Assembly: GCA_945787785.1 (NCBI GenBank)
Contig: CALZIO010000001.1
Coordinates: 61,169-125,168, forward strand
Length of the DNA: 64,000 nucleotides
Source: an uncultured Chromatiaceae bacterium
GTDB lineage: Bacteria > Pseudomonadota > Gammaproteobacteria > Tenderiales > Tenderiaceae
Reading direction: 5' to 3'
The notes beneath the pieces are model-generated. The model was not told the origin of the DNA, made no database searches, and was given only the letters and a program-made list of their open reading frames with translations. A program made the translations under genes and the position numbers. How positions within the stretch are numbered: position 1 is the first letter of the stretch; every line of letters begins with the position of its first letter. This document shows positions 1 to 64,000 of this stretch, in pieces.

Positions 1-923
1 TCAATGGCCATTCAGTGGCACATCACGCCCTGGAGGAGGAGTTGGCTGCATTTACTGGCCGTCCCCGCGCCCTGCTGTTCTCCACCGGCTATATGGCCAA
101 TATGGGCGTCATCGCCGCCCTCTGCGGCCGCGGTGACTTTGTCTTTGAAGATAGGCTCAACCATGCCTCACTGCTCGACGGCGGCCTGCTGTCTCAGGCA
201 CGGCTGCAACGCTATGCTCATGCCGACAGCAATGCCCTGGCACTAAAACTGGCCAAACGCGACTCGGGTGAAAAACTGGTGGTCACCGATGGTGTTTTCA
301 GCATGGATGGCGACCTGGCACCACTGCCTGAATTGAGCCAAACGGCTAAACAACACGACGCCTGGCTAATGGTCGACGATGCCCATGGCTTTGGTGTGCT
401 GGGTGAACATGGCGGTGGCTGCGTCGAACACTTTGGTTTAAACATGAAAGAAGTACCCATCCTCATAGGCACCCTGGGCAAGGCCTTCGGCACCTTTGGC
501 GCCTTTGTCGCCGGCTCAGATGAATTAATCGAATATCTAATCCAGAAAGCCCGGCCTTACATCTACACCACCGCCTTACCGCCAGCACTGGCAGAGGCCA
601 CTCGCATTAGTCTGAAGCTGATTCAAAACGAACACTGGCGCCGCGAAAAACTGCAAACACTTATAAAACAATTTCGCCAAGGTACGACTGAACTCGGTCT
701 GCAATTGATGGAATCAAGCACACCCATCCAACCACTCGTGATTGGAGACAACGCCAAAGCACTGGCTATGAGTGCGGCTTTATTAGAGAAAGGCATTCTC
801 ATCAGTGCCATTCGTCCACCGACTGTTCCTGAAGGCACGGCAAGATTACGCATTACTTTTTCAGCAGAACATAGTGAATCAGACGTAGAGCATCTGTTGA
901 ACGCATTGGAACAGATCAAATGA
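1..923 (+). CDS. bioF: 8-amino-7-oxononanoate synthase, C-terminal ~300 aa (gene starts upstream of window)
   Basis: ORF 15..923 is open to the window edge. Its translation matches the PLP-dependent BioF/AONS family (FSMDGD and GTLGKAFG regions). It is followed by bioH, bioC and bioD. Confidence 0.85.
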
Positions 924-1702
924 GTTTGCTGCATACGCAAACCCATGGCCCCAAGCAGGGAACAGTACCCGATCTGGTTTTAATCCACGGCTGGGGTCTG
1001 CATAGTGGTGTATGGCAACCGACCGTCGAAGCGCTGCAAGATCGTTATCGAATCACCCTGATTGATCTGCCCGGCCACGGCCTCAGCCCCATGCCCGCCG
1101 GTGGTTTTGACCTGATGCGCCTGTCACAACTGTTGCTCGACAGCGCCCCACAACATGCAAGCTGGATTGGCTGGTCACTGGGCGGCATGGCCGCGCTGAA
1201 TACTGCACTCCACTACCCACAACAAATCAACAAGGTGGTGTTAGTAGCAGCACAGCCACAGTTCATCAAAACTGAGGACTGGCCTCATGCCACGCCGGGC
1301 GATAATTTGGCTGCCTTCACAGACAACCTAACTAAAAATACCGAGCAAACCCTGAAGCGTTTTCTCGCACTGCAGGTACGAGGCACAACCAATGAAAAAG
1401 AGTTACTGCGTGATATCCGCAGCATTGTCGAACAACGCCCGCTGCCACAAACAGAAGCGCTAAGACTGGGTCTTGAAATTCTAAACAGTGCCAACTTACG
1501 ACCACAACTGCCGCAATTACAACTGCCGGTGCAGTTCATTTTTGGGGAACGGGATATGCTTGTGCCCGTCGCCACAACAGAAGTGATCAAACAATTGTTA
1601 CCCCAGGCCCGTATCAACATAATGAAGGGTGTTGGCCACGCCCCCTTTCTTTCTCATACCGATGAATTTGTTAACCTGCTTGAAGAATTTATAAAACCAT
1701 AA
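920..1702 (+). CDS. bioH: pimeloyl-ACP methyl ester carboxylesterase (alpha/beta hydrolase)
   Basis: 260 aa with HGWG and a GWSLGG nucleophile elbow. Collinear with E. coli BioH. Its start overlaps the bioF stop (ATGA). Confidence 0.8.
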
Positions 1703-1704
1703 AC

Positions 1705-4168
<2,464 letters not shown>

Positions 4169-4251
4169 TATATATGCGCCTGAAATAACCTATAGCGCGG
4201 TCATTCTCTCACATTAAGATGTGACGACAGAAGTAGCAGTAATGAGACGGG

Positions 4252-4476
4252 TTAAATAACTTTTGGATGGAAGTTGCGCTGAATTATTTCTTTGACGTGG
4301 CGAGTGCAAAGCACAGGCAGGAATGACTTAACACGACAGCTGAGCTTAAGTTTGCTCAGCTCTCGCTCGTAGATAAGACGGACTTCTTTTTCATCTATCT
4401 CATATTGAACGGCAAGTGACTCGATTTCGCTGTTATGAACATCCATTTCTGAATTAGCTTTCAACACATCACTCAT
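4252..4476 (-). CDS. small hypothetical protein (74 aa; ORF could extend to 4569)
   Basis: The internal ATG at 4476 is preceded by AAGGA 9 nt upstream. Hydrophilic helical protein. Lies in an AT-rich islet next to the ion-channel gene. Confidence 0.3.
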   Translation of the reverse strand: MSDVLKANSEMDVHNSEIESLAVQYEIDEKEVRLIYERELSKLKLSCRVKSFLPVLCTRHVKEIIQRNFHPKVI

Positions 4477-4789
4477 GGCGACAGTCCTTTCACTTGTTAA
4501 TCCATTAGCAGCAACACAACATACTTTGCTGTAAGCCTTAGCCCCCTTACCTTGAGCAAAGGATAACACTGGAATATTACAAAATCATGTCATTTTTGAT
4601 TCTAATATCTGAGTTAAATACAAAGTATTTCTATAATAATCATAGTCTTGCGAGATAGCCAAAGCGCACCCTTAATCCTGCTCAATCAATGCCTTACTCG
4701 CTTGAATTAAACAATCTTAGCAAGACAAAACAACGCGATAGTGATCATAAACTTAAAATAACTCCAATCTGAATATACCAATCAAGATT

Positions 4790-5626
4790 TTAGTTTGATT
4801 TTTGTGCCACCTGTTTCAGCAAACTTTCCATCCGTTCCAGACGTTGCTCGATCTCTGCGGTATGCTCCTTAATCCAATGCACTTCACCGGCCTCACCTTC
4901 GCCTGCTTCACGGTTGTATTTTTCATGCTCCTGCTGCATCACATCAAGCACAACCCCAATCATCATGTTCAGAAAAACAAATGCAGTCAGAAAAATAAAT
5001 ACAAGGTAAAAAATCCAACTGAATGGATAAACCTCCATGGTTTCATACATCACATCGGTCCAGTCTTCAAACGTGGCAACGCGGAACAGTGTCAACATAG
5101 CTATGCTGATATCACCCCAAAGAACCGGATTAATTTTTTCAAACCAAAAACTGCCTATAGCACCAAAGATATAAAAAATAATAAACATCAACAGAACAAC
5201 ATAACCGATACGTGGAATGGCTTTAACCAATGCATCCATCAGGATGCGTAACTCTGGAATCATAGAGACCAGGCGCAATACCCTAAAGACACGTAACAGC
5301 CGTGCCAACAACACCATTTGACTGTCGTCAATAGGAATCAGACTGGCTGTAACAACTAGAAAATCAAATATGTTCCAACCATTCTTGAAAAAGTTACTAA
5401 ACTTTTCTTCTGCAGCCATGCGTATCAATAACTCAATCAAAAAGAAGACCGTAACAGCGATATCAAAAAACTTCAGCAACCCCAACCAGTTCGGATCAAT
5501 GTCATACGTCGTTGCGCCAATCATCATTGCCGACAGGATGATGATGGCAACCACCGACATCTCAAAAATCTTATTACTGCGAATGGCAAGGAATCTTGCT
5601 TTCCAACTAACAGCATCCACACTCAT
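4790..5626 (-). CDS. voltage-gated ion channel, single-domain NaChBac/BacNav-type (6TM)
   Basis: 278 aa. S4-like segment RLLRVFRVLRLV has four Arg at 3-residue spacing. The pore loop TLFRVATFEDWTDVMY shows an FxxxTxExW signature. C-terminal coiled-coil tail. Confidence 0.75.
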   Translation of the reverse strand: MSVDAVSWKARFLAIRSNKIFEMSVVAIIILSAMMIGATTYDIDPNWLGLLKFFDIAVTVFFLIELLIRMAAEEKFSNFFKNGWNIFDFLVVTASLIPIDDSQMVLLARLLRVFRVLRLVSMIPELRILMDALVKAIPRIGYVVLLMFIIFYIFGAIGSFWFEKINPVLWGDISIAMLTLFRVATFEDWTDVMYETMEVYPFSWIFYLVFIFLTAFVFLNMMIGVVLDVMQQEHEKYNREAGEGEAGEVHWIKEHTAEIEQRLERMESLLKQVAQKSN

Positions 5627-5705
5627 GATTCAACTCCATTACAATTGGTCATTAAAATAATTTTCAAAGTATTTTAATCAAGACAAAATATTAATATCCA
5701 CTGCA

Positions 5706-5730
5706 CAAAAAAACCGGGCACTTGGCCCGG
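5706..5730 (-). terminator. rho-independent terminator downstream of rpoH
   Basis: On the minus strand: stem CCGGGC/GCCCGG with a short loop, followed by a T7 run. Confidence 0.55.
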
Positions 5731-5761
5731 TTCATATTCAATTTTATGTCAGCTTAATTGA

Positions 5762-6613
5762 TTAGCTTACCATCACCTTCTTCAGCTTTTTGATCGCATT
5801 GTTTTCCAGCTGACGAATACGCTCAGCGGAAACACCATACTTATCAGCAAGATCGTGCAGGGTGGACTTCTGTTCTGACAGCCAGCGGCTGTTCAGAATA
5901 TCGAGACTACGCTCATCCAGTTGCGCTAATGCATCACGCAACTTTTGTTCGCTCAGGTTTTTAGACTGCATCTCTTCCAGCTCATTAGCCGGATCAGGAC
6001 GTTGATCAGTCAAATAGGCAACCGGCGCAGACACAATGTCATCATCATTATCACTAGTATAAGGGTCAAATGAGGCATCATGGGCATTGAGACGTTTCTC
6101 CATCTCGCGCACATTTTCTTCAGTTACACCCAGATCAGTTGCAACTGTTTTGATCTCATCCTGACTCATCCAGCCAAGGCGGACACGCGCCTTACGCAGA
6201 TTAAAAAACAATTTGCGTTGCGCCTTGGTGGTAGCAACTTTTACGATGCGCCAGTTGCGCAGAATGTATTCATGAATTTCTGCCTTGATCCAGTGCACAG
6301 CAAAAGAGACAAGACGTACGTTCATTTCAGGATCAAAGCGTTTGACGGCCTTCATCAGACCAATACTGCCTTCCTGAATCAGATCAGCCTCGGGCAGACC
6401 ATAACCACGGTAGCCGCGAGCGATGTAAGCAACAAATCGCAAGTTGGACAGCACCAGACGACGCGCTGCCCCAAGATCATTGTCACGGTGTAAACGAATG
6501 GCCAGTTCCCGCTCTTCCTCGGCACTCAGTACCGGGATGCGAGTTGCCGCTGCCTGGTAGGCTTCAATGCTGTGAGTTGGAAGGGCCAGAGCCAAATCCA
6601 TGCTTTTACTCAT
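5762..6613 (-). CDS. rpoH: RNA polymerase sigma-32 heat-shock factor
   Basis: 283 aa with sigma-70 regions 2 and 4 and the RpoH box QRKLFFNLR. Confidence 0.9.
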
Positions 6614-6794
6614 ATCTATGTTTTACCCCTTGTTAGTCGTTTCCAGAGTTCAAGGTCCACAATCCGGCTAACTCCGCTGAGTTAACCCGACCTCTACCAT
6701 GCACTTCGGAATTTTCGGAAGTTATTCTAGCATTCATAATCTATGAGTGCTAACAAGCGCAGAAGTTCCAGGAATAAATGGGTAAAACAACAAG

Positions 6795-7874
6795 TTATGC
6801 GGGTTCGATGACCCGTAAACGTCTACCTGTTACCAACCATGCGCCAACCAATCCCAACAACGGCCCCAACAACAACAGCAGTAGTGTGGTTTTAATATCA
6901 ACCAGACCCAATGAAAATTGACTGTCATATAGCTCGGCCAGTTGTCTCACCGGGCCGTCGAGGACCATCAGCAATATATTCACTAACAACCATGCCAGCA
7001 GACTACCAAACAGACCAAACCACATACCGTTATAGAGAAACGGCCGCCGCACAAAGGCATCACTACCGCCGATCAACTTGATCACCTCGATTTCATCATG
7101 GCGGTTTTGGATCGCCAGGCGGATGGTATTGCCAATCACAAACAGCACCGCCAATGCCAGCAGGCCACCCAGAACCAGCACGACCCGCTCAGCAAGGCCA
7201 ATCAGGCCATGTAAACGCTGCACCCATTCAAGGTCGAGCTGGGCAAGATCCACTTCCGGGCGCTGGCGCAGGCGCTCTAACAACGATTCTGCAGCGGCAG
7301 GATTCTGATGCGCCATGGTGGGTGACACCACGACCACACCAGGCAATGGATTATCATCCAGCATGGCCAGCGCATCCCCAAGACCTGAATTTTGCCTGAA
7401 ATCCTCCAATGCTTGTTCCGGGCTGATGTATTCAAGGCTGTCGATCTCTGGCCAGCTTTTTAGTTCGTTCATCAGCTGAGTTGAGTTTTGAGCAGAGATG
7501 TTTGGCTGCAAAAAAAGTGAAATCTGGGCCGATTCCTGCCAGGCCGCGCCTAAACTTTCGACCTTATTTAGAAACACATGCAGCGCCGCCGGCAACGCCA
7601 GGGAGATTCCGATAACCACCGCCGTCATGAAATTGCCCATCAAGGCCCGCCCGAGTTGACTCAGCGTGGTGGTGAGCACATGAAAATGGAGCGCAAAATA
7701 GTTGCGTAGCCGTTTAATCAGCCCCACGCGACCACTGCGCTGCGCCGCCGGTACACGTTTTACAGTGACATTCTGCTTGACGTCATCCTTGGCCGAATAT
7801 CGATTAGCCTGTTTGTGCGGCTTCAACCCTGCCTCCTTCATCTGCCAGCATCCGCCCATTGCGAATCGAAACAA
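6795..7874 (-). CDS. ftsX: cell division ABC transporter permease FtsX (start uncertain: TTG 7874, ATG 7859 or ATG 7841)
   Basis: Four-TM FtsX topology. Immediately downstream of ftsE and overlapping it, as in E. coli. Confidence 0.85.
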   Translation of the reverse strand: MFRFAMGGCWQMKEAGLKPHKQANRYSAKDDVKQNVTVKRVPAAQRSGRVGLIKRLRNYFALHFHVLTTTLSQLGRALMGNFMTAVVIGISLALPAALHVFLNKVESLGAAWQESAQISLFLQPNISAQNSTQLMNELKSWPEIDSLEYISPEQALEDFRQNSGLGDALAMLDDNPLPGVVVVSPTMAHQNPAAAESLLERLRQRPEVDLAQLDLEWVQRLHGLIGLAERVVLVLGGLLALAVLFVIGNTIRLAIQNRHDEIEVIKLIGGSDAFVRRPFLYNGMWFGLFGSLLAWLLVNILLMVLDGPVRQLAELYDSQFSLGLVDIKTTLLLLLLGPLLGLVGAWLVTGRRLRVIEPA

Positions 7875-8496
7875 TGCGTTTGTTGAGGCTCCCGATTAAC
7901 TCCAGGTCATGCGAGGCGATCAACAAGGTCACCCCAACCTGATTAAACTGTTCGAACAGCGACATAATTTCGCGAGACAGGACAGGGTCCAGGTTACCGG
8001 TGGGTTCGTCGGCAATCAGCACCTTGGGGCGATTAACCACCGCCCGGGCAATCCCCACCCGCTGGCGCTCACCACCGGAAAGATAAACAGGAAAATCATT
8101 TTCCCGATTCAGCAGCCCCACCTTATCTAAAGCGGCCCTGACCCGACGCCCCACCTCACGCGGATGGTGTTCACCCGAGACCAGCAACGGCAGGGCCACA
8201 TTATCAAAGACATTACGATCATTGAGCAGTTTGCTGTCTTGAAAGATGATACCGATATCGCGCCGCAGCGCGGGAATCTGACGCCGCTTGACCCGGCCCA
8301 GGTGTTTATCATCAATGATCACCTGACCAGCGCTGGGACGTTCGATCAGGGGAATCATTTTTAACAGGGTGCTTTTACCGGCGCCAGAATGCCCGGTCAG
8401 AAAAACCATCTCTGCCTTTTTGATGTGCAGGCTGACATCAACCAAGGCTTCGAAGCCGTTAGGATAACGCTTAGTGACTTTGCTGAAATGAATCAT
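7804..8496 (-). CDS. ftsE: cell division ATP-binding protein FtsE
   Basis: 230 aa with Walker A GHSGAGKST, ABC signature LSGGERQRV and Walker B LLIADEPTGNLD. Confidence 0.9.
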   Translation of the reverse strand: MIHFSKVTKRYPNGFEALVDVSLHIKKAEMVFLTGHSGAGKSTLLKMIPLIERPSAGQVIIDDKHLGRVKRRQIPALRRDIGIIFQDSKLLNDRNVFDNVALPLLVSGEHHPREVGRRVRAALDKVGLLNRENDFPVYLSGGERQRVGIARAVVNRPKVLIADEPTGNLDPVLSREIMSLFEQFNQVGVTLLIASHDLELIGSLNKRIVSIRNGRMLADEGGRVEAAQTG

Positions 8497-8514
8497 GCAA
8501 CTATTCAGCTGGAA

Positions 8515-9786
8515 TTATGACTCTGTTTTCTCTAACAACGCATCGACAAATTCTTCTGCGTTGAAATCACGCAAATCATCAATACCTTCACCCACACCGA
8601 TTAAACGAATCGGCAGGCCCAGTTTTTTGGCGATAGCAAACACCACACCGCCCTTGGCCGTACCATCCAGTTTGGTCAGTGCCAGGCCTGTGACATCCAC
8701 CGCCTGGTGGAACTGTTCGGCCTGGACCACGGCGTTCTGGCCGATGCCACCATCCAGCACCAGCAGCACTTCGTGTGGCGCATTCTCATCCAGTTTGGCC
8801 ATCACACGTTTCACTTTCTTCAGTTCTTCCATTAAATTGGACTGAGTATGTAAACGCCCGGCGGTATCCACAATCAACACGTCAACGCCACGCGCCTTTG
8901 CTGCCTGCACTGCATCAAAAGCCACCGAGGCCGGGTCTGCACTGCGCTGTTGTGCAACTACAGGAACGTTATTACGCTCACCCCAGGTTTGCAGCTGTTC
9001 GACTGCGGCGGCGCGAAAGGTATCACCGGCCGCCAGCATGACTGACTTGCCTTGGTTCTGAAAACGCTTGGCCAATTTACCTATCGTGGTGGTTTTCCCG
9101 GCACCGTTGATGCCGACCATCAGGATGACATAAGGTGCTTCGCCTTCGAGCCGCAGCGGATTACTCACCGGCTGCAGGATCTCAAGCATATTTTCTCGCA
9201 GCGCCGCCAGCAGGGCCTCTGCATCACCCAGCTGTTTGCGCTTCATCCGCGCGGTGAGATCACTAATGATTTCCATGGTGGCATCGACGCCGACATCGGC
9301 CGTCAGCAGCTGTGTTTCCAGCTCCTCCAGCACATCGTCGTCGATTTTACGACCCACGGGCACCAGATCACGGACATCGGTATTAAGGACATCACGGGTC
9401 TTGGCCAAGCCTTTTTTCAGCCGCGAAAAAAAGCCTTTTTTATTGGCCGTCGCGGCTATTTGTTCAGGTTCAATGTCGGCAATAGCCTGTTCATCCGGCT
9501 CTTGTTCATGCGCTACCGGCTCAGACATAGCAGTCGGCTCGTCAATGAGCTCCAGTTGTTCTGGTTCAGACGGTTCTGGTTCAGTCCGTTCCGGCTCAGA
9601 GGCTTCAAGCTCGGCAGCCTCTGGCTCAGTCAGTGTAGATTCAAGCTCATTGGTCTCAGAAGTCTCGATACGCTCGCCAGCCTCTGAGTCAGTCGACTCA
9701 GACTCGACTGACTCAGTCGTCTGCAGCTCAGCCTGATCAAGCTGCTTGTCATCATCACCTTTCTTTTTTTTCAGGAAACCAAACAT
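8515..9786 (-). CDS. ftsY: signal recognition particle receptor FtsY
   Basis: 423 aa. Acidic low-complexity N-terminal A domain, then NG domain with GINGAGKTTTIGKLA, DTAGR and TKLDGTAKGG. Confidence 0.9.
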   Translation of the reverse strand: MFGFLKKKKGDDDKQLDQAELQTTESVESESTDSEAGERIETSETNELESTLTEPEAAELEASEPERTEPEPSEPEQLELIDEPTAMSEPVAHEQEPDEQAIADIEPEQIAATANKKGFFSRLKKGLAKTRDVLNTDVRDLVPVGRKIDDDVLEELETQLLTADVGVDATMEIISDLTARMKRKQLGDAEALLAALRENMLEILQPVSNPLRLEGEAPYVILMVGINGAGKTTTIGKLAKRFQNQGKSVMLAAGDTFRAAAVEQLQTWGERNNVPVVAQQRSADPASVAFDAVQAAKARGVDVLIVDTAGRLHTQSNLMEELKKVKRVMAKLDENAPHEVLLVLDGGIGQNAVVQAEQFHQAVDVTGLALTKLDGTAKGGVVFAIAKKLGLPIRLIGVGEGIDDLRDFNAEEFVDALLEKTES

Positions 9787-9918
9787 AAAATCCCTTGGTC
9801 ATAGAGAGAGTTGTTAAATGAATTGTTTGTTGATCTCGTGGTCGAAACATTGGCCCGAATCAGATAGGCTATGCTACCACAATCGTATTCACACTAGAGA
9901 ATCTAAGGGAATATCTAA

Positions 9919-11289
9919 ATGAAAATAAGAGTGACGTTATGGTCCCTTTTGAGTACTGCATTTTTGTTTCAAGCAGCCATTGCCAGCGAGGTTCACGAAT
10001 ACTCGCTCGACAACGGCATGAAAATCTTCGTCAAGGAAGATCATCGCGCCCCGGTGGTGGCCTCAATGGTCTGGTATAAGGTCGGCAGCAGCTATGAGCT
10101 CAACGGCACTACTGGCATCTCCCACGTGCTGGAACATATGATGTTCAAGGGCACGGACAAACATGCACCGGGTGAGTTCTCGCGTATCATCGCCGAACAG
10201 GGCGGTAAGGAAAACGCCTTCACCAGCCGCGACTACACCTCTTATTTTCAACGCCTGCACAAGGATCGTCTCGAGATCAGCTTTGAGATGGAAGCCGACC
10301 GCATGCGCAACATGAAGGTGCTGGATGAAGAGTTCGCCAAAGAGATAAAAGTGGTCATGGAAGAACGCCGTATGCGCACTGAGGATGACCCTGAATCAAT
10401 CACCTACGAAGCCTTTAACGCCAACGCCTTTGTCACCAATCCCTACCGCTGGCCGGTGATCGGTTGGATGAACGATCTGGAAAACATGACCGCCCAGGAC
10501 ATCCGCGACTGGTATGAAGTCTGGTATGCACCGAACAATGCTTCTTTGGTGGTTGTGGGTGATGTTAATCCGGATGAAGTGTATGAGTTGGCAAAAAAAC
10601 ATTTCGGTCCACACAAACCGATTGACAACATCACCCCGCCCAAACCTCAGCTCGAAGTAGAACAGAAGGGTGAACGCAGACTCACCATCAAAGCGCCCGC
10701 CGAACTGCCCTATCTATTAATGGGCTACAAGGCACCTGCCGTTCAAGGCGCTGATGAAGAGTGGGAACCGTATGCCCTGGATGTCCTCTCCAGCGTGCTA
10801 GACGGTGGCAACAGCGCCCGATTTGCCAAGAATCTAATACGTGGCCAGCAAATCGCCGCCAGCGCCGGGGCCGGTTACAATCCCTTCTCACGCCTTGACA
10901 CCCTGTTTCTATTTGATGGCAACCCGGCCCAGGGCCATACCATCGAAGAGCTGGAACAGGCCATCCGCGCTGAGATTAAACAGGTCAAGGAAGAACTAAT
11001 CAGCGAAGATGAAATGGCCCGCATTAAAGCAAAGGTGATCGCCAGCGAAGTGTATCAACAGGATTCGGTTTTTTATCAAGCTATGAAAATCGGCCAGCTC
11101 GAAACCATGGGCATGGATTGGCGCTTGAGCGATCAATACGCGACACGGATTCAGGAAGTAACTGCCGAACAGGTACGCGAAGTGGCACGCAAATATTTGA
11201 TCGACGACAGTCTGACCGTTGCCGTACTTGATCCGCAACCACTGGATGGTAAACAAGCTGTCCGTCCAAGTGCCGGCATGCGCCACTAA
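9919..11289 (+). CDS. M16-family zinc metallopeptidase (active subunit, HxxEH)
   Basis: 456 aa with signal peptide and the inverzincin motif HVLEHMMFKGT. Confidence 0.8.
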   Translation: MKIRVTLWSLLSTAFLFQAAIASEVHEYSLDNGMKIFVKEDHRAPVVASMVWYKVGSSYELNGTTGISHVLEHMMFKGTDKHAPGEFSRIIAEQGGKENAFTSRDYTSYFQRLHKDRLEISFEMEADRMRNMKVLDEEFAKEIKVVMEERRMRTEDDPESITYEAFNANAFVTNPYRWPVIGWMNDLENMTAQDIRDWYEVWYAPNNASLVVVGDVNPDEVYELAKKHFGPHKPIDNITPPKPQLEVEQKGERRLTIKAPAELPYLLMGYKAPAVQGADEEWEPYALDVLSSVLDGGNSARFAKNLIRGQQIAASAGAGYNPFSRLDTLFLFDGNPAQGHTIEELEQAIRAEIKQVKEELISEDEMARIKAKVIASEVYQQDSVFYQAMKIGQLETMGMDWRLSDQYATRIQEVTAEQVREVARKYLIDDSLTVAVLDPQPLDGKQAVRPSAGMRH

Positions 11290-11321
11290 TCAAACCCAAT
11301 AACAACAAGCAGGATCGAAAT

Positions 11322-12641
11322 ATGATCAACCGTTATAAAAATTTCACGCAATGGATTGTGATTGCCCTGTTGGCGATCAGTAGTAGTCTGGCCAACGCCT
11401 CACCTGAAATTCAGCACTGGCAGACCAGCAATGGTGCCCGCGTTTATTTCGTGCCTGCACCTGAACTGCCTATGGTGGATATTCGCATCATCTTTGATGC
11501 AGCCGGTGCGCGCGACAAGATCCCCGGTGTTGCCTTGATGACTAATGGCCTGTTGGATGAGGGCGCAGGCAAAATGAATACCGACGAAATTGCCGACGCA
11601 TTCTCTGCCATCGGCGCCCAGTTCAGCACCAGCTCGCATCGCGATATGTCTATTGTCAGCCTGCGCAGCCTGACTCAGCCGCAGCTACTCGACAAGGCCA
11701 TCACTACCATGACCAAGGTAATCAGTGAACCGACCTTCCCGAAGGAGTCGCTGGAACGTGAACGCAACCGCATGTTAATTGCCCTGCAAGGCAAAAAACA
11801 GTCCCCCGGCGCCATTGCCGGTGAGACATTCTTTGCTGCTTTATATGGTGATCACCCTTATGCCAATGAAGCCTCCGGTACTGAAGAATCGGTAAAACAG
11901 ATCAAACGAAAACACTTGGTGGAACATCACGAGCGCTATTACGTCGGCCGCAATGCGGTCATCGCCATCGTCGGTGCCGTTGACAGAAAACAGGCCGACA
12001 AACTGGCCGAGACCCTGCTTGGTCAATTACCTGCAGGCAAGGCAGCGACCAGCATCCCTGAAGTTAAATCACTCAGTCAGGCAGAGGTCGTTAAAAAAGC
12101 CTTCCCTTCGAGCCAAACTCATTTGCTGGTGGGTCAACCCGCTATCAAGCGTGGTGACGATGACACCTTTGCGCTGTATGTTGGCAACCACATTCTCGGC
12201 GGCAGTGGACTGGTCTCGCGTCTAAGCGAAGAGGTGCGCGAAAAACGCGGCCTCTCCTATAGCACCTATAGTTACTTCAGTCCCATGCGCCAGCGCGGCC
12301 CATTCCAGCTAAGCCTGCAGACACGTAATGATCAAGCTGAAGAGGCACTCAAGGTACTGAAGCAGACCCTGACGGAATTTATGCAGAATGGCCCTTCTGA
12401 AGAAGAGCTGATCGCAGCCAAGAAAAACATCACCGGTGGTTTTGCCCTGAATTTGGATAGCAATAGCAAAATCGTTGAGAACCTCGCCATGATCGGTTTT
12501 TATGGGCTGCCACTCGACTACCTCGACACTTACACCGACAAAGTCGATGCCGTCACCATTGAGCAGATCAAAGACGCATTCAAACGCCACGTGCAACCAG
12601 ACAAGATGGTCACGGTGATGGTGGGTGGGGAAGCAGAATAA
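11322..12641 (+). CDS. M16-family peptidase homolog lacking HxxEH (non-catalytic partner)
   Basis: 439 aa with signal peptide and M16 fold. No HxxEH motif. Adjacent to the active paralog. Confidence 0.75.
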   Translation: MINRYKNFTQWIVIALLAISSSLANASPEIQHWQTSNGARVYFVPAPELPMVDIRIIFDAAGARDKIPGVALMTNGLLDEGAGKMNTDEIADAFSAIGAQFSTSSHRDMSIVSLRSLTQPQLLDKAITTMTKVISEPTFPKESLERERNRMLIALQGKKQSPGAIAGETFFAALYGDHPYANEASGTEESVKQIKRKHLVEHHERYYVGRNAVIAIVGAVDRKQADKLAETLLGQLPAGKAATSIPEVKSLSQAEVVKKAFPSSQTHLLVGQPAIKRGDDDTFALYVGNHILGGSGLVSRLSEEVREKRGLSYSTYSYFSPMRQRGPFQLSLQTRNDQAEEALKVLKQTLTEFMQNGPSEEELIAAKKNITGGFALNLDSNSKIVENLAMIGFYGLPLDYLDTYTDKVDAVTIEQIKDAFKRHVQPDKMVTVMVGGEAE

Positions 12642-12643
12642 GC

Positions 12644-13222
12644 TTGGCCAAATCAAAGCAACAGGGTCAACTGCGCATCATTGGTGGCGAGTGGCGTGGG
12701 CGCAAACTGAACTTCCCGGCGATTGCCGACCTGCGCCCGACCGCCGACCGGATACGTGAAACTCTGTTCAACTGGCTGCAGGCTGAAATTCCCGGAGCCC
12801 GTTGCCTCGATCTTTTCGCTGGCAGTGGCGCCATTGGCCTTGAAGCCCTGTCTCGTAGCGCCAATGAAGTTGTGATGGTGGAACAGGACAGAAATGCAGC
12901 GGCGCAGATTCGCCAACATTTAAAAACACTGGGCAGCCAAACTGGACGCGTCGAAAACAGCGATGTTTTCCACTATCTAAAAGGCATTTCCACATGCTTT
13001 GATGTGGTTTTTCTCGACCCACCCTATCGGGCTAACTGTCTGGCACAGTGCTGCCAACTACTCGAACAAGGCGGCTGGTTCAAAGACAAGGCCTATATCT
13101 ATCTGGAAGATTCAAGCAGCAGGCCACCACCCCACCTGCCCGACAACTGGCAGCTGCTACGCAATAAAAAGGCCGGTGAGGTGGCATACTTTCTGGCTCT
13201 GCGCCAAATTACAAGTTCGTGA
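12644..13222 (+). CDS. rsmD: 16S rRNA (guanine966-N2)-methyltransferase
   Basis: 192 aa with DLFAGSGAIGLEALSR and DPPY motifs. Confidence 0.8.
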   Translation: MAKSKQQGQLRIIGGEWRGRKLNFPAIADLRPTADRIRETLFNWLQAEIPGARCLDLFAGSGAIGLEALSRSANEVVMVEQDRNAAAQIRQHLKTLGSQTGRVENSDVFHYLKGISTCFDVVFLDPPYRANCLAQCCQLLEQGGWFKDKAYIYLEDSSSRPPPHLPDNWQLLRNKKAGEVAYFLALRQITSS

Positions 13223-13279
13223 TATCATTCGACCTTTCAGGATATCAGGCCTTGGCAAGCAGCGAAGGTAAACTTAGCG

Positions 13280-13771
13280 ATGACAACTACCGCCATCTAT
13301 CCAGGCACTTTTGACCCGATCACCAATGGCCATACTGACCTGATCCAGCGAGCCAGTAAGCTGTTTGACAAGGTGATTGTGGCAGTGGCTGAACATAGCG
13401 GTAAGCAGCCAGCTTTTTCGCTGCAAGAACGTATTGATCTGGCCAACACTGTGCTAACCAATGTTGACAAGATAGAGGTCTGCGGTTTTGACACATTGCT
13501 GGTGGATTTTGCCCGGCAGAAGAATGCGCAGATAATTTTGCGCGGACTGCGGGCGGTGTCTGATTTTGAGTACGAATTTCAGCTCACTGGCATGAATCGG
13601 AAAATGGCGCCGGAAATCGAGACCCTGTTCCTGATGCCGGCCGAACAATACACCTACATCTCCTCAAGCCTGGTAAAAGAACTGGCCCGGCTGGGTGGGG
13701 ATGTCAGCAGTTTTGTCCATGAGAAAGTTTTTTCTGCACTTAAGGACAAACTGAAAAATAAGATAAAATAA
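13280..13771 (+). CDS. coaD: phosphopantetheine adenylyltransferase
   Basis: 163 aa with the nucleotidyltransferase motif [10 protein letters not shown]. Confidence 0.9.
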
Positions 13772-13803
13772 CTAACTTTAGCAACAGACAGTAAAGAAGG
13801 TAG

Positions 13804-15791
<1,988 letters not shown>

Positions 15792-15881
15792 ACTTTGGAC
15801 TTGCACTGCAATCTGATTTACTCTAGACTCGACCGACAGGTTTTAAATGTTTAAATAAATTTTCTTTTGGGAGGGAAAATA

Positions 15882-15992
15882 ATGGGGATTTTAGTTCCAA
15901 TCGTGCTCTTTTTTGGTCTGTGTGTAGTTTTGGCTGGCGCCATGAGTGAAGTGGCTGTAAAAAGCATTGAAGGCAAACATAGCCCAGATTAA
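15882..15992 (+). CDS. small single-TM protein (36 aa)
   Basis: GGGAGGG lies 6 nt upstream of the ATG. Hydrophobic core IVLFFGLCVVLAGA. Followed by a strong terminator. Not in the ORF track because it is under 60 aa. Confidence 0.35.
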   Translation: MGILVPIVLFFGLCVVLAGAMSEVAVKSIEGKHSPD

Positions 15993-16015
15993 ATCAATAC
16001 CAAATCTAATAAAAA

Positions 16016-16041
16016 AGCCCGGGCCTCCCGGGCTTTTTTAT
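16016..16041 (+). terminator. rho-independent terminator after ggt / small ORF
   Basis: Stem AGCCCGGG..CCCGGGCT followed by TTTTTTATT, with an A-run upstream (possibly bidirectional). Confidence 0.6.
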
Positions 16042-16051
16042 TGTAAAATTG

Positions 16052-16065
16052 TTGCTCTGTATCAC
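16052..16065 (+). promoter_or_regulatory. candidate FNR/ANR-type box TTGCTctgtATCAC upstream of mini-HCO gene
   Basis: Matches TTGAT-N4-ATCAA at 8 of 10 positions, about 50 nt upstream of the ATG at 16109. Confidence 0.15.
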
Positions 16066-16108
16066 GCGAAATAATTGAAAATTACTGTAGTAGAAGTTGG
16101 GTTAGGGA

Positions 16109-16624
16109 ATGCCTGCAACAACAAAATATAGACATCTGACGAAGTTTCTTGGCGCCTCTGTCACCTGCTTTTTCATTGGCAGCATTCACGGGGTGCTTCA
16201 AATGCTCCCTCCGATTCGCGCCTGGCTAGATAGCATCGGCAGCCCTTATGGCGGTCCAGGCCATATGATCGATCCGCTGGCCCATGCCCATATCAATCTT
16301 ATCGGTGGAGTGATGATGCTGGCCATGGCAGTCACCTACTACTTGTTACCGCGTTTTACCGGCACCGAGATATGGTCACGCAAACTGGAAGACATCTCTT
16401 TTTGGCTAACCCTTCTCGGTGTCACCTGTTTTTACGGCAGCCTGTTGATCTTTGGCATCTGGGAAGGCCAGCTGCTACTGCAAGAAGGCGCCGAGCACAT
16501 AAACGAAGTACATAAGATTTATATCCCTATCGGCGCGCTGTCGGCCACCATCATGGGGATTGGCCTGTGGCTGTTCCTAGCAAACAGCGCCATGACTATA
16601 TTTAAATCCAGACACAATTCATGA
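16109..16624 (+). CDS. 4-TM membrane protein homologous to the C-terminal HxH helices of CcoN/heme-copper oxidase subunit I (mini-HCO, copy 1)
   Basis: 171 aa with four TM helices. The LAHAHINLIGG and SFWLTLLG motifs align with WIVAHAHLALLGF and FHFWFLLIGF of the CcoN-like protein at 27543..28949. Paralog at 30961..31479. Confidence 0.6.
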   Translation: MPATTKYRHLTKFLGASVTCFFIGSIHGVLQMLPPIRAWLDSIGSPYGGPGHMIDPLAHAHINLIGGVMMLAMAVTYYLLPRFTGTEIWSRKLEDISFWLTLLGVTCFYGSLLIFGIWEGQLLLQEGAEHINEVHKIYIPIGALSATIMGIGLWLFLANSAMTIFKSRHNS

Positions 16625-17133
16625 CACTGGAATGTGGCTGCCCTGAGCAGTTTCCCGACTGGGACAAGCAGGATGTGGACCTGGGAAGTGAAGCAATCAT
16701 TGAATTATCCATTCCAACATTTCTACACATGCCAATGGGCTACGAAGTCTATCTCGGCCGCGTACGACACCTAATCACACAGCTGGAGTTGGAGCCACGC
16801 TGGCCGAACTTTTATCTGACCCAAACCGGCTGGATGCGCGGCAGGATATTCTGCCCCTTAACATCTGGTGACTCACCTTCACGCCATGTCACACGTTTGC
16901 CCAGCCCGTTTCAACTGCGCGGCAAATTACATCAGGGGGATATTGGCAGCATCAAAAGCAGTGTTCGCGAAATGCAATCCGAGCTGCTCGACGCCGGACG
17001 CATGCCGAAAGAACTTTATCTTAGTTACCTGACCTGCCCTATTTGTCAGGGTAAGAGAGGGGGCGCCAAAACCATGTTATTACGCCGCTGGGAACAGAGT
17101 AGCCGCTTGAGCAAACGCGTCAATAAGTCATAG
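16621..17133 (+). CDS. Cys-rich hypothetical protein translationally coupled to mini-HCO
   Basis: 170 aa. Its start overlaps the upstream stop (ATGA). Has CGC and CPIC motifs. No family recognised. Confidence 0.45.
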   Translation: MTLECGCPEQFPDWDKQDVDLGSEAIIELSIPTFLHMPMGYEVYLGRVRHLITQLELEPRWPNFYLTQTGWMRGRIFCPLTSGDSPSRHVTRLPSPFQLRGKLHQGDIGSIKSSVREMQSELLDAGRMPKELYLSYLTCPICQGKRGGAKTMLLRRWEQSSRLSKRVNKS

Positions 17134-17188
17134 AGAAACACTGCACACAGAGATGCGCAACACCACCAGATCAATTCTTTATCAGTAC

Positions 17189-17572
17189 TTATAAATCGCC
17201 GTCATAGACCAGCGGAAACTCCAACACTACTTCTTCACCTGCCTTTTTCTTTTGCAGTTGAACATAGAGAAAAGGCCCACCTGACAGACGCAGGGCGCGA
17301 CGATAAACACCGCTATGGCCATCCTGAATCGCCTGCTGCCAGTTATCGCCGGCCTCAGCCCGCAACGAGATAATAAGATCCCGCACAGGCTTACCGCGTT
17401 CCAGAGTGGCTAACACCAGGAACTCATTCATCCCTGGACGAACGGGTATCGGTCTCGATTGAATCTCGATCACTACATCATTCCACTTCTGTGGCGTAAT
17501 CTGGTAACGGGGATCAGGATCACTACAGGCAGATATCAGCACGGCAATTAATACAGCAAACAAACTTCGCAT
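17189..17572 (-). CDS. lipoprotein, unknown function
   Basis: 127 aa with lipobox LISAC. Last gene of the ccoG operon. Confidence 0.5.
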   Translation of the reverse strand: MRSLFAVLIAVLISACSDPDPRYQITPQKWNDVVIEIQSRPIPVRPGMNEFLVLATLERGKPVRDLIISLRAEAGDNWQQAIQDGHSGVYRRALRLSGGPFLYVQLQKKKAGEEVVLEFPLVYDGDL

Positions 17573-17865
17573 CAGACACTCTTGGCAAATTGTTGTAAAT
17601 ACTTCAGCGTAACACCCAGCTCATGCTCGCTCATCAGCTCATAGGCCTTCATGCGGCGCCGCTCTTGCATGCGGTGGATAACATTGGGCCATTCCTTAGC
17701 AGTATGAGCCAGCGGACTTGGTGGCGCATGGCAATCGGAACAGAACTTCTTCACCATTTGCGCACCTTCAGATTCCGGTTCCGGTAACTTAACTCTAGTG
17801 TTCTCTTGAGGCAGCTCACAGGCAGATAAAAACAGCGCCAGCACAAAAAACCCGAATCTAGCCAT
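17572..17865 (-). CDS. small monoheme c-type cytochrome lipoprotein
   Basis: 97 aa with lipobox FLSAC and a single CSDCH heme-binding motif. Confidence 0.65.
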   Translation of the reverse strand: MARFGFFVLALFLSACELPQENTRVKLPEPESEGAQMVKKFCSDCHAPPSPLAHTAKEWPNVIHRMQERRRMKAYELMSEHELGVTLKYLQQFAKSV

Positions 17866-18299
17866 TAGCTCGGGTGCTTGTTATCAGTCTGCTTATGCTC
17901 TTCTTCGGTTTTGTCCAGATCGAGGCGGCCACCAAGTTTAGAGCCATACAGGCGCACCATGAAATAAACGAATATCGATGCCACTAGGAGATAAAGAATT
18001 GCTATGCCAAACCCCCAATCAATCCAGGCACGCTCATAACCCGGGCGATCACCCCAAAAGGGGAAACTCAAACCGATGGCCACCAACAACACCACGATCA
18101 CCACACCAATGAACCACTTCGGTATCCCCTTTTGCGACTCCGGGATTGACTCCAGCAGCTCCCAGTCTTCCATGCCTCGCTTGGCTAGCCGCTCTTCATC
18201 CGTGTCATAACCAAAATGGTCTTCCGGTGTTTTACCCCATTTGCTGTCAATCGAAGTCAACTTCTCTTTTGGCAAGGGCTTGTTCTGTTGCTCGCTCAT
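17865..18299 (-). CDS. membrane protein with FixP_N-like (CcoP N-terminal) domain and no heme motif
   Basis: 144 aa. QKGIPKWFIGVVIV..FPFWGDRP resembles the CcoP N-domain region NPLPRWWFLLFIG..YP. No CxxCH. Paralog at 25925..26554. Confidence 0.5.
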   Translation of the reverse strand: MSEQQNKPLPKEKLTSIDSKWGKTPEDHFGYDTDEERLAKRGMEDWELLESIPESQKGIPKWFIGVVIVVLLVAIGLSFPFWGDRPGYERAWIDWGFGIAILYLLVASIFVYFMVRLYGSKLGGRLDLDKTEEEHKQTDNKHPS

Positions 18300-19612
18300 A
18301 CGCTACCCGCTGAAAAATGTTGGAGGCGGAAACTGTCTTCCCAGCCGTCCTCGGATTTTACCCGCACCAGTATTGGATGCAGACCCTTTGGCAAATCAGG
18401 ACGTATGCTTAATTTCACATTGATACGCCCTGCGGTATCAAAATCGACCCAATCGTTCTGCAATGTGTAGGCATCTTGCTCCAGGCCTTCTATCGAAACG
18501 TACAACCGAGTCGGTTCATAAAATTTATTAGCTACCGAGATACGATAATCGAGAATTTTATCTGCCTGCAGAGTATCCGCACGGTAGGCCGACAGGTGAT
18601 ACCGCTCGTAGTCCCAAAATCCCCAGGCCATCAATAACACACCAATGATAAAAATAGGGAATGTCCAGGAGACTCGGGAGAATAGATCATTCACGTTAGT
18701 CTTGAAATAGGCAAAGCTTTGCCCCTGGCGCTCACCCATAGCAAATTTCAACAACCCCTGTTTGCCAGTCTCTTTACGTGCCTGCAAGGTGTCACAGGCA
18801 GTAATGCACTCACCACAGTTGATACAGGTATCATAGACATCCGTTTTGCGTGGATCGATTGCCAGAAAACAGGAGCTTACGCAGTAATTACATTTGGCGC
18901 ACTCATCCGAGCGTGTATCATCATAAGCCACATGCAGAGTCTGGCGAGTTTTGAAGGTATGTTGCCATACCTTGTAGATGCACATGAAACGGCACATAAA
19001 ATGACGAATCATGGTGATATCTACCAGGATCACCAGAAAGAAAACGGTATATATCCAATGTAGCGATGGCGCCAAACCAGGATCATACTGGAAGCTGACG
19101 AACTTCCAGATCAATATTGGATCATAAAAATAAAACAAGGGTATTAAGGCAACCAGAGCTGACACCCCAGCAGACAACAGAATCAAAATAATCCAATTTA
19201 GAGTCCTATTCTTTGCTGCCGACAGCTGCATTGGTGAGCCGTCCAGACTAATGTCGGCGCGTTTGCCCAACAGCTTGTGAGTCATGCGGTTAGCCCATTC
19301 CGACATGGTGTTCTGCGGACAGGCCCAACCACAAAACACCGTACCCATCACCGAATAGAGCATGGCCAACAGGCAGGCGACTGCGACCCAGAAACCGAAC
19401 ACAATACCAAAATCAGAAAACCAGATTTGCCGGCCCAGAATGACAAACGCGCCCTGAATTGGATCGATACGAAACAGGCCGCTCATCGGAATAAGCACCA
19501 GCAAGGCCATGACGGACAATTGAAAAGCACGGCGCTGCCAATGCAATTTATTTATCGACTTGCGGGATTCGACTAGAACGGGAATTTCACCCAACGTTTT
19601 GTTGGTACTCAT
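18296..19612 (-). CDS. ccoG: cbb3 oxidase accessory protein CcoG/FixG (4Fe-4S ferredoxin-type)
   Basis: 438 aa. TM helices with FCGWACPQ, plus two ferredoxin cysteine clusters: CAKCNYCVSSC and CINCGECITAC. Confidence 0.85.
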   Translation of the reverse strand: MSTNKTLGEIPVLVESRKSINKLHWQRRAFQLSVMALLVLIPMSGLFRIDPIQGAFVILGRQIWFSDFGIVFGFWVAVACLLAMLYSVMGTVFCGWACPQNTMSEWANRMTHKLLGKRADISLDGSPMQLSAAKNRTLNWIILILLSAGVSALVALIPLFYFYDPILIWKFVSFQYDPGLAPSLHWIYTVFFLVILVDITMIRHFMCRFMCIYKVWQHTFKTRQTLHVAYDDTRSDECAKCNYCVSSCFLAIDPRKTDVYDTCINCGECITACDTLQARKETGKQGLLKFAMGERQGQSFAYFKTNVNDLFSRVSWTFPIFIIGVLLMAWGFWDYERYHLSAYRADTLQADKILDYRISVANKFYEPTRLYVSIEGLEQDAYTLQNDWVDFDTAGRINVKLSIRPDLPKGLHPILVRVKSEDGWEDSFRLQHFSAGSV

Positions 19613-19674
19613 CGCCGTAATTTACCATGAAGGGGGCTTTTTTTCATCCGCAACACAACTCAGGGATATCGCTC

Positions 19675-22311
19675 TTAACGCTGTAAAACAGCATCCAACG
19701 GACTATATTTCTGTAACATTTGCCGGTATTCATCTGCCCGGCCCTTATTACCCTCAGCCAACTCCAGCTGCCACAACGCGCGCAAGGCATCGACGTGGTC
19801 AGGCCGGATAAATAGTATTGCTTCCAGCGTCTTACGTGGATCCGCTCCGCGCGCAGTCATGCTCTGCAGACTTACATACATACGATCAGCCAGGGCGCCA
19901 CTGACCCAACGGTCTTTAGGATTGGCTTGGTAAGCAAGTTGCAATAAGCGTTGCCCCTGACGCGCATCACCCTTTAGTTCAGCCACCCAGGCACGTAACG
20001 CGAGCTCTGTGGCCACATATCCGCGCTCGAATAACTCAGCCTGGGCCATTTCAACTTGCAAGGCCTGATGCGCCTGATTCAGATGAGGGCGTTGTTGCAA
20101 TAGCCACTCCATCAACACCACCAGGTCCATCTCACCTCGATAACGAGCCCGAGGCAGATGATATTCAATGACAGGCGCCCACTCACCCTGAACAGGACCT
20201 TCTGACAGCGTGACAGGGCCCCAGTAGCGTCCCAACCAACTCCAGACACCTTCACTACCCGTGATTTGCTGCTGTGCTGCCTGATCTAGCTTAGCCAGGC
20301 TTTGCAATGTTGTATGTACACTTACCCGCCATTGTTTACCACCCACCAGCGCCAAGCGAAAACCATCAACAAACATCAACGCATCCGGAAAAACCTGCTT
20401 AAAAGTGCGTAACACCACTTTGAGGGATTCGGGATCAAACTGATTCAATGCCAACCACTGCACAAACAAGCCACCTTCAACCAGACGCGATTTGGCTCGC
20501 TGAAATTGCTGTAACGACAACAAGGCACTGCGTCCGACCAAGTCCGGATGAAACAGATCACCGATAATCACATCGTAGCTTTGTGTTGTTGTTTGCAAAA
20601 AACGACGCGCATCGTCACGCACGATTTTCATTTTGTCGCTGATATCATCATTGACTGGCGCAAACCACACCTGTGCCGCCTCTATCGCCCCCTGCGACAA
20701 CTCGACTGCAGTACGTTCCAGCTGTGGATAGGGCAACGATGCCGCAGCCGAAATGCCTGTCCCCAGGCCAAGGAACAATACCTGCTGTGGATCCGGGTGC
20801 AGCAATAAAGGCAGACGCACCTGATTTTGTTGTGACACCACAGCCAGTGGCTCAGATGAAGCATCCATACGCTGCAAATCAGCCAGTAACAGACGTTGAC
20901 CATCTTCACGTTTAATTACATGAGTAATCGCCAGGGCATTTTCATGCACAAACAAGTCGCGACTATTGGCCTGCCCTTGTGGCAACAACTGATTGACAGC
21001 AGGCATTTGTGAAACAGGCCAGGCCAAGACCAGCAACAACGGCAATGCTATCCAACTTCGCTGCGCCGCCCATGCCATTCCAGAAATAAACAACAACAAC
21101 GCTGCCAGCACAATCGTCCCAACTGTGCCCAGCAACGGGACCAATACAAAGCCAGCGACCAACGCCCCTGCTGCGGCGCCGATGGAATTGGCACCATACA
21201 ATTTTGCACCTATCGATTTGTCCTGCCCCAGGCGTGCACTCAACAAAGGCAACCAAGCACCCAGCAACAGAGTCACTGGCAGAGTCAACAATGCGATTGC
21301 TATTCCCTGGGCCAACATTGCACCGGCCAGGGAGTTAAATTCACTCTGTTCCGCCCAGGCGGCTAACAATGGAATCAACCAGAGACTCAACAAGGCAAAC
21401 ACCGCGGTCGCAATTGGTAACACATCAAACCACCAACGCGCCAGCAACCGTCTCGCCAACAAACTGCCAACACCAATCCCCACCAAAAACACCGCCAGGA
21501 TGACCGCCATGACATACTCAGTGCGCAACAACAGCATGCCAAATAGGCGCGTCCAACCAACCTCCAGCATCAAGGCGGCGGCACCAACACCGGCATAGGC
21601 AAATAGTGTGATGAGGTTGATTGATGTTTTTGAAACCGGCTGATTGGAAACGGGCATTTCGAACTTACTCTGGCCTGACTGATTCCGGCGCGACAATAAC
21701 CACGCTGCTGCGCCTACAGCTATTCCTATCATGGCCACCAACCAAACACCCGCCACCCAGCCTAGCGTTGGTAATAGTAACAATGGCAGTAATGCACCAA
21801 TGGCACCACCACAGGTGTTCAGACCGTAAACCCAACTCAGTGACAGTGAAGTATGTTGCACCGCCCTTAACACGAGCGGAAAACCAATCCCCATCAATGT
21901 AGCTGGCAAGGTGATCAAGACGAGTGCTGCGATCAGCTGCATGGCATACCACAAGGATAAGCTCTCAGGTGCTAAATACGTTACCCCTCCATCAACCATG
22001 CGTAAGATGAATGGCAACACCAAGGCATAGAGCGCCACACTAACTTCGATAATCGCAAAAAGTCGCAATGGGTTTTGTCTGTTGTGGCTAATACGACCAC
22101 CCCATAATGCACCAATACCCAGACCCAGCATAAAGGCAGCGGCGCTAACAACAACCCCAAAAATACTGACACCGAATTGCAGCGATAGCATGCGTGCCCA
22201 CAACACCTGGTACGCCAGACCAACTGCACCGGAAAAAAAGTAAAGCGTCGCCACGCCTCTAGCAAAGGATGGGGCCGTTATAACCTGAGCTGGAACCACA
22301 ACAGACATCAA
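19675..22311 (-). CDS. multi-TM / spermidine-synthase-like / TPR fusion protein
   Basis: 878 aa. About 12 N-terminal TM helices, a central PABS-like domain (YDVIIGDLFHPD..GGLFVQW) and a C-terminal TPR-like helical region. Confidence 0.7.
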   Translation of the reverse strand: MMSVVVPAQVITAPSFARGVATLYFFSGAVGLAYQVLWARMLSLQFGVSIFGVVVSAAAFMLGLGIGALWGGRISHNRQNPLRLFAIIEVSVALYALVLPFILRMVDGGVTYLAPESLSLWYAMQLIAALVLITLPATLMGIGFPLVLRAVQHTSLSLSWVYGLNTCGGAIGALLPLLLLPTLGWVAGVWLVAMIGIAVGAAAWLLSRRNQSGQSKFEMPVSNQPVSKTSINLITLFAYAGVGAAALMLEVGWTRLFGMLLLRTEYVMAVILAVFLVGIGVGSLLARRLLARWWFDVLPIATAVFALLSLWLIPLLAAWAEQSEFNSLAGAMLAQGIAIALLTLPVTLLLGAWLPLLSARLGQDKSIGAKLYGANSIGAAAGALVAGFVLVPLLGTVGTIVLAALLLFISGMAWAAQRSWIALPLLLVLAWPVSQMPAVNQLLPQGQANSRDLFVHENALAITHVIKREDGQRLLLADLQRMDASSEPLAVVSQQNQVRLPLLLHPDPQQVLFLGLGTGISAAASLPYPQLERTAVELSQGAIEAAQVWFAPVNDDISDKMKIVRDDARRFLQTTTQSYDVIIGDLFHPDLVGRSALLSLQQFQRAKSRLVEGGLFVQWLALNQFDPESLKVVLRTFKQVFPDALMFVDGFRLALVGGKQWRVSVHTTLQSLAKLDQAAQQQITGSEGVWSWLGRYWGPVTLSEGPVQGEWAPVIEYHLPRARYRGEMDLVVLMEWLLQQRPHLNQAHQALQVEMAQAELFERGYVATELALRAWVAELKGDARQGQRLLQLAYQANPKDRWVSGALADRMYVSLQSMTARGADPRKTLEAILFIRPDHVDALRALWQLELAEGNKGRADEYRQMLQKYSPLDAVLQR

Positions 22312-22358
22312 TAAGCCTTAACACTCAGAGTGTGGCTTGAGTGGTACATAGCAAAAAA

Positions 22359-22739
22359 CTAGAAAGGAAAAAACCAGACAATGGCAGTCACCGCATGGGC
22401 AATGCCAAGTGTAACCGTCAGGCCAGCACTAATCATGTGCGGCACAAAAACTTCTTTATTAAAGACCACCATCGAAACACCAAGATAGGCCGTGCTACAG
22501 AGCAACAACAACAGGGCAATGCCCATATAAAATAGTATCTTGTGCTTAACCTCGTCCTTGACCTCGTAGGCTTCCTGTTGCGCCAGCGCCTCTTGGTTGA
22601 AAGCCTCCATTACCTCCAATGTATCATCGATACGTTGCTGCTCTTGTGCATGCGCGAACGGCATTGCCAGACAGAGAGAAAGCACCAGCAGCGCTGACAC
22701 TAGAGCAATACGATGTTTCAAGCAACGGTAAAGACTCAT
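22359..22739 (-). CDS. exported/membrane hypothetical protein
   Basis: 126 aa with signal peptide and C-terminal TM segments. Last gene of a tightly packed operon. Confidence 0.4.
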   Translation of the reverse strand: MSLYRCLKHRIALVSALLVLSLCLAMPFAHAQEQQRIDDTLEVMEAFNQEALAQQEAYEVKDEVKHKILFYMGIALLLLLCSTAYLGVSMVVFNKEVFVPHMISAGLTVTLGIAHAVTAIVWFFPF

Positions 22740-22744
22740 ACTAT

Positions 22745-22978
22745 TTATTTCTCACCCTTTGCGGCTTCCTCTTTGTTTTTCCGCATCGCATTGTGCCAAT
22801 AGAGTATTGCCATTAGGACAAACGGAAATAACACAGCAATCAGTAAGAAAATAAAAATCATCCATGGCGTATCTATGGTGACGTGCATATAACGATAACT
22901 GTCTGCCATCGCGGCCGGCATCATCAGTAACATCGCCATAAGCACAGCCAACTGACTCAATAATTTATTCATCAGCAT
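22745..22978 (-). CDS. small membrane protein (77 aa)
   Basis: Signal/TM segment plus a second TM. Overlaps the upstream FGE-family gene by 14 nt. Confidence 0.4.
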   Translation of the reverse strand: MLMNKLLSQLAVLMAMLLMMPAAMADSYRYMHVTIDTPWMIFIFLLIAVLFPFVLMAILYWHNAMRKNKEEAAKGEK

Positions 22979-24047
22979 TTACCCCTTCTTTTACATCCGC
23001 AGCACAACGAAAACCGAAAAAATCTGATGCATAATGTGGCCAGGAATAATTTCGGTGATAGGTGGTCGTAGAAAATGGGTCACTTTTCCAAGAGCCACCA
23101 CGCAACACTTTGTATTTGGCATCCACGCCCACTAAATCCACCACCTTCATGGCACGATCTGCGGGTGTAGAAGCGACTTGAATCTTGCCTTTAAAAATGT
23201 TCTGGTCTGCATCTGTGTTTTTATAGGGTAGAAAATCATCCTCAATCCACTCAGACACATTGCCAGCCATATCCATAACACCATACGGACTGGCACCATC
23301 AGAGTAACTCGTCACATCTGTGGTCGAACCCATATTGTAATAAGTATTGAGACGGGCTGTTTCCATCTGCTCACCCCAGGGCCAGCGCCGACCATCGTCG
23401 CCGCGCGCGGCTTTTTCCCATTCTGTTTCATGAGGCAAGCGCTTATTAGCCCAGGTACAATAGTTGCTGGCATCGTACCAGGAAATCATCGTCACCGGAT
23501 GCAATTCCATCCCTTCTTGTATGCGCCCATTTTCCCAATCAAGCGGCGGCCGATATCCATGCTCTGCAACAAAGCGAGCGTACTGGGCATTGGTGGTTGG
23601 GTATTTATCAATCTTATATTCGACTAGATTGACTTCATGTTTGGGATGATTCTGAGCGCTGGTTCTGATCCTGTCTGAGCCCATATAAAAAGGACCGGCA
23701 GGGATAGTTGCCATGCTATTGACCTCAACCCATTGCTCCGGACTTAACAGCGCCTCTACTTCTGCGAGACTATATGGTATCGTCTTTGCCCGGTCAGCCT
23801 CATGCCTTTCGTGCAGAGCTATATCTTCACCAGCAGCACGAATACGGCTATTCATTTCAGTCAGGTCATAGGTTGCCTTGCTAGACATTTCCTGGAAGAC
23901 GCGACTGTGACCCAAATCAACCACGTGAATCGCCCCACCCACCATGGCCAATGCGGCACACGTCACAAGAGTCGCACTTAGAAAGCGTTTACGTCTAGCC
24001 CGCTCCGTTACCGAGAGCTGACGTCTATTTTTATACTGCTTCTCCAT
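22965..24047 (-). CDS. membrane-anchored FGE-sulfatase (SUMF1/NirV-like) family protein
   Basis: 360 aa with an N-terminal TM. Motifs RLPHETEWEKAARG, MAGNVSEWIEDD, RVLRGGSW and GFRC match the FGE-sulfatase domain. Confidence 0.8.
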   Translation of the reverse strand: MEKQYKNRRQLSVTERARRKRFLSATLVTCAALAMVGGAIHVVDLGHSRVFQEMSSKATYDLTEMNSRIRAAGEDIALHERHEADRAKTIPYSLAEVEALLSPEQWVEVNSMATIPAGPFYMGSDRIRTSAQNHPKHEVNLVEYKIDKYPTTNAQYARFVAEHGYRPPLDWENGRIQEGMELHPVTMISWYDASNYCTWANKRLPHETEWEKAARGDDGRRWPWGEQMETARLNTYYNMGSTTDVTSYSDGASPYGVMDMAGNVSEWIEDDFLPYKNTDADQNIFKGKIQVASTPADRAMKVVDLVGVDAKYKVLRGGSWKSDPFSTTTYHRNYSWPHYASDFFGFRCAADVKEGVNADE

Positions 24048-24532
24048 TAACTTTCTGGGTCTGAAGGGCCGTTCTTAGAAGGCTGCTTATAGATCAAATG
24101 CTTCGGTCGTCGTCCATAGGTTCTTTTGATGACGATCTCACCAAACACACCACCAAATGCCGCCGCTTCAATAGCTACGATCAAAACCAGAATCCAGTAC
24201 CCAAACGGCAACAGGCCAACACCATCGGGCAACCCTTCGTAGTTCATCATTTGAATATAACTGTAACCACGGACGATGATAGGAACAAAATAACAAATCA
24301 ATTTACCGCCTAGGCCATAAACTAATGACACTACCATACCGGCAACAAATGGGACTAAAAACAGCGTTAATACCCACATCGGGCTAAAGGTCGAGACGCC
24401 AAAAAATAATTCCAGCCGTACACCCGGTGGCGGACTGAGATAATTCATTAAACGATCGCCAAAGTAATTTACAATTACACCAGCTGTAATGGCGACTGTA
24501 CCCATAACGATAGTCATTACACGGTTATTCAT
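24047..24532 (-). CDS. 4-TM membrane protein, unknown function
   Basis: 161 aa. Overlaps neighbouring genes by 1 nt and 8 nt, so translationally coupled. Confidence 0.5.
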   Translation of the reverse strand: MNNRVMTIVMGTVAITAGVIVNYFGDRLMNYLSPPPGVRLELFFGVSTFSPMWVLTLFLVPFVAGMVVSLVYGLGGKLICYFVPIIVRGYSYIQMMNYEGLPDGVGLLPFGYWILVLIVAIEAAAFGGVFGEIVIKRTYGRRPKHLIYKQPSKNGPSDPES

Positions 24533-25025
24533 TACTATCGCCTTGATACGACTCGCCAGTCAGTTTCTCAAACTCAGACTTTTTCACTTGATTTAAATAC
24601 CAGTCTTCAACCTTTAAGTTCGCCAGATATGCCGCCAGGGTTTTGCGATCTTCTTCAGGCAAATGGGAAAATGACGGCATTTGATATTCTGCTTTCAGCC
24701 GCGTTGGCAAAATCTGCTGTGGATCTGCTGCCGAAAGATAATCAAATAACCATGACTCATCACGCAGCGAACCGATCCCATCTAGAGCGGGTGCTGGCAC
24801 AGCCTGCATCGGATTCCGTACACCCCACAATGTGTGACAATCACGGCACTTTTGCTCCCGATAGAGTTCTCCACCCTTTTTCCGGACCTCGTTTGAGGCT
24901 GTACTATAAAAGGGAATTCCTTTATCCGGCTCAGTTTCTTGAGCTTGCCGATAACTATTTATACCTATAAACACAAAAACAATAACCGCGATTACAACCA
25001 GGATCCCTTTTTCACCTTTTCGCAT
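24525..25025 (-). CDS. membrane-anchored monoheme cytochrome c, NorC/CcoO-like
   Basis: 166 aa with an N-terminal TM. ELYREQKCRDCHTLWG resembles the NorC heme region. Paralog at 31494..32066. Confidence 0.7.
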   Translation of the reverse strand: MRKGEKGILVVIAVIVFVFIGINSYRQAQETEPDKGIPFYSTASNEVRKKGGELYREQKCRDCHTLWGVRNPMQAVPAPALDGIGSLRDESWLFDYLSAADPQQILPTRLKAEYQMPSFSHLPEEDRKTLAAYLANLKVEDWYLNQVKKSEFEKLTGESYQGDSNE

Positions 25026-25319
25026 TTATTCTTTGTTCTCAGCTTTTTCTTTTAAATTTTTATTCTCTGCTTTCTCTTGTAAAAGCTCTTCACGGCGTTT
25101 CATTTGAGCCTTCATGACATCCTGACTTTTCTTGAACTCTTCAGGCGTCATCTTATCCTTATCATTTTCATCAAACACCAGGTATTTGATATCCTCATCA
25201 AACTGTTCATTACGCGCAGCCCAGCGTATGGCAAAGATGGCAGCAACTATAATCAAGACACCGGCAACTAACCATACATAAATCGTCCAACCATCAGGTA
25301 ATTTATCTAAATCCATCAA
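25026..25319 (-). CDS. single-TM protein with charged C-terminal tail
   Basis: 97 aa. Adjacent to the cytochrome gene with no intergenic gap. Confidence 0.4.
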   Translation of the reverse strand: MMDLDKLPDGWTIYVWLVAGVLIIVAAIFAIRWAARNEQFDEDIKYLVFDENDKDKMTPEEFKKSQDVMKAQMKRREELLQEKAENKNLKEKAENKE

Positions 25320-25328
25320 ACCTCTCCT

Positions 25329-25652
25329 CTAAAATAGGTAACCTTGCAGCAACTGCATTGCCGCCATAATCACTGCCGCAACAATACCTAGATAAATCCA
25401 AAAAAACATGATTTTTTCACCAGTTTTGAGCTGCTTGACTGGCCCATCGGCATTAGTAGTTTTTGAACTACTTCTCATAAACTTAAATACAATAACTGTA
25501 AAAACAGCAATGCAAAAAAGCAGAAAGATAAAGATTCCCACACTAAACTGCTGGCTGTATAGACCTTCAACTCCCCAGCGATCATCCGTTATAGCCTGCA
25601 CAAATAGACCATCAAAGGCTGAAAAGGTTGCCAATGAGTCATGATAATTCAT
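25329..25652 (-). CDS. 2-TM membrane protein (start at ATG 25652; ORF-track TTG start at 25703 less likely)
   Basis: 107 aa. The terminator at 25702..25727 lies upstream, so this gene begins a new transcription unit. Confidence 0.4.
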   Translation of the reverse strand: MNYHDSLATFSAFDGLFVQAITDDRWGVEGLYSQQFSVGIFIFLLFCIAVFTVIVFKFMRSSSKTTNADGPVKQLKTGEKIMFFWIYLGIVAAVIMAAMQLLQGYLF

Positions 25653-25701
25653 CACACTTAATACCTGACTTTTGATATACCAAAGAACCGTAGTATACCT
25701 C

Positions 25702-25727
25702 AAAAAAAATGCCGCTCAGAGAGCGGC
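25702..25727 (-). terminator. rho-independent terminator ending the ccoN-ccoO-FixP_N-41aa unit
   Basis: On the minus strand: stem GCCGCTC..GAGCGGC followed by a T8 run. A second hairpin at 25744..25766. Confidence 0.5.
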
Positions 25728-25778
25728 AATAATATTCATCAAACTCCGGAGGTAAAAGCCTCCGGGTTTATTACATTG

Positions 25779-25904
25779 TTATGAATCTATCTGTTTCTTG
25801 CCTTTATCGTAATTATCAATAAAGAAACTGTAGATAAATGGGGCAACAAACACAACAATAATGATGCCCAGCAGCACCAACGGTGGATTATCAATATCTA
25901 TCAT
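25779..25904 (-). CDS. tiny single-TM protein (41 aa), possible CcoQ-position micro-subunit
   Basis: MIDIDNPPLVLLGIIIVVFVAPFIYSFFIDNYDKGKKQIDS. Sits between the FixP_N-like gene and the terminator. Confidence 0.3.
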   Translation of the reverse strand: MIDIDNPPLVLLGIIIVVFVAPFIYSFFIDNYDKGKKQIDS

Positions 25905-25924
25905 TTTAATCTCCTTAAAATCTT

Positions 25925-26554
25925 TTAGTGTGCAACACTGTGATCAGGCTGCCAACTGTAGTGTGGCAGACGCTTGATGACTATCAGCACCGCAATACAG
26001 AAATAAGCTACGTAGAAGATATCGATGGTATAACCCTTATCCCACCAAGGCTGTTTACGTTCACGAGTACCATCTGCTTTCCAATTGCCTTCGAAATTAG
26101 CCAGGACGACATGCGGACCAACGACTGTGTATTCACCCAGGTCAACACCCTTACGTTGTAACTCAATAACCTGACCTTCAATCATACGCAGATCATCCAT
26201 CTCAAGCGGGTGACGATCCAGCTGCCCCTGAATTCTTGCATTAGAGCTTTTGCCATTAGCCACGATGTACTCCATCTTGGCCCTGTCCCCATCAATCGCC
26301 TGAACTGCTGGACTATTCATCAACTTCAAATAGTCCTCATAGATTTCAGCCGTTGGGCGTTGCCCCCAAAGAGGGAAGGTAACCAAAAAAGCGCTGATAA
26401 TTGTCAAGCCCAGCAACCACACAACCGGTGATGGCAGACGGTTATTATCTTCTGCAATTCCCCCTAAACTTTCACCTTCCCATACCTTGGTTGCTGCTGA
26501 ATTTTGCTCTTCGTCAGTCAACGAGTACAGCGGTTTATCCATTTTCCATGACAT
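25925..26554 (-). CDS. membrane protein with FixP_N-like domain only (CcoP lacking both cytochrome c domains)
   Basis: 209 aa. NNRLPSPVVWLLGLTIISAFLVTFPLWGQRP aligns with CcoP [26 protein letters not shown]. No CxxCH. Lies directly downstream of the ccoO-like gene. Confidence 0.6.
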   Translation of the reverse strand: MSWKMDKPLYSLTDEEQNSAATKVWEGESLGGIAEDNNRLPSPVVWLLGLTIISAFLVTFPLWGQRPTAEIYEDYLKLMNSPAVQAIDGDRAKMEYIVANGKSSNARIQGQLDRHPLEMDDLRMIEGQVIELQRKGVDLGEYTVVGPHVVLANFEGNWKADGTRERKQPWWDKGYTIDIFYVAYFCIAVLIVIKRLPHYSWQPDHSVAH

Positions 26555-26568
26555 TGTTATTCTCCCCC

Positions 26569-27519
26569 TTACTTCAGGCTCATGATGAAGTCGATAAGAT
26601 AGCGAATTTCGCTATCCGCTGCGTAGTTTGGCACATCCGGCGGTATGACAGTTTTGCCATGCGCGTAGTCATTGTATGCTGTTCTCCAGGCATCATAGTC
26701 GATAGCCTTACCATCAGCATCATTCTCACCCCAGAGGTAATCATAACGAGGCATGATTGAATGTGGTTGCACCAAACGAGGATTAAAAAAGTGCATCATC
26801 ATCCACTCTTTAGATGCGTTACGAGAACCAACATGCAACAAGTCAGGTGCTTTCCGGTCAGAACCAAAGGCTGTTGGCGATTCACCATTATAATCACCTA
26901 GACGTGGTGGAATCCCAAAATACTGCCAATCCTGAGTTTGTTCAGGCAGCAAGGTATGACACCACCAGCAACCTTCACGAACAAACATGATTTTACCCGA
27001 ACCAATCAAATGGGTATTTGCATCACCCGCCGCATTCAACACCTGACTAGGCTGCCAACCACGAGTCGCTGATGCGTTCTCGATGTAGTTAACAGTTTCG
27101 CCATTGTGAGTGGCACGACTAATTACAAACACAGCACCATTATCGTGGTTAGCCTCTTCAATACGACCCTGCGCTGTACTCAACTCCGTTGCACCTGGAC
27201 CCAGTGTACGAGGATGGTTAATCCCACTCGGGAAAGGAGTGCCAGCTTCATACACAAATGCCTGCACAGTTTCGATTGGCTCATTGGTTTTAGGATCTTT
27301 ATTCAGAACCACTGTCTTCGGCTTGCCGTCACCGCGTAAAAATGGATCTTCATATGAGAACCCACCAATGCGGCCATAAGACAACTGCTTCGTTAAGCCC
27401 ATTTCAGTTACGGCTACTGATGTCATATCCACTGTAGGCATGTACAGCGTAATAACCATCGAGCCACCCAAGGCTACACCAAACAGGCGTGAGCCAATTT
27501 TATATTCTCTAAATGCCAT
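26569..27519 (-). CDS. ccoO: CcoO-like monoheme subunit II of cbb3-type oxidase, with an insertion of about 110 aa
   Basis: 316 aa with an N-terminal TM. VREGCWWCH and PDLLHVGSRNASKEWMMMHFFNPRLVQPHSIMPRY align with CcoO regions EGCYLCHS and [35 protein letters not shown]. Confidence 0.8.
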   Translation of the reverse strand: MAFREYKIGSRLFGVALGGSMVITLYMPTVDMTSVAVTEMGLTKQLSYGRIGGFSYEDPFLRGDGKPKTVVLNKDPKTNEPIETVQAFVYEAGTPFPSGINHPRTLGPGATELSTAQGRIEEANHDNGAVFVISRATHNGETVNYIENASATRGWQPSQVLNAAGDANTHLIGSGKIMFVREGCWWCHTLLPEQTQDWQYFGIPPRLGDYNGESPTAFGSDRKAPDLLHVGSRNASKEWMMMHFFNPRLVQPHSIMPRYDYLWGENDADGKAIDYDAWRTAYNDYAHGKTVIPPDVPNYAADSEIRYLIDFIMSLK

Positions 27520-27542
27520 TTATAAATCCTCCCCTACTATTA

Positions 27543-28949
27543 TTAACGTTCGTACGCCAATTCGTGTGGCAGACGGCCTTCTGGGATTTCAGTTCCGGCT
27601 TTAGCGGTCATATACATGTTGTACAACCAGACTATGTTACCGGTGAATACCATGGTGCCACCAATCCAACGCGCAATCATGTATGGATGTTCAGCGATTA
27701 CAACGTCAATATAGGGAACCTCGTAGATCTTACCTGCACCCTGAATCAAACCAGCGATGGTCATTGAAATCCAGTAGATTGCAAATCCGATCAGCAAGAA
27801 CCAGAAGTGGAAGTTAGCCAACGCCAGCGAATAAAGTTTACGACGCAGGATTGTTTGCAGACCGTAGTACACAGCCGCAGCTTCCAGAAATGTAGAGAAG
27901 CCAAGCAAGGCTAAATGAGCATGGGCAACGATCCAACCCGTACCATGGATATACCAGTTGATAGCACGTGTTTGTTGAAACCCACCTTGCATGTTCAGAG
28001 GAATCGCCAACATGACACCCGTGATGGTGTATTTGATTTCGACATTTTCCACAAACATGTGCCACTTACCAGTCATGGTCAACAGCAGGTTAGATACGAA
28101 AGCAATTGCAGGCACCAGGATCAACACCCCTTCTACAGAAGCGAATGACTTCAGCCACTCAGGCAAAGGCGCTGACATCAAATGGTGAGCCGCTGGTGTT
28201 GAGTAGAACACAACAACGGACCAAAAGTGCAAGTGACCAATACGATGCGAATAAAGCGGGTTACCGGTTACTTTTGGTACAGTGTAGTAAGCAATCGCCG
28301 CTGCGATTGGTGTAATCCAAAGACCTAATACATTGTGCGCAAACCACCATGTCAGGTATGCCTCACTCAAACCGGTCAGATTGAAGAACTCAGGGCTGTT
28401 ACCTACGATAAAAACGATGGTAACCATGAACACGCCAGCACCAAAGAACCAGTTAGTTGTATAGATGCCCTGGGTACGACGTTTGAGGATAGTCATCCAA
28501 ACGTTAAGCGCCATAGGTAATGCAATAAATGCAGCAATGTACAAATCTATAGCCCATGGAAAATCTGAATACTCACGACCAGAAGTCATACCGAACCACA
28601 GCAGAGTAAGGCCCAACGACAGACCGACGTTCCACAAGAAGCAGTTCCATACACCGAGTTTTTCAGACCACAGCTTGGTATTACCCAGCGCAGGCGTGAT
28701 GTACATCATTGCCATGGCGAATGCCATAGAAATCCAGCCAAAAATTACTGCCAGTACGTGAACCTGACGCATGTGACCGAACGAAAACAACTCAGAACCT
28801 GTCACAAAATCAGGAAATGCCAGTTTGGCCGCGTTAAACGATCCCAAACCAGTACCAACCACAAACCAAATAATAGACGAGAAACCAAAGAATACCGCTG
28901 CCGTACCTGGCGGGATATCCTCATTTCTTCTAAATAGATATTTCAACAT
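27543..28949 (-). CDS. ccoN: cbb3-type (C-family) heme-copper oxidase subunit I, CcoN-like
   Basis: 468 aa with 12 TM helices. Carries GHMRQVH, WWFAHN, FYSTPAAHH (Tyr six residues before the HH pair) and VAHAH. Confidence 0.85.
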   Translation of the reverse strand: MLKYLFRRNEDIPPGTAAVFFGFSSIIWFVVGTGLGSFNAAKLAFPDFVTGSELFSFGHMRQVHVLAVIFGWISMAFAMAMMYITPALGNTKLWSEKLGVWNCFLWNVGLSLGLTLLWFGMTSGREYSDFPWAIDLYIAAFIALPMALNVWMTILKRRTQGIYTTNWFFGAGVFMVTIVFIVGNSPEFFNLTGLSEAYLTWWFAHNVLGLWITPIAAAIAYYTVPKVTGNPLYSHRIGHLHFWSVVVFYSTPAAHHLMSAPLPEWLKSFASVEGVLILVPAIAFVSNLLLTMTGKWHMFVENVEIKYTITGVMLAIPLNMQGGFQQTRAINWYIHGTGWIVAHAHLALLGFSTFLEAAAVYYGLQTILRRKLYSLALANFHFWFLLIGFAIYWISMTIAGLIQGAGKIYEVPYIDVVIAEHPYMIARWIGGTMVFTGNIVWLYNMYMTAKAGTEIPEGRLPHELAYER

Positions 28950-29002
28950 GGTTTACAACCTCCCCCTTCTTTCGAAGATTAAAAAACTTAAAACTTGAAA
29001 TC

Positions 29003-29098
29003 TTATTCGTGACTACCAGGCATCATCAGATACCATGCAAACCACATACTGGAAAACGCAAGGATGATACAAAAAATTGTCGCTACCATCGTTAACAT
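29003..29098 (-). CDS. tiny hydrophobic protein (31 aa) immediately upstream of ccoN
   Basis: MLTMVATIFCIILAFSSMWFAWYLMMPGSHE. GGAGGGGATATT precedes the ATG. Confidence 0.3.
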   Translation of the reverse strand: MLTMVATIFCIILAFSSMWFAWYLMMPGSHE

Positions 29099-29169
29099 AA
29101 TATCCCCTCCGAAATACTTAAATTAAAATAGCTGGAATTGCCCCATTTAGCAGGAACAAAGAAACTTTA

Positions 29170-29451
29170 CTATTTGGCAGCCGCCGCTTCCAATTCACCG
29201 TGACGATTTAGTGAGATCAGCATAATAGCGGTGAACGCAACACCGAACACAATCATGCACCAGTTGATAAAGCCCATAAACGTTGATGGATCCAGGCCTT
29301 GCATACCCCAACCGCCCCAGTCATCAAAGCGAGCACGGCCGAGTGCGCACATTAATGCAGCACCAAACACACTACCATTACCCATACCTGTGGTAACTCC
29401 AGCAATTAGACTTACGATAAACGTTTTAGCTGGCGTCAGATTATTCATCAT
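29170..29451 (-). CDS. small membrane protein (93 aa)
   Basis: Two hydrophobic segments with a Gly-rich segment GVTTGMGNG. First gene of the minus-strand unit leading into ccoN. Confidence 0.4.
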   Translation of the reverse strand: MMNNLTPAKTFIVSLIAGVTTGMGNGSVFGAALMCALGRARFDDWGGWGMQGLDPSTFMGFINWCMIVFGVAFTAIMLISLNRHGELEAAAAK

Positions 29452-29781
29452 GATTCCCCTCCATTTGCGGTTTGGTCAACCCATTAACAGTATTGTAGCC
29501 TTCCAACTCCATCTGAATTCACCTTTGAGCCCCCCTCTCAGGTTTCTTTTTGACAGATTTACACTTCAAAATTGGAAGCCAACTCTGACCAGCGATATTT
29601 GCATATCTATTACAAACCAGTCAAGCGCTTTTTAAAAACAACCAACAGATTTTACTAAACTATTCTAGTAATTTTTCGCTCTCATTGATTAACTGTATAA
29701 TTCCTGCACAATTCACAGCCTGCACTCATCTTGCTTTAATTGATAAATCAGACTGGTACAGCAAATATACAGGGAATTTTG

Positions 29782-29976
29782 ATGAAGGAAATTATTATTT
29801 ATTCGATTGCGGCAATTGCAGTAATCACGGTGTTTGGCTACTCAATCCACATGTTTATTGGCGGGTTTGTTGAACCACAAACAGAAACACTTATTATCAC
29901 CGCTGGCTGCATATTTGCTGCCACTGTAATTGGCTTTCTTACCTGGGATATTATTAAGAAGAGACGCGGCAGCTAA
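29782..29976 (+). CDS. small 2-TM protein (64 aa)
   Basis: Start at the internal ATG of ORF 29740..29976. Transcribed divergently from the ccoN unit. Confidence 0.3.
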   Translation: MKEIIIYSIAAIAVITVFGYSIHMFIGGFVEPQTETLIITAGCIFAATVIGFLTWDIIKKRRGS

Positions 29977-29997
29977 ACCAAAAACCGCAAAGCAGAT

Positions 29998-30453
29998 TTA
30001 TTTGTATACTGACAAATGCGAGCGAACATCTTTAAAGTCCGACTCTTGCATAAATTGACCGCGGTGAAAAACAAACTGACGCTTCTTCCCTGACAGATCC
30101 ATACCCACCAAGCCAAACGATTTTCCTGCGTAATCAGGGAAATAACGAAGATCTTTTACCAGCTCCACTCGCTCTCCGCCGTTAACTGTAACTGCTACGG
30201 ACTTTTTCTGTAATTCAAGCCCGCGCGGAGATTTCGGCAATAACATCAGCCGAGTTCCCAGAATCCGGTTTGCGCCTATCAGAAAGATGAAAGTTGCCAG
30301 AAAAACAAGTACGTATGCCATAGTCTGGTCACCGCTGTACCAGGTTTTTGCTGCATAAGATGCCAGCACCAACACGACAGGCACATACAGCAGGGCATCC
30401 CAAGCCGCCCCGCGCTTATCTGAAGCCAGGTTATAGTTTTCTACTTTCGCCAT
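29998..30453 (-). CDS. membrane-anchored hypothetical protein
   Basis: 151 aa with two N-terminal TM helices and a soluble C-terminal domain. Its start abuts the stop of the thioredoxin-like gene. Confidence 0.5.
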   Translation of the reverse strand: MAKVENYNLASDKRGAAWDALLYVPVVLVLASYAAKTWYSGDQTMAYVLVFLATFIFLIGANRILGTRLMLLPKSPRGLELQKKSVAVTVNGGERVELVKDLRYFPDYAGKSFGLVGMDLSGKKRQFVFHRGQFMQESDFKDVRSHLSVYK

Positions 30454-30983
30454 TAACCTGTCTCAGAGCCAAGAACTTTCTTAAGCGTATACTCCAGCTC
30501 GCCGTACAGAACCCGTCCAGCCTGCTTGTACTGCACCACCTGATTTTCATCAATCACGTAAGTCCAGGGGTCACCCATGACCTTAAATGCCTTGAATGCT
30601 TCAGGGTTTTGATACTGATCCATATGCAGGAATATCACATCGTCGCCATAGACTTCCATTATCCCTTTCAACATCTGCAGCTGTTTATCGCAGACGGTAC
30701 AGTGTCCGGGCGTCGCAAATTCAAGCACAATAGGTTTACCTTGCGCCAAGGCATCATCCAGCGAATACTGGTACATTCTCTCATCAGGGTGGCGGTAACT
30801 GGTAATGCGACTGAAATCCCCGCCCACATCGGCTAAAGTCTTGGTCTTTACCTGAGGAGCAGTTGACCCCACTTGCAGCGAACCCTCAGGTGAGGCGCCA
30901 CAACCAACCAGTAATAAAGTAACTGACAACCCTAACAGGAACCGCATCATAGCCGCTCTCCTAATAATTCTTTTCCCAACCAA
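30453..30983 (-). CDS. TlpA/ResA-like thioredoxin-fold lipoprotein (CxxC)
   Basis: 176 aa with lipobox LLVGC. HCTVC redox motif in a thioredoxin-fold context (VLEFATPGHCTVC). Confidence 0.65.
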   Translation of the reverse strand: MVGKRIIRRAAMMRFLLGLSVTLLLVGCGASPEGSLQVGSTAPQVKTKTLADVGGDFSRITSYRHPDERMYQYSLDDALAQGKPIVLEFATPGHCTVCDKQLQMLKGIMEVYGDDVIFLHMDQYQNPEAFKAFKVMGDPWTYVIDENQVVQYKQAGRVLYGELEYTLKKVLGSETG

Positions 30984-31479
30984 TACAGGTTCTGACCAGA
31001 TTATATGCCCAGATACAGTTAGCTAACAGCACCATGGTTCCAAACAAACCCATCATAGCCAGCCATGGCTTGACTATCTGCTCCACTTCATCTGGTGACA
31101 TTGAAATGCTTGCCGTACCACCTAAGATGCCCGCAATTGTAAATAACAATACCATCCCAATCAAACCGGTATTATGGATCCAAAAATGCACTTTAACTAA
31201 GGTAACACTGTATATATGTCGCTTAACTAAGCGCGGAATAATGTAGTAAACGCCAGCAAAAATGGCCATTTCCACCCAGCCCAACAGATTTATATGAGTA
31301 TGAGCGCGCACAATCAGATTGCCATGTAAGCGATGGTCAACAAAATGGCGGAAATCTGATATCCCCCCCATTAATGCCCCCCAGGAAAAACCAATAAGAC
31401 TATATATAATGCAGCAGTATACAAACCAGAGAGTATATCGAATATAAACCTTATCCTCTGCCCAAGGTTGACCACTCAC
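30961..31479 (-). CDS. 4-TM mini-HCO paralog (C-terminal CcoN-like helices with HTH motif), copy 2
   Basis: 172 aa. RAHTHINLLGW and VHFWIHNTGLIGMVLLFTIAGILGG align with CcoN WIVAHAHLALLGF and FHFWFLLIGFAIYWISMTIAGLIQG. Confidence 0.6.
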   Translation of the reverse strand: MSGQPWAEDKVYIRYTLWFVYCCIIYSLIGFSWGALMGGISDFRHFVDHRLHGNLIVRAHTHINLLGWVEMAIFAGVYYIIPRLVKRHIYSVTLVKVHFWIHNTGLIGMVLLFTIAGILGGTASISMSPDEVEQIVKPWLAMMGLFGTMVLLANCIWAYNLVRTCIGWEKNY

Positions 31480-31493
31480 GCTATTACCCCCTA

Positions 31494-32066
31494 CTACTTT
31501 TCTTCTGCTTGTTTTTCACGCACATCCTGATACTTATCGCCCCAGTCATCAGGAGCAACCATCTTTAACATGCTATCAATAAACTGAGACTTCCCTTCAG
31601 GCGGGAGCGCTGATGAAGCAGAACCCTGCTCCGCCTTCAGACCAAAAAGGAACGAAGCTATTGCATGCAGATCTTCATCTGACATTTCAGCAACATAAGC
31701 AGCTTCTTTTGGCGGCATCCCATGATCAATTGTCATGGCCCCATAGGTATCTTCAGGTTTTTTTAGAAATGAATAGATCCAGTCAAAGCTGCGTTTCGAG
31801 CCAAGCCCATCAAGTGACAACCCCATGTTAGTGCCATTACGCATCGCTCGATGACATGAAGTACAACGCGCCTCACGAAAGATCTGAGTTCCACGCCGCC
31901 CTTCTTCATCAAACTCATAGTGGGTCTTGACCTCGAACATAGGCTTGTCTGAATTAAGACGCACAAACTCCAGCACAGCATAACCGATAACTGCCGCGAC
32001 TATGAACGCCCCAAATATTCCAAACAGGACCTTTTCACCCTGTTTTAACGACTGCTTTCCAGACAT
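31494..32066 (-). CDS. membrane-anchored monoheme cytochrome c, NorC-like (paralog of 24525..25025)
   Basis: 190 aa with an N-terminal TM and CTSCH. QIFREARCTSCHRAM..LSLDGLGSKRSFDWIYSFL parallels the paralog. Confidence 0.7.
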   Translation of the reverse strand: MSGKQSLKQGEKVLFGIFGAFIVAAVIGYAVLEFVRLNSDKPMFEVKTHYEFDEEGRRGTQIFREARCTSCHRAMRNGTNMGLSLDGLGSKRSFDWIYSFLKKPEDTYGAMTIDHGMPPKEAAYVAEMSDEDLHAIASFLFGLKAEQGSASSALPPEGKSQFIDSMLKMVAPDDWGDKYQDVREKQAEEK

Positions 32067-32112
32067 AACTTATTTCCAAACCCACCCATGTTGGCCACAC
32101 ACACACTGAACC

Positions 32113-32138
32113 CGCCACGAACAAAAAAGGCGGTTAAC
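32113..32138 (-). terminator. rho-independent terminator after cytochrome c4 gene
   Basis: On the minus strand: GGCGG-gttaa-CCGCC stem followed by a T6 run. A second strong hairpin (11-bp stem) lies at 32151..32180. Confidence 0.5.
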
Positions 32139-32201
32139 CCGCCTTTTAGATTGCCAGGGTGCAAATAAGTTGCACCCTGGATATTGTTAAAACACTAAAA
32201 A

Positions 32202-32966
32202 CTAGGGCAGATGCTCAACCGGAATTCGAGAGTTACCCATAGTTGTTTGAGGCGCTTGAGTCAGAAAAGTCGCAACATTCAGAATATCCTCATCCGTCAG
32301 CTTCTGGGCAACTATCTGCATTTGTTTCATTGGGTCATTAGCCCGTGATCCATCACGCCATTTCTTCAGCTGGCTAACCAAGTAAGTAAACTTCTGCTCA
32401 CCAATGCGTGGGTACATTGGATCTACGCCGCGGCCGTTGTGACCATGGCATGATAAACACGCAGGAATACCACGATCCAGATCACCGTAATTGACTAAAG
32501 CTTTACCAAGGTGGGATTCACCAATTTCAGTACCACTTTCTTTCAGAGCAGCGATATCTGAACCACCACTTGCTTCTTGTAACTCTGTCCCGCTGAAAAT
32601 ACGACCAATTGAGTTCAGGTAAGCCGCAACATCCTTGCGATCCTGAGGGCTCAGACCCTTGGCATTCGCATTCATCACAAACATGGTTGTGTCCTGACGT
32701 CTGTCGTTGGCATAATCATCTAGCTGCTTAGCCAGAAACATATAAATTTGACCTGCCAGACGAGGCGTACCCATCATGTCATTACCCATGCCGTCGGCAC
32801 CGTGACATGAAGTACAGGCAGGCACATCACCCTTGCCGTTTTCAAATATTGATTTGCCGCTGTTTAAATCAGCACCAGTCACTGAACCACTAGCGAAAGC
32901 TGGTGATACTGCCACAGCCATTGCAACGATTGACGCCGACCCCAATTTCTTTAAATAAGTGCGCAT
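32202..32966 (-). CDS. diheme cytochrome c4-type
   Basis: 254 aa with signal peptide and two CxxCH motifs (CTSCH and CLSCH) in repeated cytochrome-c-like halves. Confidence 0.8.
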   Translation of the reverse strand: MRTYLKKLGSASIVAMAVAVSPAFASGSVTGADLNSGKSIFENGKGDVPACTSCHGADGMGNDMMGTPRLAGQIYMFLAKQLDDYANDRRQDTTMFVMNANAKGLSPQDRKDVAAYLNSIGRIFSGTELQEASGGSDIAALKESGTEIGESHLGKALVNYGDLDRGIPACLSCHGHNGRGVDPMYPRIGEQKFTYLVSQLKKWRDGSRANDPMKQMQIVAQKLTDEDILNVATFLTQAPQTTMGNSRIPVEHLP

Positions 32967-33116
32967 GATAAAGACACCCTCCCAGATTCTTGTCTTTGTA
33001 AACCTTCGTCTCCCGACGGCATACCCTACACTCAGGCATGCCCAGACGTCAAGAATTTAAAGAACCTTGCCCAAAAGCATTAGACAGGAACTCTAAATCG
33101 TAAATAGATCCCTCTA

Positions 33117-33209
33117 TTAAGAATTTTTCTTAAGAACGAAAGCAGCCAATGCTAACGCAAAGATAAACCAAAGAACATAGAGAGTAAGTACTTGACCTGT
33201 TTCTAACAT
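33117..33209 (-). CDS. tiny single-TM peptide (30 aa), tentative
   Basis: GGAGGAATAATA precedes the ATG. Sequence MLETGQVLTLYVLWFIFALALAAFVLKKNS. Confidence 0.2.
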   Translation of the reverse strand: MLETGQVLTLYVLWFIFALALAAFVLKKNS

Positions 33210-33461
33210 TATTATTCCTCCCAGAAATAAAGATATTGACTTGTTTTTATATACCAACCCAAAAAAGTACAGCTAAAAACGATGTATATCATGACACAGA
33301 ATCCGATTGCAAGCATCAAACCTGAAAACTTTTTTATTATCAAAGCACAGCCAAACCATTTTGAGCGCACCACAGCAGCAACAGGATGCGCCCCCTGATG
33401 ATTTAAGCTATGATCTGCCGCTTTTCCCGTACCGGGCACGGACTATAAAACGAAGTTTTTA

Positions 33462-34883
33462 ATGGATATCACAAAAATATACCGCTATTGGGGTGTTCTA
33501 GCACTATTGGTTTGGGGCGGACTAGCCATTGGCCTGAGTCTGTTACGATTTGATGCTTATGGAATCGACGAAGCCGCAGCACGCGCCTTGTTAATCAATT
33601 GGACTGTCGCTGGCCGCGTAGTCAATCCAATTGTCACACTTGGCGCCCCAGATTTCCGCGCCCTCCTCTTTTTGCCGCTTGGTGCCTACTGGCCCGGCAG
33701 CTTTGTTGCCCTGAAAGTATTTATGCTGCTGGTGCTATTCGCAGCTGCCGCATTATTGTACAACTGGAGCAAAAAGAACCAGGATGGTGAAACTGCGTTA
33801 TTAGCCTCCGGCTTACTATTAATCGCACCACTATCATTAATGCAGATTAATTCAGTTGGGGCGGGTCCATTTCTGCTGCTTGGTTTTGGCTTTGGCTTAT
33901 GGCTGAACCAACGCTATCGGTCAGTCGGCAAACAACTCGGCGGCTGGTTTTTTATACAAATGCTGCTGGTTGTCACCCTGGTTACCATCCATCCTGCTGG
34001 ACTAGCCTACCCACTGGCGCTGGCCTGGGAATGGCGCACCAACCCCCTGAACGAGCGACAGCGCAAGCAAATGCATATAGGCGTCAGCATTGCAGCGATT
34101 TTTGCCCTGCTATTCAGCTACCTGTTCGGCAATCCAACATTTGAATGGGGGATCAACCCACTGGAAACACTTGGCGCCGCAGCTCTTGGCCGTATTCCAG
34201 GCGATCCAAATCCAATGTATGCCACTTCCGGCATCCTGCCAGCCCTGATTGTAGGCGCAGTTATTCTGGGTTATCGCAAACAGATACTGACCGAGCTAAT
34301 GCCGCGCATGCTACTGCTAGGGGGATTACTGGGGCTGGTGACTGCCGACTATGGCTGGGCCATGGTGGTTCTGGCGCTGGTGTTGTACTGTGGCATCCCG
34401 CTGTTAATCAAACTCAACAGCACCATGGGCGCCAACAGCTTTGCCGGGCAGCGCGGTCTGCTAATGGTGGTTATCTTTATTCTCACCACGCTGTTTATGA
34501 TGGGTGATCGTGCTTATCGCAGCAGCGTCATTAGCGGTACGCTGGAACCACATGACGAGATCATCAATGCATTGGCGATAGAGACTGAGTCAGTGGACAA
34601 GAATTTCTACACCATCAGTGAGTGGCCAGCGTCTACCATGCTGGCGTTAAAAAGACCGGTGTTTCCATTACCTCCAGAGTTCGACTCCCCTGAAGAGCTG
34701 CTCAAAAATATTGGCAAGATCGATTTCATCGTGTTTGATGCAAGCGATCCCGGCAATAAACACTTACGCGATCAACTTGCCAACCTGATTGGCAGAACGG
34801 AAACACTAATCCAGCAACCCGGTGGTGTGATTGTCAAAATAAAACCAGATAGCAGCCAAGCTAACCCCAGCCCGATCCTTTAA
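33462..34883 (+). CDS. multi-TM membrane protein, GT-C (PMT_2/ArnT-like) glycosyltransferase fold suspected
   Basis: 473 aa with about 11 TM helices. DE motif in the first loop (RFDAYGIDEAAA), typical of GT-C glycosyltransferases. Confidence 0.45.
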   Translation: MDITKIYRYWGVLALLVWGGLAIGLSLLRFDAYGIDEAAARALLINWTVAGRVVNPIVTLGAPDFRALLFLPLGAYWPGSFVALKVFMLLVLFAAAALLYNWSKKNQDGETALLASGLLLIAPLSLMQINSVGAGPFLLLGFGFGLWLNQRYRSVGKQLGGWFFIQMLLVVTLVTIHPAGLAYPLALAWEWRTNPLNERQRKQMHIGVSIAAIFALLFSYLFGNPTFEWGINPLETLGAAALGRIPGDPNPMYATSGILPALIVGAVILGYRKQILTELMPRMLLLGGLLGLVTADYGWAMVVLALVLYCGIPLLIKLNSTMGANSFAGQRGLLMVVIFILTTLFMMGDRAYRSSVISGTLEPHDEIINALAIETESVDKNFYTISEWPASTMLALKRPVFPLPPEFDSPEELLKNIGKIDFIVFDASDPGNKHLRDQLANLIGRTETLIQQPGGVIVKIKPDSSQANPSPIL

Positions 34884-35695
34884 CGCTGGCATTTGGGGCA
34901 GTAATAGCTCGCGCGCTGCCCTTGCCTTAACTGCTTTATGGTGGCACCACATTGCAAGCAGGCTTCGCCTGCACGGCCATACACTTGCAGCTGCTGCTTA
35001 AAATAGCCAGGCTTGCCATTACCACCCACAAAATCACGCAAGGTAGTGCCACCCTGCTTGATTGCCGACGCTAACACCCGCTTTATCGCCTCGACCAAAT
35101 CCAGGCAGCGCTGACGCGACAACTTTCCCGCTGCCAACTGCGGCCGAATACCCGCCCGAAACAGCGCCTCATTTGCGTATATATTGCCAACACCCACCAC
35201 AGTATGGCTATCCATCACAAACTGTTTGATTGCCTGTTTGCGTTTGCGTGAACGCTGATATAAATAGTCCGCATTGAATTCTTCAGATAATGGCTCCGGC
35301 CCCAGGCTGGCAAGCAGCTTGTGCTGCATCGGCTCACCCTTGAGCCATAACACTGCGCCAAACCGGCGAGGATCTCGCAAACGCAGCGCCTGGCCATTCT
35401 CAAACACGATATCAATGTGGTCGTGCTTCTCTGCCAAGCTATCAGCGGCAGCCAAACGTAAGCTGCCCGACATCCCCAGATGAATCATCACCGCACCTGT
35501 CTCGCAGTGCAGCAATAGATATTTGCCGCGCCGATCGACCCGTTCGATCACCTGGCCAGGCAGATCCGCCAACAAACTCTGCGGCACCGGGTAGCGCAAT
35601 TTGCGCCGCCGCAACACCAGCTCCGCCACCACCTGACCTTCAATATGAGGCGCAATGCCGCTGCGTGTTGTTTCGACTTCAGGCAATTCAGGCAT
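34880..35695 (-). CDS. mutM: formamidopyrimidine-DNA glycosylase
   Basis: 271 aa starting MPELPEVE (catalytic Pro2 and Glu3). C-terminal zinc finger CLQCG..CPKCQ. Confidence 0.9.
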   Translation of the reverse strand: MPELPEVETTRSGIAPHIEGQVVAELVLRRRKLRYPVPQSLLADLPGQVIERVDRRGKYLLLHCETGAVMIHLGMSGSLRLAAADSLAEKHDHIDIVFENGQALRLRDPRRFGAVLWLKGEPMQHKLLASLGPEPLSEEFNADYLYQRSRKRKQAIKQFVMDSHTVVGVGNIYANEALFRAGIRPQLAAGKLSRQRCLDLVEAIKRVLASAIKQGGTTLRDFVGGNGKPGYFKQQLQVYGRAGEACLQCGATIKQLRQGQRASYYCPKCQR

Positions 35696-36579
35696 TAGTG
35701 ACTCTCAGGCGCAACATCTGACACTTGGGCTGCCTCAGTCTTTAATGGCAGCCACGCTAACAATCGTTGCGACTGTGATTTATCAAACAGATACTCAAGC
35801 GCCAGCTCCGGCCGCTGTAAAACCAGCCTATCTTCGGTATTCAGCAAACCGAATGAGATTGCCGTCCCCGCGTCGAATTTCACTACAACAGTTTCCGTTG
35901 CCACCACGTCACCCACAGGCCTGACTTGCATAGCCTGAGCATTACGCCAGGCATCAACTAGTTCTTGCAGCTGATCATTTGATTGCGGCATAACCGCACC
36001 ATCAAATTGCCAACCCTCAGCGGCCCGCTCAAGCTTGCCTAAACCCGGTATCTCTAGTTTTTGCAAGTCGCTGTCGGCGGGCAACAATCTCGGCGAGACA
36101 TAGCGATACCAGGCCAGGGTAAGAAATGAAATATCATTTTGCGCCACCATATGCATGACATTATCTACCATGACATACAGGCGGCTATTGAGAGGATTAA
36201 TTCGGCCAAAAGCCAATTCAACATCATCTATTACCAGTTTGGCTCTCGGTTGCTGCAAGCCATACTTCTGCAAATCCAGGCCCTCAACCGGATAACGTTG
36301 CAGACTTTCCCGAGTCAAGAGAGCCAGAATGCGCTGTATTGCCACCTGATTGGCAGAAACTTCGACAGGTTCGATCAAACCCCATTGCTCACCCTGGCGC
36401 TGCAATGCAACTGTTTCCGCCTCAGGCCGGTCAATTCTAATTTGCTGCACTGAGCTCGGATCCAGCGACGTTAACTTAACCACTTGTCGCGGTTGTTTGC
36501 CAGGATCCAGATAGACCAGCGCAACCAGCGCTAACACCACCAGTAATAATAGTAAATTAAGCCAGCTACGCTTACCCAT
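35695..36579 (-). CDS. DUF4340-like protein associated with GldG-type ABC systems
   Basis: 294 aa with an N-terminal TM anchor. Sits at the usual position after the GldG-like gene. Confidence 0.55.
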   Translation of the reverse strand: MGKRSWLNLLLLLVVLALVALVYLDPGKQPRQVVKLTSLDPSSVQQIRIDRPEAETVALQRQGEQWGLIEPVEVSANQVAIQRILALLTRESLQRYPVEGLDLQKYGLQQPRAKLVIDDVELAFGRINPLNSRLYVMVDNVMHMVAQNDISFLTLAWYRYVSPRLLPADSDLQKLEIPGLGKLERAAEGWQFDGAVMPQSNDQLQELVDAWRNAQAMQVRPVGDVVATETVVVKFDAGTAISFGLLNTEDRLVLQRPELALEYLFDKSQSQRLLAWLPLKTEAAQVSDVAPESH

Positions 36580-37952
36580 CAGGCCTTGCGCCTTTTCAAC
36601 CAGATCGTCAAACCACTCAGCAACAGCACTGCAGGCAGCACTAACAAAAAGCCAAAGCCAATAACCATCGACTGACTCCGCGACAGATTCAACGAGCTAT
36701 CCACTGCCGTTTTGGCTGGCACGGCAATCAGCTGATCATCACTGCTAAGCCAATTGATCATATTCATACCCAGATCCAGATTTCCGCCATTACCGAGATA
36801 GGCATTGGAGATAAAGTCACCATCGCCAACGATAATAATGCGCTGTTGTTTTGGCTGAGCCTGCTCTTCGGCAGCAGCATCGCTATCCAGGTCGCGTGAA
36901 ACGGCAGCCGCCAGACTCATCGGCCCCATCACATCTTCAAACTCATCAAAACTAATTTCTCCGGCCAGCACACCTGTCTCAGACCAGCTCTGTGCCGTGG
37001 TCAGCAAAAAACTATCGCCCTGCCAATCAGCTTGGGGTTCAACCACCACACCAGCAGCATAGGGAAAAATGGTCAGCATATCGAAGCCCTCGACCACAGG
37101 ATGAAAGCTGTAATCTCCAACGATGGCAAAGGTGGGATCATTAATAGAAAACATTTGTGTAGTGGGATCGACAATCACACCCGGCTCAAATGAAACGCCC
37201 AATAGCTCCGCCAATGATTCCAAACCATAGAGCTGACCTGGATCAGCCAACCACAACACATTTCCTCCCCGGGCAATATAATCTTCAATTAACCTCACCT
37301 CACCCGGCAGATAATTCACTTGCGGCCCGGCAATCACCAACACGCTGGTGTTATCCGGCACTATGGCAGAAGTAGCAAGATTCAGCCCTTGCAGACGAAA
37401 ACCCTTGGCCTCCAGTTGCTGTGCCCACACCTGCAGATCATGATTGGCCTTACCAAAGGCACTGCGCTCGCCATGCCCTTCAACAAACACCAACCAACGC
37501 TCGGCAGTACGTGAGACACGCTGCAGCGCATTAGTAATTGCCCCCTCAGTCAACTGCGTGACCTGCTCGCTACGGCCTTGATATTCAACCAGCAGCTCAC
37601 CATCAACGGTAATACTCAGCTCGCGCACCAAGTCAGGCTCTGTATCAGGATTAACAAAGCTCAGCTGTAAGTCTTGTTTATAGCGTTGATAACGCCCGAT
37701 CAAATCCTCAATCGGTTTTCTTAACGGACTGGCATCCATTGCAAAGGCAGAAACTTTAATTTCGCCTTCCATCTGCTCCAACACTGTAATACTCGCTTCA
37801 GAAAGGGTATTACGGCTATTAGCGGTCCAATCAGCCTGATACCGATAGTTATCACTCAACCAGGCCAGCAAGCCGATCACAGTGAAAAACAGCAGCACAA
37901 ACAGAATGTTCTGTAAGCGAATCTGACGTTTTGATTGCTTTGTAACTTTCAT
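36579..37952 (-). CDS. GldG-like ABC transporter auxiliary component
   Basis: 457 aa with an N-terminal TM, a large periplasmic domain and a C-terminal TM. Operon with ABC-2 permease and ATPase genes. Confidence 0.7.
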   Translation of the reverse strand: MKVTKQSKRQIRLQNILFVLLFFTVIGLLAWLSDNYRYQADWTANSRNTLSEASITVLEQMEGEIKVSAFAMDASPLRKPIEDLIGRYQRYKQDLQLSFVNPDTEPDLVRELSITVDGELLVEYQGRSEQVTQLTEGAITNALQRVSRTAERWLVFVEGHGERSAFGKANHDLQVWAQQLEAKGFRLQGLNLATSAIVPDNTSVLVIAGPQVNYLPGEVRLIEDYIARGGNVLWLADPGQLYGLESLAELLGVSFEPGVIVDPTTQMFSINDPTFAIVGDYSFHPVVEGFDMLTIFPYAAGVVVEPQADWQGDSFLLTTAQSWSETGVLAGEISFDEFEDVMGPMSLAAAVSRDLDSDAAAEEQAQPKQQRIIIVGDGDFISNAYLGNGGNLDLGMNMINWLSSDDQLIAVPAKTAVDSSLNLSRSQSMVIGFGFLLVLPAVLLLSGLTIWLKRRKA

Positions 37953-37963
37953 ATCGTTGCCCC

Positions 37964-38722
37964 TTAATGCTGCAGCCGATCGGCATCAAGCCGGCGGATA
38001 CTCAAGCCTAAAAACAAGGACACAAACAACAGGTAATACACTACATCCGCGCTATCAAACACCCCTTTCAACAAAGACTCAAAATGGCGTAACAGTGACA
38101 AATAAGCAAATAGTTCACTAGCCTGACCAGTATTATTGCTGCCGGCCCAATCGATAATCCACAACAATAATAAAACACCAAAGCTACTCACTGCGGCAAT
38201 GATAGGCTGTTCGGTCAGTGTCGACATAAACAAACCCAGCGCTGCAAAACTGGCCAGCAACAACACCAAACCTAACACCCCTGACCACAACATCCCCATA
38301 TCAAGACTACCGCCCATCAGCAATGACAATGGCATCAACACAATCATCGCCACCATTATCAACAAGAAACCCAGTACTCCAAAAAATTTACCCAGCACGA
38401 TTTCAGTCATTGATAAAGGCGCCGAAAACAGCAGGCTTAAGGTCTGGGAACGGCGCTCTTCACTGACCAGGCGCATGGTCAACATCGGCACCACAAGCAA
38501 TAGCACCACCGCGGCATTACCCAGCAATGGCGCCACAATAATTTCGGTCACGCCTGGCGCCCCTTCGATGCCAAGCAGTCGAGACTGCAGCGACACAAAC
38601 AGATCGAGCTGGGTCAAAAACATGTATGCCAAAATCAACTGCACCACCGCCAGGATCGACCAGGCCAATGGTGAGATAAACAGGCTACGCAGTTCGCGGC
38701 TGGCAATGGTAAAGATCATCAT
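37964..38722 (-). CDS. ABC-2 type permease (GldF-like)
   Basis: 252 aa with six TM helices. Confidence 0.7.
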   Translation of the reverse strand: MMIFTIASRELRSLFISPLAWSILAVVQLILAYMFLTQLDLFVSLQSRLLGIEGAPGVTEIIVAPLLGNAAVVLLLVVPMLTMRLVSEERRSQTLSLLFSAPLSMTEIVLGKFFGVLGFLLIMVAMIVLMPLSLLMGGSLDMGMLWSGVLGLVLLLASFAALGLFMSTLTEQPIIAAVSSFGVLLLLWIIDWAGSNNTGQASELFAYLSLLRHFESLLKGVFDSADVVYYLLFVSLFLGLSIRRLDADRLQH

Positions 38723-39681
38723 GCCACCTCCTCTGCCGACTCAGGCGCTGCCGTTTCCGTGGTCGTGATATCAACAAAGATCTGCTCCAGCGTCAGCCGT
38801 TCAGGCATCAACTCATACAAACCCCAGCCATTCTCTACCGCGGCAATGGCAAGCGCCTCGGCCTGTTGTTCAAGCTGCGCTGTATGAATTTTAAATCGGC
38901 CCTCGCCGAGCACTGTAACATTGCCCTCACCGACAACCGCCTCCAATGCTGTTAACTCCGGCGCTTGACGCAGGGCGACTAACAGATCCTCACCACGCAT
39001 GCGTTGCTGCAACCCGGCAATGGTGTCATTCAACACCAACTGACCCTTATTGATAATCTGCACCCGATCACACACTGTCTGCACTTCTGGCAGAATATGG
39101 GTCGACAAAATCACACTATGATCAGCACGCAATTCACGAATCAGAGCGCGAATTTCACGAATCTGAATCGGATCAAGTCCAACGGTCGGCTCATCCAAAA
39201 TCACCACGGCGGGCGAATGAATAATCGCCTGGGCAATACCCACCCGTTGGCGATAGCCCTTGGATAAATTGCCAATCAAGCGTTTGCCCACTTCAGTCAA
39301 ACCACAACGTTGTTTCGCCACATCCAGGGAATTACGTCGTTGCGATGCCGGAATACGATTTAAACAGGCACAAAATAACAAATACTCATCCACGGTCAGT
39401 TCCCGATACAGCGGTGGCTGATCCGGCAGGTAGCCGAGCAAGGCCTTGGCCTGTTTGGGTTGGTCGAGCAGATCAATACCACTGATCATGACACGCCCGG
39501 CACTCGGCGCCAGGTTGCCGCTGAGAATCTGCATAGTGGTGGACTTGCCCGCACCGTTGGGACCAAGAAATCCCAACACCTCTCCCTTTTTGACTTCAAA
39601 ACTGATGTTATCCAGCGCCCGCAGCGGGCCAAAAAAACGGCTAACCTGATCAGCCTGAATCAACACATCCTCTGTCGTCAT
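38719..39681 (-). CDS. ABC transporter ATP-binding protein (GldA-like)
   Basis: 320 aa with Walker A GPNGAGKST, signature LSKGYRQRV and Walker B ILDEPTVGLD. Confidence 0.85.
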   Translation of the reverse strand: MTTEDVLIQADQVSRFFGPLRALDNISFEVKKGEVLGFLGPNGAGKSTTMQILSGNLAPSAGRVMISGIDLLDQPKQAKALLGYLPDQPPLYRELTVDEYLLFCACLNRIPASQRRNSLDVAKQRCGLTEVGKRLIGNLSKGYRQRVGIAQAIIHSPAVVILDEPTVGLDPIQIREIRALIRELRADHSVILSTHILPEVQTVCDRVQIINKGQLVLNDTIAGLQQRMRGEDLLVALRQAPELTALEAVVGEGNVTVLGEGRFKIHTAQLEQQAEALAIAAVENGWGLYELMPERLTLEQIFVDITTTETAAPESAEEVA

Positions 39682-39832
39682 GAAAATTTCCCTGTTTGTC
39701 TAGGGCCTGTTAACGCCGTCAACACGACAAGCCTTATTGCACACCGTATAATATTTTTGTCTACAACAGTGTGCAAACTAACAATATATGGCGTGGCACG
39801 CTAAATTAATTTTATAAGATAAGGACCACAGG

Positions 39833-41794
39833 ATGTTACTCGGCGTCGATACCGGTGGCACATTTACCGATTTTGTACTGTTTGACGGAAAAACATTACG
39901 CCTGCACAAGCGCCTTTCAACACCCCATGCGCCGGAACAGGCGATCCTGCTCGGCATCCAGGACATGGGACTCAACCCTGAGCAGCTAAGCATCATCCAT
40001 GGCTCTACCGTCGCCACCAATGCGGCACTGGAAAAAAAAGGCGTGCGCACTGCCTTTATCACCAACCACGGCCATGGCGACATGCTCACCATTGGCCGTC
40101 AGGCGCGGCCTGAACTCTACAACCTGCAACCTGAAGCGATTTCTCCGCCTGTGCCTGCTGAACTGTGCCTGGAAACCGGTGGCCGGATTGCGGCCAATGG
40201 TGAACTGCTCGAACCATTAACTGAACAGGATCTGCAGCAACTACAACAACAATTGCAGCAACTCAAACCCGAGGCAGTGGCCATCAATTTGCTGTTTTCA
40301 TTTATCGATGACCGCGCCGAAAAGGCCATCGAGGCGGTCATCCCTGAGGGGATATTTGTGTCTCGCTCCTCCGAGATTTTGCCCGAATACAAAGAATACG
40401 AGCGCGGCATCACCACCTGGCTCAATGCCTGGATCGGCCCGCTGATGGAACGCTATTTAAATCGTCTTGGCAGTCGCCTGCCGCAGACACCGATTGCGGT
40501 AATGCAAAGCTCAGGCGGCAGCATCGCCGCCGGCCAGGCTGGCCGTCATGCCGTGCGGATGTTGTTGTCTGGCCCGGCTGGTGGTCTGGCCGGTGCACGT
40601 TTCATTGGCCATCTCGCTGGGCACGAATTATTGCTGACCTTCGACATGGGCGGCACCTCAACCGATGTCGCCCTCATCGATGGTGAACTGCGCCTTACCA
40701 ACGAAGGCCATATCGGTCCTTACCCGGTGGCAGTGCCTATGGTCGACATGCATACCATTGGCGCCGGTGGTGGCTCCATCGCCTATGTCGATGCCGGTGG
40801 TCTGTTGCAAGTGGGCCCTGAATCAGCCGGTGCTGACCCAGGCCCGGCCTGTTATGGCCGCGGTGGCAGTCAGGCAACTGTAACCGATGCCAACCTGGTG
40901 CTGGGACGCTTGCGCGCCGACGCCTTCCTCGGTGGCAAAATGCAATTGGAGGTTACTGCCGCTCATGACGCCGTCAGCACGCTGGCGCAACAGCTTGGTC
41001 TTGGTGTCGAAGAAACCGCCGCCGGCATTATTCGCCTGGCCAATGAACACATGAGCCAGGCCTTGCGGGTGATCTCGATTCAGCGTGGCATGGATCCCAA
41101 GGGTTTTACCCTAATGCCATTTGGCGGCGCCGGTGGCCTGCATGTCTGCGCCCTGGCCGAGGCATTGGGAATGGAGCAAGCTCTGGTGCCAATCCAGGGT
41201 GGCGTGTTGTCGGCATTTGGCATGCTGGTGGCGCGGCGCAGCCGTGAACTGTCTCAAACCATTGCCAACCAGCTCGATCAAATTGATACCAGCAAGCTGG
41301 AAACTGAGTTTCAGAGTCTCGAAGACAAGGCACTCGCTGCCCTGAACAGCGAAGGGATAAACAATGAGCAGGTTACGTTACGGCGTTCGCTCGACCTACG
41401 CTACCGTGGCCAGGCCTTTAGCCTCAACATCCCATGGCAAAAGCTGGAGAGCTGCGCCGAGACCTTTCAGCAAAGCCATGAGCAGCGTTATGGTCATCGC
41501 CTGCAGCAGCCCGTTGAACTGGTAAATATTCGCCTGCACGCCCATGGGCCGGCGCAGCAGATAGAGATTCCTGTACTTGAGCAGCAGGCTTTCGCTGCAG
41601 ACACGATTCAAACTGCAAATCTGTATGGCATTGAAAAAACAGTAGCGATCCTGGAGCGCGAAAAATTACCTGCTGGACAACGCATTGACGGCCCTGCCTT
41701 GATAACCGAAACCGTGGCAACGACGTTTATTGATTCTGGCTGGCAGTGCCAGGTTGATAATTACGGTAATTTACTACTAAAACGTGAATCTTAA
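39833..41794 (+). CDS. hydantoinase/oxoprolinase A-family protein (HyuA-like), no adjacent HyuB
   Basis: 653 aa. N-terminus LLGVDTGGTFTDFVLFDG, typical of the Hydant_A_N / ASKHA fold. Confidence 0.75.
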   Translation: MLLGVDTGGTFTDFVLFDGKTLRLHKRLSTPHAPEQAILLGIQDMGLNPEQLSIIHGSTVATNAALEKKGVRTAFITNHGHGDMLTIGRQARPELYNLQPEAISPPVPAELCLETGGRIAANGELLEPLTEQDLQQLQQQLQQLKPEAVAINLLFSFIDDRAEKAIEAVIPEGIFVSRSSEILPEYKEYERGITTWLNAWIGPLMERYLNRLGSRLPQTPIAVMQSSGGSIAAGQAGRHAVRMLLSGPAGGLAGARFIGHLAGHELLLTFDMGGTSTDVALIDGELRLTNEGHIGPYPVAVPMVDMHTIGAGGGSIAYVDAGGLLQVGPESAGADPGPACYGRGGSQATVTDANLVLGRLRADAFLGGKMQLEVTAAHDAVSTLAQQLGLGVEETAAGIIRLANEHMSQALRVISIQRGMDPKGFTLMPFGGAGGLHVCALAEALGMEQALVPIQGGVLSAFGMLVARRSRELSQTIANQLDQIDTSKLETEFQSLEDKALAALNSEGINNEQVTLRRSLDLRYRGQAFSLNIPWQKLESCAETFQQSHEQRYGHRLQQPVELVNIRLHAHGPAQQIEIPVLEQQAFAADTIQTANLYGIEKTVAILEREKLPAGQRIDGPALITETVATTFIDSGWQCQVDNYGNLLLKRES

Positions 41795-41805
41795 AATGTC
41801 GCTGA

Positions 41806-43017
41806 TTAATCACCCATCAGACTACGACATGCCTCGCTGGCCCAGGCCACGGACTGCAGATAAGCATCCAGGATGATCTCTTCTTCCAGCTCCGGGTATT
41901 CGAGTTGGTCCCACTCACCAAACTCATAGTGGAGCGTCAGTTCGAGTAATTTACCCGGCATTCCTTCAAATCGCAACAGCGCCTGATTGACTTCATCGCT
42001 GAGTGACAGCATGGCTAATATCTTTTCCATTGGCATATCGAGCAATGCTTCTAACACCGACAACAAACCCACCGTAAAACAGGTATCCTCAGCCTTATAA
42101 TTAACTGCTTTGGCCAGAATTTCACACATCTTAGCGCGAATAACCGCAGTCACCATTAACTCGTTGGGTTTATCTTCCACGCGCGCCATCACCAACAATG
42201 AGGCCCATTTCTGGATGACCTTGATACCCAGAAACACCACCGCCCGCTGGATACTCTCGACCGGTTTGGGTAAACCGAAAAATGCCGAATTGATATAACG
42301 CAGTAACTTGTAACTCAAGCCTACATCCTGGCTGATCAGGCTTTCCATTTTAGGAATATTGGCATCAGGCCGCTGCACCTCGGCCAACAACTGCATTAAG
42401 GCCAGCTGATTCGAAGGTAAGCGGGTTCGGCGAATCACCTTGGGACGGGAAAAGAAATAACCCTGAAAATAGTCAAACCCAAGTTCACTGCACAACTCAT
42501 ACTCTTCCGGAATTTCAATCTTTTCAGCCAGCAGCTTGAGATGGGGGTACTCTTTCAAAGCACTGACATGGTCACGCAACTTATCCTCGCTGATGGCTTG
42601 CATATCGATTTTGATGATATGAGCCAGATCCAACAATGGCAGTACCGCTTCGCGATAAATAAAGTGATCCAAGGCAATGGTATAGCCCTGTTTAATCAAC
42701 CATCTGATGCCTGATATCAACGCTTTGTCGATTTCCTCATATTCCAGAATTTCGATCACAACCTGATTCGAAGGCAGGGGCAGAGGATATTGGCCGACAA
42801 TAAAATCCCGGCTTAAATTGACAAAGGCACAACGCCCGCCCACCAAATTCTGCAGGCCGACCTCTGTCATAGTATTAAGAATCACGTGCGAGTGACTAGC
42901 ATCACCATCTGCAACATCCGCAGCGCCGTCTTCACCTGGGCGATAAAATAGCTCGTAACCATAGGCATGCTGGGTACGGTTATAAATGGGTTGCCGGGCA
43001 ATCAATAATTCAGGCAT
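41806..43017 (-). CDS. EAL-domain plus HDOD-domain signalling protein (EAL probably degenerate)
   Basis: 403 aa. The N-terminal EAL-like region has ELF in place of EAL and DHFIYR in place of DDFGTG. The C-terminal half has an HDOD-like helical domain. Confidence 0.65.
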   Translation of the reverse strand: MPELLIARQPIYNRTQHAYGYELFYRPGEDGAADVADGDASHSHVILNTMTEVGLQNLVGGRCAFVNLSRDFIVGQYPLPLPSNQVVIEILEYEEIDKALISGIRWLIKQGYTIALDHFIYREAVLPLLDLAHIIKIDMQAISEDKLRDHVSALKEYPHLKLLAEKIEIPEEYELCSELGFDYFQGYFFSRPKVIRRTRLPSNQLALMQLLAEVQRPDANIPKMESLISQDVGLSYKLLRYINSAFFGLPKPVESIQRAVVFLGIKVIQKWASLLVMARVEDKPNELMVTAVIRAKMCEILAKAVNYKAEDTCFTVGLLSVLEALLDMPMEKILAMLSLSDEVNQALLRFEGMPGKLLELTLHYEFGEWDQLEYPELEEEIILDAYLQSVAWASEACRSLMGD

Positions 43018-43130
43018 GGCTTTTCGTCAGAAAATTCGACTTGGTTAAAACGACATTTATATTATCGTCCGGGCAGCGCCATTCATGATTAATCACAAAA
43101 TTTTTGCGGGTGTTTCTCAGTTGAGACGGT

Positions 43131-44489
43131 TTACAGCAGAACCAATGTCGCCAGACCAAGAAATGCAAAAAAACCAATAACATCCGTCACTGTGGTGAGC
43201 ACCACAGAAGAAGAGAGGGCCGGATCGATGCCCAGCTTTTTCATCATCAAGGGAATCGTAGCACCCGCCAGGGCGGCGGCCACCAGATTAATCAACATCG
43301 CCGCCGCAATAATGACTCCGATCATATAATTGCCAAACCAGATAGTTGAGATTACGGCTACTACGAAGGCCCAGAGCAGACCATTTAGAACACCTACGGC
43401 CAGTTCCTTGGTCAGTATTCTCCTGGCATTGGCTGAACCGATATGCCCCAAGGCCATACCACGTATCACCAGGGTAAGGGTTTGGCTACCGGCAATGCCA
43501 CCCATACTGGCCACAATCGGCATTAAGACCGCCAGGGCGACCACCTGCTCGATCGTGCCTTCAAACAACCCAATTACCCAGGAGGCAATCAAGGCGGTAA
43601 CCAAGTTGATGCCCAACCAGATACCGCGGCGACGCGAACTGATCACAACCGGGGCGAAGATGTCATCCTCTTCATCGAGACCGGCCATACTCATGATCGA
43701 GTGTTCAGCCTCATCACGAATTACGTCAACCACATCATCGATGGTGATACGGCCAAGCAACTTACCGTCACCATCCACGACCGGCGCAGACACCAGGTCG
43801 CGCTTTTCAAACAGTCCTGCCACCTCTGTTTCCGACATATCCGCGTGAATGGGTTCAAAATCGTGAATCATCACCTGGCCCACCATCAGGCTAGGGTCCT
43901 TGGTGACGATATCGGCAATCGACAGCAGGCCGAGAAACTGGTCATTACGATTTACAACAAACAGATGGTCGGTCATCTCGGGCAACTCACCACGCAGGCG
44001 CAGATAGCGCAGCACAACATCAATCGTGACATTGGGCCTTACCGTGACGGTGTCGATATTCATCAAACCACCGGCACTATCCTCAGGAAAGGACAACACG
44101 GCCTCGAGACGGAAGCGGTCCTGTTCGCTCATGGACTGCAACACTTCATGGATCACCATGTCAGGCAGGTCTTGCAGGATGTCAGCCAGATCGTCGGTGT
44201 CGAGGCTCTCCGCCGCTGCCACCAGCTCATCGGTTTCCATTTGGTGAATCAGCTTGGCGCGCACATCATCGTTGACGTAGCTGAGGATCTCACCGTCTTT
44301 TTCTGCATCAACCATTTCCCAGACGAGTTCACGCTCATTACCAGGTAAAGACTCAAGCAGGTGGCCAATCTCAGCAGGATGAAGTTCATTCACCATTTGG
44401 CGAATATTGATCAGGCGGCCGCTTTCAAGGGCTTCAGAAAAACGCTGCAAACGCTTTTGTGATTTTTCTTGTTCTTGAATTTCAGCCAT
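43131..44489 (-). CDS. mgtE: magnesium transporter MgtE
   Basis: 452 aa with N domain, tandem CBS domains and a 5-TM C-terminal domain. Confidence 0.85.
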   Translation of the reverse strand: MAEIQEQEKSQKRLQRFSEALESGRLINIRQMVNELHPAEIGHLLESLPGNERELVWEMVDAEKDGEILSYVNDDVRAKLIHQMETDELVAAAESLDTDDLADILQDLPDMVIHEVLQSMSEQDRFRLEAVLSFPEDSAGGLMNIDTVTVRPNVTIDVVLRYLRLRGELPEMTDHLFVVNRNDQFLGLLSIADIVTKDPSLMVGQVMIHDFEPIHADMSETEVAGLFEKRDLVSAPVVDGDGKLLGRITIDDVVDVIRDEAEHSIMSMAGLDEEDDIFAPVVISSRRRGIWLGINLVTALIASWVIGLFEGTIEQVVALAVLMPIVASMGGIAGSQTLTLVIRGMALGHIGSANARRILTKELAVGVLNGLLWAFVVAVISTIWFGNYMIGVIIAAAMLINLVAAALAGATIPLMMKKLGIDPALSSSVVLTTVTDVIGFFAFLGLATLVLL

Positions 44490-44607
44490 GACGTAATAGA
44501 ACCGGTTTAAGCACGCGCAACCGTGAGAAAGATACAGCTGAAGATTTTAAGGGGCTTGGATATTAGGCGCCAGCCCTAAACTAAAAATAATTTAGAGTTA
44601 ACCGGCC

Positions 44608-46356
44608 TTACGGACTATTAAGTAGTTCAATAAAGGCTTCAACATCAGCCGCAGATGACATTCGCAACACACGACGCACTTTTTTACTCAGCTGCTCCAC
44701 ATCAGAATTTTGGACGATGCTTTTCACTTCCGGCACCATTGCCGGTTGCATACTGAACTCGCTCAAACCCAGCCCCAACAATAATCGGGTATAACGTGAT
44801 TCGCCTGCCATTTCACCGCACATTGAAACCGGGATACCTGCTTTATGTCCTGCCTTAATGGTCATATCGATTAAGCGTAACACCGCGGGATGAGTTGGTT
44901 GATACAGATAACTAACCGCATTATCCTGGCGATCTGCCGCCATGGTGTATTGCACCAGGTCATTGGTGCCAATAGAGAAAAAATCGAGATATTTTGCAAA
45001 CACGTCCGACAGAATGGCGGCAGCCGGTACTTCTATCATCGCACCTACCGGCAAAGTATCATCAAAAGCCTTACCCTGCTCCTGCAACTCTACCTTGGCT
45101 TGTTTTATCAATGTTAGCGCCTGTTGTAACTCCTGCACACTGGCAACCATCGGAATCATCATAGAGACAGGCCCGTCGGCCGACACGCGCAAAATTGCCC
45201 TAAGCTGTGTAAGAAACAGGTCGGTGTCGCGCAGGCAAAGGCGAATAGCACGTAGCCCCAAGGCCGGATTGTTCGCCACTGAACTTAAGGCATGGCGGGA
45301 TTCTTTACTCAGCGTCTTATCTGCTCCCAGATCCAAAGTCCTGATAGTCAGTGGGCGGCCACGCAGTTGCTTAACCACGGTTTTATAAGTTTCGTATTGC
45401 TCCTCTTCGTCCGGCAACTCCTCGCGGTTCATAAACAGGTATTCAGTGCGATAAAGGCCCACGCCTTTAGCCGCCACCTTATTCATCATTGCCAAGTCTT
45501 CTGGCAACTCAATATTGGCATGCAAAGAGATAACCAGTCCGTCACGACTGATCGCGGGCAACTCTTTTAACTTGCTCAGCTCGGCATGATGGCGACGTTC
45601 TGCTCGTTGACGCTGTTGATAGTGCGCCATACCAGTTTTATCCGGGCTAGCCAGTAGCGCACCATAATAGCCATCTACCACCAAGGTCTCGCCCTGCTGC
45701 AAATAACGCAGTGCATTTTTGACACCGACAACTGCGGGAATGCCCAAGCTGCGCGCCAGAATGGTGGTATGGGAATTGGGGCCTCCAAACTCAGTAACAA
45801 AGGCTACGATTCCTTCATTCTGCATTGTCACCGTATCTGCCGGAGACAAATCGTCCGCAATAATGACACTATCTTTAAGACGACCATCCAACATGATCTG
45901 TATGTTGTCATTTTGATTCAGCAAGATGCGTTGAATGCGATTGACGACATGATCGACATCATCTTTGCGAGTACGCAGGTAGGGATCGTCCATCTCTTCG
46001 AACACCGCCACCAAGGCATCACGTTGCAGCTTCAGAGCCCATTCAGCATTGCAGCCACGCTCATCGATCAGCTTGACTGGATCTTTTGCCAGCGCCTTGT
46101 CACTCAACATCAATAGATGGGTATCAATAAAAGAGACAATATCAACCGGGGTGGTTGCAGGAATTTTTTGGCGCACCTCTGCCAGCTGTTCTTTGGCAAT
46201 ATCAACCGCCTGCCTAAAGCGCTCTTGCTCAGCCTTGACCAGGCTGGGAGGAATCAGGTATTCACGCACCTTAAGCTGATCGCGCTGCAACAAATAGGCC
46301 TTGCCGATAGCAACGCCCCGTGAAACACCTACCCCGTTTAAGCTCAGGCTAGCCAT
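44608..46356 (-). CDS. ptsI: phosphoenolpyruvate-protein phosphotransferase (Enzyme I), no GAF domain
   Basis: 582 aa with PEP-utilizing domains. Downstream of ptsH. Confidence 0.85.
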   Translation of the reverse strand: MASLSLNGVGVSRGVAIGKAYLLQRDQLKVREYLIPPSLVKAEQERFRQAVDIAKEQLAEVRQKIPATTPVDIVSFIDTHLLMLSDKALAKDPVKLIDERGCNAEWALKLQRDALVAVFEEMDDPYLRTRKDDVDHVVNRIQRILLNQNDNIQIMLDGRLKDSVIIADDLSPADTVTMQNEGIVAFVTEFGGPNSHTTILARSLGIPAVVGVKNALRYLQQGETLVVDGYYGALLASPDKTGMAHYQQRQRAERRHHAELSKLKELPAISRDGLVISLHANIELPEDLAMMNKVAAKGVGLYRTEYLFMNREELPDEEEQYETYKTVVKQLRGRPLTIRTLDLGADKTLSKESRHALSSVANNPALGLRAIRLCLRDTDLFLTQLRAILRVSADGPVSMMIPMVASVQELQQALTLIKQAKVELQEQGKAFDDTLPVGAMIEVPAAAILSDVFAKYLDFFSIGTNDLVQYTMAADRQDNAVSYLYQPTHPAVLRLIDMTIKAGHKAGIPVSMCGEMAGESRYTRLLLGLGLSEFSMQPAMVPEVKSIVQNSDVEQLSKKVRRVLRMSSAADVEAFIELLNSP

Positions 46357-46362
46357 ATCCCT

Positions 46363-46607
46363 AGCCCGTATGTCTCACCAGGGTAGCGGATGCTGGCGCC
46401 GGATCCGTGCGCCTGAACGCTGTTCTGGAGCGAAATTGGTAGTCACGACTACCAATTGAGTAAAGAGCAAGTTCAGGTGCGCAGAGACAAGCCAGGGCCG
46501 GGACAGGCCGAACGCTTGAATAAAATACAAATCGCGAATAATGCATAACACCCAGCCTTTCCCTAAGCTTGTGTTTATATATGGCCGCCTGGTGAGACAT
46601 ACGGGCT
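46363..46607. repeat. 245-bp element bounded by a perfect 20-bp inverted repeat with nested internal palindromes (MITE-like or structured RNA)
   Basis: AGCCCGTATGTCTCACCAGG at 46363..46382 is the reverse complement of 46588..46607. Inner palindromes GCGCCTGAAC/GTTCAGGTGCGC and AATTGGTAGTC-acg-ACTACCAATT. It fills the ptsH-ptsI intergenic space. Confidence 0.5.
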
Positions 46608-46876
46608 TATTCACCTTCACCAAAGTAGTCTGATATAAGAGCTTCCAATGCCTCTATCGTTTCTTGTTCATCAATGCCATCAATAATAAGTTCGAGTTGC
46701 GTACCTTTACTGGCTGCCAACATCATGACACCCATGATGCTTTTACCATTCGATTCGCGGTCTCCCTTGCGCAGCAAAACCTTGCTCTGATAGCGGCTGG
46801 CCAATTTAACAAACTTGGATGCTGCCCGTGCATGCAGGCCAAGCTTATTAATGATTTCTATCTGTTTATGTATCAC
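46607..46876 (-). CDS. ptsH: phosphocarrier protein HPr/NPr (GTG start)
   Basis: A GTG start at 46876 gives an 89-aa protein with the active His at position 15 (KLGLHARAAS). The ORF-track ATGs lie further upstream and overlap the EIIA gene. Confidence 0.7.
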   Translation of the reverse strand: MIHKQIEIINKLGLHARAASKFVKLASRYQSKVLLRKGDRESNGKSIMGVMMLAASKGTQLELIIDGIDEQETIEALEALISDYFGEGE

Positions 46877-47270
46877 AGCGATCTGGCAGACAGGCAAAAA
46901 TGCCATCTTTGCCACCTGAAACTGCTTTATAAACCAACTCGTCAAGAGATAAGGCAGGGTAGTTGAGCACCCGCACCAGCATAGGCAAATTAAGCCCGGC
47001 CACCACTTTTATGGTTGCATCGCCACATAGATAATTGGCAACATTACTTGGCGTGGATCCATACATATCCGTCAAGACAAGCACACCGCCACCGGTGTCC
47101 AGCCGTCTAACGGCAGCGCGTGTTTTTTCAAGCGCATCCTCAGGGTCACAGCCAGGTGACACTGAAATGATTTCCAACGCCATAGGACACATACCTAGGA
47201 TAGTTGAGGCTGTTTCAACCAGTGATACACCGACAGTATCGTGGGTAATAAGCAATAACCCAGCCGTCAT
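46866..47270 (-). CDS. PTS EIIA component, mannose/fructose family
   Basis: 134 aa. LLITHDTVG (active His), GGVLVLTDMYGSTPSN and KVVAGLNLPMLV match ManX-type EIIA. Confidence 0.7.
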   Translation of the reverse strand: MTAGLLLITHDTVGVSLVETASTILGMCPMALEIISVSPGCDPEDALEKTRAAVRRLDTGGGVLVLTDMYGSTPSNVANYLCGDATIKVVAGLNLPMLVRVLNYPALSLDELVYKAVSGGKDGIFACLPDRCDT

Positions 47271-48121
47271 GACAATTCCCGGTGCCTTACCAATACTTCA
47301 AGATTAGATTTTTGAAAATAGTCTGCGATCCGCCGCGCCAAATAAACCGATCGATGCTGACCTCCAGTACAACCAATCGCGATCGTCATGTAGGCGCGAT
47401 TATCGGCTTGAAAGCGTGGCATCCATCTTTCAATAAAATCTTTGAGATCATCATACATCTCTTCCACCAGAGACTGCTGCTCCAAAAACTGCTTAACCTC
47501 TTGATCGAGGCCAGTCAGGGCACGTAATTGTGGTACCCAGTGTGGATTAGGCAAACAACGCACATCAAAAACAAAATCCGCATCCACCGGAATACCATGT
47601 TTAAAACCGAATGACATGAAGGTCAATGTTAGCGAACGCGCCTCTTTCAACATCCGCTCGCGCACCAAATCGCGCAGTTGATGCACATTGGTATGGCTGG
47701 TATCAATACACCAGTCTGCATTCACCGCCAGAGCAGCGAGCAGCTTGCGTTCATGGCTAATCGCTTCCGCTAATGAGATGCCATCACGAGTTAATGGGTG
47801 TTTACGTCGTGTTTCGCTGAAACGCTTAATCAGGGTGTTATCGTCTGCCTGTAAAAACAGAATCTCACACCCAACCCCCACTGTTCGAATTTCAGCCAGC
47901 AAATCGGGAAAGCTGTCAAAATCATCAGTCAGGTTTCGAGCATCTATACCAACAGCCGCATGCTCATAGTTACGCCGTGGCGAACTAGAAATTTGTGTAG
48001 CAAATGAAGGTAAAAGGCTTAATGGCAGGTTATCAATACAATAAAAACCCAGGTCTTCGAGTGAATGCAAGACGATGCTTTTGCCGGAACCGGACAAACC
48101 ACTGACAATCACCAACTTCAT
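47267..48121 (-). CDS. rapZ: RNase adaptor protein RapZ (YhbJ)
   Basis: 284 aa with Walker A GLSGSGKS. Confidence 0.9.
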   Translation of the reverse strand: MKLVIVSGLSGSGKSIVLHSLEDLGFYCIDNLPLSLLPSFATQISSSPRRNYEHAAVGIDARNLTDDFDSFPDLLAEIRTVGVGCEILFLQADDNTLIKRFSETRRKHPLTRDGISLAEAISHERKLLAALAVNADWCIDTSHTNVHQLRDLVRERMLKEARSLTLTFMSFGFKHGIPVDADFVFDVRCLPNPHWVPQLRALTGLDQEVKQFLEQQSLVEEMYDDLKDFIERWMPRFQADNRAYMTIAIGCTGGQHRSVYLARRIADYFQKSNLEVLVRHRELS

Positions 48122-48651
48122 GCCGCCCCCTCAGTTAGCAGACAGGCCAACCTCGATTGAAAATCCGCACTTGCATCATAGCCCTGCTGACGGGCACGAT
48201 TCAAGCGCACTGCCATTTCGACAATTAGGGGCATATTACGCTGCTCAGAACACGGCAAGCGCCAGGCTGGCACAGATATCCCCAGCGCATGCCATTCAAA
48301 CGCCATGGGCTGAAGATGGTCGTAATGTTCTGATATACCCTTTTCAAGTGATAACACTAGATTCAAAGGCACCTGACTCACCACTGCCTGATCACCATAC
48401 AGCATTGCCAGATTTACTATCCCCAGACCCGCCACTTCCAGAAAGCCCTCAAAACCGGATTGACTGCGAACATGGAGGCTTTCATTCTGACTGAAAATTT
48501 CAACCAGGTCATCTGCCACCAATTGATGGCCCCGGTCTACCAAACCCAGGGCAAGATCGGTTTTGCCGATGCGGCTTTCACCCTGTAGCAGGATGCCCTG
48601 GCCAAGCACATCCAGCATTACACCTGGCCGCGAAAGAGTAGGCTCGGTCAT
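48118..48651 (-). CDS. hprK: HPr kinase/phosphorylase, short (C-terminal kinase domain only) form
   Basis: 177 aa with P-loop GESRIGKTDLALGL. Lies between ptsN and rapZ, as in many proteobacteria. Confidence 0.7.
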   Translation of the reverse strand: MTEPTLSRPGVMLDVLGQGILLQGESRIGKTDLALGLVDRGHQLVADDLVEIFSQNESLHVRSQSGFEGFLEVAGLGIVNLAMLYGDQAVVSQVPLNLVLSLEKGISEHYDHLQPMAFEWHALGISVPAWRLPCSEQRNMPLIVEMAVRLNRARQQGYDASADFQSRLACLLTEGAA

Positions 48652-48661
48652 AATGAAACGA

Positions 48662-49147
48662 TTAACTGGAAGTCGCGACCTTATGACTGGACGCGCGCCA
48701 ATTGCGCATTATGTTTTCGATTTCAGCGGAACTTGTGCTTTGACGCAAACGATCACGGATTGAGGCATCGCTAAACATCTCCGCCAGGGAGGCCAGCAGC
48801 TGTAAATGCTCTTCAGTTGACTCTTCCGGCACCATCAGCGCAAACACCAAATCAACCGGCTCACTGTCAATGGCATCAAAATCAACCGCGTTGTCAAACT
48901 TAATAAACACACCAAGCGCTTCTGTTATATCCTTAAAACGCCCATGCGGGATAGCCACACCATGCCCCAAACCGGTACTGCCAAGCCGTTCACGCGCCAA
49001 TAGCCCGTCAAAGATATCAGTCTCTGACAATTCAGCTTCGGTCACCTCCGCCAACAGACTACTGATCGCCTCAAGGGCTCGCTTTTTACTGCTCACGGCA
49101 CAACTGCATACAATTCGATCAGTTGTTAATAATTCTGAAATTTCCAT
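48662..49147 (-). CDS. ptsN: nitrogen-regulatory PTS EIIA-Ntr
   Basis: 161 aa with the EIIA fructose-family fold. Immediately downstream of rpoN. Confidence 0.85.
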   Translation of the reverse strand: MEISELLTTDRIVCSCAVSSKKRALEAISSLLAEVTEAELSETDIFDGLLARERLGSTGLGHGVAIPHGRFKDITEALGVFIKFDNAVDFDAIDSEPVDLVFALMVPEESTEEHLQLLASLAEMFSDASIRDRLRQSTSSAEIENIMRNWRASSHKVATSS

Positions 49148-49185
49148 GTTTTTCTTCTTAACTTATCTACTTCAACCCTATTAAG

Positions 49186-50736
49186 TTATATCAATCGTTT
49201 GCGCTCATTTGATGGTGGTATGGACATGGCTTCTCTATATTTTGCCACTGTCCGGCGCGCTACGTTGATCCCCTCCCCTTCTAATATTTTTGCGATTTTA
49301 CTATCGCTTAATGGTTTGCCCTGGTTTTCAGCCGAAATCAATTTCTTGATCAAGGCGCGAATGGCCGTTGATGAGCACGCTCCCCCAGAGGCAGTGGAAA
49401 CATGACTGGAGAAAAAGTATTTTAGTTCAAAAATTCCACGGGGGGTATGCATGTATTTACGGGTAGTCACTCGCGAAATTGTCGATTCATGCATTTCGAG
49501 CTCTTCGGCGATATCATTCAGCACCAGCGCCTTCATTGCCTCTTCACCATGCTCGAGAAATCCTCGTTGGCGTTCAACAATTGCCGTTGAAACTTTAAGC
49601 AGGGTTTCGTTGCGGCTGGCCAAGCTCTTGATAAACCAGCGCGCCTCTTGTAAATGATTACGCAGATAGGTGTTGTCGGCGCTGCTGTCAGCACGACGAA
49701 TCAGCCCGGCATACTGGGCATTCACCTTCAATTGCGGCACTGCCTCATAATTAAGCTCTACCCGCCATTTGCCATTGTGCTTTCTAACATTCACATCCGG
49801 CACAATATATTCTGCCGGTGCCGAGGCGATTACACCCCCGGGGCGCGGATTGACTGACTGCACCACGAGAATCGCCTCTTGCAAAGCTTCACGTGAGATT
49901 TTCATCTTGCGCATCAATTGGTTGTAATCGCGACTGCCTAACAGCTCAATATATTCACTGACCAGCTCGAGCGCATCCGCCACCTCTTGTTGTGACGCAT
50001 CAAATTGCTTGAGCTGGAGTAAAAGGCATTCTTGTAGATCTCGCGCTGCCACCCCGACTGGATCAAAATTCTGCACCTGATGCAGCACAGCTTCCATCTC
50101 TTCAATTTCAATATCAACGTCTTCGCCCAGATCAAGCCCTTGCATAATGTCATCCAGGGTACCGGCAAGATAACCATCTTCATTGATTGAGTCGATGATG
50201 GCTTCAGCAATAATCCGGTCTGTGTCACTGAAGGGAGTCAGGCGCATTTGCCACAGCAGGTGATCTTGCAAGCTCTCTTCACCACCACTCTGGTTTTCAA
50301 ACCCGCGGTAATCATCACTGGCGGGGGCACTGGCACTGGCACTGGTAGCAGGCAACACACTTTCATAGACGTCTTCCCAGTTACTATCCACGGGCAGGTC
50401 ATCGGGCATGTCGGGGCTTTGCAAATCGACGGTTGATTCCTGCGAGTCAGTGCCCTTAGGCGTCTCCTCGATCGGAGCAGTAGACTCAAATTCGGTCCCG
50501 CTGAGTGAGTCGCTACCGTTGACGGACTCAGCATTGGCCTCATTCCAGTTATCTTCGCCAGGGGCAGAATCAGAATCACTATCTTCATTCATCTCAAGCA
50601 ATGGATTGCTTTCCAGAGCCTCTTGAATTTCAGCCTGCAAATCTAACGTGGATAGCTGTAACAAACGAATCGCTTGCTGCAATTGCGGTGTCATGGTCAG
50701 GTGCTGACCTAAACGAAGCTGGAGTGACTGTTTCAT
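49186..50736 (-). CDS. rpoN: RNA polymerase sigma-54 factor
   Basis: 516 aa. N-terminal Gln-rich region I, an acidic region, and the C-terminal RpoN box [10 protein letters not shown]. Confidence 0.95.
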
Positions 50737-50885
50737 GCGCTAGTTATTTTTTCCTACTCGACTTCAGTATGTTTCATCGAACCACTTTACTAAAACATAA
50801 ATTTTAACGCAGATAAGGGTTTGATATCAGTATTGCAATTTAGAAATCAACGAATTAAGGCAATCAATTGAGGGTTGAGCAAGTC

Positions 50886-51611
50886 TTAAAGTCGAAAATG
50901 CTCGCCCAGGTAGACCTTGCGCACGTGATCGTTATCCAGCACCTCTTCAGGATTGCCTTGAGCGATCACTTTCCCCTCGCTCATTATGTAGGCCCGCCCA
51001 CATATCCCAAGCGTTTCACGAACATTATGGTCCGTTATCAGGACACCGATATTCCTTTTTTGCAAGTGACTGATTATACGCTGAATATCAATAACGGAAA
51101 TCGGGTCGACACCGGCAAACGGCTCATCCAGCAAGATAAAACTAGGCTGCATGGCCAGCGCCCGGGCAATCTCGACACGGCGGCGCTCACCTCCGGAAAG
51201 GCTCATCCCGAGGGTCTCACGAATATGGCCGATATGCAGTTCATCCAACAGGTTTTCAAGCAGCTCTTCACGCGCCGGCTTATCCAGGCCTGGCTGGACC
51301 TGCAAAATCGCCATAATATTATCTTCCACACTCAATTTGCGAAAAACTGAGGCCTCTTGAGGTAAATAGCCAATCCCCATGCGGGCGCGGGCATGCATGG
51401 GCAACGCAGTAATATCATGGTCATCAACATATAAGCGACCTTTATCACACGGAACCAAACCCACAATCATATAAAAGCAGGTGGTTTTACCGGCGCCATT
51501 GGGGCCAAGCAGGCCCACCACTTCGCCACTATTCACTTCCAGGGAAACACCACCCACAACCTGGCGCGAACGGTAGGATTTAAAAATTGCCTCTGCCCCG
51601 AGAACACTCAT
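50886..51611 (-). CDS. lptB: LPS export ABC transporter ATP-binding protein
   Basis: 241 aa with Walker [10 protein letters not shown] and signature LSGGERRRV. Confidence 0.9.
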
Positions 51612-52135
51612 TGTGGCTCCGGCGTCTGTGGGTCATCTTTACCAGGTGGATGGATAATCATTTTTATCCTCCCTTCACCGGCAACGCTCTTACCCGCTTT
51701 GACAAGCTTTTTGTCTAACTCGTATTCGACCCGGTTGCCAGAAAACTGGTTATCACCTTGCTGGAATTTTGCTTCTTTGTTGAATATGACCAGTGCCTTG
51801 TCGGCATAATATTCAATTATCTCGGCCTCTCCCCAGGATTGATCCTCTAATAATTCGGCATATCGATCGAATCGGGCCGGCTTGCCCGTCGCGACAATTT
51901 TTTTCACATCCTTGCGCTGTTCAGTGTAGATCACCACTTTGTCAGCCTTGACGGTATCCGGTCCATGGCGAAATACCACATTGCCCTGGTAGGTGCTGAT
52001 GCCCTTAATGTCATCGATTTTAAGGCTATCGGACTCGATATATATGGGTTCTTCGCGTAGGTCCTGCGCCAAAGTCAACGATGTGAACATTAACAGCAGC
52101 GCAAACACAGCAAGTCTACTGCAACACATATTCAC
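51608..52135 (-). CDS. lptA: LPS transport periplasmic protein LptA
   Basis: 175 aa with signal peptide and OstA-like fold. Between lptC and lptB. Confidence 0.8.
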
Positions 52136-52691
52136 CTCTGACTTCCGCTAACAATTCGATAGTTCCAGCCTTCATATCCAACTTCATACCTTTTGCAGTC
52201 GTGATGCCCATGTTGTCAGTAATAGTGACCCTTTCACCGGTCTCGGCAAATTCCTGGTCGTGATATACCCAAACATCACGGGTTAGCACTTTCATAATAT
52301 TCTCTCTGGCTTCATCATGCCGCAGCAGCACGACCTCACCCTGTAACAATACAGAATCGCCATTCTGATAGATCAGGGCACGTTCGGAATCGAGCGTCAT
52401 CGGCTCAAGCTCCATCTCGCGATAAACCTCGAGACGGGGTTCAGTCAGCTCAGCAAAATCCGTGTCGACATAATGAATCATTGATTTGCCTAACAAGCGA
52501 TGCTTGGGCTCACCATTATTATCCATCGCAGTGATGACAAAATCTGAGAATGAGAAATCCATCACCAGAGATTCACCTTTCTCTGGCGGCTGAAACGATT
52601 GGCCCTCCTGGCGCTGCAACCACCAACTCAGCACAGCCAATAGCAACAAAATCCAAAGAGTAATATGACGCTTTGTCGGCAATGAGCGCAC
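52116..52691 (-). CDS. lptC: LPS export system protein LptC
   Basis: 191 aa with an N-terminal TM anchor. Position conserved between kdsC and lptA. Confidence 0.7.
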   Translation of the reverse strand: MRSLPTKRHITLWILLLLAVLSWWLQRQEGQSFQPPEKGESLVMDFSFSDFVITAMDNNGEPKHRLLGKSMIHYVDTDFAELTEPRLEVYREMELEPMTLDSERALIYQNGDSVLLQGEVVLLRHDEARENIMKVLTRDVWVYHDQEFAETGERVTITDNMGITTAKGMKLDMKAGTIELLAEVRGEYVLQ

Positions 52692-52698
52692 TCGCTTA

Positions 52699-53226
52699 TC
52701 AATCCTCCAAGTACTTGCTCATTTGTCCTTCAAGCGTGCCCTGGGCTTCCATAATCAACTCACAGATATCACGTGCGGCACCACGGCCGCCGACATTCTG
52801 AGTTTGCCAGTGCGCATGCTGTTTGGTTAGCGTATGCGCATCCTGCACCGCCACTGCCAACCCTACTTTACGCATTACCGGCAGATCAACCACATCATCG
52901 CCAACGTAGGCAACTTCATCTGCGCTAATCCCAAACTGCTCAATCAATTGATTAAAGGCAATTCGTTTATCGAGCTGGCCTTGATAAACATGTTTAACGC
53001 CGAGACCATTCATTCGATGCTCGACAACCGTGGAAGTTCGGCCAGTTATGATGGCAATTTCAACCCCGGTCTGTTGCAACATCTTCATGCCGTGTCCATC
53101 GCGTGAATTGAATTTCTTGTATTCATGGCCATCTTTATCCATGAACAGGCCACCGTCTGTCAGCACACCATCCACATCAAAAATCACCAGTTTAATTCGT
53201 GCCGCTCTCGCTAAGATGTCTTTCAT
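52699..53226 (-). CDS. kdsC: 3-deoxy-D-manno-octulosonate 8-phosphate phosphatase
   Basis: 175 aa HAD hydrolase with the motif VIFDVDGVLTDG. Confidence 0.85.
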   Translation of the reverse strand: MKDILARAARIKLVIFDVDGVLTDGGLFMDKDGHEYKKFNSRDGHGMKMLQQTGVEIAIITGRTSTVVEHRMNGLGVKHVYQGQLDKRIAFNQLIEQFGISADEVAYVGDDVVDLPVMRKVGLAVAVQDAHTLTKQHAHWQTQNVGGRGAARDICELIMEAQGTLEGQMSKYLED

Positions 53227-53240
53227 TTTGACTCCCGCTG

Positions 53241-54281
53241 TTAGACCACCCCGGCCCGCAATAAGTCATGCATATTGAGGGCACCCACCAATAGTTTATT
53301 TTGATCAACTACCAATAAGGCATTAATCTTATACGTTTCCATTAAGTGCAAAGCCTCGGCCGCTAACTCATCAGGCCCAACCGTGCGGCCATTGCGGGTC
53401 ATCAGCTCACCCACCTTGGCGTGATAGATATCCACTCCCTGATCCACCGCGCGGCGCAAATCACCATCGGTAAAAATACCCACCAGCTTGTTTTGCTGAT
53501 CTACTACCGCGGTCGTTCCCAAGCCCTTGCGGCTCATTTCCATCAAGGCATCTACCAATAACACATCATCTTTTACGCTGGGCAACTCATCACCAGTGTG
53601 CATGATGTCGCGAATCAATAACAACAAACGCCGTCCCAGGCGACCCCCAGGGTGAGAGCGGGCAAAATCTTCAGCGGTAAAGCCACGATGTTCCAGCATA
53701 GCAACCGCCAGCGCGTCACCCATTACCAGCGAAACCGTGGTGCTGGAGGTCGGCGCCAGACCCAGGGGACAGGCTTCTTGCTCAACACTGACATCGATAT
53801 GGACATCTGCGGCTTTACCCAAACTGGAATTTACATTGCCAGTCAGTGCGATTAATGGCACGCCGAGGCGTTTGATCAGCGGCAATATAGTAAGAATCTC
53901 TTCCGTCTCTCCGGAATTTGAAAACGCCATGACCACATCTTTGGGCGTAATCATACCCAGATCACCATGACTTGCCTCGCCTGGATGGACAAAAAATGCA
54001 GGGCTGCCGGTACTGGCCAGGGTTGCGGCAATCTTGCTGCCGATATGACCGGATTTACCCATGCCTATCACAACAATGCGGCCCTCGCAGGCGAGCATCA
54101 ATTCACAGGCTTGAATAAAGTCTCCATCAATTCGCGCCTTGAGCGCTTCTACCGCCGCCGCCTCAGTTTCTACAACCGCTGTACCCAATTGCTTGAGTCT
54201 GTCGCGTTTGACCTGATCCAGTATCAGGGCCTGCTGCTTTTGTTTCACGCTGTTTACCTTAGTCTGCTTCAGGGTAGCCAA
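53241..54281 (-). CDS. kdsD: arabinose-5-phosphate isomerase (SIS plus tandem CBS)
   Basis: 346 aa with VVIGMGKSGHIG and FFVHPGEASHGDLGMI. Confidence 0.9.
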   Translation of the reverse strand: MATLKQTKVNSVKQKQQALILDQVKRDRLKQLGTAVVETEAAAVEALKARIDGDFIQACELMLACEGRIVVIGMGKSGHIGSKIAATLASTGSPAFFVHPGEASHGDLGMITPKDVVMAFSNSGETEEILTILPLIKRLGVPLIALTGNVNSSLGKAADVHIDVSVEQEACPLGLAPTSSTTVSLVMGDALAVAMLEHRGFTAEDFARSHPGGRLGRRLLLLIRDIMHTGDELPSVKDDVLLVDALMEMSRKGLGTTAVVDQQNKLVGIFTDGDLRRAVDQGVDIYHAKVGELMTRNGRTVGPDELAAEALHLMETYKINALLVVDQNKLLVGALNMHDLLRAGVV

Positions 54282-54462
54282 GCTCGGACAGTTTGTGGGT
54301 AATACTTGGCCGGTCTAGATCGGCGCCGTTGATTGTCACCGCACCACTATCGACATCAACCTCAATATCATCAATCCCACCAAGCACAGCCAAGCCATTC
54401 TTAATGTTTGCGGCGCAACCATTACATTTAACATTATTCACTTTAATCTCTAGCGATTGCAT
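54259..54462 (-). CDS. heavy-metal-associated (HMA) domain protein, 67 aa
   Basis: The internal ATG at 54462 is preceded by GAGGAGGG. Contains a VKCNGCA (CxxC) motif. Its 3' end overlaps the kdsD start by 23 nt. Confidence 0.5.
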   Translation of the reverse strand: MQSLEIKVNNVKCNGCAANIKNGLAVLGGIDDIEVDVDSGAVTINGADLDRPSITHKLSELGYPEAD

Positions 54463-54475
54463 GAATCCCTCCTCG

Positions 54476-55444
54476 TCAGGCCATGGTTGCAAAATATAGC
54501 AATACCATATAAACAATGTAGGCCGTTAGCAAAACCCCACCCTCAAGGCGATTAATTCTTCCTGGCGCACGAAAACCATAAGACATGACAAACAGGGCCA
54601 GCGTCAGTCCAATCATCCAGGGAAAATCGCGCTCTAATACTTCATGCGAAAAACCACCCGGACTTATTAATCCGGGCAGACTTAACACCCCCAACAAATT
54701 AAACATGCAAGAGCCAATGATATTACCCAAAGCGAGATCAGGTTCATTCTTGAGGGTACTCATCACTGAGGCCATCAGTTCCGGCATGCTGGTGCCGATG
54801 GCGACAATGGTTAGTCCAATGATCAGATCACTCACACCAAAGGCCTGGGCGATGTTGACAGCCCCCCACACCAATACACGTGAGGATGCCAGTAAAATCA
54901 ATAGACCGAAGACTAGCCAGAACATCGCTTTGGCCGTTGACATGACCTCTGGCATCTCATCTTCAAATTCACCTTCGAGCGGATCACCCTTTCGCGACTT
55001 CATACCCAGGCTCATGACCATGTAGATCATCAAGGCCATGCCGAGCATCAACAGGGCACCGTCCAGCCGGCCCAGATTGCCATCATTCATTAACAAAAAG
55101 GCCAATAACGACACTGCCAGCAAGATGGGAATCTCGCGCCGCACAATATCCGACTGCACATTCAACGGAACCACCAAAGCGGTCACCCCTAACACTAGGG
55201 CGATATTGGTGATATTAGAACCCAGTGCATTACCAATTGAGAGGCCGGTATTGCCGTTCCACGCAGCCATTGCCGAAACCAGCATCTCCGGTGCCGAGGT
55301 ACCAAAGCCAACAATGGTCAAACCGATCACCAGAGGTGACACGCCAAAATTACGCGCCGTCGCCGATGCTCCCATAACACATCGATCTGCGCCCCAGGCT
55401 AAAAAAACAAAACCGGTAATAACTGCTACTATGAATTCCAACAT
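54476..55444 (-). CDS. CaCA-family cation/Ca2+ antiporter (YrbG-like)
   Basis: 322 aa with two alpha-repeats (GNALGSNITNIALVLG and GNIIGSCMFNLLGVL). Confidence 0.8.
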   Translation of the reverse strand: MLEFIVAVITGFVFLAWGADRCVMGASATARNFGVSPLVIGLTIVGFGTSAPEMLVSAMAAWNGNTGLSIGNALGSNITNIALVLGVTALVVPLNVQSDIVRREIPILLAVSLLAFLLMNDGNLGRLDGALLMLGMALMIYMVMSLGMKSRKGDPLEGEFEDEMPEVMSTAKAMFWLVFGLLILLASSRVLVWGAVNIAQAFGVSDLIIGLTIVAIGTSMPELMASVMSTLKNEPDLALGNIIGSCMFNLLGVLSLPGLISPGGFSHEVLERDFPWMIGLTLALFVMSYGFRAPGRINRLEGGVLLTAYIVYMVLLYFATMA

Positions 55445-55518
55445 GATGAATGACTCAAGCGGTGACTATCTGCTAGGACCCCTTTGTAATTAGTGTTAAC
55501 AGGCCCTAGGAAGACAAC

Positions 55519-56388
55519 TCAAATGTAATGTCCTAACAGGCCTAAAAAAATAACTGCACCGACCCAGTTATTATTACGGAACGCCCGCATACACTGCATG
55601 GCATCCCGATTCTTAATCAGATGTTGCTGGTAGAGCATAAACAAACCCGCCACCAGTATGGCGACAAAATAGCTTGCCCCCAGATCCAGCTGTTGACCAA
55701 TAATAATCAACACCACCACCATCATCACCTGGATGATACCGATAATGGCACGATCTGCCTCACCAAACAGAATGGCTGTCGACTTAACACCAATCTTTAG
55801 ATCGTCGGGCCGGTCAATCATGGCATACATGGTATCGTAGGCCGTCGCCCACAACACAGTCACTATCAGCAACAACCAGGCAACTACAGGCACTTCACCT
55901 GTCAAGGCGGTAAAGGCCATCGGTACCGACCAGCCAAAAGCCAGGCCGAGATAGACCTGCGGCAGATAGGTCAGACGTTTCATAAAGGGATAGCTGGCCG
56001 CCAGTGCTGCTCCAACGAAGGACATCATCACGGTCAACCAGTTCAGGGTCAGCACCAATGCAAAGGCAGTTAGCGACAATACGACAAATAACACCAATGC
56101 CTCCTTCGGTGTCACCATGCCCACCGCCAGTGGTCGATTGCGGGTACGCTCCACAAACGGATCAAATTCACGATCCGCATAATCATTGATCACGCAACCA
56201 GCCGATCGCATTAAAAACACACCCACCACAAATACCGTGACCACCCACCAGTTGGGATGACCCTCACCAGCAATCCACAAAGCCCACAAAGCCGGCCATA
56301 ACAACAGCATGGTGCCAATCGGCCGATCAAGCCGCATTAGCAAATAATAGCCACGCCAGCGCTGCTGATTTACTGTTTCCACTCTCAA
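55519..56388 (-). CDS. ubiA: 4-hydroxybenzoate octaprenyltransferase
   Basis: 289 aa UbiA prenyltransferase with the Asp-rich motif NDYADREFD. Confidence 0.9.
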   Translation of the reverse strand: MRVETVNQQRWRGYYLLMRLDRPIGTMLLLWPALWALWIAGEGHPNWWVVTVFVVGVFLMRSAGCVINDYADREFDPFVERTRNRPLAVGMVTPKEALVLFVVLSLTAFALVLTLNWLTVMMSFVGAALAASYPFMKRLTYLPQVYLGLAFGWSVPMAFTALTGEVPVVAWLLLIVTVLWATAYDTMYAMIDRPDDLKIGVKSTAILFGEADRAIIGIIQVMMVVVLIIIGQQLDLGASYFVAILVAGLFMLYQQHLIKNRDAMQCMRAFRNNNWVGAVIFLGLLGHYI

Positions 56389-57026
56389 ACCTTATGCTTA
56401 ATTCTAAATCCTACCACTCTGGGAACAGGGGGCAGGAACACTTCATTTACTAATAGCGGTCGGCCGGCGAGACGAAACACTGATCGCCTGCCCCAAATTT
56501 GCCCATGCTGCGTTTCGTCTTCAGGCACACCCCAATGATAAAACAGGTCTCCCGGCTCGACTTTTGCGATTTCCATCGGGCTGCGGACCATCGACTTATC
56601 CCGAAACAACATCTCGCCCAATGGCCTGCCCCCAAGCCGGGCCAGACCGCGTGAGCGGCCTCGCAGTACAGACAACGGCATAACAGTGCGGGCATAAACC
56701 TTAATCTCATCGCCGCAATATAAATGCACCTGCCGCACCAGGGCACTGGCACGGTCAGGCATGCCAAGGGCGCGCCGCTCACAAAACAGTGGCCGTTCAA
56801 ATTGCTGCTTTAACAATCGAACCCTAAATTCGCCACCACCGGCCTGACGCAGACGTTTGGTCAGAGATTCACTGTCAAATAGCCAAACAGCCATCTCATC
56901 CAACAAATCAGCCGGGCGCACGCCATGCCCCATACGCCAGCGTGGCTCAAGTCCCGTTTTACCTGTAGAAAAGCGTTTCAACATCGTGCCTGTATTAAAC
57001 ATCACCATAGCGTTGGCTATCACCAA
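56385..57026 (-). CDS. ubiC: chorismate pyruvate-lyase (start probably internal)
   Basis: Positioned immediately upstream of ubiA. UbiC-like length and fold region. Confidence 0.65.
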   Translation of the reverse strand: MVIANAMVMFNTGTMLKRFSTGKTGLEPRWRMGHGVRPADLLDEMAVWLFDSESLTKRLRQAGGGEFRVRLLKQQFERPLFCERRALGMPDRASALVRQVHLYCGDEIKVYARTVMPLSVLRGRSRGLARLGGRPLGEMLFRDKSMVRSPMEIAKVEPGDLFYHWGVPEDETQHGQIWGRRSVFRLAGRPLLVNEVFLPPVPRVVGFRIKHKV

Positions 57027-59070
57027 GCCAGCGTTGAATCAACGGCGCCACGTTCTGCGGCCAACGCTGCAATAGCGCTGTTGCCAGGCGGGCTACATCA
57101 GGTAACAAGTCCTTATCCCGTTCCAGATCAGCAATGCGCAACCGTAACATCCCACTTTGACGCGTGCCCAATACTTCGCCTGGGCCACGCAGCTCAAGAT
57201 CACGCCGGGCAATTTCAAAACCATCATTGGTTTCCCGCAGGGCCGCCAAACGCAACTTACCCTGCTGCGAAAGGGGCTTATGATACATCAAAACACAACT
57301 GCTACTGATGCTGCCGCGTCCCACCCGGCCACGCAGCTGATGCAGCTGAGCCAGACCAAAACGCTCGGCATTTTCGATGATCATCAGGCTGGCATTGGGC
57401 ACATCCACCCCCACTTCAATCACCGTGGTCGCCACCAGCAAATCAAGCTCGGCTGACTTGAAACGCGCCATCAGCGCCTCTTTTTCAGCAGGTTTAAGAC
57501 GGCCATGCACCAGGCCAATTGCCAGATCCGGCAATGCCTCTGCCAACAAAGCCGCCGTCTCTTCTGCCGCCTGACACTGCAACACCTCCGACTCTTCAAT
57601 CAGGGAACAGACCCAGTAGGCCTGGCGCCCCTCCTGGGCACAGGCGCGATGGACACGCGCCACCACCTCATCACGCCGCTGGTCGGAAATAACCACGGTC
57701 TCGACCGGGGTTCGGCCCGGGGGCAGCTCATCGATCACCGAACTATCGAGATCGGCATAGGCCGTCATCGCCAGGGTTCTCGGGATGGGTGTCGCCGTCA
57801 TAATCAACTGATGCGGCACCCGGCCATCATGACTGCCCTTTTCACGCAACGCTAGGCGCTGGTGCACCCCAAATCGATGTTGCTCATCCACAATCACCAA
57901 GCCGAGCTGATTAAATTCGACCTCATCCTGAAACAAGGCATGGGTACCCACCGCCAGCGCCGCCCCACCACTCTCCAGCAATGCCAGATTTTCGCGCCGC
58001 TGTTTCGCCCCCGACTTGCCGCTAAGCCAGGCAAGCTTCAGCCCGATCGGCTGCAGCCAAGCCGTAAAGTTTTGCAGATGCTGTTCCGCCAACAGCTCGG
58101 TCGGCGCCATTACTGCCACCTGATAACCCGCCTCAATTGCATGCAGCGCGGCGGCGGCTGCCACTGCCGTCTTGCCTGAGCCCACGTCCCCCTGCACCAG
58201 GCGTTGCATGGGGAAGGGCTTGGCAAGATCGGCATCAATCTCCTTGATCACACGCAGCTGGGCAGCGGTCAAGGTAAATGGCAATAGATCTAGCAACTGC
58301 TGCCGCAACCTGCCCTCGGGCTGTAACGGTGGTGCGGTGTGTTGCTGCACCTTGTGTCTTAATTGACGCAAACTAAGGTGATGAGCCAACAACTCCTCCA
58401 GCGCCAAACGCTGTTGGGCCGGATGGTTGCCTGCTAGTAATTCAGCAACTGCTGTTTCAGGGGATGGTTGATGTACTTCTAACAGCGCCTGTTGCAGGCT
58501 TGGCAAACCCAATTCTTCTAACAACTCACCAGGCAAATAATCTTCTACTTTATCCTGCTTCAACAAAGCCAAGGCCTGTTCGGCCAGTTGGCGCAAACTT
58601 TTTTGCGCCACGCCTTCGGTCACCGGATAAACGGGGGTCAGATTTTCGTCAACGGCGACGACAGCCGCTTCGCTGATTTGCCGATACTCCGGGTGCACCA
58701 TCTCCAACATGGCGGGGCCACGCCGAACCTCACCATAACAACGCAGACGCACACCTCGTTGCAACGCAGATTGCTGTTTGGCTGAAAAATGAAAAAAACG
58801 CAGCAGCAGACTGCCGCTGCCATCGCTGATGCGACATAACAGTGAACGACGTTTACCAAACTTGATATCGCTCGCCTCTATCTCGCCTTCGATCACCACT
58901 TCTGCGCCGGGGCGTAGCGAGCCAATCGGCACAATGCGCGTACGATCCTGATATTTGTAAGGCAGGTGAAAAAGAAGATCTTCGACGGAGTGCAGGCCCA
59001 GACGTTCAAGGCGCTCGGCCACACGAGGGCCGACACCCTTAAGATTGGTGAGTGAAACTGCGAGACTCAT
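56995..59070 (-). CDS. recG: ATP-dependent DNA helicase RecG
   Basis: 691 aa with wedge domain and helicase motifs GDVGSGKT and DEQHRFG. Confidence 0.9.
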   Translation of the reverse strand: MSLAVSLTNLKGVGPRVAERLERLGLHSVEDLLFHLPYKYQDRTRIVPIGSLRPGAEVVIEGEIEASDIKFGKRRSLLCRISDGSGSLLLRFFHFSAKQQSALQRGVRLRCYGEVRRGPAMLEMVHPEYRQISEAAVVAVDENLTPVYPVTEGVAQKSLRQLAEQALALLKQDKVEDYLPGELLEELGLPSLQQALLEVHQPSPETAVAELLAGNHPAQQRLALEELLAHHLSLRQLRHKVQQHTAPPLQPEGRLRQQLLDLLPFTLTAAQLRVIKEIDADLAKPFPMQRLVQGDVGSGKTAVAAAAALHAIEAGYQVAVMAPTELLAEQHLQNFTAWLQPIGLKLAWLSGKSGAKQRRENLALLESGGAALAVGTHALFQDEVEFNQLGLVIVDEQHRFGVHQRLALREKGSHDGRVPHQLIMTATPIPRTLAMTAYADLDSSVIDELPPGRTPVETVVISDQRRDEVVARVHRACAQEGRQAYWVCSLIEESEVLQCQAAEETAALLAEALPDLAIGLVHGRLKPAEKEALMARFKSAELDLLVATTVIEVGVDVPNASLMIIENAERFGLAQLHQLRGRVGRGSISSSCVLMYHKPLSQQGKLRLAALRETNDGFEIARRDLELRGPGEVLGTRQSGMLRLRIADLERDKDLLPDVARLATALLQRWPQNVAPLIQRWLGDSQRYGDV

Positions 59071-59132
59071 TGATAGCTACGTAACCAGATCGCTCATGTT
59101 GAGAACAATCTGTTGTGGATGATGCTGTTGAA

Positions 59133-59519
59133 TCAGCCATCCAGCTCCAGAATTGCATCCATTTCCAGCGCCGCAGCTTTAGGTAGTGAGGCCACGCCAA
59201 TTGCGGCACGCGCCGGATAAGGTTGCTGAAAATAATCCGCCATGACCTGATTCACCAAGGCAAAGTGACCCAGGTCCGTAAGAAAAATATTCAGCTTGGC
59301 GATATCCTGCAAGCTGCCGCCTGCGGCTTCGGCCACTGCCAGCAGATTATCAAAGACACGGCGAATCTGGGCCTCCATATCGCCTTCGACCAGCTCCATG
59401 GTTTCCGGAATCAGCGGGATTTGCCCTGACAGGTAAACCGTCGTACCGACTTTCACAGCCTGCGAATACGTACCAATCGCTTTTGGTGCCTTGTCAGTTT
59501 GAATGATTTCGCGCCCCAT
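59133..59519 (-). CDS. ridA: RidA/YjgF-family reactive intermediate deaminase
   Basis: The start at ATG 59519 (AGGGAG RBS) gives 128 aa beginning [22 protein letters not shown]. Confidence 0.85.
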
Positions 59520-59559
59520 GAAACTCCCTCTCTCTGTATTTATATTGATTGTTGTTATT

Positions 59560-61791
59560 CTAGCCGCGTGTACGAACAATTCTAAGCACAGGATCAATAC
59601 CTCTAATCTTGCGCATCAGGTTGGCCAGATGCTGGCGGCTATGCACCTCGATCACCATGGTCATACTGCTGTGGCGGCCATCGCGTTCTTCCATGTTGAC
59701 GTTGTCGATGTTGCCACCCATCTCGGCGATTGCCGCGGCAACTGTGGCCAGCACACCGCGCTGGTTCATTACCTCAACCCGCACTTCCACCGCGAAATCA
59801 CCCTTGACCCCTTCTTCCCATTGGGTCTCGATCCATTTTTCCGGCAGCTTACGATATTCGGCCACATTTTTACACGTCTCGGTATGGATAACGATGCCAC
59901 GGCCCGAGGTAACAAATCCGACAATCGGATCCCCCGGAATTGGCCGGCAACACTTGGCAAAATTGACCACCATGCCTTCAGTGCCCTTAATCATGAGCGG
60001 ACGTGTAGTATCGGTTTTCTCACCCCACAACCACGACGGCATGTAGCGACTGAGTCGTTTTTTCAGGCCGCGTTTTTGCTGCGGAGTAGTAACATCTTCA
60101 TCTTTGGGCATTAGTCGTCGCGCCACCAAGACTGCCATACGATTACCCAAACCGATTTCTTCCATCAAATGATCTGTCGATTCGATTTTGAGCTCTGCTA
60201 ACAACTCGTTCACCAATTCGACAGGCAGCTTATTAAATGTGGCAGAATAGGTCGCCAACTCATTGTCCAGCAAACGCTGACCCAGTTCCACGGCCTCATC
60301 CCGACGCAGATTCTTAAGATAGTTGCGGATGTTGGCGCGCGCCTTACCCGTCACGACAAAATTAAGCCAGGCTGGGTTGGGGCTGGCATTTCCCGCAGTG
60401 ACTACCTCGACGGTCTGACCATTCATTAGTGGCGTACGCAGCGGCGCCAGTTTACGATCGATCTTGGCGGCGACACAGCGATTGCCCACATCCGTATGTA
60501 CCGCATAGGCAAAATCCACTGGTGTGGCACCGCGCTTGAGTACCATGATTTCACCCTTTGGAGTGAACACATAAACTTCGCGCGGAAACAGATCAATCTT
60601 GACGTTTTCCAGAAACTCGAGGGAATCACCGGCATTCTGCTGCATCTCCAGCACACTGCGCATCCACTCGCGCACACGGGCATGCGTGCCGTAACCGGAC
60701 TCATCCCCTGTCTTGTAAAGCCAATGGGCTGCCACCCCAGCTTCGGCCACTTTTTCCATCTCCGCGGTGCGAATCTGCACCTCGACTGGCACGCCAAAGG
60801 GGCCAAACAAGACCGTATGCAAGGACTGATAACCGTTGGCCTTGGGGATGGCAATGTAATCCTTGAACTTGCCCGGCACCGGCTTGTATAGATTGTGTAT
60901 GGCACCTAAAACGCGATAGCACATATCCACGGAATCCACGATGATGCGGAAGGCATAGACGTCATAGACCTCGGCAAACGGCAGGCCCTTGCGGCGCATT
61001 TTCTGATAGATACTATAGATATGTTTTTCCCGGCCAGTGACCCGGCCAGAGAGTCCTTCCTGTTCCAGACGCTCAGCGATACCAGACTCGATCTTCTCAA
61101 CGATCTCGCGCCGGTTTCCGCGGGCCCTTTTAATCGCATCCACCAAAATACGATGCCGTTCCGGATAGAGGGCTGCAAAACCATGGTCTTCCAGCTCCAG
61201 GCGCATGGAATTCAAACCGAGGCGGCTGGCAATCGGCACATAGATGTCCAGCGTTTCTCTGGCAATGCGGCGCCGCTTATCCGGGCGCATAAAACCGAGG
61301 GTGCGCATGTTATGCAACCGGTCGGTAAGCTTGATCAACATGACACGAATATCACGCACCATCGCCATCAGCATCTTGCGCATGCTCTCCGCTTCCGCTT
61401 CGGCTTTGGACTCGAAATTTATTTTGGTTAGTTTGGTAACACCATCAACCAGCGCGGCCACTTCTTCACCAAAGACCGAGATAATCTCCTCCTTGGCGAC
61501 TGGCGTGTCTTCAATGACATCATGCAGGATAGCTGCAATGATGGTTTCAGTATCGAAACGCATTTCGGCCATGAGCGTAGCGACGGCCAGTGGGTGAGTG
61601 ATGTAAGGCTCGCCGGATTTACGTTTTTGTTCTTTGTGGGATTCCGCCCCAAATAAAAAAGCCCGGTGGATCATTTCGATCTTACCGGGCTCCAGATATT
61701 TCTCGATTTCGTTGCGGAGCCCGTCAAACATGGGCTCCAGGCTTTCGTGCGTGGAGACTAGATTCTTTTCAGCGGACTCACTTGTACTCAA
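59560..61791 (-). CDS. spoT: bifunctional (p)ppGpp synthetase/hydrolase
   Basis: 743 aa with an intact HD hydrolase motif (HDVIEDT), a synthetase domain, and TGS/ACT C-terminal domains. Follows rpoZ. Confidence 0.9.
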
Positions 61792-61808
61792 AAGCAGGTC
61801 TCCTGAAC

Positions 61809-62102
61809 TCAGACCTTGTTGCCACCCTCCTCAACAACCTGAGTTGTCTCGGCTAGTATCTCTGCATCAGCGACGATAGCATCTTCATCAATTTCTTCTT
61901 CGACTGGCTCTTCCAGTATTTCAGGAGTGATCAGATTTTCGGCAATCTCACGTAATGCAAGCACTGTCGGCTTGTCATTTTCACGCGCTACCAATGGCTC
62001 TTTGCCATTGGCCAATTGGCGCGCACGCTTGGTGGCCACCATTACCAATTCAAAACGGTTATCTACATTTTCCAGACAATCTTCAACGGTCACACGTGCC
62101 AT
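61809..62102 (-). CDS. rpoZ: RNA polymerase omega subunit
   Basis: 97 aa beginning [20 protein letters not shown]. Confidence 0.9.
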
Positions 62103-62172
62103 GCTGATTCACTCCGTAAGCAACTCAAATTATTCAAAAGAACTTGGCATTATACACAAAAACCTTGCCTGA

Positions 62173-62814
<642 letters not shown>

Positions 62815-62824
62815 CTACCTTTCT

Positions 62825-63691
62825 TTATTCGATGTTTTGGACCTGTTCACGCATCTGCTCAATCAACACCTTGAGATCGACCGATACCCGGGTAAGTTCA
62901 GAATCACTCGATTTTGATGCCAGGGTGTTCGCTTCGCGGTTCAGCTCCTGCATCAGAAAATCGAGCCGGCGTCCCACCGGTTCGTCGCGCTCAAGGATAT
63001 GCCGCACCTCCTGCACATGACCCGTCAGGCGGTCGACCTCTTCATCCACATCCATCTTATACGCCAATAAGGCAACTTCCTGGTCAAGCCGCCCCGGTTC
63101 GAGTTCTTCTCGCAATTCGCCCAGGCGAGTCTCCAGCTTTAACCGTAGCGCCAGGCGCAAGTCGGGCAGACTCTCACGCACTTGCTCCATAATTTCATCA
63201 ATTGCGTCACAACGTTGCACGATCATCGCTTTTAGTTTTTCCCCTTCACGGGCGCGACTATCGATCATATCGTCGAGCGTCTCATCGAGAAGAGCCATGG
63301 CTGCCGCATACAGCGGCTCCTGATCCGGCTCTTGCTGCTGCATCACGCCTGGCCAGCGCAGCAAATCCAACATATTAATAGGGGCAGAATTTCCCACATG
63401 AATGGTCGCCTCATGCACGGCACTGGCCAAACGTTTGACCGCTTCGTGATCTATGGCAATTTCACGTTCCTGGTCCGCCGCCGGTTGAAAACGCAAGCCA
63501 CAGTCCACTTTGCCGCGCTTGAGTCGCTCGCCAACCCGTTCACGCACCTTCAGCTCGAGCGCGCGCAGGTCATCTGGCATGCGTAGGCTCACATCGAGAT
63601 AGCGATGGTTAACTGAGCGTAACTCCCAGCGCAGATTGCCGAAGCTGGTGTCTTGCTCACGCCGGGCGAATGAAGTCATACTTAGAATCAT
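62825..63691 (-). CDS. yicC: YicC-family stress-induced protein
   Basis: 288 aa with YicC N- and C-terminal helical domains. In the conserved position upstream of gmk. Confidence 0.8.
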   Translation of the reverse strand: MILSMTSFARREQDTSFGNLRWELRSVNHRYLDVSLRMPDDLRALELKVRERVGERLKRGKVDCGLRFQPAADQEREIAIDHEAVKRLASAVHEATIHVGNSAPINMLDLLRWPGVMQQQEPDQEPLYAAAMALLDETLDDMIDSRAREGEKLKAMIVQRCDAIDEIMEQVRESLPDLRLALRLKLETRLGELREELEPGRLDQEVALLAYKMDVDEEVDRLTGHVQEVRHILERDEPVGRRLDFLMQELNREANTLASKSSDSELTRVSVDLKVLIEQMREQVQNIE

Positions 63692-63920
63692 GATGAACTC
63701 CTAGTCTGAATTTATCGAGCTATAGTAACCGGGATGGGGCATACACAAAAGCAGTGCTGCAATGCTGATGTTAATTCCCCATCAAATAAGTTATGTTGAT
63801 GAGATATAACAACTATGCGAACCTTTGCGAGCAAGACCTACCCGGCAATCGAGTCACTGCGTAGAAATGGATACTCTGCCTGGCCGGTCAGCGAGCACTC
63901 ATAACACCTCATTATTTCAC

Positions 63921-64000
63921 GAGAAGTTTCATGGCAACAAAAGACAAACAAGATACATGCCCCCACTGTGGAAGCACTGACACAAGGCCCTCGCGAATTC
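63921..64000 (+). CDS. 5' end of an ORF encoding a CxxC-containing protein (truncated by window end)
   Basis: MATKDKQDTCPHCGSTDTRPSRI. Runs off the window. Confidence 0.2.

Follow-up and report, generated by a model that had tools for sequence, protein, structure and literature searches.

Can a third of subunit I of a heme-copper oxidase exist as a protein in its own right, and if so, what might such a protein do? The question is raised by a short gene in the window (the whole stretch of 64,000 nucleotides analysed here), which encodes a protein of 171 amino acids that matches only the helix IX–XII end of subunit I, where the His-x-His heme ligands lie. This gene, termed mini1, has a diverged paralogue, mini2, and the two bracket a conserved cluster that encodes a divergent oxidase of the C family. 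Here, we focus on what the mini proteins share with subunit I, what they lack, and which cellular role is most consistent with their conservation, their gene neighbourhood and the fused forms of the same module that occur elsewhere.

The mini1 open reading frame begins with ATG and is intact, as the first-pass annotation of this DNA had it (table 1). That annotation also gave the gene a ribosome-binding site and a start of its own, of which the start has held up and the ribosome-binding site only in part. The Shine-Dalgarno sequence is weak, being either GGG at positions -10 to -8 or AGGGA abutting the ATG directly, while the start is sound because a terminator-like hairpin closes the upstream unit and the N-terminus matches those of orthologues. 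The hairpin and its T-run end the preceding unit, so mini1 begins its own transcript; a scan for a sigma-70-like promoter upstream of the gene found none, although the scan is uninformative. At its other end, the mini1 stop codon overlaps the ATG of a PF20603 gene (ATGA), and this two-gene unit converges on the end of the minus-strand cluster. The PF20603 gene is the operon partner of mini1 in Gammaproteobacteria and Zetaproteobacteria. Gene-order analysis finds it absent beside mini1 in Gallionella, Nitrotoga and Leptospirillia, so its product is no universal partner of mini1, and a PDB sequence search and NCBIfam gave no match for it.

Table 1. Features of the mini1–mini2 locus, with positions counted from the first nucleotide of the window.
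Feature	Coordinates	Strand	Description
Terminator-like hairpin (16021..16035) and T-run	16021..16045	+	closes the unit upstream of mini1
mini1	16109..16624	+	four-helix protein homologous to helices IX–XII of C-family subunit I
AHAHINLIGG motif of mini1	16280..16309	+	residues 58–67, with H59 and H61
PF20603 ('Bact_hydrolase') gene	16621..17133	+	170 aa, Cys-rich, predicted cytoplasmic; two-gene unit with mini1
Conserved cluster of about 16 kb	17189..32966	-	bracketed by mini1 and mini2; from window open reading frames and synteny
CcoO-like subunit	26569..27519	-	monoheme, N-terminal extension of about 165 aa; from profile matches
CcoN-like subunit	27543..28949	-	complete but divergent C-family subunit I, 468 aa; from profiles and motifs
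Thioredoxin-fold (TlpA/ResA-like) protein	30453..30983	-	immediately downstream of mini2, genes overlap
mini2	30961..31479	-	intact 172-aa paralogue of mini1, four helices
AHTHINLLG motif of mini2	31279..31305	-	residues 59–67, with H60 and H62
cytc190	31494..32066	-	membrane-anchored monoheme cytochrome c, 190 aa, CTSCH; immediately upstream of mini2

A profile search against COX1 had been set beforehand as the check on the resemblance to subunit I, and its outcome is significant. Against the Pfam model (PF00115; gathering cut-off 34.8 bits), mini1 scores 54.1 bits and mini2 66.5 bits, and both matches are confined to profile positions 310–436 of 436 (310–407 for mini1). Among NCBIfam models, those for CcoN, CtaD and CyoB align to that C-terminal stretch too, with scores far under their full-length cut-offs; with TIGR00780, the equivalog model for cbb3 CcoN, the scores are 35.8 bits for mini1 and 51.2 bits for mini2 against a cut-off of 583 bits. 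The alignment proposed earlier, in which AHAHINLIGG and SFWLTLLG (residues 97–104) of mini1 correspond to the helix X region of the CcoN-like protein and the helices that follow, is borne out by BLASTP: residues 57–142 of mini1 align with residues 341–419 of the CcoN-like protein of the window (33% identity, E 2e-8), an alignment that takes in VAHAHLALLGF and FHFWFLLIGF of the latter. A profile built from both mini families matches residues 304–462 of P. stutzeri CcoN (3mk7_A; E 7.9e-19), and in this alignment H59 and H61 of mini1 fall on H345 and H347 of helix X, which we take to be the ligands of heme b3 and heme b. The heme ligand assignments reportedly stem from the cbb3 structure published by Buschmann et al. 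in 2010.

Structure prediction, likewise proposed at the outset, agrees with the profiles. The AlphaFold model of mini1 (pLDDT 90.8, pTM 0.83) consists of four long helices (residues 8–30, 50–84, 91–126 and 128–170) and a short periplasmic helix (residues 34–42). Its best PDB matches in Foldseek are CcoN chains, with TMq values of 0.76–0.79 (0.78 for 3mk7_A), scores that carry the caveat that AlphaFold may lean towards the known oxidase fold. The positive-inside distribution of charges would place both termini in the cytoplasm and the His-x-His motif close to the periplasmic side, where helix X carries it too.

The mini proteins resemble CcoN helices IX–XII not only in the four-helix fold and the helix X His-x-His: both have a YYxxP motif, the helix that follows opens with (H/S)FW in both, and where CcoN has the TM9 Glu the mini proteins have a polar residue. 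The mini proteins differ from CcoN in what is missing: in place of twelve core transmembrane helices in one chain there are four, and the TM2 His, the TM6 His, the TM7 His-His and the cross-linked Tyr are absent. The helix II His, which is the second low-spin heme ligand, has no counterpart in the mini chain, helices I–IV being missing, and no equivalent of the CuB/FeB ligands (helix VI His, helix VII His-His) was found in either the mini1 or the mini2 family. Since these TM2, TM6 and TM7 histidines are missing, the mini protein is without a CuB site and without a second in-chain ligand for heme b. An HH dipeptide occurs in merely 6 of 240 homologues; helix 3 of mini1 contains no histidine, and H98 and H102 of mini2, located towards the cytoplasmic end, do not correspond to the HH pair of subunit I. 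Two further features set the mini proteins apart from CcoN: a family-specific Asn (N63 of mini1, two residues past the second His) and an invariant, long loop on the periplasmic side (RAWLDSIGSPYGGPGHMIDP).

The mini family profile matches the CcoN-like protein of the window not once but three times, at helices I–IV, VI–VII and IX–XII, with within-window E values of 3e-7, 2e-6 and 1e-18, respectively. In other words, the mini sequence recognises all three internal repeats of subunit I, whose pseudo-threefold symmetry in heme-copper oxidases has long been known.

Both copies of the gene are conserved across hundreds of related genomes, so the lack of conservation that had been named at the outset as a refuting result is not what is seen. 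In a large protein database, 981 clusters of homologues are found for mini1 and 762 for mini2, and nearly all of these proteins are about 170 aa long with a COX1 match only. HxH(I/V)N..G is kept in every one of the 240 homologues retrieved from the two families, including all 120 of mini1, and with it the helix X His-x-His at the level of sequence. Residues invariant across both families include R37, D41, H59, H61, N63, G66, Y77, S90, F98 and N159, while K12, Q31, H52, D55, Y109 and W154 are invariant in mini1 specifically and E70, H98, H102, N103, E133 and C165 in mini2. The only histidines invariant in both are the pair on the second helix (H59/H61 of mini1, H60/H62 of mini2). Purifying selection on mini1 is strong (dN/dS 0.05–0.08 against five orthologues); for mini2, dN/dS is not computable because synonymous sites are saturated. 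An identical mini1 protein is present in the metagenome-assembled genome GCA_945787605.1.

The paralogue mini2 is, as had been noted, a second intact and diverged copy, 29% identical to mini1 over 92 residues (E 2e-10), and in profile–profile comparison it is nearer than mini1 to canonical helices IX–XII. Its upstream neighbour, cytc190, is a paralogue of cytc166, a second anchored cytochrome c encoded in the same cluster (24525..25025), and the arrangement in which an anchored monoheme cytochrome c gene lies directly 5′ of mini2 is conserved in relatives. The order cytc190–mini2 resembles norC–norB, in which an anchored monoheme cytochrome c gene is likewise followed by a gene for a copper-free protein of the subunit I fold; however, NorB has 12 helices and a non-heme iron site of three His and a Glu, of which mini2 has none, and cytc190 shows only a generic Cytochrom_C match with no specific NorC or CcoO signature. 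Another family of similar size is DUF2871 (PF11070), small bacterial membrane proteins of unknown function. Its profile matches mini2 over residues 22–159 (profile positions 7–128 of 134) at 16.5 bits, below the gathering cut-off of 27.4, and does not match mini1, so that a relationship is unproven.

The cluster between the two genes begins with a diheme cytochrome c and a cytochrome c, followed by mini2, the thioredoxin-fold protein, proteins of 151 and 93 aa, and the CcoN-like and CcoO-like subunits. It continues with a FixP_N-like protein of 209 aa that is without heme, a protein of 124 aa, a FixS-like protein of 97 aa, cytochrome c 166 and a protein of 161 aa. Next come an FGE-sulfatase-like protein (360 aa), proteins of 77 and 126 aa, a spermidine-synthase-like membrane protein (878 aa) and a CcoG-like ferredoxin (438 aa), and the cluster ends with a protein of 144 aa, a lipoprotein cytochrome c of 97 aa and a protein of 127 aa. 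Small membrane proteins are among the products of the cluster. The CcoN-like protein scores 230 bits with TIGR00780 against the cut-off of 583 and carries the TM2 His, the TM6 His, the TM7 HH with a Tyr six residues before it, and the TM10 HAH. Because it owns complete helices IX–XII with HAH, the mini genes are not its missing pieces. A six-frame scan of the window with the family HMM found only mini1, mini2 and the three repeats of the CcoN-like protein, and ten further proteins of the cluster (161, 151, 144, 126, 124, 209, 93, 77, 127 and 97 aa), compared with the mini and canonical modules as possible hidden modules, were rejected at profile–profile probabilities of 6% or less.

The window is syntenic with the genome of Ca. 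Tenderia electrophaga (CP013099). A scan of one genome per GTDB species returned 270 relatives, the best 80 of which belong to Tenderiales, other Gammaproteobacteria, Zetaproteobacteria (Mariprofundus), Gallionella, Ca. Nitrotoga and Nitrospirae (Leptospirillum). Gene-order analysis shows that the cluster recurs with the same neighbours in Gammaproteobacteria, Zetaproteobacteria, Betaproteobacteria and Leptospirillia. In Leptospirillia it takes the form of a compact, co-directional operon, in the order CcoO-like, 209, 124, cytochrome c, FixS-like, (161), mini1, FGE-like, mini2, 77 and CcoG-like. The two mini genes are seen together in Tenderiales-like Gammaproteobacteria, Gallionella and Leptospirillia; in Zetaproteobacteria and Nitrotoga the available flanks are too short to show both.

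Transcription is documented in a relative. In Ca. Tenderia electrophaga, logCPM is 8.35 for Tel_00520 and 8.71 for Tel_00415, the two mini genes, against 13.74 and 12.84 for the CcoN-like and CcoO-like genes (PMC5371394 supplement). The mini transcripts thus lie about 30-fold under those of CcoN/CcoO, or about 14-fold when corrected for length, and at approximately the level of the CcoG-like maturation genes. Such low levels fit an accessory or assembly role better than that of a stoichiometric redox partner.

The mini module also occurs in fused form. When the family profile was compared with 1.84 billion representative sequences, the top matches were proteins of 625–1122 aa that contain three tandem full-length modules. 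The fused proteins belong to Chloroflexota and are annotated as cbb3 subunit I. Each of their modules aligns end to end with mini1 at 30–40% identity, and in profile–profile comparison all three group with mini1 (scores of 210–315) and away from the canonical modules (110 or less). The proteins of about 655–730 aa (P0397 and P0241 among them) differ from mini in having three fused modules, extra C-terminal helices and differentiated histidines. They too are encoded in an operon with a CcoN/CcoO-like oxidase; at three Chloroflexota loci the fused gene is the last of a COX1 and FixO operon, so the link between the mini module and C-family oxidases spans three phyla. The AlphaFold model of P0397 (pLDDT 87.4, pTM 0.84) superposes in Foldseek on the whole of NorB/CcoN, with TMt 0.71–0.75 over approximately 520–550 columns, and because of this superposition three mini modules fused in one chain are predicted to make a 12-helix ring resembling subunit I.

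Modules of different origin can be placed on a common histidine registry, in which each is aligned by its YYxxP motif, whose Pro lies at +22 relative to the first His. On this registry, canonical CcoN has the TM2 His at position 1, the TM6 His at position 2 and the TM10 histidines at both. The Chloroflexota fusions read x-T-H, H-A-H and H-A-Q (position 2, both, position 1), formed by the four invariant histidines H82, H254, H256 and H421, a pattern that, as aligned, is a cyclic permutation of the canonical one. Another fused protein, P0265 (about 413 aa), has HxH in all three modules in the same registry, and P0310, P0329 and P0348 also carry three HxH motifs as read from their sequences. In the known cbb3 structure, heme b is held by TM10 position 2 and TM2 position 1, and the heme b3/CuB site by TM10 position 1 and TM6 position 2. 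Given these ligand positions, each site pairs position 2 of a module with position 1 of the module after it, going around the ring. At the level of aligned sequence, every observed His pattern can then be described as a ring of three sites from which none or one inter-module site is missing; canonical subunit I and the Chloroflexota fusion, the latter with two rather than three potential sites left between modules, have apparently lost different ones.

How could a single module bind heme? The first-pass annotation had suggested a self-contained bis-His site within the four-helix bundle, a suggestion that the position of the ligands does not support. Small helical proteins that hold a b-type heme are familiar from the bis-His b-cytochromes (cytochrome b of bc1, b561 and b562-type bundles), but these draw their ligand pair from different helices, whereas both conserved histidines of mini lie on one helix. 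A further candidate for an intramolecular site, H27 of TM1, is 97% conserved in mini1, yet some orthologues and the fusions have Gln in its place, and mini2 has Trp. H59 and H61, two residues apart, would face opposite sides of their helix; with no other conserved helix His, a mini protomer alone could not complete a heme site, and ligation would need a second protomer or a partner.

Our preferred reading, to which we assign a probability of a little under one half (about 0.45), is that the mini protein is a heme-b-binding protomer of a probably trimeric, copper-free ring that resembles subunit I and serves the oxidase of the cluster. Each His would complete a heme site with a His of the adjoining module; around the ring, each heme would be held by the second His of a module together with the first His of the module that follows. 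Three modules, 12 helices in all, would assemble as a homo- or heterotrimeric ring that mimics subunit I, with b-type hemes at the module interfaces and no copper. The trimeric ring is the simplest assembly consistent with the fusions; as there are two mini paralogues per cluster and no third module was found in the window, the composition of a free ring is ambiguous. Without CuB/FeB ligands, such a ring could not reduce O2 or NO in the fashion of an oxidase. It would instead be a membrane b-cytochrome accessory to the divergent CcoN/CcoO encoded between the mini genes, and the anchored cytochrome c adjoining mini2 would be the probable electron donor to mini2. Heme binding, trimer formation and a role in electron transfer are what we infer from the histidine registry, the fusions and the gene neighbourhood. 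Against the ring counts that all hemes of the oxidase fold lie at one membrane depth, which makes the energetic gain from a copper-free ring unclear, and the maturation-type neighbours (thioredoxin-fold, FixS-like, CcoG-like and FGE/NirV-like) count against a role as redox partner.

These neighbours lead to the main rival explanation, which we consider less probable though serious: that the mini proteins are a scaffold of biogenesis, which as a mimic of helix X transiently binds heme b and passes it to the nascent CcoN-like protein, or chaperones the C-terminal third of the latter, together with the CcoS-like, CcoG-like, thioredoxin-fold and FGE-like proteins of the cluster. This would be compatible with an oligomeric ring, but one with a transient, non-respiratory role. 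A scaffold homologous to its own client is known from NifEN, which serves NifDK. The Tenderia transcript levels, close to those of maturation genes and well under those of CcoN/CcoO, speak for it, as do the overlap of mini2 with the TlpA/ResA-like thioredoxin gene, the position of mini1 at the 'maturation' end of the cluster near the CcoG-like gene, its co-translation with a Cys-rich cytoplasmic protein, and the Leptospirillia operon, where the stretch between the FixS-like and CcoG-like genes has the FGE-like gene with a mini gene on either side. Canonical cbb3 oxidases, however, assemble without such proteins; the Chloroflexota fusions, with 12 or more helices and four invariant histidines arranged as two complete sites, look like a stable cofactor-bearing protein; and the conserved cytochrome c gene 5′ of mini2 suggests an electron-transfer pair.

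The remaining explanations fare worse. Extra small membrane subunits are carried by cbb3 oxidases, and single mini protomers might dock in a similar manner on the CcoN-like protein or on a bc/cbb3 supercomplex, perhaps sharing an interface heme and forming no ring. The strict co-location with complete CcoN/CcoO in three phyla and PDB titles such as 9g6b 'cbb3-2 NOH complex' point this way, but we regard it as distinctly improbable: mini transcripts are sub-stoichiometric, the fusions hold exactly three modules with a predicted closed ring like that of subunit I, and both histidines are invariant, though a single docking interface would use one face of the helix only. Very improbable is an autonomous minimal terminal oxidase or NO-handling enzyme, in which cytochrome c and truncated CcoN form a 'partial cbb3 oxidase 1' that makes proton-motive force. 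The norCB-like gene order and the grouping of a monoheme cytochrome with truncated CcoN as a partial cbb3 within an 'alternative complex IV' (bioRxiv 10.1101/2022.05.06.490989) favour such an enzyme, yet neither mini family has the TM6 His and TM7 His-His metal ligands, and the helices that make up the catalytic pocket and the proton channels are not part of the module. We give almost no credence to the idea that the genes are non-functional remnants of a ccoN duplicate or the C-terminal piece of a split ccoN, despite the match to only the last third of subunit I and the annotation as truncated or partial oxidase subunits. The first-pass annotation had argued that mini1 is no gene fragment, and the hundreds of homologues of uniform length, the low dN/dS, the invariant motifs, the synteny across phyla and the documented transcription uphold this; a split ccoN is ruled out by the HAH-bearing helices IX–XII of the neighbouring CcoN-like protein.

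The claim that mini1 belongs to no described family is correct for the domain databases and needs amending for the literature. Pfam and NCBIfam have no dedicated family for mini1 or mini2, offering only the COX1 domain and sub-threshold matches. Yet direct mini orthologues in the same syntenic cluster of Tenderia (ALP51744.1, Tel_00520; ALP51724.1, Tel_00415) have already been labelled 'truncated CcoN' by Eddie et al., in a conserved 26-gene region (bioRxiv 10.1101/2022.05.06.490989). The protein encoded here falls within this Tenderiales orthogroup, with 83% identity to the Tenderia protein (P0009) and an identical gene order on both sides. In the preprint, truncated CcoN lies at the two ends of the cbb3-1/cbb3-2 region, and what is said of the orthologues consists of the figure-legend label and the idea of a membrane 'alternative complex IV'. 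The literature searched yielded no analysis of a free single-module homologue of subunit I, only the 'truncated CcoN' label and a transcriptome table; the 'distal' cbb3 is a subject of the papers found on Zetaproteobacteria, Gallionellaceae, Sideroxydans and Leptospirillum, which do not deal with the mini genes. The mini gene has thus been noticed and is uncharacterised, while its architecture as a single module, the fusions of three modules and the His registry common to them appear to be undescribed in the literature searched.

The existence of a free module bears on the origin of subunit I. The proximity of mini2 to canonical helices IX–XII suggests that the mini families are derived truncations of C-family subunit I; alternatively, they may be older than the triplication. 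A bolder and rather doubtful proposal is that mini represents the protomer of a C3-symmetric, copper-free, three-heme 'proto-subunit I', from which the 12-helix catalytic subunit of every heme-copper oxidase would have arisen by triplication of the module, with one of the three inter-module sites lost and another turned into the heme-copper centre, and that the Chloroflexota fusions are an independent rerun of this process. If the rerun is real, it was a triplication of a mini1-like gene in which a different site was lost, and if the proposal as a whole is true, the origin of the oxidase fold becomes experimentally accessible. The free module, the triple fusions of both kinds and canonical subunit I line up in one His registry, which provides a concrete, testable model for the rise of the fold and its heme sites.

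The cluster is a highly conserved and highly expressed oxidase cluster that seems typical of bacteria that live on electron donors of high potential. Its carriers include Fe(II) oxidisers (Zetaproteobacteria, Gallionella and Leptospirillum), the nitrite oxidiser Nitrotoga and the cathode-oxidising Tenderia. Whether the mini proteins are a b-cytochrome partner of the oxidase or a scaffold for its assembly is a question whose answer is needed to understand, and eventually to reconstitute, the respiratory chain of these organisms.

The oxidase encoded between the genes for mini1 and mini2, the two paralogous four-helix proteins homologous to helices IX–XII of subunit I, is accompanied by several proteins that resemble the smaller components of a CcoN/CcoO-type enzyme (listed in the table below). 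The N-terminal extension of the CcoO-like subunit, which comprises approximately 165 residues and consists of an anchor and a periplasmic insert, matched no family, and the 209-aa FixP_N-like protein lacks a cytochrome c domain. This oxidase appears to carry a CcoP remnant devoid of heme, together with a CcoS-like factor of its own. The spermidine-synthase-like and FGE-sulfatase-family proteins are members of the oxidase cluster that are kept from Gammaproteobacteria to Leptospirillia; the FGE family includes both copper enzymes and NirV-type maturation factors.

Features in and beside the oxidase cluster
Feature	Coordinates	Strand	Remarks
36-aa ORF	15882..15992	+	MGILVPIVLFFGLCVVLAGAMSEVAVKSIEGKHSPD; single helix; strong ribosome-binding site GGAGGG at 15870..15875
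878-aa polytopic membrane protein	19675..22311	-	spermidine-synthase-like domain
360-aa protein	22965..24047	-	FGE-sulfatase family
Monoheme cytochrome c	24525..25025	-	membrane-anchored
97-aa protein	25026..25319	-	weak FixS/CcoS match
209-aa protein	25925..26554	-	weak FixP_N (CcoP membrane anchor) match
CcoO-like subunit, 316 aa	26569..27519	-	FixO profile match, residues 169-272 only
Thioredoxin-fold gene	30453..30983	-	listed TTG start
mini2	30961..31479	-	
Monoheme cytochrome c	31494..32066	-	membrane-anchored

The mini2 family is marked by specific residues, including a glutamate buried in helix 2 (E70; 100% conserved) and a His-x3-His-Asn motif (H98, H102 and N103) in helix 3, at its cytoplasmic end. 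These four residues, which have no counterparts in mini1, could constitute a proton path or a second metal or heme site. With its listed TTG start, the adjacent thioredoxin-fold gene overlaps the end of mini2 by 23 nt, whereas the corresponding gene pairs of relatives either abut or share a single base; the true start of the thioredoxin-fold gene is therefore probably a codon downstream of the one listed.

Upstream of mini1, the 36-aa ORF is followed by a hairpin terminator, and small genes have been called at the matching position in Candidatus Tenderia electrophaga (41 aa) and in the MAG GCA_945787605.1 (36 aa). Its product may be a small membrane protein belonging to the respiratory cluster. 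At five zetaproteobacterial loci (L020, L026, L038, L042 and L045), mini1 is directly adjoined, in divergent orientation, by the gene for the diheme cytochrome that bears the label Cyc1 in Tenderia. This cytochrome has been proposed as the periplasmic carrier leading from the outer-membrane iron oxidase to the oxidase.

The two monoheme cytochromes c of the oxidase cluster are themselves paralogues (27% identity, E 2e-10), paralleling the two mini paralogues; mini1 and mini2 may each have a cytochrome c partner of their own. Short COX1-like modules also occur as triplets in four retrieved proteins of 400-437 aa (P0265, P0310, P0329 and P0348, from loci L091, L092 and L093), all three modules of which retain HxH, giving six histidines in 12 helices. 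Their genes neighbour SCO1/SenC, ferredoxins together with cytochromes c, or a ScdA_N/DUF1858 protein. These four proteins may represent a separate, uncharacterised family of copper-free subunit-I-like proteins.

What the first reader, a model, noticed from the sequence alone, without database searches (positions are those of the whole stretch)
22359..33209. Divergent cbb3-like heme-copper oxidase island lacking CcoP, with duplicated accessory modules
A complete CcoN-like subunit I and a CcoO-like subunit II are present, but no CcoP diheme subunit (FixP_N domain plus two CxxCH). The locus instead holds separate genes for a FixP_N-domain-only membrane protein, two NorC-like membrane-anchored monoheme cytochromes c, a diheme cytochrome c4, two 4-TM proteins matching only the C-terminal HxH helices of subunit I, a TlpA-like thioredoxin lipoprotein and an FGE-sulfatase-family protein. 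It also has at least eight small membrane proteins, most of them translationally coupled (overlaps of 1 to 23 nt). Each module has a second copy at 16109..19612 next to ccoG. This modular, duplicated architecture is not the canonical ccoNOQP/ccoGHIS arrangement. It may be an oxidase, or an NO-related reductase, with an unusual electron-entry path.
Basis: partly seen in the sequence, partly recalled or inferred. Interest (0 to 1): 0.8.

Follow-up and report, generated by a model that had tools for sequence, protein, structure and literature searches.

The report
Distal-type cbb3 oxidase gene cluster
This is a real, very well conserved gene cluster for an unusual high-affinity oxygen-reducing respiratory enzyme used by iron-oxidising and electrode-feeding bacteria, but the same cluster has already been mapped gene by gene in the literature, although its biochemistry is still untested.

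Summary
Window 16109..34883 holds about 29 co-located genes around a divergent CcoN (27543..28949) and CcoO (26569..27519), with no CcoP. CcoN keeps all six metal-binding histidines, the C-family cross-link tyrosine and the Ca2+ glutamate. It matches solved cbb3 oxidases at 216 bits against 33 bits for NorB, so it is an O2 reductase, not an NO reductase.

Almost the whole gene order, small ORFs included, recurs in Gamma- (Tenderia-like), Beta- (Gallionellaceae, Nitrotoga, Ferrovum) and Zetaproteobacteria.

It is not new. Eddie et al. (bioRxiv 2022.05.06.490989, Fig. 2B) list the same 26 genes in Ca. Tenderia electrophaga. Iron-oxidiser papers call this the "distal" cbb3 type. Its CcoN, CcoO and 209-aa homologue are "Complex IV (2)", among the most highly expressed genes there.

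What I add:
- The 97-aa protein is CcoS-like.
- Two further small genes are conserved.
- Terminator-like hairpins are conserved at only two junctions, after c4/Cyc1 and after the 41-aa gene. This marks 93-31-CcoN-CcoO-209-41 as the likely structural unit.
- The "duplicated modules" are three ancient paralogue pairs, not a full second copy.

Novelty: already known. Interest is low to moderate.

The parts
27543..28949 (-). CcoN-like catalytic subunit I (468 aa), distal-type C-family heme-copper O2 reductase
   Evidence: Pfam COX1 E 1.8e-75. Best solved match is 3mk7_A cbb3 CcoN at 216 bits, against NorB at 33 bits. H60, H207, H257, H258, H345, H347, Y251 and E122 (P. stutzeri numbering) are all kept. 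78-96% identical in 80+ genomes.
26569..27519 (-). CcoO-like monoheme subunit II (316 aa), with a roughly 120-aa insertion between the TM anchor and the heme domain
   Evidence: Pfam FixO E 5e-18. Residues 170-272 align to solved CcoO 51-152, including CxxCH, the GS.R..PDL motif and the MP methionine. Present in 72 of 73 covered loci.
25925..26554 (-). 209-aa two-TM protein with a FixP_N-like motif and no heme site; candidate replacement for the CcoP membrane anchor
   Evidence: FixP_N is sub-threshold but recurs in 38 of 45 homologues. Present in 70 of 70 covered loci. The homologue Tel_00450 is co-expressed with CcoN and CcoO. The AF2 model is poor (pLDDT 64.5) and has no fold match.
25779..25904 (-). 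41-aa single-TM peptide, the last gene before the conserved terminator
   Evidence: tblastn hit in 64 of 70 covered loci. One TM segment.
25710..25728 (-). Intrinsic-terminator-like hairpin (TGCCGCTCTCTGAGCGGCA followed by T8) after the structural genes
   Evidence: Found. A hairpin of dG <= -10 plus a T-run sits at this junction in 49 of 62 loci, with different stem sequences. It is nearly absent at the other junctions. It coincides with a drop of about 3.4 log2 units in T. electrophaga RNA-seq.
29003..29098 (-).
   Evidence: tblastn hit in 74 of 80 loci, median 65% identity. Also present in the Zetaproteobacteria locus.
29170..29451 (-). 93-aa membrane protein, first gene of the ccoN transcription unit
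   Evidence: Present in 69 of 72 covered loci. The plus-strand ORF 29231..29635 is its antisense shadow.
25329..25703 (-). Two-TM protein, 124 aa as the longest ORF; the conserved part suggests about 107 aa (25329..25652)
   Evidence: Present in 66 of 69 covered loci, but only the C-terminal 65% is conserved. Called as 107 aa in an identical MAG.
25026..25319 (-). CcoS/FixS-like maturation factor (97 aa)
   Evidence: Pfam FixS E 9.7e-5, 22.5 bits against a cutoff of 23.1. FixS is hit in 26 of 33 homologues. The motif W33...Q39-F-x-E-D43 is invariant.
24525..25025 (-). TM-anchored monoheme cytochrome c (166 aa)
   Evidence: Cytochrom_C E 1.5e-8, one CRDCH motif and one N-terminal TM helix. 27% identical to the 190-aa paralogue. 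Only generic class-I cytochrome c hits in the PDB.
24047..24532 (-). 161-aa four-TM protein with no family match
   Evidence: No Pfam or NCBIfam hit. Present in 60 of 64 covered loci.
22965..24047 (-). TM-anchored periplasmic FGE-sulfatase-fold protein (360 aa), not a true formylglycine-generating enzyme
   Evidence: Pfam E 3e-52. Nearest solved proteins are the OvsA/EgtB C-terminal domain, ToxD, CalU17 and pFGE. It has only three Cys (C30, C197, C350), with no catalytic Cys pair. Present in 58 of 61 covered loci.
22745..22978 (-). 77-aa membrane protein
   Evidence: Present in 58 of 61 covered loci.
22359..22739 (-). 126-aa membrane protein
   Evidence: Present in 57 of 61 covered loci.
19675..22311 (-). 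878-aa polytopic membrane protein with a spermidine-synthase-like domain
   Evidence: Pfam Spermine_synth E 1.6e-11. Syntenic in 53 of 58 covered loci and in Zetaproteobacteria.
18296..19612 (-). CcoG-like polyferredoxin (a cbb3 assembly factor; canonical CcoG is a cupric reductase, from my own knowledge)
   Evidence: Fer4_5 and Fer4_18 hits. tblastn hits in 56 loci. Annotated as CcoG in T. electrophaga.
17865..18299 (-). 144-aa two-TM hairpin protein, a distant paralogue of the 209-aa protein
   Evidence: 34% identity over 61 aa to the 209-aa protein, E 2e-4. Follows CcoG in 51 loci.
17572..17865 (-). 97-aa monoheme cytochrome c with a lipoprotein-type signal (LSAC)
   Evidence: One CSDCH motif. 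Weak Cytochrome_CBB3 hit. Conserved next to the 144-aa gene.
17189..17572 (-). 127-aa lipoprotein of unknown family
   Evidence: No Pfam hit. Conserved at this position.
16109..17133 (+). Convergent gene pair: second truncated CcoN (171 aa) and a Bact_hydrolase-family protein (170 aa)
   Evidence: COX1 profile positions 310-407, E 1.6e-14; PF20603 E 1.4e-8. Adjacent to the CcoG end of the cluster in 19-25 of 32 metagenome loci with enough flank.
30961..31479 (-). Truncated CcoN (172 aa): a free-standing four-helix module equivalent to CcoN TM9-12, with the HxH motif
   Evidence: COX1 profile positions 311-435, E 2.6e-18. 762 homologue clusters, all about 170 aa. H60 and H62 are invariant. AF2 pLDDT 87; Foldseek top hits are cbb3 CcoN chains with TM 0.77-0.80.
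31494..32066 (-). TM-anchored monoheme cytochrome c (190 aa)
   Evidence: Cytochrom_C E 3.4e-9 and one CTSCH motif. The T. electrophaga homologue is labelled 'Complex IV (1)'.
30453..30983 (-). TlpA/CcmG-like thioredoxin lipoprotein (CTVC motif)
   Evidence: Thioredoxin, AhpC-TSA and Redoxin hits. Weak DsbE/CcmG matches in the PDB.
29998..30453 (-). 151-aa two-TM protein with no family match
   Evidence: No Pfam hit. Moves together with the thioredoxin and truncated-CcoN module.
29740..29976 (+).
   Evidence: Conserved on the opposite strand in 49 of 80 loci and in Zetaproteobacteria.
32202..32966 (-). Periplasmic diheme cytochrome c4, positional orthologue of Cyc1, followed by a terminator-like hairpin at 32125..32147
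   Evidence: Two CxxCH motifs and two Cytochrom_C stretches. The T. electrophaga gene at this position, Tel_00405, is labelled Cyc1 and is highly expressed. The hairpin after it is conserved in 45 of 49 loci.
33462..34883 (+). 473-aa polytopic membrane protein that travels with the cluster
   Evidence: No Pfam hit. Found in 41 loci at varying positions inside or beside the cluster, including Zetaproteobacteria-type contigs.

Best explanation
The locus encodes the 'distal'-type cbb3 (C-family) heme-copper oxygen reductase that iron-oxidising and electrode-oxidising Proteobacteria use as a main terminal oxidase, together with its electron donor and its assembly machinery.

Shown here:
- CcoN has a complete heme b / heme b3-CuB site with the C-family cross-link tyrosine.
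- CcoO has a normal heme c domain.

Inferred electron path: electrons from extracellular Fe(II) or a cathode reach the periplasmic diheme c4 (Cyc1, 32202..32966). They then pass to CcoO heme c, either directly or through the membrane-anchored monoheme cytochromes. From there they go to heme b and then to heme b3-CuB, where O2 is reduced.

Inferred from co-transcription, a conserved terminator and published expression data: the enzyme proper is encoded by the first transcription unit, 93 aa - 31 aa - CcoN - CcoO - 209 aa - 41 aa. In this unit the heme-less 209-aa FixP_N-like protein takes the place of the CcoP membrane anchor, and the small peptides play CcoQ-like roles.

Inferred from family resemblance: the genes after the terminator are lower-level maturation or accessory factors. 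These are the CcoS-like protein, cytochrome c166, the FGE-fold protein, the SpeE-like protein, CcoG and the 144-aa protein. The upstream thioredoxin module belongs with them. They would serve copper and heme insertion and thiol redox control.

The role of the two truncated CcoN proteins is unknown. My guess is a heme-handling or scaffold partner during CcoN assembly.
For: Active site and family:
- CcoN scores 216 bits to solved cbb3 CcoN and aligns over its full length.
- All metal ligands, Y251 and E122 are kept.
- The CcoO heme domain is conserved.

Conservation:
- 423 species genomes carry a relative.
- The genes from the 93-aa gene through ccoN to the SpeE-like gene are present in 91-100% of covered loci; the upstream block (151-aa gene to c4/Cyc1) is adjacent in about two-thirds.
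- The same order holds in Zetaproteobacteria.

Literature:
- The identical gene list is published for T. electrophaga, where it is described as 'a sort of alternative complex IV'.
- 'Complex IV (2)' comprises Tel_00440, Tel_00445 and Tel_00450 (homologues of CcoN, CcoO and the 209-aa protein). Their logCPM values are 13.7, 12.8 and 12.0, and Cyc1 is at 12.4. Downstream genes are at 8.6-10.7.
- The paper states that complex IV-2 is among the highest-expressed genes, while the canonical ccoNOPQ operon is low.
- Distal ccoNO is about 3-fold more highly expressed than proximal in Sideroxydans ES-1, and a cyc1 homologue sits with the cbb3 cluster.
- Most Gallionellaceae genomes contain either the proximal or the distal ccoN form; any that carry only the distal form would have to respire O2 with it.

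Operon structure: terminator-like hairpins are conserved only after c4 (45 of 49 loci) and after the 41-aa gene (49 of 62 loci).

Maturation factors: FixS is hit in 26 of 33 homologues of the 97-aa protein, and the CcoG domains are present.
Against: - There is no biochemical evidence for any subunit beyond CcoN and CcoO. The M. ferrooxydans proteome reportedly detected only CcoNO.
- The FixP_N and FixS assignments are below Pfam thresholds.
- The 209-aa profile does not find solved CcoP, and its model is of low confidence.
- CcoN differs from P. stutzeri at three proton-path or heme b3 positions: S240G, Y317A and E323Q. Its kinetics and pumping may therefore differ.
- The 2022 preprint, unlike the 2017 paper, calls the canonical oxidase the main one.
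- The terminators are consensus and energy predictions, not mapped 3' ends.
Confidence: 0.75

Rival explanations
1. The enzyme is a minimal two-subunit CcoNO oxidase that takes electrons straight from soluble Cyc1. All other conserved genes are assembly factors or unrelated membrane proteins, not subunits, so there is no 'split CcoP'.
For: Only CcoNO was seen in the PV-1 proteome. CcoNO is the only pair common to all cbb3 clusters according to Ducluzeau 2008, as cited. The FixP_N signal in the 209-aa protein is sub-threshold and has no structural support.
Against: The 209-aa gene is present in 70 of 70 covered loci, lies 14-20 nt after ccoO and upstream of the conserved terminator, and is expressed at the CcoN/CcoO level in T. 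electrophaga. Small hydrophobic proteins are often missed by shotgun proteomics (general knowledge).
Confidence: 0.2
2. The cluster encodes several independent modules. The two truncated CcoN proteins, each with a neighbouring monoheme cytochrome, would act as separate heme b/c electron-transfer units, the 'partial oxidases' cbb3-1 and cbb3-2 of Eddie et al. Together with CcoNO these would form a larger 'alternative complex IV'.
For: This interpretation is published. The truncated CcoN proteins are real, conserved, confidently folded four-helix modules that keep the HxH heme-ligand motif plus further conserved histidines. Each lies in the same conserved block as a monoheme cytochrome c; the first is immediately adjacent to its cytochrome.
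Against: A four-helix fragment lacks the CuB ligands and the second heme b ligand (H60 of TM2), so it cannot be an oxidase on its own. These genes are expressed about 20-30-fold lower than CcoN in T. electrophaga. The upstream module is not adjacent in about a third of loci.
Confidence: 0.15
3. It is a nitric-oxide reductase, or another NO-related heme-copper enzyme, rather than an oxygen reductase.
For: NORs and C-family oxidases are the closest relatives within the superfamily, and cbb3 enzymes have some NO-reductase side activity (my own knowledge). CcoN falls below the NCBIfam ccoN equivalog cutoff.
Against: Solved NorB scores 33 bits, against 216 bits for CcoN. The C-family tyrosine is kept, and the partner subunit is FixO-type, not NorC. 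Carriers are obligate microaerophilic iron oxidisers, and most of their genomes contain either the proximal or the distal ccoN form.
Confidence: 0.03

Closest known systems
The conserved 'cbb3-1 / cbb3-2' region of Ca. Tenderia electrophaga (ALP51721-ALP51744; Tel_00400-Tel_005xx). Sources: Eddie et al. bioRxiv 10.1101/2022.05.06.490989 Fig. 2B; Eddie et al. 2017, PMC5371394, Fig. S2 and Table S1.
   Same: The gene order and content match. In order: membrane protein, diheme Cyc1, monoheme cytochrome, truncated CcoN, thioredoxin, hypotheticals, CcoN (468 aa), CcoO (316 aa), hypotheticals, monoheme cytochrome, the FGE-domain protein (annotated there as a 'Ser/Thr kinase'), a small TM protein, the SpeE-like protein, CcoG, a monoheme cytochrome, and a second truncated CcoN. 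CcoN in Ca. Tenderia sp. MAGs is 94-95% identical to the window's.
   Different: Nothing material. The window is another genome of the same lineage; identical proteins occur in NCBI MAGs GCA_945787605.1 and GCA_947259615.1. I add the CcoS-like assignment, two extra small genes and the conserved terminators.
'Distal' cbb3 oxidase subtree of Ducluzeau, Ouchane & Nitschke 2008, as applied to Sideroxydans ES-1, Gallionellaceae and Zetaproteobacteria (PMC8788666, PMC7029218, PMC10734462).
   Same: A CcoN/CcoO pair without the canonical CcoQ and CcoP, present in those same taxa. Sideroxydans and Gallionella CcoN are 84-87% identical to the window's, and Zetaproteobacteria CcoN is 78% identical.
   Different: I could not read the 2008 paper or place the sequence in its tree. 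The assignment rests on the later papers' statements and on the taxa that carry it. In a 50%-identity library this clade is a single representative, and the next full-length relative is only 40% identical.
Canonical (proximal) cbb3 oxidase CcoNOQP with ccoGHIS, e.g. P. stutzeri 3MK7.
   Same: Same fold and the same metal ligands, tyrosine cross-link position and Ca2+ glutamate in CcoN. Same CcoO heme domain. CcoG-like and CcoS-like maturation genes are nearby.
   Different: - CcoN is only about 31% identical.
- There is no diheme CcoP; a heme-less 209-aa protein carries only a weak FixP_N-like motif.
- CcoO has a roughly 120-aa insertion.
- E323 is Gln, Y317 is Ala and S240 is Gly.
- No recognisable CcoH, CcoI or CcoQ.
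- Many extra conserved membrane proteins.
- No FNR/Anr box in the promoter regions.
cNOR (NorCB).
   Same: Same superfamily. It has a membrane-anchored monoheme cytochrome c partner and no diheme third subunit.
   Different: The subunit I match is far weaker (33 bits). The C-family tyrosine is present here, and the partner is FixO-type.

Membership tests
C-family (cbb3-type) heme-copper oxygen reductase | Subunit I with six histidine ligands for heme b, heme b3 and CuB | tested here: met
   H60, H207, H257, H258, H345 and H347 equivalents are all present in an alignment with P. stutzeri CcoN.
C-family (cbb3-type) heme-copper oxygen reductase | Cross-link tyrosine in helix VII, six residues before the HH pair (the C-family position) | tested here: met
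   The sequence FYSTPAAHH aligns to P. stutzeri Y251...H257 H258. The cross-link itself cannot be tested from sequence.
C-family (cbb3-type) heme-copper oxygen reductase | CcoO/FixO monoheme subunit encoded next to subunit I | tested here: met
   FixO E 5e-18. The CxxCH motif, the Met ligand region and the GS.R..PDL motif align to solved CcoO.
C-family (cbb3-type) heme-copper oxygen reductase | Score above the curated ccoN and ccoO equivalog cutoffs (canonical subfamily) | tested here: not met
   TIGR00780 scores 230 bits against a cutoff of 583. TIGR00781 scores 63 bits against a cutoff of 201. The locus is therefore a divergent, non-canonical subfamily.
C-family (cbb3-type) heme-copper oxygen reductase | O2 reduction with high affinity | not testable with these tools
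   Indirect support only: high expression in microaerophilic iron oxidisers and electroautotrophs.
Canonical CcoNOQP enzyme | CcoP: FixP_N anchor plus two c-type heme domains | tested here: not met
   No such ORF exists in the 64-kb window. The only diheme protein is a signal-peptide c4 without FixP_N.
Published Tenderiales / iron-oxidiser 'distal cbb3' cluster | Same gene content and order as ALP51721-ALP51744 | tested here: met
   Compared gene by gene with the Fig. 2B legend and the Table S1 gene lengths: 1407, 951 and 624 nt there, against 1407, 951 and 630 nt here. Synteny holds in 80 genome loci.
cNOR / qNOR | Subunit I closer to NorB than to oxidases, with no cross-link tyrosine | tested here: not met
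   NorB 4xyd_A scores 33 bits, against 216 bits for CcoN. The tyrosine is present.
CcoP/FixP N-terminal domain (for the 209-aa protein) | Pfam FixP_N above threshold | tested here: inconclusive
   18.8 bits against a cutoff of 24.9. A sub-threshold hit recurs in 38 of 45 homologues. A profile search does not find solved CcoP.
CcoS/FixS maturation factor (for the 97-aa protein) | Pfam FixS: TM helix followed by the W...QFDD-type motif | tested here: inconclusive
   22.5 bits against a cutoff of 23.1. FixS is hit in 26 of 33 homologues, and W33, Q39, F40, E42 and D43 are invariant.
CcoG | Polytopic membrane protein with Fer4_5 and Fer4_18 cluster-binding domains | tested here: met
   Fer4_5 E 3.5e-10 and Fer4_18 E 8.7e-10, with five predicted TM segments. 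Cupric reductase activity was not tested.
Formylglycine-generating enzyme | FGE-sulfatase fold | tested here: met
   PF03781 E 3e-52.
Formylglycine-generating enzyme | Pair of catalytic, copper-binding cysteines near the C-terminus | tested here: not met
   Only C30 (in the TM helix), C197 and C350 are present. Alignments to FGE structures stop at residue 276. That the Cys pair defines the family is my own knowledge.

The most novel reading that the evidence does not exclude
The distal enzyme is a structurally distinct C-family subtype. In it the diheme CcoP would be replaced by a heme-less FixP_N-like anchor plus three small peptides. Electrons would enter from the soluble diheme Cyc1. The free-standing four-helix 'truncated CcoN' proteins, each a single pseudo-repeat of the oxidase fold that keeps the HxH heme ligands, would be genuine heme-binding partners, either as an extra electron-entry module or as a dedicated heme b/b3 delivery chaperone. 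No protein of that kind has been characterised for any heme-copper oxidase, as far as I know.
Probability: 0.2. Interest if true: 0.6.

Novelty: already known. Interest (0 to 1): 0.3.

Why it matters
This oxidase is the probable last step of respiration in neutrophilic iron oxidisers (Gallionellaceae, Zetaproteobacteria), in Nitrotoga and in electrode-feeding Tenderiales. These organisms drive iron cycling, corrosion and biocathodes.

Its subunit composition, oxygen affinity and proton-pumping stoichiometry set the very thin energy budget of these lifestyles, and none of these has been measured. The locus itself is not a discovery, because it is already charted in the literature.

What is useful here is a sharper and testable parts list:
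- a six-gene structural unit bounded by a conserved terminator;
- a CcoS-like factor;
- two overlooked small genes;
- a clear exclusion of the NO-reductase reading.

Tried and rejected
- **FNR/Anr box.** TTGAT-N4-ATCAA with up to one mismatch gave 6 matches against 3.3 expected, none in a promoter region. No low-O2 regulator site could be inferred.
- **Sigma-70 promoter scan.** Fewer hits than in shuffled sequence (16 against 26.9), so it was uninformative.
- **Structure of the 209-aa protein.** The AF2 model reached only pLDDT 64.5, and Foldseek against the PDB gave nothing below E = 1. A profile search of PDB sequences did not find CcoP.
- **'NorC-like' label for the 166-aa cytochrome.** The PDB search gave only weak generic class-I cytochrome c hits. 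The label holds for architecture only.
- **Recent duplication of modules.** Rejected. The paralogues are 27-34% identical, and both copies are present across the proteobacterial classes examined.
- **Mobile or horizontally acquired island.** GC is somewhat lower inside the cluster (0.42-0.48 against about 0.50-0.53). However, the flanks are housekeeping genes (FtsY, RsmD, CoaD, GGT, Fpg, RpoN, SpoT), and the Fpg flank is syntenic in other Gammaproteobacteria. No mobility genes were seen.
- **Second oxidase or CcoP in the window.** None found.
- **Papers I could not obtain.** Ducluzeau 2008 and the journal version of Eddie 2022 are not held. Reference 34 of the preprint could not be identified, and Emerson 2013 does not describe the cluster.

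Full report

Yes. Between 22359 and 32966 the minus strand carries an almost uninterrupted string of ORFs.
- a COX1/CcoN-like protein of 468 aa (27543..28949, E 1.8e-75);
- a FixO/CcoO-like protein of 316 aa with one CWWCH motif (26569..27519);
- a 209-aa two-TM protein with a weak FixP_N hit and no heme motif (25925..26554);
- two TM-anchored monoheme cytochromes c (24525..25025 and 31494..32066);
- a diheme c4-type cytochrome (32202..32966);
- two proteins of about 170 aa that match only COX1 profile positions 310-435, including the HxH motif (30961..31479 and 16109..16624);
- a thioredoxin-fold lipoprotein with a CTVC motif (30453..30983);
- an FGE-sulfatase-fold protein (22965..24047);
- CcoG (18296..19612).

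No other heme-copper oxidase and no FixP_N protein with two CxxCH motifs exists in the 64-kb window. Overlaps of 1-23 nt are present at five junctions.

One statement is too strong: 'each module has a second copy'. Only three do. The truncated CcoN pair is 29% identical. The FixP_N-like hairpin pair is 34% identical over 61 aa. A third monoheme cytochrome has no detectable similarity to the other two.

**2. What is the core enzyme?**

The CcoN-like protein matches solved cbb3 CcoN chains over its whole length (3mk7_A at 216 bits) and NorB only marginally (33 bits). I mapped residues onto P. stutzeri numbering.
- Kept: heme b ligands H60 and H347, heme b3 ligand H345, CuB ligands H207, H257 and H258, the helix-VII tyrosine Y251, the Ca2+ ligand E122, and W203, T215, Y223, H243 and H337.
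- Changed: S240 to Gly, Y317 to Ala and E323 to Gln.

Gln at position 323 is the rule among the non-canonical representatives in the 50%-identity library. Glu appears in representatives 44-54% identical to P. stutzeri and in a few more distant ones.

The CcoO-like protein aligns to solved CcoO from residue 170, with the CxxCH motif, the GS.R..PDL motif and the MP methionine. It carries an insertion of about 120 residues after its TM anchor.

Both proteins fall well below the NCBIfam equivalog cutoffs. This is therefore a divergent C-family oxygen reductase, not an NO reductase.

**3. How widely is it conserved?**

The protein database returns hundreds of CcoN homologues at 77-95% identity, from MAGs labelled Gamma-, Beta- and Zetaproteobacteria. 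A scan of one genome per species found 423 carriers. The best 80 include Ca. Tenderia and 'Chromatiaceae' MAGs (94-96%), Gallionella, Sideroxydans, Ca. Nitrotoga fabula and Ferrovum.

At 50% clustering the whole clade collapses into one representative. The next full-length relative is 40% identical, and canonical CcoN about 31%.

A tblastn search with 27 window proteins against the 80 loci shows strict synteny. The order is:

c4 - cyt c190 - truncated CcoN - thioredoxin - 151 - (78, opposite strand) - 93 - 31 - CcoN - CcoO - 209 - 41 - 124 - 97 - cyt c166 - 161 - FGE-like - 77 - 126 - SpeE-like 878 - CcoG - 144 - cyt c97 - lipoprotein 127

Counting only loci whose sequence covers the expected position, the genes from the 93-aa gene to the SpeE-like gene are present in 91-100% of cases. 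The upstream block (151 to c4) is adjacent in about 68%.

A Zetaproteobacteria contig has every one of these genes in the same order, apart from c4. On Mariprofundaceae-type contigs, c4 and the 473-aa membrane protein sit at the other end of the cluster, beside the second truncated CcoN. That second truncated CcoN and its hydrolase-family neighbour flank the CcoG end in 19-25 of 32 metagenome loci with enough sequence.

The conserved unit in the window therefore spans 16109..34883.

**4. Is it already known?**

Yes.
- Eddie et al. (bioRxiv 10.1101/2022.05.06.490989) show in Fig. 2B a 26-gene region of Ca. Tenderia electrophaga (ALP51721-ALP51744) with the same order and content. They call it a region 'containing cytochrome cbb3 oxidase 1 and 2', 'a sort of alternative complex IV'. 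They say it is conserved in Tenderiales and neighbouring orders and was previously noted in freshwater iron oxidisers.
- Their 2017 paper (PMC5371394) notes synteny of the Cyc1 region with M. ferrooxydans.
- Iron-oxidiser papers distinguish 'proximal' and 'distal' cbb3 forms after Ducluzeau 2008, which 'differ in their subunit composition'. They report distal ccoNO as highly expressed in Sideroxydans ES-1, with a cyc1 homologue attached to the cbb3 cluster.
- T. electrophaga also has a separate canonical ccoNOQP operon.

The locus is thus described by comparative genomics and transcriptomics, but not biochemically.

**5. Operon architecture (new here)**

The window has strong terminator-like hairpins on the coding strand at 32147..32125, after c4, and at 25728..25710, after the 41-aa gene. 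I scanned every junction of the cluster in all loci for a hairpin of dG <= -10 kcal/mol followed by a T-run.
- It is present after c4 in 45 of 49 loci.
- It is present after the 41-aa gene in 49 of 62 loci, with different stem sequences.
- It is present in only 0-6 loci at 15 other junctions.
- It is present in 21 of 76 loci in the 93-to-ccoN gap.

The published T. electrophaga expression table fits this pattern.

| Gene | logCPM |
|---|---|
| Cyc1 | 12.4 |
| CcoN | 13.7 |
| CcoO | 12.8 |
| 209-aa homologue | 12.0 |
| next gene downstream | 8.6 |
| cyt c190 homologue | 9.3 |
| truncated CcoN | 8.7 |
| SpeE-like | 9.5 |
| CcoG | 10.7 |

CcoN, CcoO and the 209-aa homologue are the paper's 'Complex IV (2)', described as among the highest-expressed genes, while canonical ccoNOPQ is low. 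I therefore infer that 93-31-CcoN-CcoO-209-41 is the structural transcription unit and that the rest is made at lower levels.

**6. The accessory proteins**

- The 97-aa protein is CcoS/FixS-like. It scores 22.5 bits against a cutoff of 23.1, FixS is hit in 26 of 33 homologues, and the W...QF.ED motif is invariant.
- The 209-aa protein shows the FixP_N motif in 38 of 45 homologues, always below threshold. Its periplasmic domain has no recognisable fold.
- The FGE-fold protein lacks the catalytic Cys pair and resembles non-FGE members of the fold.
- The thioredoxin is TlpA/CcmG-like.
- The truncated CcoN is a real family, with 762 clusters all of about 170 aa. The HxH motif is invariant and there are further conserved histidines. 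Its confident AF2 model (pLDDT 87) superposes on TM9-12 of solved CcoN with TM-score 0.77-0.80. It lacks the CuB ligands and the TM2 histidine, so it cannot be an oxidase on its own.

**7. Most likely mechanism**

Shown: a complete C-family O2-reducing active site, a normal CcoO heme c domain, and a conserved, highly expressed neighbouring diheme c4.

Inferred:
- The electron path is Cyc1, then CcoO heme c, then heme b, then heme b3-CuB, where O2 is reduced. The step from Cyc1 to CcoO may run through the anchored monoheme cytochromes.
- The heme-less 209-aa protein and the small peptides fill the structural roles of CcoP and CcoQ.
- The CcoS-like protein, CcoG, the thioredoxin and probably the FGE-fold protein support cofactor insertion.

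Rivals are the minimal CcoNO enzyme, independent 'partial oxidase' modules, and NO reductase. They are weighed in their own section. Only the last is close to excluded.

**8. Verdict**

The finding is accurate as an observation and sensible as an interpretation, but it rediscovers a published locus. Novelty is 'already known'. Interest is low to moderate. It rests on the unresolved biochemistry of an ecologically important oxidase, not on surprise.

Noticed in passing
window 29003..29098 (-): A 31-aa single-TM peptide (MLTMVATIFCIILAFSSMWFAWYLMMPGSHE) lies directly upstream of ccoN. It is conserved in 74 of 80 loci and in Zetaproteobacteria, and is a candidate CcoQ-like or CcoM-like small subunit. 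A gene at this position ('657277.peg.91') appears in the published Tenderia figure without annotation.
   Followed up: partly
window 29740..29976 (+): A 78-aa two-TM protein is encoded on the opposite strand in the middle of the cluster. It is conserved in 49 of 80 loci and in the Zetaproteobacteria locus.
   Followed up: partly
window 27543..28949 (-), residues equivalent to P. stutzeri S240, Y317, E323: CcoN has Gly, Ala and Gln at three positions that I recall belong to the proton pathway or to the H-bond with the heme b3 histidine in the P. stutzeri structure. Gln323 is common to most non-canonical C-family representatives. Ala317 and Gly240 look specific to this clade. Alignment uncertainty was not examined.
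   Followed up: partly
Representative library hits P0128, P0135, P0161, P0167, P0170, P0194 and others: Many full-length CcoN-like proteins (440-560 aa, 22-31% identical to P. stutzeri CcoN) lack several or all of the heme and CuB histidine ligands. They appear to be a sizeable population of degenerate or repurposed subunit-I homologues.
   Followed up: no
window 24001..30000: GC content dips to 0.42-0.47 inside the oxidase cluster, against about 0.50-0.53 in the flanks. CcoN is 78-96% identical across three proteobacterial classes, while its neighbours are 45-65% identical. I did not resolve whether this reflects extreme constraint or lateral spread.
   Followed up: no
window 4790..5626 (-): A 278-aa Ion_trans-family protein (voltage-gated-type cation channel, E 3e-43) sits in the lowest-GC stretch of the window (0.41), next to an RpoH-like sigma factor gene (5762..6613).
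   Followed up: no
window 46634..46963 (+): A further small (110 aa, stop to stop) ORF with one CxxCH motif and no Pfam match lies outside the cluster.
   Followed up: no
window 33462..34883 (+); L062, L055, L133, L152: The 473-aa nine-TM protein with no family match always travels with the cluster, but its position varies. It is beside c4 in the window and in Tenderia-like genomes, between the 151 and 93-aa genes in Nitrotoga and Sideroxydans, and beside c4 at the far end in Mariprofundaceae-type contigs.
   Followed up: partly
window 17189..17572 (-) and 17865..18299 (-): Downstream of ccoG, where canonical operons have ccoH, lie a two-TM hairpin protein (144 aa) and, after a small cytochrome, a 127-aa lipoprotein. 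This could be a split CcoH-like function. No FixH profile hit was found.
   Followed up: no

Follow-up and report, generated by a model that had tools for sequence, protein, structure and literature searches.

A haem-free homologue of the CcoP membrane anchor, a likely third subunit of a divergent cbb3-type oxidase of iron-oxidising and electroautotrophic bacteria

The gene at positions 25925–26554 (minus strand) of the 64,000-nt stretch of DNA analysed here (the window) encodes a 209-aa protein that is homologous to the membrane anchor of CcoP/FixP over its N-terminal segment, on the cytoplasmic side, and its first membrane helix. By profile comparison the protein is a FixP_N-type anchor homologue standing outside the CcoP equivalog family, and it probably works like the membrane part of CcoP. 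It is fairly likely to be a third subunit, free of haem, in a divergent cbb3-type (C-family) oxygen reductase, of a type found in iron-oxidising and electroautotrophic bacteria. The gene cluster itself has been published before; what appears to be new is the CcoP-anchor homology of its unannotated third gene.

The ccoN–ccoO operon and conservation of its third gene

The target open reading frame opens with an ATG, just ahead of which lies a GGGGGAG Shine-Dalgarno sequence, and its start is separated by a gap of 14 nt from the stop of a 316-aa FixO-family gene. This is the ccoO-like gene (26569–27519, minus strand), which encodes a monohaem subunit with a CWWCH motif (FixO Pfam E 5e-18), and it is preceded by a ccoN-like gene (27543–28949, minus strand) for the 468-aa catalytic subunit of a C-family haem-copper oxidase (COX1 Pfam E 1.8e-75). 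No ccoQ gene is present between ccoO and the target gene. On the other side follows the last gene of the operon (25779–25904, minus strand), which has its own Shine-Dalgarno sequence, AAGGAG, and encodes a hydrophobic single-helix peptide of 41 aa, as the original prediction had it. The terminator expected behind it was located by consensus match only, as an intrinsic-terminator-like hairpin TGCCGCTC-TCT-GAGCGGCA with a T run (25700–25728, minus strand), in which an 8-bp G+C-rich stem is followed by T8 (25728–25710 on the minus strand). Given the Shine-Dalgarno sites, the close spacing and the hairpin with its T8 run, ccoN, ccoO, the target gene and the 41-aa gene look like one operon, and the target gene is co-transcribable with the other three.

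The two upstream genes carry the features of a C-family oxidase, a CcoN with six histidines and the cross-link tyrosine of helix VII followed by a monohaem CcoO. When the ccoN-like protein was aligned to Pseudomonas stutzeri CcoN (3mk7_A, E 1e-62), all six His ligands were found to be kept, with Y249 as the cross-link tyrosine. Its score against TIGR00780 (ccoN) was 230 bits, below the cut-off of 583. Y221, H241 and T213, also retained in the alignment to 3mk7_A, correspond to proton-channel residues of P. stutzeri CcoN and make up three of the four residues lining that channel. The ccoN-like protein looks to be a functional oxygen reductase whose proton route is that of cbb3. In the ccoO-like protein the FixO Pfam match places residues 169–272 on profile positions 47–149, and approximately 120 extra residues lie between the anchor and the haem domain. 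Because CcoN and CcoO both fall under their TIGR equivalog cut-offs, the oxidase is regarded as a divergent cbb3 subtype.

A search over approximately 5.8 billion proteins returned 1549 homologues of the target. The best 120 of these 1549 are 206–214 aa long and 66–100% identical to it, none of them has a Pfam domain in its precomputed annotation, and wherever a source name is given it reads ‘hypothetical protein’. In a scan of one genome per species the family was present in 310 genomes, with identities of 55–100% across three proteobacterial classes. Its carriers are iron oxidisers and electroautotrophs, comprising Candidatus Tenderia, Chromatiaceae and Chromatiales metagenome-assembled genomes (MAGs; Tenderiales and other Gammaproteobacteria), Gallionella, Nitrosomonadales, Zetaproteobacteria and Ferrovaceae. 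For the synteny of the gene in relatives, 80 loci were fetched, of which the contig permitted the ccoO position to be scored in 75 and that of the 41-aa gene in 79. The placement of the gene in the ccoP slot, directly after the ccoO-like gene, held in every scorable locus (75 of 75), and the 41-aa gene was immediately downstream in 78 of 79. At 66% identity, a neighbourhood of approximately 25 genes is still in identical order.

The lack of a CxxCH motif extends from the target to the family, as a motif scan found none in any of the 193 full-length relatives; the only cysteine of the target, C186, is located inside the second membrane helix. A frameshifted or disrupted cytochrome c domain downstream of the gene was looked for and none was found, so that disruption of a canonical ccoP was not borne out. 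With length, sequence and flanking genes kept in hundreds of genomes, a frameshifted or decaying ccoP was ruled out as a description of the gene, and conservation of this breadth across three proteobacterial classes excludes recent decay.

Homology to the CcoP/FixP anchor

The expectation that the protein would match the Pfam FixP_N profile (PF14715) was upheld for the family and fell short for the single sequence. The target on its own scores 18.8 bits (E 1.4e-3) and does not reach the gathering cut-off of 24.9 bits, whereas all 50 family members tested match the profile (best E 3.5e-5), no other family recurs among them, and precomputed PF14715 matches are carried by some relatives. Against the ccoP equivalog profile TIGR00782 the target reaches 14.3 bits over residues 24–64 only, with a cut-off of 179.95 bits. 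The haem domains with two CxxCH motifs that define the CcoP equivalog family were tested for and are absent, which places the target outside it.

The alignment with the CcoP N-terminus that had been proposed from the sequence was confirmed by profile–profile comparison with a set of genuine FixP/CcoP proteins, some taken from annotated plasmids of rhizobia, Sphingomonas and Maritalea and others from PDB alignments. With five such proteins, hhalign gave the target family a probability of 92.5% (E 5e-7), and across the full-length and N-terminal comparisons the figures ranged from 92.5 to 94.5% and from 5e-7 to 8e-8. When restricted to the N-terminal 60–70 residues the comparison scored 39.5, a value reached by none of 200 column shuffles (mean 10.0, sd 1.9, maximum 16.9); the reversed profile scored 10.1. 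The alignment pairs target residues 26–63 with FixP residues 15–54, placing GGIAEDNNRLP and the following helix of the target family against DGIRELNNPMP and the following helix of FixP. As the motif GIxExNNxxP lies within the aligned block, the homology covers a polar stretch outside the membrane. No CcoP chain was found at E ≤ 10 when PDB sequences were searched with the family profile, a result that is uninformative rather than contradictory given how short the shared motif is, and a search of 1.8 billion representative proteins with the same profile, at E ≤ 1e-3, yielded no canonical CcoP.

In comparison with CcoP/FixP (3MK7, 5DJQ, 6XKW), which consists of FixP_N and two cytochrome c domains, the target shares the motif (D/G)GIxE-x-(D/N)N-x-x-P with the membrane helix behind it, the invariant glutamate of that motif, and a gene position downstream of ccoO in a ccoN–ccoO operon. 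Unlike CcoP/FixP, it has neither a CxxCH motif nor a cytochrome c domain, and it possesses two elements that CcoP lacks, a periplasmic domain of approximately 105 aa whose fold matches nothing known and a C-terminal second helix with a PWWDxGY motif.

The FixP_N-like segment of the target, as delimited by hhalign (aa 27–63; 26366–26476, minus strand), comprises GGIAEDNNRLP, which contains Glu35, and membrane helix 1. Glu35 is aligned with a glutamate that is invariant in the FixP alignment and corresponds to E49 in Pseudomonas CcoP numbering. Of the relatives, 190 of 193 full-length ones and all 24 short ones retain it, and one divergent relative (P0122) has Ala instead. The matching CcoP glutamate reportedly marks the point at which the one proton channel of cbb3 oxidases opens to the cytoplasm. 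Glu35 would then take over the position of that glutamate at the channel entrance.

The periplasmic domain, short relatives and third subunits with haem

A second AlphaFold2 run, made from an alignment of 79 diverse relatives, gave a model with a mean pLDDT of 82.7. It predicts a short cytoplasmic helix (aa 15–27), membrane helix 1 (aa 42–62) and, near the C-terminus as anticipated, membrane helix 2 (aa 173–194; 25973–26038, minus strand), which is preceded by QPWWDKGY and followed by KRLP. The periplasmic domain between them (aa 64–172; 26039–26365, minus strand) is modelled as five helices and a beta-hairpin at aa 69–151, with a pLDDT of approximately 90 over most of its length. The N-terminus is placed inside by analogy with CcoP, whose N-terminus is on the cytoplasmic side (PMC7876108). 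Within the domain, M79 and RH115P are conserved in at least 90% of the 79 relatives and the ANFEG motif is strongly conserved, with A152, N153 and G156 invariant; QPWWD marks the junction with helix 2. The domain is acidic, with a mean net charge of −3.9 among relatives.

A Foldseek search of the PDB with two AlphaFold2 models (pLDDT 69 and 83) gave nothing at E < 1, cytochrome c included. None of 50 family members has a cytochrome c Pfam match, and hhalign of the periplasmic domain alone against FixP haem domain 1 gave a probability of 7% with the CxxCH region deleted; on these three results the domain was rejected as a degenerate cytochrome c. Identification of helix 2 or of the 41-aa peptide with CcoQ/FixQ was likewise rejected, as hhalign against three FixQ sequences gave background scores of 15–17; CcoQ/FixQ (PF05545) has no Pfam match in the target or in 50 family members, and the 41-aa peptide shows no FixQ similarity by Pfam either. 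Nor does either resemble the additional N-terminal helix that CcoP has in Pseudomonas, the hhalign scores of 10–17 being at background. For CcoH/FixH (PF05751), no Pfam or NCBIfam match was found at E ≤ 1 in the target or in family members.

An exhaustive profile search recovered only the narrow full-length family and short two-helix proteins of 93–183 aa. The short relatives keep both conserved blocks, YDGIxEGxNPxP with helix 1 and PLWGxR, then PWWDxGY with helix 2, joined by a linker of variable length, and a profile built from them recovers the 205–214 aa family at E ~1e-20. Six additional gene contexts were checked (two from Leptospirillia, two of Nitrospirae type, one from another MAG and one of a 205-aa full-length member), and each of the six has the homologue as its third gene, behind COX1 and FixO. 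The short or divergent forms of 121–220 aa from Leptospirillia, Nitrospirae and others are consistently found in this third position. Like the target, the short FixP_N-like proteins as a group (93–220 aa, P0143–P0176; Leptospirillia, Nitrospirae and other MAGs) have both blocks, the third position and no haem motif, but their periplasmic domain is very small or missing, or gives way to an unrelated insert, and their CcoO partner is 176–223 aa long as against 316 aa with the target. The window itself also holds a paralogue without the periplasmic insert, a 144-aa protein (17865–18299, minus strand) that adjoins a CcoG-like gene, is conserved in relatives and matches target residues 13–70 (E 4e-4) and 167–194 by BLASTP.

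In iron-oxidiser clusters a long CcoO accompanies a long target homologue, and one locus (L096) pairs a 176-aa CcoO with a 220-aa homologue; a link between the two lengths is only suggestive.

The original prediction had described the protein as a CcoP reduced to its N-terminal membrane domain. The anchor homology and the lack of haem hold, and the word ‘reduced’ is not supported, as the protein belongs to an old, strongly conserved family, with even shorter relatives in Nitrospirae and Leptospirillia, and adds to the anchor the periplasmic domain of approximately 105 aa and the PWWDxGY helix 2, neither of which occurs in canonical CcoP. The acidic domain and helix 2 appear to be lineage-specific additions.

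A related anchor also occurs with haem. In megaplasmid clusters of Ralstonia and Paraburkholderia (L086:6985–7575, L088:6989–7600) the third gene after ccoN–ccoO, the same position as that of the target, encodes a monohaem subunit with the related anchor motif E-x-x-x-NP(V/I)P and one membrane helix. Unlike the target, these subunits carry a single cytochrome c domain, with CxxCH, and lack a second membrane helix. As haem-free, monohaem and dihaem forms are all observed, the third subunits of C-family oxidases form a series from the haem-free hairpin through the monohaem form to dihaem CcoP. Haem domains may have been lost along this series or may have been added in canonical CcoP.

Proposed role, alternatives and published clusters

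The protein is proposed to be a stable third subunit, a two-helix hairpin with a periplasmic domain, in which helix 1 would pack against CcoN as the CcoP helix does. With the haems of CcoP absent, electrons would enter straight at the CcoO haem, delivered by cytochromes that have genes of their own. Candidate donors are membrane-anchored monohaem proteins of 166 and 190 aa and a dihaem protein of 254 aa. The first of these, a candidate electron donor or entry module (24525–25025, minus strand; Cytochrom_C Pfam E 1.5e-8), has a homologue (29% identity, E 6e-15) in a Nitrospirae cluster, a cytochrome encoded downstream of the counterpart of the target. The suggestion that the haems of CcoP had been moved onto NorC-like and c4 cytochromes is not supported: cytochromes are indeed co-located, and none could be tied to the CcoP haem domains, while the label ‘NorC-like’ turned out to depend on a faint FixO similarity only. 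More speculatively, the periplasmic domain may brace CcoO, which is enlarged, or assist in docking an electron donor.

Instead of a stable subunit, the protein could be a factor that serves the assembly or maturation of the oxidase, as CcoH and CcoS do, binding CcoN transiently through its CcoP-like anchor. Maturation-type genes do occur in the wider cluster (a CcoG-like ferredoxin, a near-threshold FixS/CcoS-like protein, a thioredoxin and a protein with an FGE-sulfatase domain), the authors of a Tenderiales preprint suggest that several cluster proteins aid assembly (10.1101/2022.05.06.490989), CcoH sets a precedent for a factor that remains bound to the oxidase (PMC7876108), and sequence alone cannot separate such a factor from a stable subunit. 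The target gene, however, lies within the ccoN–ccoO operon ahead of the terminator and apart from the maturation genes, its product has no similarity to FixH, FixS or FixQ, and a conserved glutamate at the CcoP proton-entrance position suggests a role in the catalytic cycle; an assembly factor is accordingly considered unlikely. Still more doubtful is a redox or cofactor role for the periplasmic domain, whether by non-covalent binding of haem b or copper through His115 and Met79 or as the specific docking site for the electron carrier of iron oxidation. The conservation of these two residues would suit such a role, as would an acidic domain that is confidently folded and has no fold match, but short relatives without the domain hold the same operon position, which makes it dispensable for the core function, and Pfam matched no cofactor-binding family in 50 members. 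In its boldest form, which we hold to be just as doubtful, the domain would be a new electron-entry module specific to the cbb3 oxidases of iron oxidisers, with His115 and Met79 as its conserved residues.

Two further readings concern the origin of the sequence itself. A decaying canonical ccoP, or a periplasmic domain derived from a degenerate cytochrome c, could explain why full-length hhalign continues beyond the helix and covers the first part of FixP haem domain 1 (aa 64–101) and why the spacing from D90 to His115 equals the Asp-to-CxxCH-His spacing of FixP, in variants two residues shorter. It is nonetheless very improbable, in view of the length, sequence and synteny kept over hundreds of genomes in three proteobacterial classes, of the failure of the domain on its own to align with the haem domain, and of a high-confidence model with no cytochrome c-like match in Foldseek and no cytochrome Pfam match in 50 members. 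That the protein is an unrelated small membrane protein, its likeness to FixP_N a chance resemblance between hydrophobic helices, is hardly credible: the single-sequence Pfam match is sub-threshold and the large-database searches did not reach CcoP, but GIxExNNxxP lies outside the helix, neither shuffled nor reversed profiles approach the observed score, the whole tested family matches FixP_N, and the position after ccoO is conserved.

The reading as a haem-free third subunit can be set against clusters already described. The published oxidase cluster of iron oxidisers and Tenderiales has the same gene content and order as the window: dihaem cytochrome, monohaem cytochrome, truncated CcoN, thioredoxin, CcoN, CcoO and target, running on beyond the target to a CcoG-like gene and a second truncated CcoN. 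In the Tenderiales preprint it appears as the ‘cbb3-1/cbb3-2’ region, a possible ‘alternative complex IV’ according to its authors, in which gene 12 (ALP51731.1), the orthologue of the target by its place in the gene order, is unnamed (Fig. 2B of 10.1101/2022.05.06.490989). Emerson et al. 2013 described the cluster in ES-1 and PV-1 with its genes mostly hypothetical (PMC3770913). For Ferrovum JA12, FERRO_02570 and FERRO_02560 were assigned as subunits I and II, subunit III was called missing, and it was proposed that a co-localised cytochrome might substitute for it (PMC4725956); the next gene, FERRO_02550, encodes a direct sequence relative of the target (family member P0216). ‘Proximal’ and ‘distal’ cbb3 forms with different subunit composition have been distinguished in iron oxidisers (PMC8788666, PMC7029218), and the present oxidase is probably of the ‘distal’ type in the classification of Ducluzeau 2008. 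The cluster papers leave the target gene unnamed or ‘hypothetical’ and do not draw the link to the CcoP anchor; the literature searched, which did not include Ducluzeau 2008, contained no paper tying the gene to that anchor.

Genome papers treat the iron-oxidiser oxidase as subunits I and II only, and the third slot appears to be filled. Because the protein shares the anchor and the glutamate of CcoP and lacks its haem domains, the subunit III that was called missing is probably present in a haem-free form. The proposed direct transfer from a co-encoded cytochrome to the CcoO haem touches on the electron route from extracellular Fe(II) or a cathode to oxygen, an open question in neutrophilic iron oxidisers and electroautotrophs, and more than 1500 ‘hypothetical proteins’ could now receive a name. 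Were the periplasmic domain to prove an electron-entry module after all, it would bind a non-covalent cofactor or dock a periplasmic carrier coming from Cyc2-type outer-membrane oxidases, and an unrelated structure would functionally replace the haem domains of CcoP. The series of third subunits with no, one or two haems has a bearing on the way in which CcoP came to be part of cbb3 oxidases. A third slot filled by a haem-free protein with the CcoP anchor and glutamate suggests, for its part, that what subunit III does in the membrane and at the proton entrance is separable from its role as an electron relay, and may be the more indispensable of its functions.

CcoO-like subunit and third-gene architecture

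The CcoO-like subunit (26569-27519 (-)) carries approximately 120 additional residues separating its N-terminal anchor from the haem domain, with the FixO profile beginning at residue 169. Subunits of this kind are 316–318 aa long in the clusters of iron oxidisers and 176–223 aa in those of Nitrospirae and Leptospirillia, in which the third subunits are short. The closest plasmid matches of the window CcoN were divergent ccoN-ccoO pairs on Paraburkholderia and Ralstonia megaplasmids (L086:4725-7575 and L088:4698-7600; 31–34% identity). The third gene of these two clusters encodes a monohaem cytochrome of 197–204 aa with the anchor motif E..NP(V/I)P, an architecture intermediate between dihaem CcoP at one end and the haem-free third-gene protein of the window at the other.

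Truncated CcoN genes

Two short genes, labelled ‘truncated CcoN’ in the Tenderiales preprint (10.1101/2022.05.06.490989), encode proteins of 172 and 171 aa (30961-31479 (-) and 16109-16624 (+)) whose COX1 match is limited to the last four helices (profile positions 310–435). Both are retained in relatives. The HxH haem-ligand motif (AHTHINLLGW) was read only in the copy at 30961-31479, where it is retained. One of the two genes is preceded by that of a membrane-anchored 190-aa cytochrome c.

Genes downstream of the oxidase operon

A mechanically called 124-aa ORF with a TTG start (25329-25703 (-)) overlaps the terminator hairpin; because the gene call at this position in relatives is 107 aa, translation probably begins at the ATG at 25652. 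The adjacent 97-aa single-helix protein (25026-25319 (-)) scored 22.5 bits against the FixS/CcoS threshold of 23.1 bits and may be a CcoS-like maturation factor; it carries a long charged tail. Further along (19675-24047 (-)), two proteins are conserved in the oxidase cluster of all relatives examined: one of 360 aa with an FGE-sulfatase domain, and a polytopic membrane protein of 878 aa containing a spermidine-synthase-like domain.

Separately encoded cytochromes

The gene for a CcoG-like ferredoxin (18296-19612) is immediately followed by a pair (17572-18299 (-)) consisting of a 144-aa paralogue of the haem-free third-gene protein and a 97-aa monohaem cytochrome c, which looks like a ‘split CcoP’ with anchor and cytochrome on separate genes. 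The paralogue lacks the periplasmic insert, and its stop overlaps the start of the lipoprotein-like cytochrome (CSDCH). Two membrane-anchored monohaem cytochromes (24525-25025 and 31494-32066, both (-)) are paralogues of one another (27% identity) and are homologous to a cytochrome (L093:6953-7387; 29% identity, E 6e-15) encoded downstream of the third-gene homologue in a Nitrospirae cluster. Cytochromes of this membrane-anchored monohaem type seem to accompany third subunits that are haem-free.

Follow-up and report, generated by a model that had tools for sequence, protein, structure and literature searches.

A conserved four-helix relative of one repeat unit of heme-copper oxidase subunit I, encoded beside a divergent cbb3 oxidase and predicted to bind heme b

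Subunit I of the heme-copper oxidases (HCO), including CcoN of the cbb3 oxidases (3mk7), is a protein of twelve helices in which helix X carries an HxH pair, with a further histidine eight residues upstream and an HFW motif opening helix XI; it also holds a helix II histidine in cis, the CuB ligands and a cross-linked tyrosine. In the CcoN of Pseudomonas stutzeri (3mk7_A) the HxH pair is H345 and H347, which we take, from the cbb3 structure, to be the ligands of heme b3 and heme b, respectively. In both the NorC-NorB and CcoO-CcoN pairs the gene for a single-helix-anchored monoheme cytochrome c lies directly beside the gene for the HCO-fold protein, and in norCB the cytochrome gene comes first and the HCO gene second.

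The closest gene described so far comes from Candidatus Tenderia electrophaga, where ALP51724.1/Tel_00415 has been labelled a "truncated CcoN" and, together with its cytochrome, "Complex IV (1)", "a sort of alternative complex IV" (Eddie et al., bioRxiv 10.1101/2022.05.06.490989; PMC5371394). In this cathode-oxidising bacterium the divergent cbb3 cluster is among the most highly expressed loci (PMC5371394). The papers of Eddie et al. give Tel_00415 its label only, with no residue analysis, family analysis or experiment, and a full-text literature search on single-unit or threefold-repeat oxidase relatives, on DUF2871 and on the combination of Cyc1, Mariprofundus and thioredoxin found nothing relevant. 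The window analysed here, a stretch of 64,000 nucleotides, carries the orthologue of Tel_00415 by synteny, the order Cyc1, monoheme cytochrome, truncated CcoN and thioredoxin being the same in both; we refer to its product as mini-HCO copy 2. The features of the locus are as follows.

16109..16624, plus strand: mini-HCO copy 1, a 171-aa paralogue of copy 2 with the motif HAHINLIGG (tblastn, Pfam COX1)
26569..27519, minus strand: CcoO-like monoheme subunit, 316 aa (Pfam FixO 65.8 bits, over residues 169-272 only)
27543..28949, minus strand: divergent full-length cbb3-type CcoN, 468 aa (Pfam COX1 254.9 bits, model positions 3-436)
29998..30453, minus strand: 151-aa protein with two predicted transmembrane (TM) helices and, at its C-terminus, a soluble domain; closing gene of the unit of four (open reading frame)
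30453..30950, minus strand: lipoprotein of thioredoxin fold, 165 aa when read from the ATG at 30950, encoded directly after mini-HCO copy 2 (Pfam, motif)
30951..30963, minus strand: junction TAGGAGAGCGGCT, in which the mini-HCO stop TAG lies inside the AGGAG ribosome-binding site of the thioredoxin gene (TAGGAG)
30961..31479, minus strand: mini-HCO copy 2, 172 aa, GTG start (open reading frame, Pfam COX1, AlphaFold, homologues)
31294..31302, minus strand: codons of H60-T61-H62, the HxH pair (sequence; invariant in orthologues; aligned to 3mk7_A)
31494..32066, minus strand: membrane-anchored monoheme cytochrome c with CTSCH, 190 aa, first gene of the unit (Pfam Cytochrom_C 38.3 bits)
32125..32147, minus strand: terminator-like hairpin in the gap from cyc1 to the cytochrome c gene, AAAAGGCGG-TTAAC-CCGCCTTTT followed by a T run (consensus scan only)
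32202..32966, minus strand: diheme cytochrome c4, Cyc1 orthologue by synteny, upstream of the unit (two Cytochrom_C domains)

Mini-HCO copy 2 is matched by Pfam COX1 (PF00115) with 66.5 bits (E = 2.6e-18), above the gathering cut-off of 34.8, in a partial match that covers model positions 311-435 of 436, that is, helices IX-XII only. The CcoN equivalog model TIGR00780 gives 51.2 bits, under its cut-off of 583 (residues 57-168 against model positions 341-461), and the window's own CcoN, to which mini-HCO is ~30% identical, scores 230 bits against the same cut-off. With four TM helices in 172 aa (predicted topology N-in/C-in), the protein lacks the twelve-helix core of HCO subunit I. Its AlphaFold model consists of four long helices (pLDDT 80.5), is weakest around the HxH region (pLDDT 47-52, residues 41-60), and has cbb3 CcoN and NOR as its closest folds. 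When profiles were compared by hhalign, mini-HCO matched each of the three units within the window's CcoN family (probability 98%, 87% and 75%), and in the alignments with CcoN units H60 meets the helix II histidine and H62 the helix VI histidine. Mini-HCO represents, as an independent protein, a single one of the three four-helix repeats of which HCO subunit I is built.

The initial annotation had called this 172-aa protein a second mini-HCO paralogue, and this is borne out, as copy 1 shares 29% identity with it (tblastn, E = 6e-8) and has 54.1 bits of its own against COX1; copy 1 overlaps the gene of a 170-aa PF20603 protein by 4 nt. Both strings quoted there from copy 2 are present, RAHTHINLLGW at residues 58-68 and VHFWIHNTGLIGMVLLFTIAGILGG at residues 97-121, and the CcoN string set beside them occurs in the 468-aa CcoN and is paired by hhalign with the mini-HCO stretch. 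Another four-helix protein, at 24047..24532 beside a paralogous cytochrome, was considered as a degenerate mini-HCO, and no relationship was detected. Proteins of the DUF2871 family (PF11070) also have four helices and a size close to that of mini-HCO, which they match weakly along its full length (16.5 bits, E = 0.011, below the cut-off of 27.4; residues 22-159 against model positions 7-128 of 134). Some mini-HCO orthologues carry a precomputed PF11070 match, and this likeness adds nothing mechanistic.

The features that mini-HCO shares with CcoN are the HxH pair of helix X, the histidine eight residues upstream and the HFW at the start of helix XI. In the alignment with P. stutzeri CcoN, H60 and H62 fall on H345 and H347, and conservation of the HxH in orthologues, which the initial annotation had chosen as the check on its reading, is complete, the two histidines being invariant in 120/120 homologue clusters and present in divergent metagenome loci. 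Apart from these two, H98 and H102, where TM3 begins, are the sole invariant histidines, while H45, H49 and H52, in the periplasmic loop near H60/H62, are 88-96% conserved. TM1 carries an invariant glycine zipper (G30, G34, G38) and the periplasmic loop four further invariant residues, R44, D48, R50 and R58, all of which would suit tight helix packing and contacts with heme propionates. From the conservation of the ligands, binding of a b-type heme by mini-HCO is predicted. For the CuB/FeB ligands (one histidine of helix VI, two of helix VII) and the helix II histidine, mini-HCO has no equivalent helices, and it also lacks the cross-linked tyrosine; having no CuB ligands, it cannot by itself be an oxidase or reduce O2 in the manner of one.

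The open reading frame is a genuine gene, far beyond chance, because a homologue search returned 762 full-length homologues of ~170 aa each, and dN is low (0.056-0.175) with synonymous sites saturated. A GGGGG run lies 7 nt upstream of its GTG start. The dN of mini-HCO is about half that of its CcoO, thioredoxin and cytochrome c neighbours, and its median identity of 76% exceeds that of CcoO (65%), the thioredoxin (62%) and the cytochrome c (59%); within the cluster it ranks behind CcoN alone, which is 78-96% identical across loci.

The conserved unit consists, in order, of the membrane-anchored monoheme cytochrome c, mini-HCO, an HCxxC thioredoxin-fold lipoprotein and the two-helix protein. 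The cytochrome c stop lies 14 nt before the mini-HCO start, and its CxxCH is conserved in 78 sequences. The initial annotation had described this cytochrome as NorC-like; the position holds, as do the anchor-plus-monoheme architecture and the gene order shared with NorC-NorB and CcoO-CcoN, but homology is unsupported, as no FixO (PF02433) or NorC family match was found in Pfam or NCBIfam and hhalign against the cluster's CcoO family gave a probability of 3%. The unit thus differs from these two pairs in that its cytochrome has no detectable FixO/NorC homology and the membrane partner is a third of the fold. A search of the PDB with the cytochrome gave nothing informative; within the window, a 166-aa cytochrome at 24525..25025 is its paralogue (hhalign probability 99.3%).

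A CxxC thioredoxin lipoprotein had been placed next to mini-HCO, correctly: the protein encoded immediately downstream has the lipobox LLVGC and the motif FATPgHCTxCD (lower case, nearly invariant; x, variable), of which HCTxC is invariant in 76 sequences. Its Pfam scores for Thioredoxin (24.5 bits, cut-off 23.5) and AhpC-TSA (27.2 bits, cut-off 26) are both barely above threshold, and among solved structures it comes closest to DsbE/CcmG and thioredoxins, at weak E-values. It combines a thioredoxin fold profile with a CxxC and is not an equivalog of DsbE, ResA or MauD (dsbE equivalog score of 21, against a cut-off of 123 bits); no Sco/SenC match was found in Pfam or NCBIfam. Like TlpA, CcmG (DsbE) and ResA, it is a membrane-tethered periplasmic protein with a thioredoxin fold and CxxC; unlike them, it has an invariant HCTxC active site in place of WCxxC. 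The last gene, whose start overlaps the thioredoxin stop by 1 nt, occupies the same position in 75/80 loci; its product has no Pfam, NCBIfam or PDB match, and its TM helices were judged from hydrophobic segments. Mini-HCO and its three operon partners have no match to the CcoS, CcoH, CcoI, CcoG, SenC or PCuAC families in Pfam or NCBIfam.

Translational coupling of mini-HCO to the thioredoxin gene had been claimed on the basis of a 23-nt overlap, which requires a TTG start at 30983. This start is unlikely: the ATG at 30950 lies 10 nt past the mini-HCO stop and 7 nt after AGGAG, the signal peptide and the lipobox begin from it, a close relative has an in-frame stop codon upstream of the thioredoxin ATG, and in the Tenderia electrophaga annotation the thioredoxin gene starts 12 nt after the mini-HCO stop. 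Tight coupling itself stands, as in most of 80 loci a candidate thioredoxin start lies at -4 or -1 relative to the mini-HCO stop, overlapping it by 4 or 1 nt.

This four-gene unit sits between the Cyc1-like diheme cytochrome and the divergent cbb3 ccoNO, and its gene order is kept in 80 loci of Tenderia-like Gammaproteobacteria and Zetaproteobacteria. The cytochrome c gene precedes mini-HCO, with a 14-nt gap, in 77-78 of the 80, and in every locus that is long enough mini-HCO adjoins the thioredoxin gene, with ccoNO ~2 kb downstream; an opposite-strand gene separates the mini-HCO transcription unit from ccoN. A metagenome scan for a 47%-identical relative yielded 7 loci only, the informative ones being divergent copies of the same operon. 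The wider cluster also holds maturation-type genes, for a CcoG-like polyferredoxin and an FGE-domain protein.

Co-expression with ccoN, proposed in the initial annotation as a further check, is seen in the published RNA-seq of Ca. Tenderia electrophaga, where the mini-HCO orthologue correlates with ccoN (r = 0.87, n = 8), and with ccoN and ccoO at r = 0.85-0.87, at a much lower level, its length-normalised mRNA being ~12-fold below that of ccoN. The four genes of the unit are expressed at similar levels (r = 0.92-0.98). Normalised expression falls ~6-fold from Tel_00405, the counterpart of the diheme cytochrome, labelled Cyc1 in Table S1 of PMC5371394, to Tel_00410-00425, a drop that the terminator-like hairpin at 32125..32147 would fit.

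Relatives of mini-HCO exist with one, two and three units. We define the single-unit class informally as proteins of ~130-210 aa with four TM helices and H-x-H-x-x-x-[LIVMFA]-G-[WFA] on the second helix; copy 2 falls within it through HTHINLLGW, and an exhaustive search returned many single-unit proteins of 130-210 aa with 25-55% identity to it. The same search returned proteins of roughly 390-435 aa with three tandem units and an HxH in every unit. These fused relatives are 35-43% identical to mini-HCO, and the model of one of them (P0131; pLDDT 90.3) has a TM-score of 0.80 to the whole of CcoN. In a neighbour-joining tree, rough and without support values, mini-HCO clusters with the single-unit proteins, outside the CcoN unit-3 clade. 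The gene contexts of the three- and two-unit relatives gave no clue to function: in the three examined, the genes stand alone with no respiratory or oxidase neighbours, and two hold signalling genes (PilZ, response regulators, a CHASE2-guanylate cyclase).

From the observed homology, residue conservation, operon structure, synteny and co-expression, we tentatively propose, at somewhat less than an even chance, that mini-HCO binds heme b and forms the centre, probably oligomeric, of a small cytochrome b/c module that serves the cbb3 oxidase. In this proposal, mini-HCO would form a homo-oligomer, most likely a trimer by analogy with the fused three-unit relatives, that rebuilds a twelve-helix, oxidase-like core and binds b-type heme through H60 and H62 at the subunit interfaces. 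The function of the fused relatives may differ from that of mini-HCO because they have no respiratory neighbours. The co-translated, membrane-anchored cytochrome c would dock on the periplasmic face of mini-HCO, as NorC does on NorB and CcoO on CcoN, the thioredoxin-fold lipoprotein and two-helix protein may complete or mature this low-abundance module, and in iron- and cathode-oxidising bacteria the module would work beside the cbb3 oxidase encoded nearby. Against this proposal stand the low confidence of the monomer model around the HxH region, a cytochrome c with no detectable CcoO or NorC homology, and the histidine losses among the three-unit relatives, which follow the predicted inter-unit pairs only in part.

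A somewhat unlikely alternative, suggested in the initial annotation, is that the four genes form an assembly or maturation unit, in which mini-HCO would mimic the heme-binding unit of CcoN, holding heme b/b3 or copper (through the histidine-rich loop), or would cap an assembly intermediate, and maturation of the divergent cbb3 oxidase would draw its reducing equivalents or Cu(I) from the HCxxC lipoprotein. Such a role agrees with the linkage to ccoNO wherever a locus reaches far enough downstream, with H45, H49 and H52 of the periplasmic loop lying beside H60 and H62, with a neighbour of thiol-disulfide oxidoreductase type weakly similar to DsbE/CcmG and MauD, and with the CcoG-like polyferredoxin and FGE-domain protein of the wider cluster; sub-stoichiometric expression that co-varies with ccoN is compatible with a maturation factor. 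However, a chaperone role leaves a dedicated c-type cytochrome, expressed at an equal level, unexplained, mini-HCO is more conserved than CcoO, three-unit relatives exist without nearby oxidase genes, and mini-HCO itself has no CcoS, CcoH, CcoI or SenC similarity in Pfam or NCBIfam. The dedicated cytochrome, the conservation above CcoO and the oxidase-free three-unit relatives agree no less well with a functional subunit that binds a cofactor than with an assembly role.

A bolder and more doubtful idea, which we consider unlikely, is that mini-HCO is the living single-unit form of the building block that was triplicated into the heme-copper oxidases, a trimeric, copper-free, three-heme "proto-oxidase" with its own cytochrome c beside a modern cbb3 oxidase. 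Three copies would form a twelve-helix ring with a b heme at each interface, bound between one copy's second histidine and the first histidine of the next copy. Real oxidases hold heme b in this way, between the second histidine of helix X and that of helix II; in them, one interface site would have turned into the heme b3-CuB centre and another would have disappeared.

It is quite improbable that mini-HCO is a stoichiometric accessory subunit of CcoNO, a peripheral four-helix protein packed on CcoN like subunit III or the CcoH/CcoM helices elsewhere. Conservation second only to CcoN, as expected of co-evolving partners, constant synteny and the correlation with ccoN and ccoO (r = 0.85-0.87) would fit such a subunit, but the gene belongs to a separate transcription unit with an opposite-strand gene before ccoN, its transcript is ~12-fold lower than that of ccoN, and a purely structural role needs no invariant heme-ligand histidines. 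A heme-based gas or redox sensor or oxidase regulator, with a one-histidine heme and an open sixth position for O2, NO or CO, is highly improbable: H60 does correspond to the ligand of the five-coordinate heme b3, and signalling genes occur in two of the three contexts examined for three- and two-unit relatives, but mini-HCO has no output domain, the conserved four-gene unit holds no regulator gene, and signalling neighbours are few among the relatives. The view of mini-HCO as a functionless, decaying fragment of a duplicated ccoN, to which the "truncated CcoN" label and the pipelines that annotate its homologues as cbb3 subunit I might point, is effectively refuted by its conservation (dN 0.056-0.175, dS saturated), full-length homologues of ~170 aa, ~30% identity to the adjacent CcoN, position outside the CcoN unit-3 clade in the rough tree and transcription in Tenderia; a recent truncation of the adjacent ccoN is rejected on that identity and tree position.

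The divergent cbb3 cluster with mini-HCO is common to Tenderia and the marine iron-oxidising Zetaproteobacteria, and its high expression, together with this sharing, makes every conserved member a candidate part of life on very low-energy electron donors. Mini-HCO is one of a set of subunit I relatives, made of one, two or three units and encoded on their own, in which every unit retains the heme-ligand histidines. Should these proteins bind heme as predicted, the proposed descent of the heme-copper oxidase fold, with its metal sites, from a triplicated heme-binding four-helix protein could be put to the test on proteins amenable to expression and purification; if mini-HCO is instead an assembly factor, it would be one of a new kind, which mimics part of its own client.

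The mini-HCO (copy 2) lies in a four-gene unit beside the divergent cbb3 oxidase genes ccoN and ccoO, and its 172-aa open reading frame, the two motifs quoted for it in the initial annotation and the CcoN string with which these were compared can all be read in the sequence.

Features of the unit and the second mini-HCO copy of the window
16109..16624, (+), mini-HCO copy 1, 171 aa, HAHINLIGG; partial COX1 match
30453..30950, (-), thioredoxin-fold lipoprotein, motif FATPgHCTxCD (G nearly invariant, x variable)
30961..31479, (-), mini-HCO, 172 aa, GTG start, GGGGG run 7 nt upstream
31494..32066, (-), monoheme cytochrome c, 190 aa, CTSCH, N-terminal hydrophobic segment
32125..32147, (-), terminator-like hairpin and T run between the Cyc1-like diheme cytochrome gene and the four-gene unit; consensus match only

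The Pfam COX1 match of the mini-HCO (66.5 bits, cut-off 34.8) is limited to model positions 311-435 of 436, which are helices IX-XII, and the NCBIfam CcoN model gives 51 bits, below its cut-off of 583. At the level of domains the protein is homologous to HCO subunit I, but it lacks the twelve helices, the CuB ligands and an equivalog score; it also scores under the DUF2871 cut-off and matches none of the known cbb3 assembly factors. Among 5.8 billion proteins searched, 762 homologues were found; the top 120 are 72-85% identical and nearly always about 170 aa long, and those with names bear the label "cbb3-type cytochrome c oxidase subunit I". Comparison with eight related loci gives dN values of 0.056-0.175, synonymous sites being saturated. 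Both histidines of the HxH motif (H60 and H62), on whose conservation the initial annotation had made its reading depend, are invariant in orthologues, as are C23, H98, H102, the glycines G30, G34 and G38, and R44, D48, R50, R58 and E70. Copy 1 is indeed a paralogue (29% identity, E = 6e-8). Its partner set differs from that of copy 2, its gene overlapping by 4 nt that of a 170-aa cysteine-rich protein (Pfam PF20603 "Bacterial hydrolase", 35.3 bits); the two genes together span 16109..17133 (+).

An orthologue profile aligns mini-HCO residues 59-167 with residues 344-461 of P. stutzeri CcoN (3mk7), placing H60 on H345 and H62 on H347, the heme b3 and heme b ligands, respectively, of the published cbb3 structure. 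The two remaining four-helix units of CcoN are matched by this profile as well, and hhalign against the window's CcoN family gives 98% for unit 3, 87% for unit 1 and 75% for unit 2. In these alignments H60 pairs with the second heme b ligand, the histidine of helix II, and H62 with a CuB ligand, that of helix VI, so that the metal-ligand histidines of helices II, VI and X all map onto one HxH pair. An AlphaFold model (pLDDT 80.5, weakest at residues 41-60) has four long helices, with cbb3 CcoN and nitric oxide reductases as its best fold matches. The predicted N-in/C-in topology fits the charge distribution and would make the His-rich loop and HxH face the periplasm, the side they have in oxidases.

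When 1.84 billion representative sequences were scanned exhaustively with HMMER, the orthologue group fell into essentially one 50%-identity cluster, among many other proteins of 130-210 aa with H-x-H-x-N-L-L-G-W at 25-55% identity. Proteins of about 390-435 aa (P0131, P0142, P0144, P0145 and others) match the query three times, with HxH in every unit and three separate partial COX1 matches in Pfam; two-unit proteins of 273-281 aa also exist. The P0131 model (pLDDT 90.3, pTM 0.90) shows the HCO subunit I fold in full, lacks CuB ligands and can be superposed on whole CcoN chains (TM-score 0.80), so that in the model three units make up an entire oxidase fold. A rough neighbour-joining tree, which has no support values, puts the mini-HCO with other single-unit proteins, outside the CcoN unit-3 clade. 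All six histidines are kept in 31 of the 42 three-unit sequences; some losses involve the second His of unit i together with the first of unit i+1, and single losses are about as frequent, so that the pattern lends weak support at best to inter-unit His pairing. In three contexts (loci L090, L091 and L092) three- and two-unit genes stand alone by unrelated PilZ, phospholipase D-like or signalling genes, and the family as a whole is thus not tied to oxidase operons.

Within the unit, the cytochrome c precedes the mini-HCO, as had been claimed, with a gap of 14 nt. Its description as NorC-like holds for architecture and gene order but not for homology to CcoO, to which no significant relationship was found (hhalign probability 3%), and is thus a label for the former only. 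It is clearly paralogous to the other anchored monoheme cytochrome c of the cluster (24525..25025 (-); hhalign probability 99.3%), whose gene overlaps by 8 nt that of a 161-aa hydrophobic protein, probably of four helices and unrelated to the mini-HCO, with an FGE-sulfatase-domain protein next.

The CxxC thioredoxin-fold lipoprotein gene does follow the mini-HCO, and the coupling of the two genes is real: a candidate thioredoxin start overlaps the mini-HCO stop by 1 or 4 nt in most of the 80 related loci. The 23-nt overlap proposed for the window itself, however, needs a TTG start at 30983, which four observations oppose. The ATG at 30950 sits 7 nt past an AGGAG that includes the stop codon of the mini-HCO (TAGGAG), it is from this ATG that the signal peptide and lipobox begin, a stop codon interrupts the upstream frame in the close relative L002, and the Tenderia annotation puts the thioredoxin start 12 nt past the stop. 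The lipoprotein has weak similarity to DsbE/CcmG, MauD and thioredoxins, and no Sco match was found. Its invariant His directly before the CxxC (HCTxC) and conserved YRHPDE and HMDQY stretches could serve metal binding instead of simple disulfide exchange. The 151-aa protein, whose gene overlaps the thioredoxin stop by 1 nt, has two predicted helices and no match in Pfam, NCBIfam or PDB.

The 80 related loci come from Ca. Tenderia, other gammaproteobacterial MAGs and Zetaproteobacteria/Mariprofundaceae. In their common order, a diheme cytochrome and the four-gene unit come first, then a small gene on the opposite strand, a gene for a 93-aa protein, ccoN and ccoO; beyond these are encoded a CcoP-like protein without heme, more small proteins, the second anchored cytochrome c and an FGE-domain protein. 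On divergent metagenome contigs of high GC content the first five genes occur in this order too. The median identity of each protein to its counterpart in the window is 86% for CcoN, 76% for the mini-HCO, 65% for CcoO, 62% for the thioredoxin, 59% for the monoheme cytochrome c and 48% for the 151-aa protein. The opposite-strand 78-aa hydrophobic ORF between the unit and ccoN (29740..29976 (+)) keeps its position in 65 of the 80 loci and is therefore probably a real small membrane protein. The CcoO-like subunit (26569..27519 (-), 316 aa) matches the FixO profile at residues 169-272 only, so that about 165 residues form an N-terminal extension. The CcoP-like 209-aa protein (25925..26554 (-)) weakly matches the N-terminal FixP_N segment only; as it contains no CxxCH motif, the oxidase seems to be without a heme-bearing CcoP. 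Farther away in the cluster, 18296..22311 (-) encodes a polyferredoxin of 438 aa that resembles CcoG and a polytopic membrane protein of 878 aa, the latter with a spermidine-synthase-like domain and conserved in locus L088 at least.

The region has been depicted for Ca. Tenderia electrophaga, with ALP51724.1 (Tel_00415, the mini-HCO orthologue) labelled "truncated CcoN", ALP51725.1 "Thioredoxin" and another truncated CcoN at its far end, and was suggested to encode "a sort of alternative complex IV" (Eddie et al., bioRxiv 10.1101/2022.05.06.490989). In Table S1 of PMC5371394 the diheme cytochrome bears the name Cyc1, and the monoheme cytochrome and truncated CcoN are placed together as "Complex IV (1)". 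In the supplementary tables of that paper, length-normalised log2 expression is 10.1, 9.6, 10.6 and 10.0 for the four-gene unit, 13.25 for CcoN and 12.8 for Cyc1; the hairpin at 32125..32147 is consistent with the step between Cyc1 and the unit. The co-expression with ccoN that the initial annotation had proposed checking is seen for the mini-HCO orthologue (r = 0.87, against 0.92-0.98 with operon partners; two control genes on the flanks give -0.55 and 0.31), which is supportive only, since n = 8 and sample effects are common to all genes of the organism. The copy 1 orthologue, Tel_00520, correlates less with copy 2 (r = 0.63). The literature search found no functional test of the mini-HCO orthologue.

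Without CuB ligands the mini-HCO cannot be an oxidase. Its invariant heme-ligand pair, conserved periplasmic-loop Arg/Asp and glycine-rich helices, together with a conservation that exceeds that of CcoO, all indicate a protein that binds a cofactor and has largely buried surfaces. By analogy with the fused relatives, a trimer is the most economical guess, in which the single unit would become a stable heme-binding body. The obvious candidate for its electron partner is the anchored cytochrome c encoded next to it and expressed at an equal level. It is tentatively proposed that the mini-HCO belongs to a small heme b/c membrane module working beside the cbb3 oxidase. The maturation role initially suggested is more doubtful; it would account for the low abundance of the transcript and the neighbouring thiol-disulfide oxidoreductase, but explains less well why there is a dedicated cytochrome, why the mini-HCO is so extremely conserved and why its relatives are independent of oxidases. 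A stoichiometric oxidase subunit is quite unlikely and a sensor very unlikely, and the chance of a dead fragment is negligible. The boldest reading, a trimeric "proto-oxidase" with three hemes that represents the unit as it was before triplication, is unlikely.

The locus itself is not a discovery, as the gene and its neighbourhood are already in print. What appears to be new, in the literature searched, is that the mini-HCO belongs to a broad single-unit family and is not a truncated CcoN, that its HxH maps onto the metal ligands of oxidase helices II, VI and X, and that fused three-unit relatives are predicted by modelling to reproduce the whole fold.
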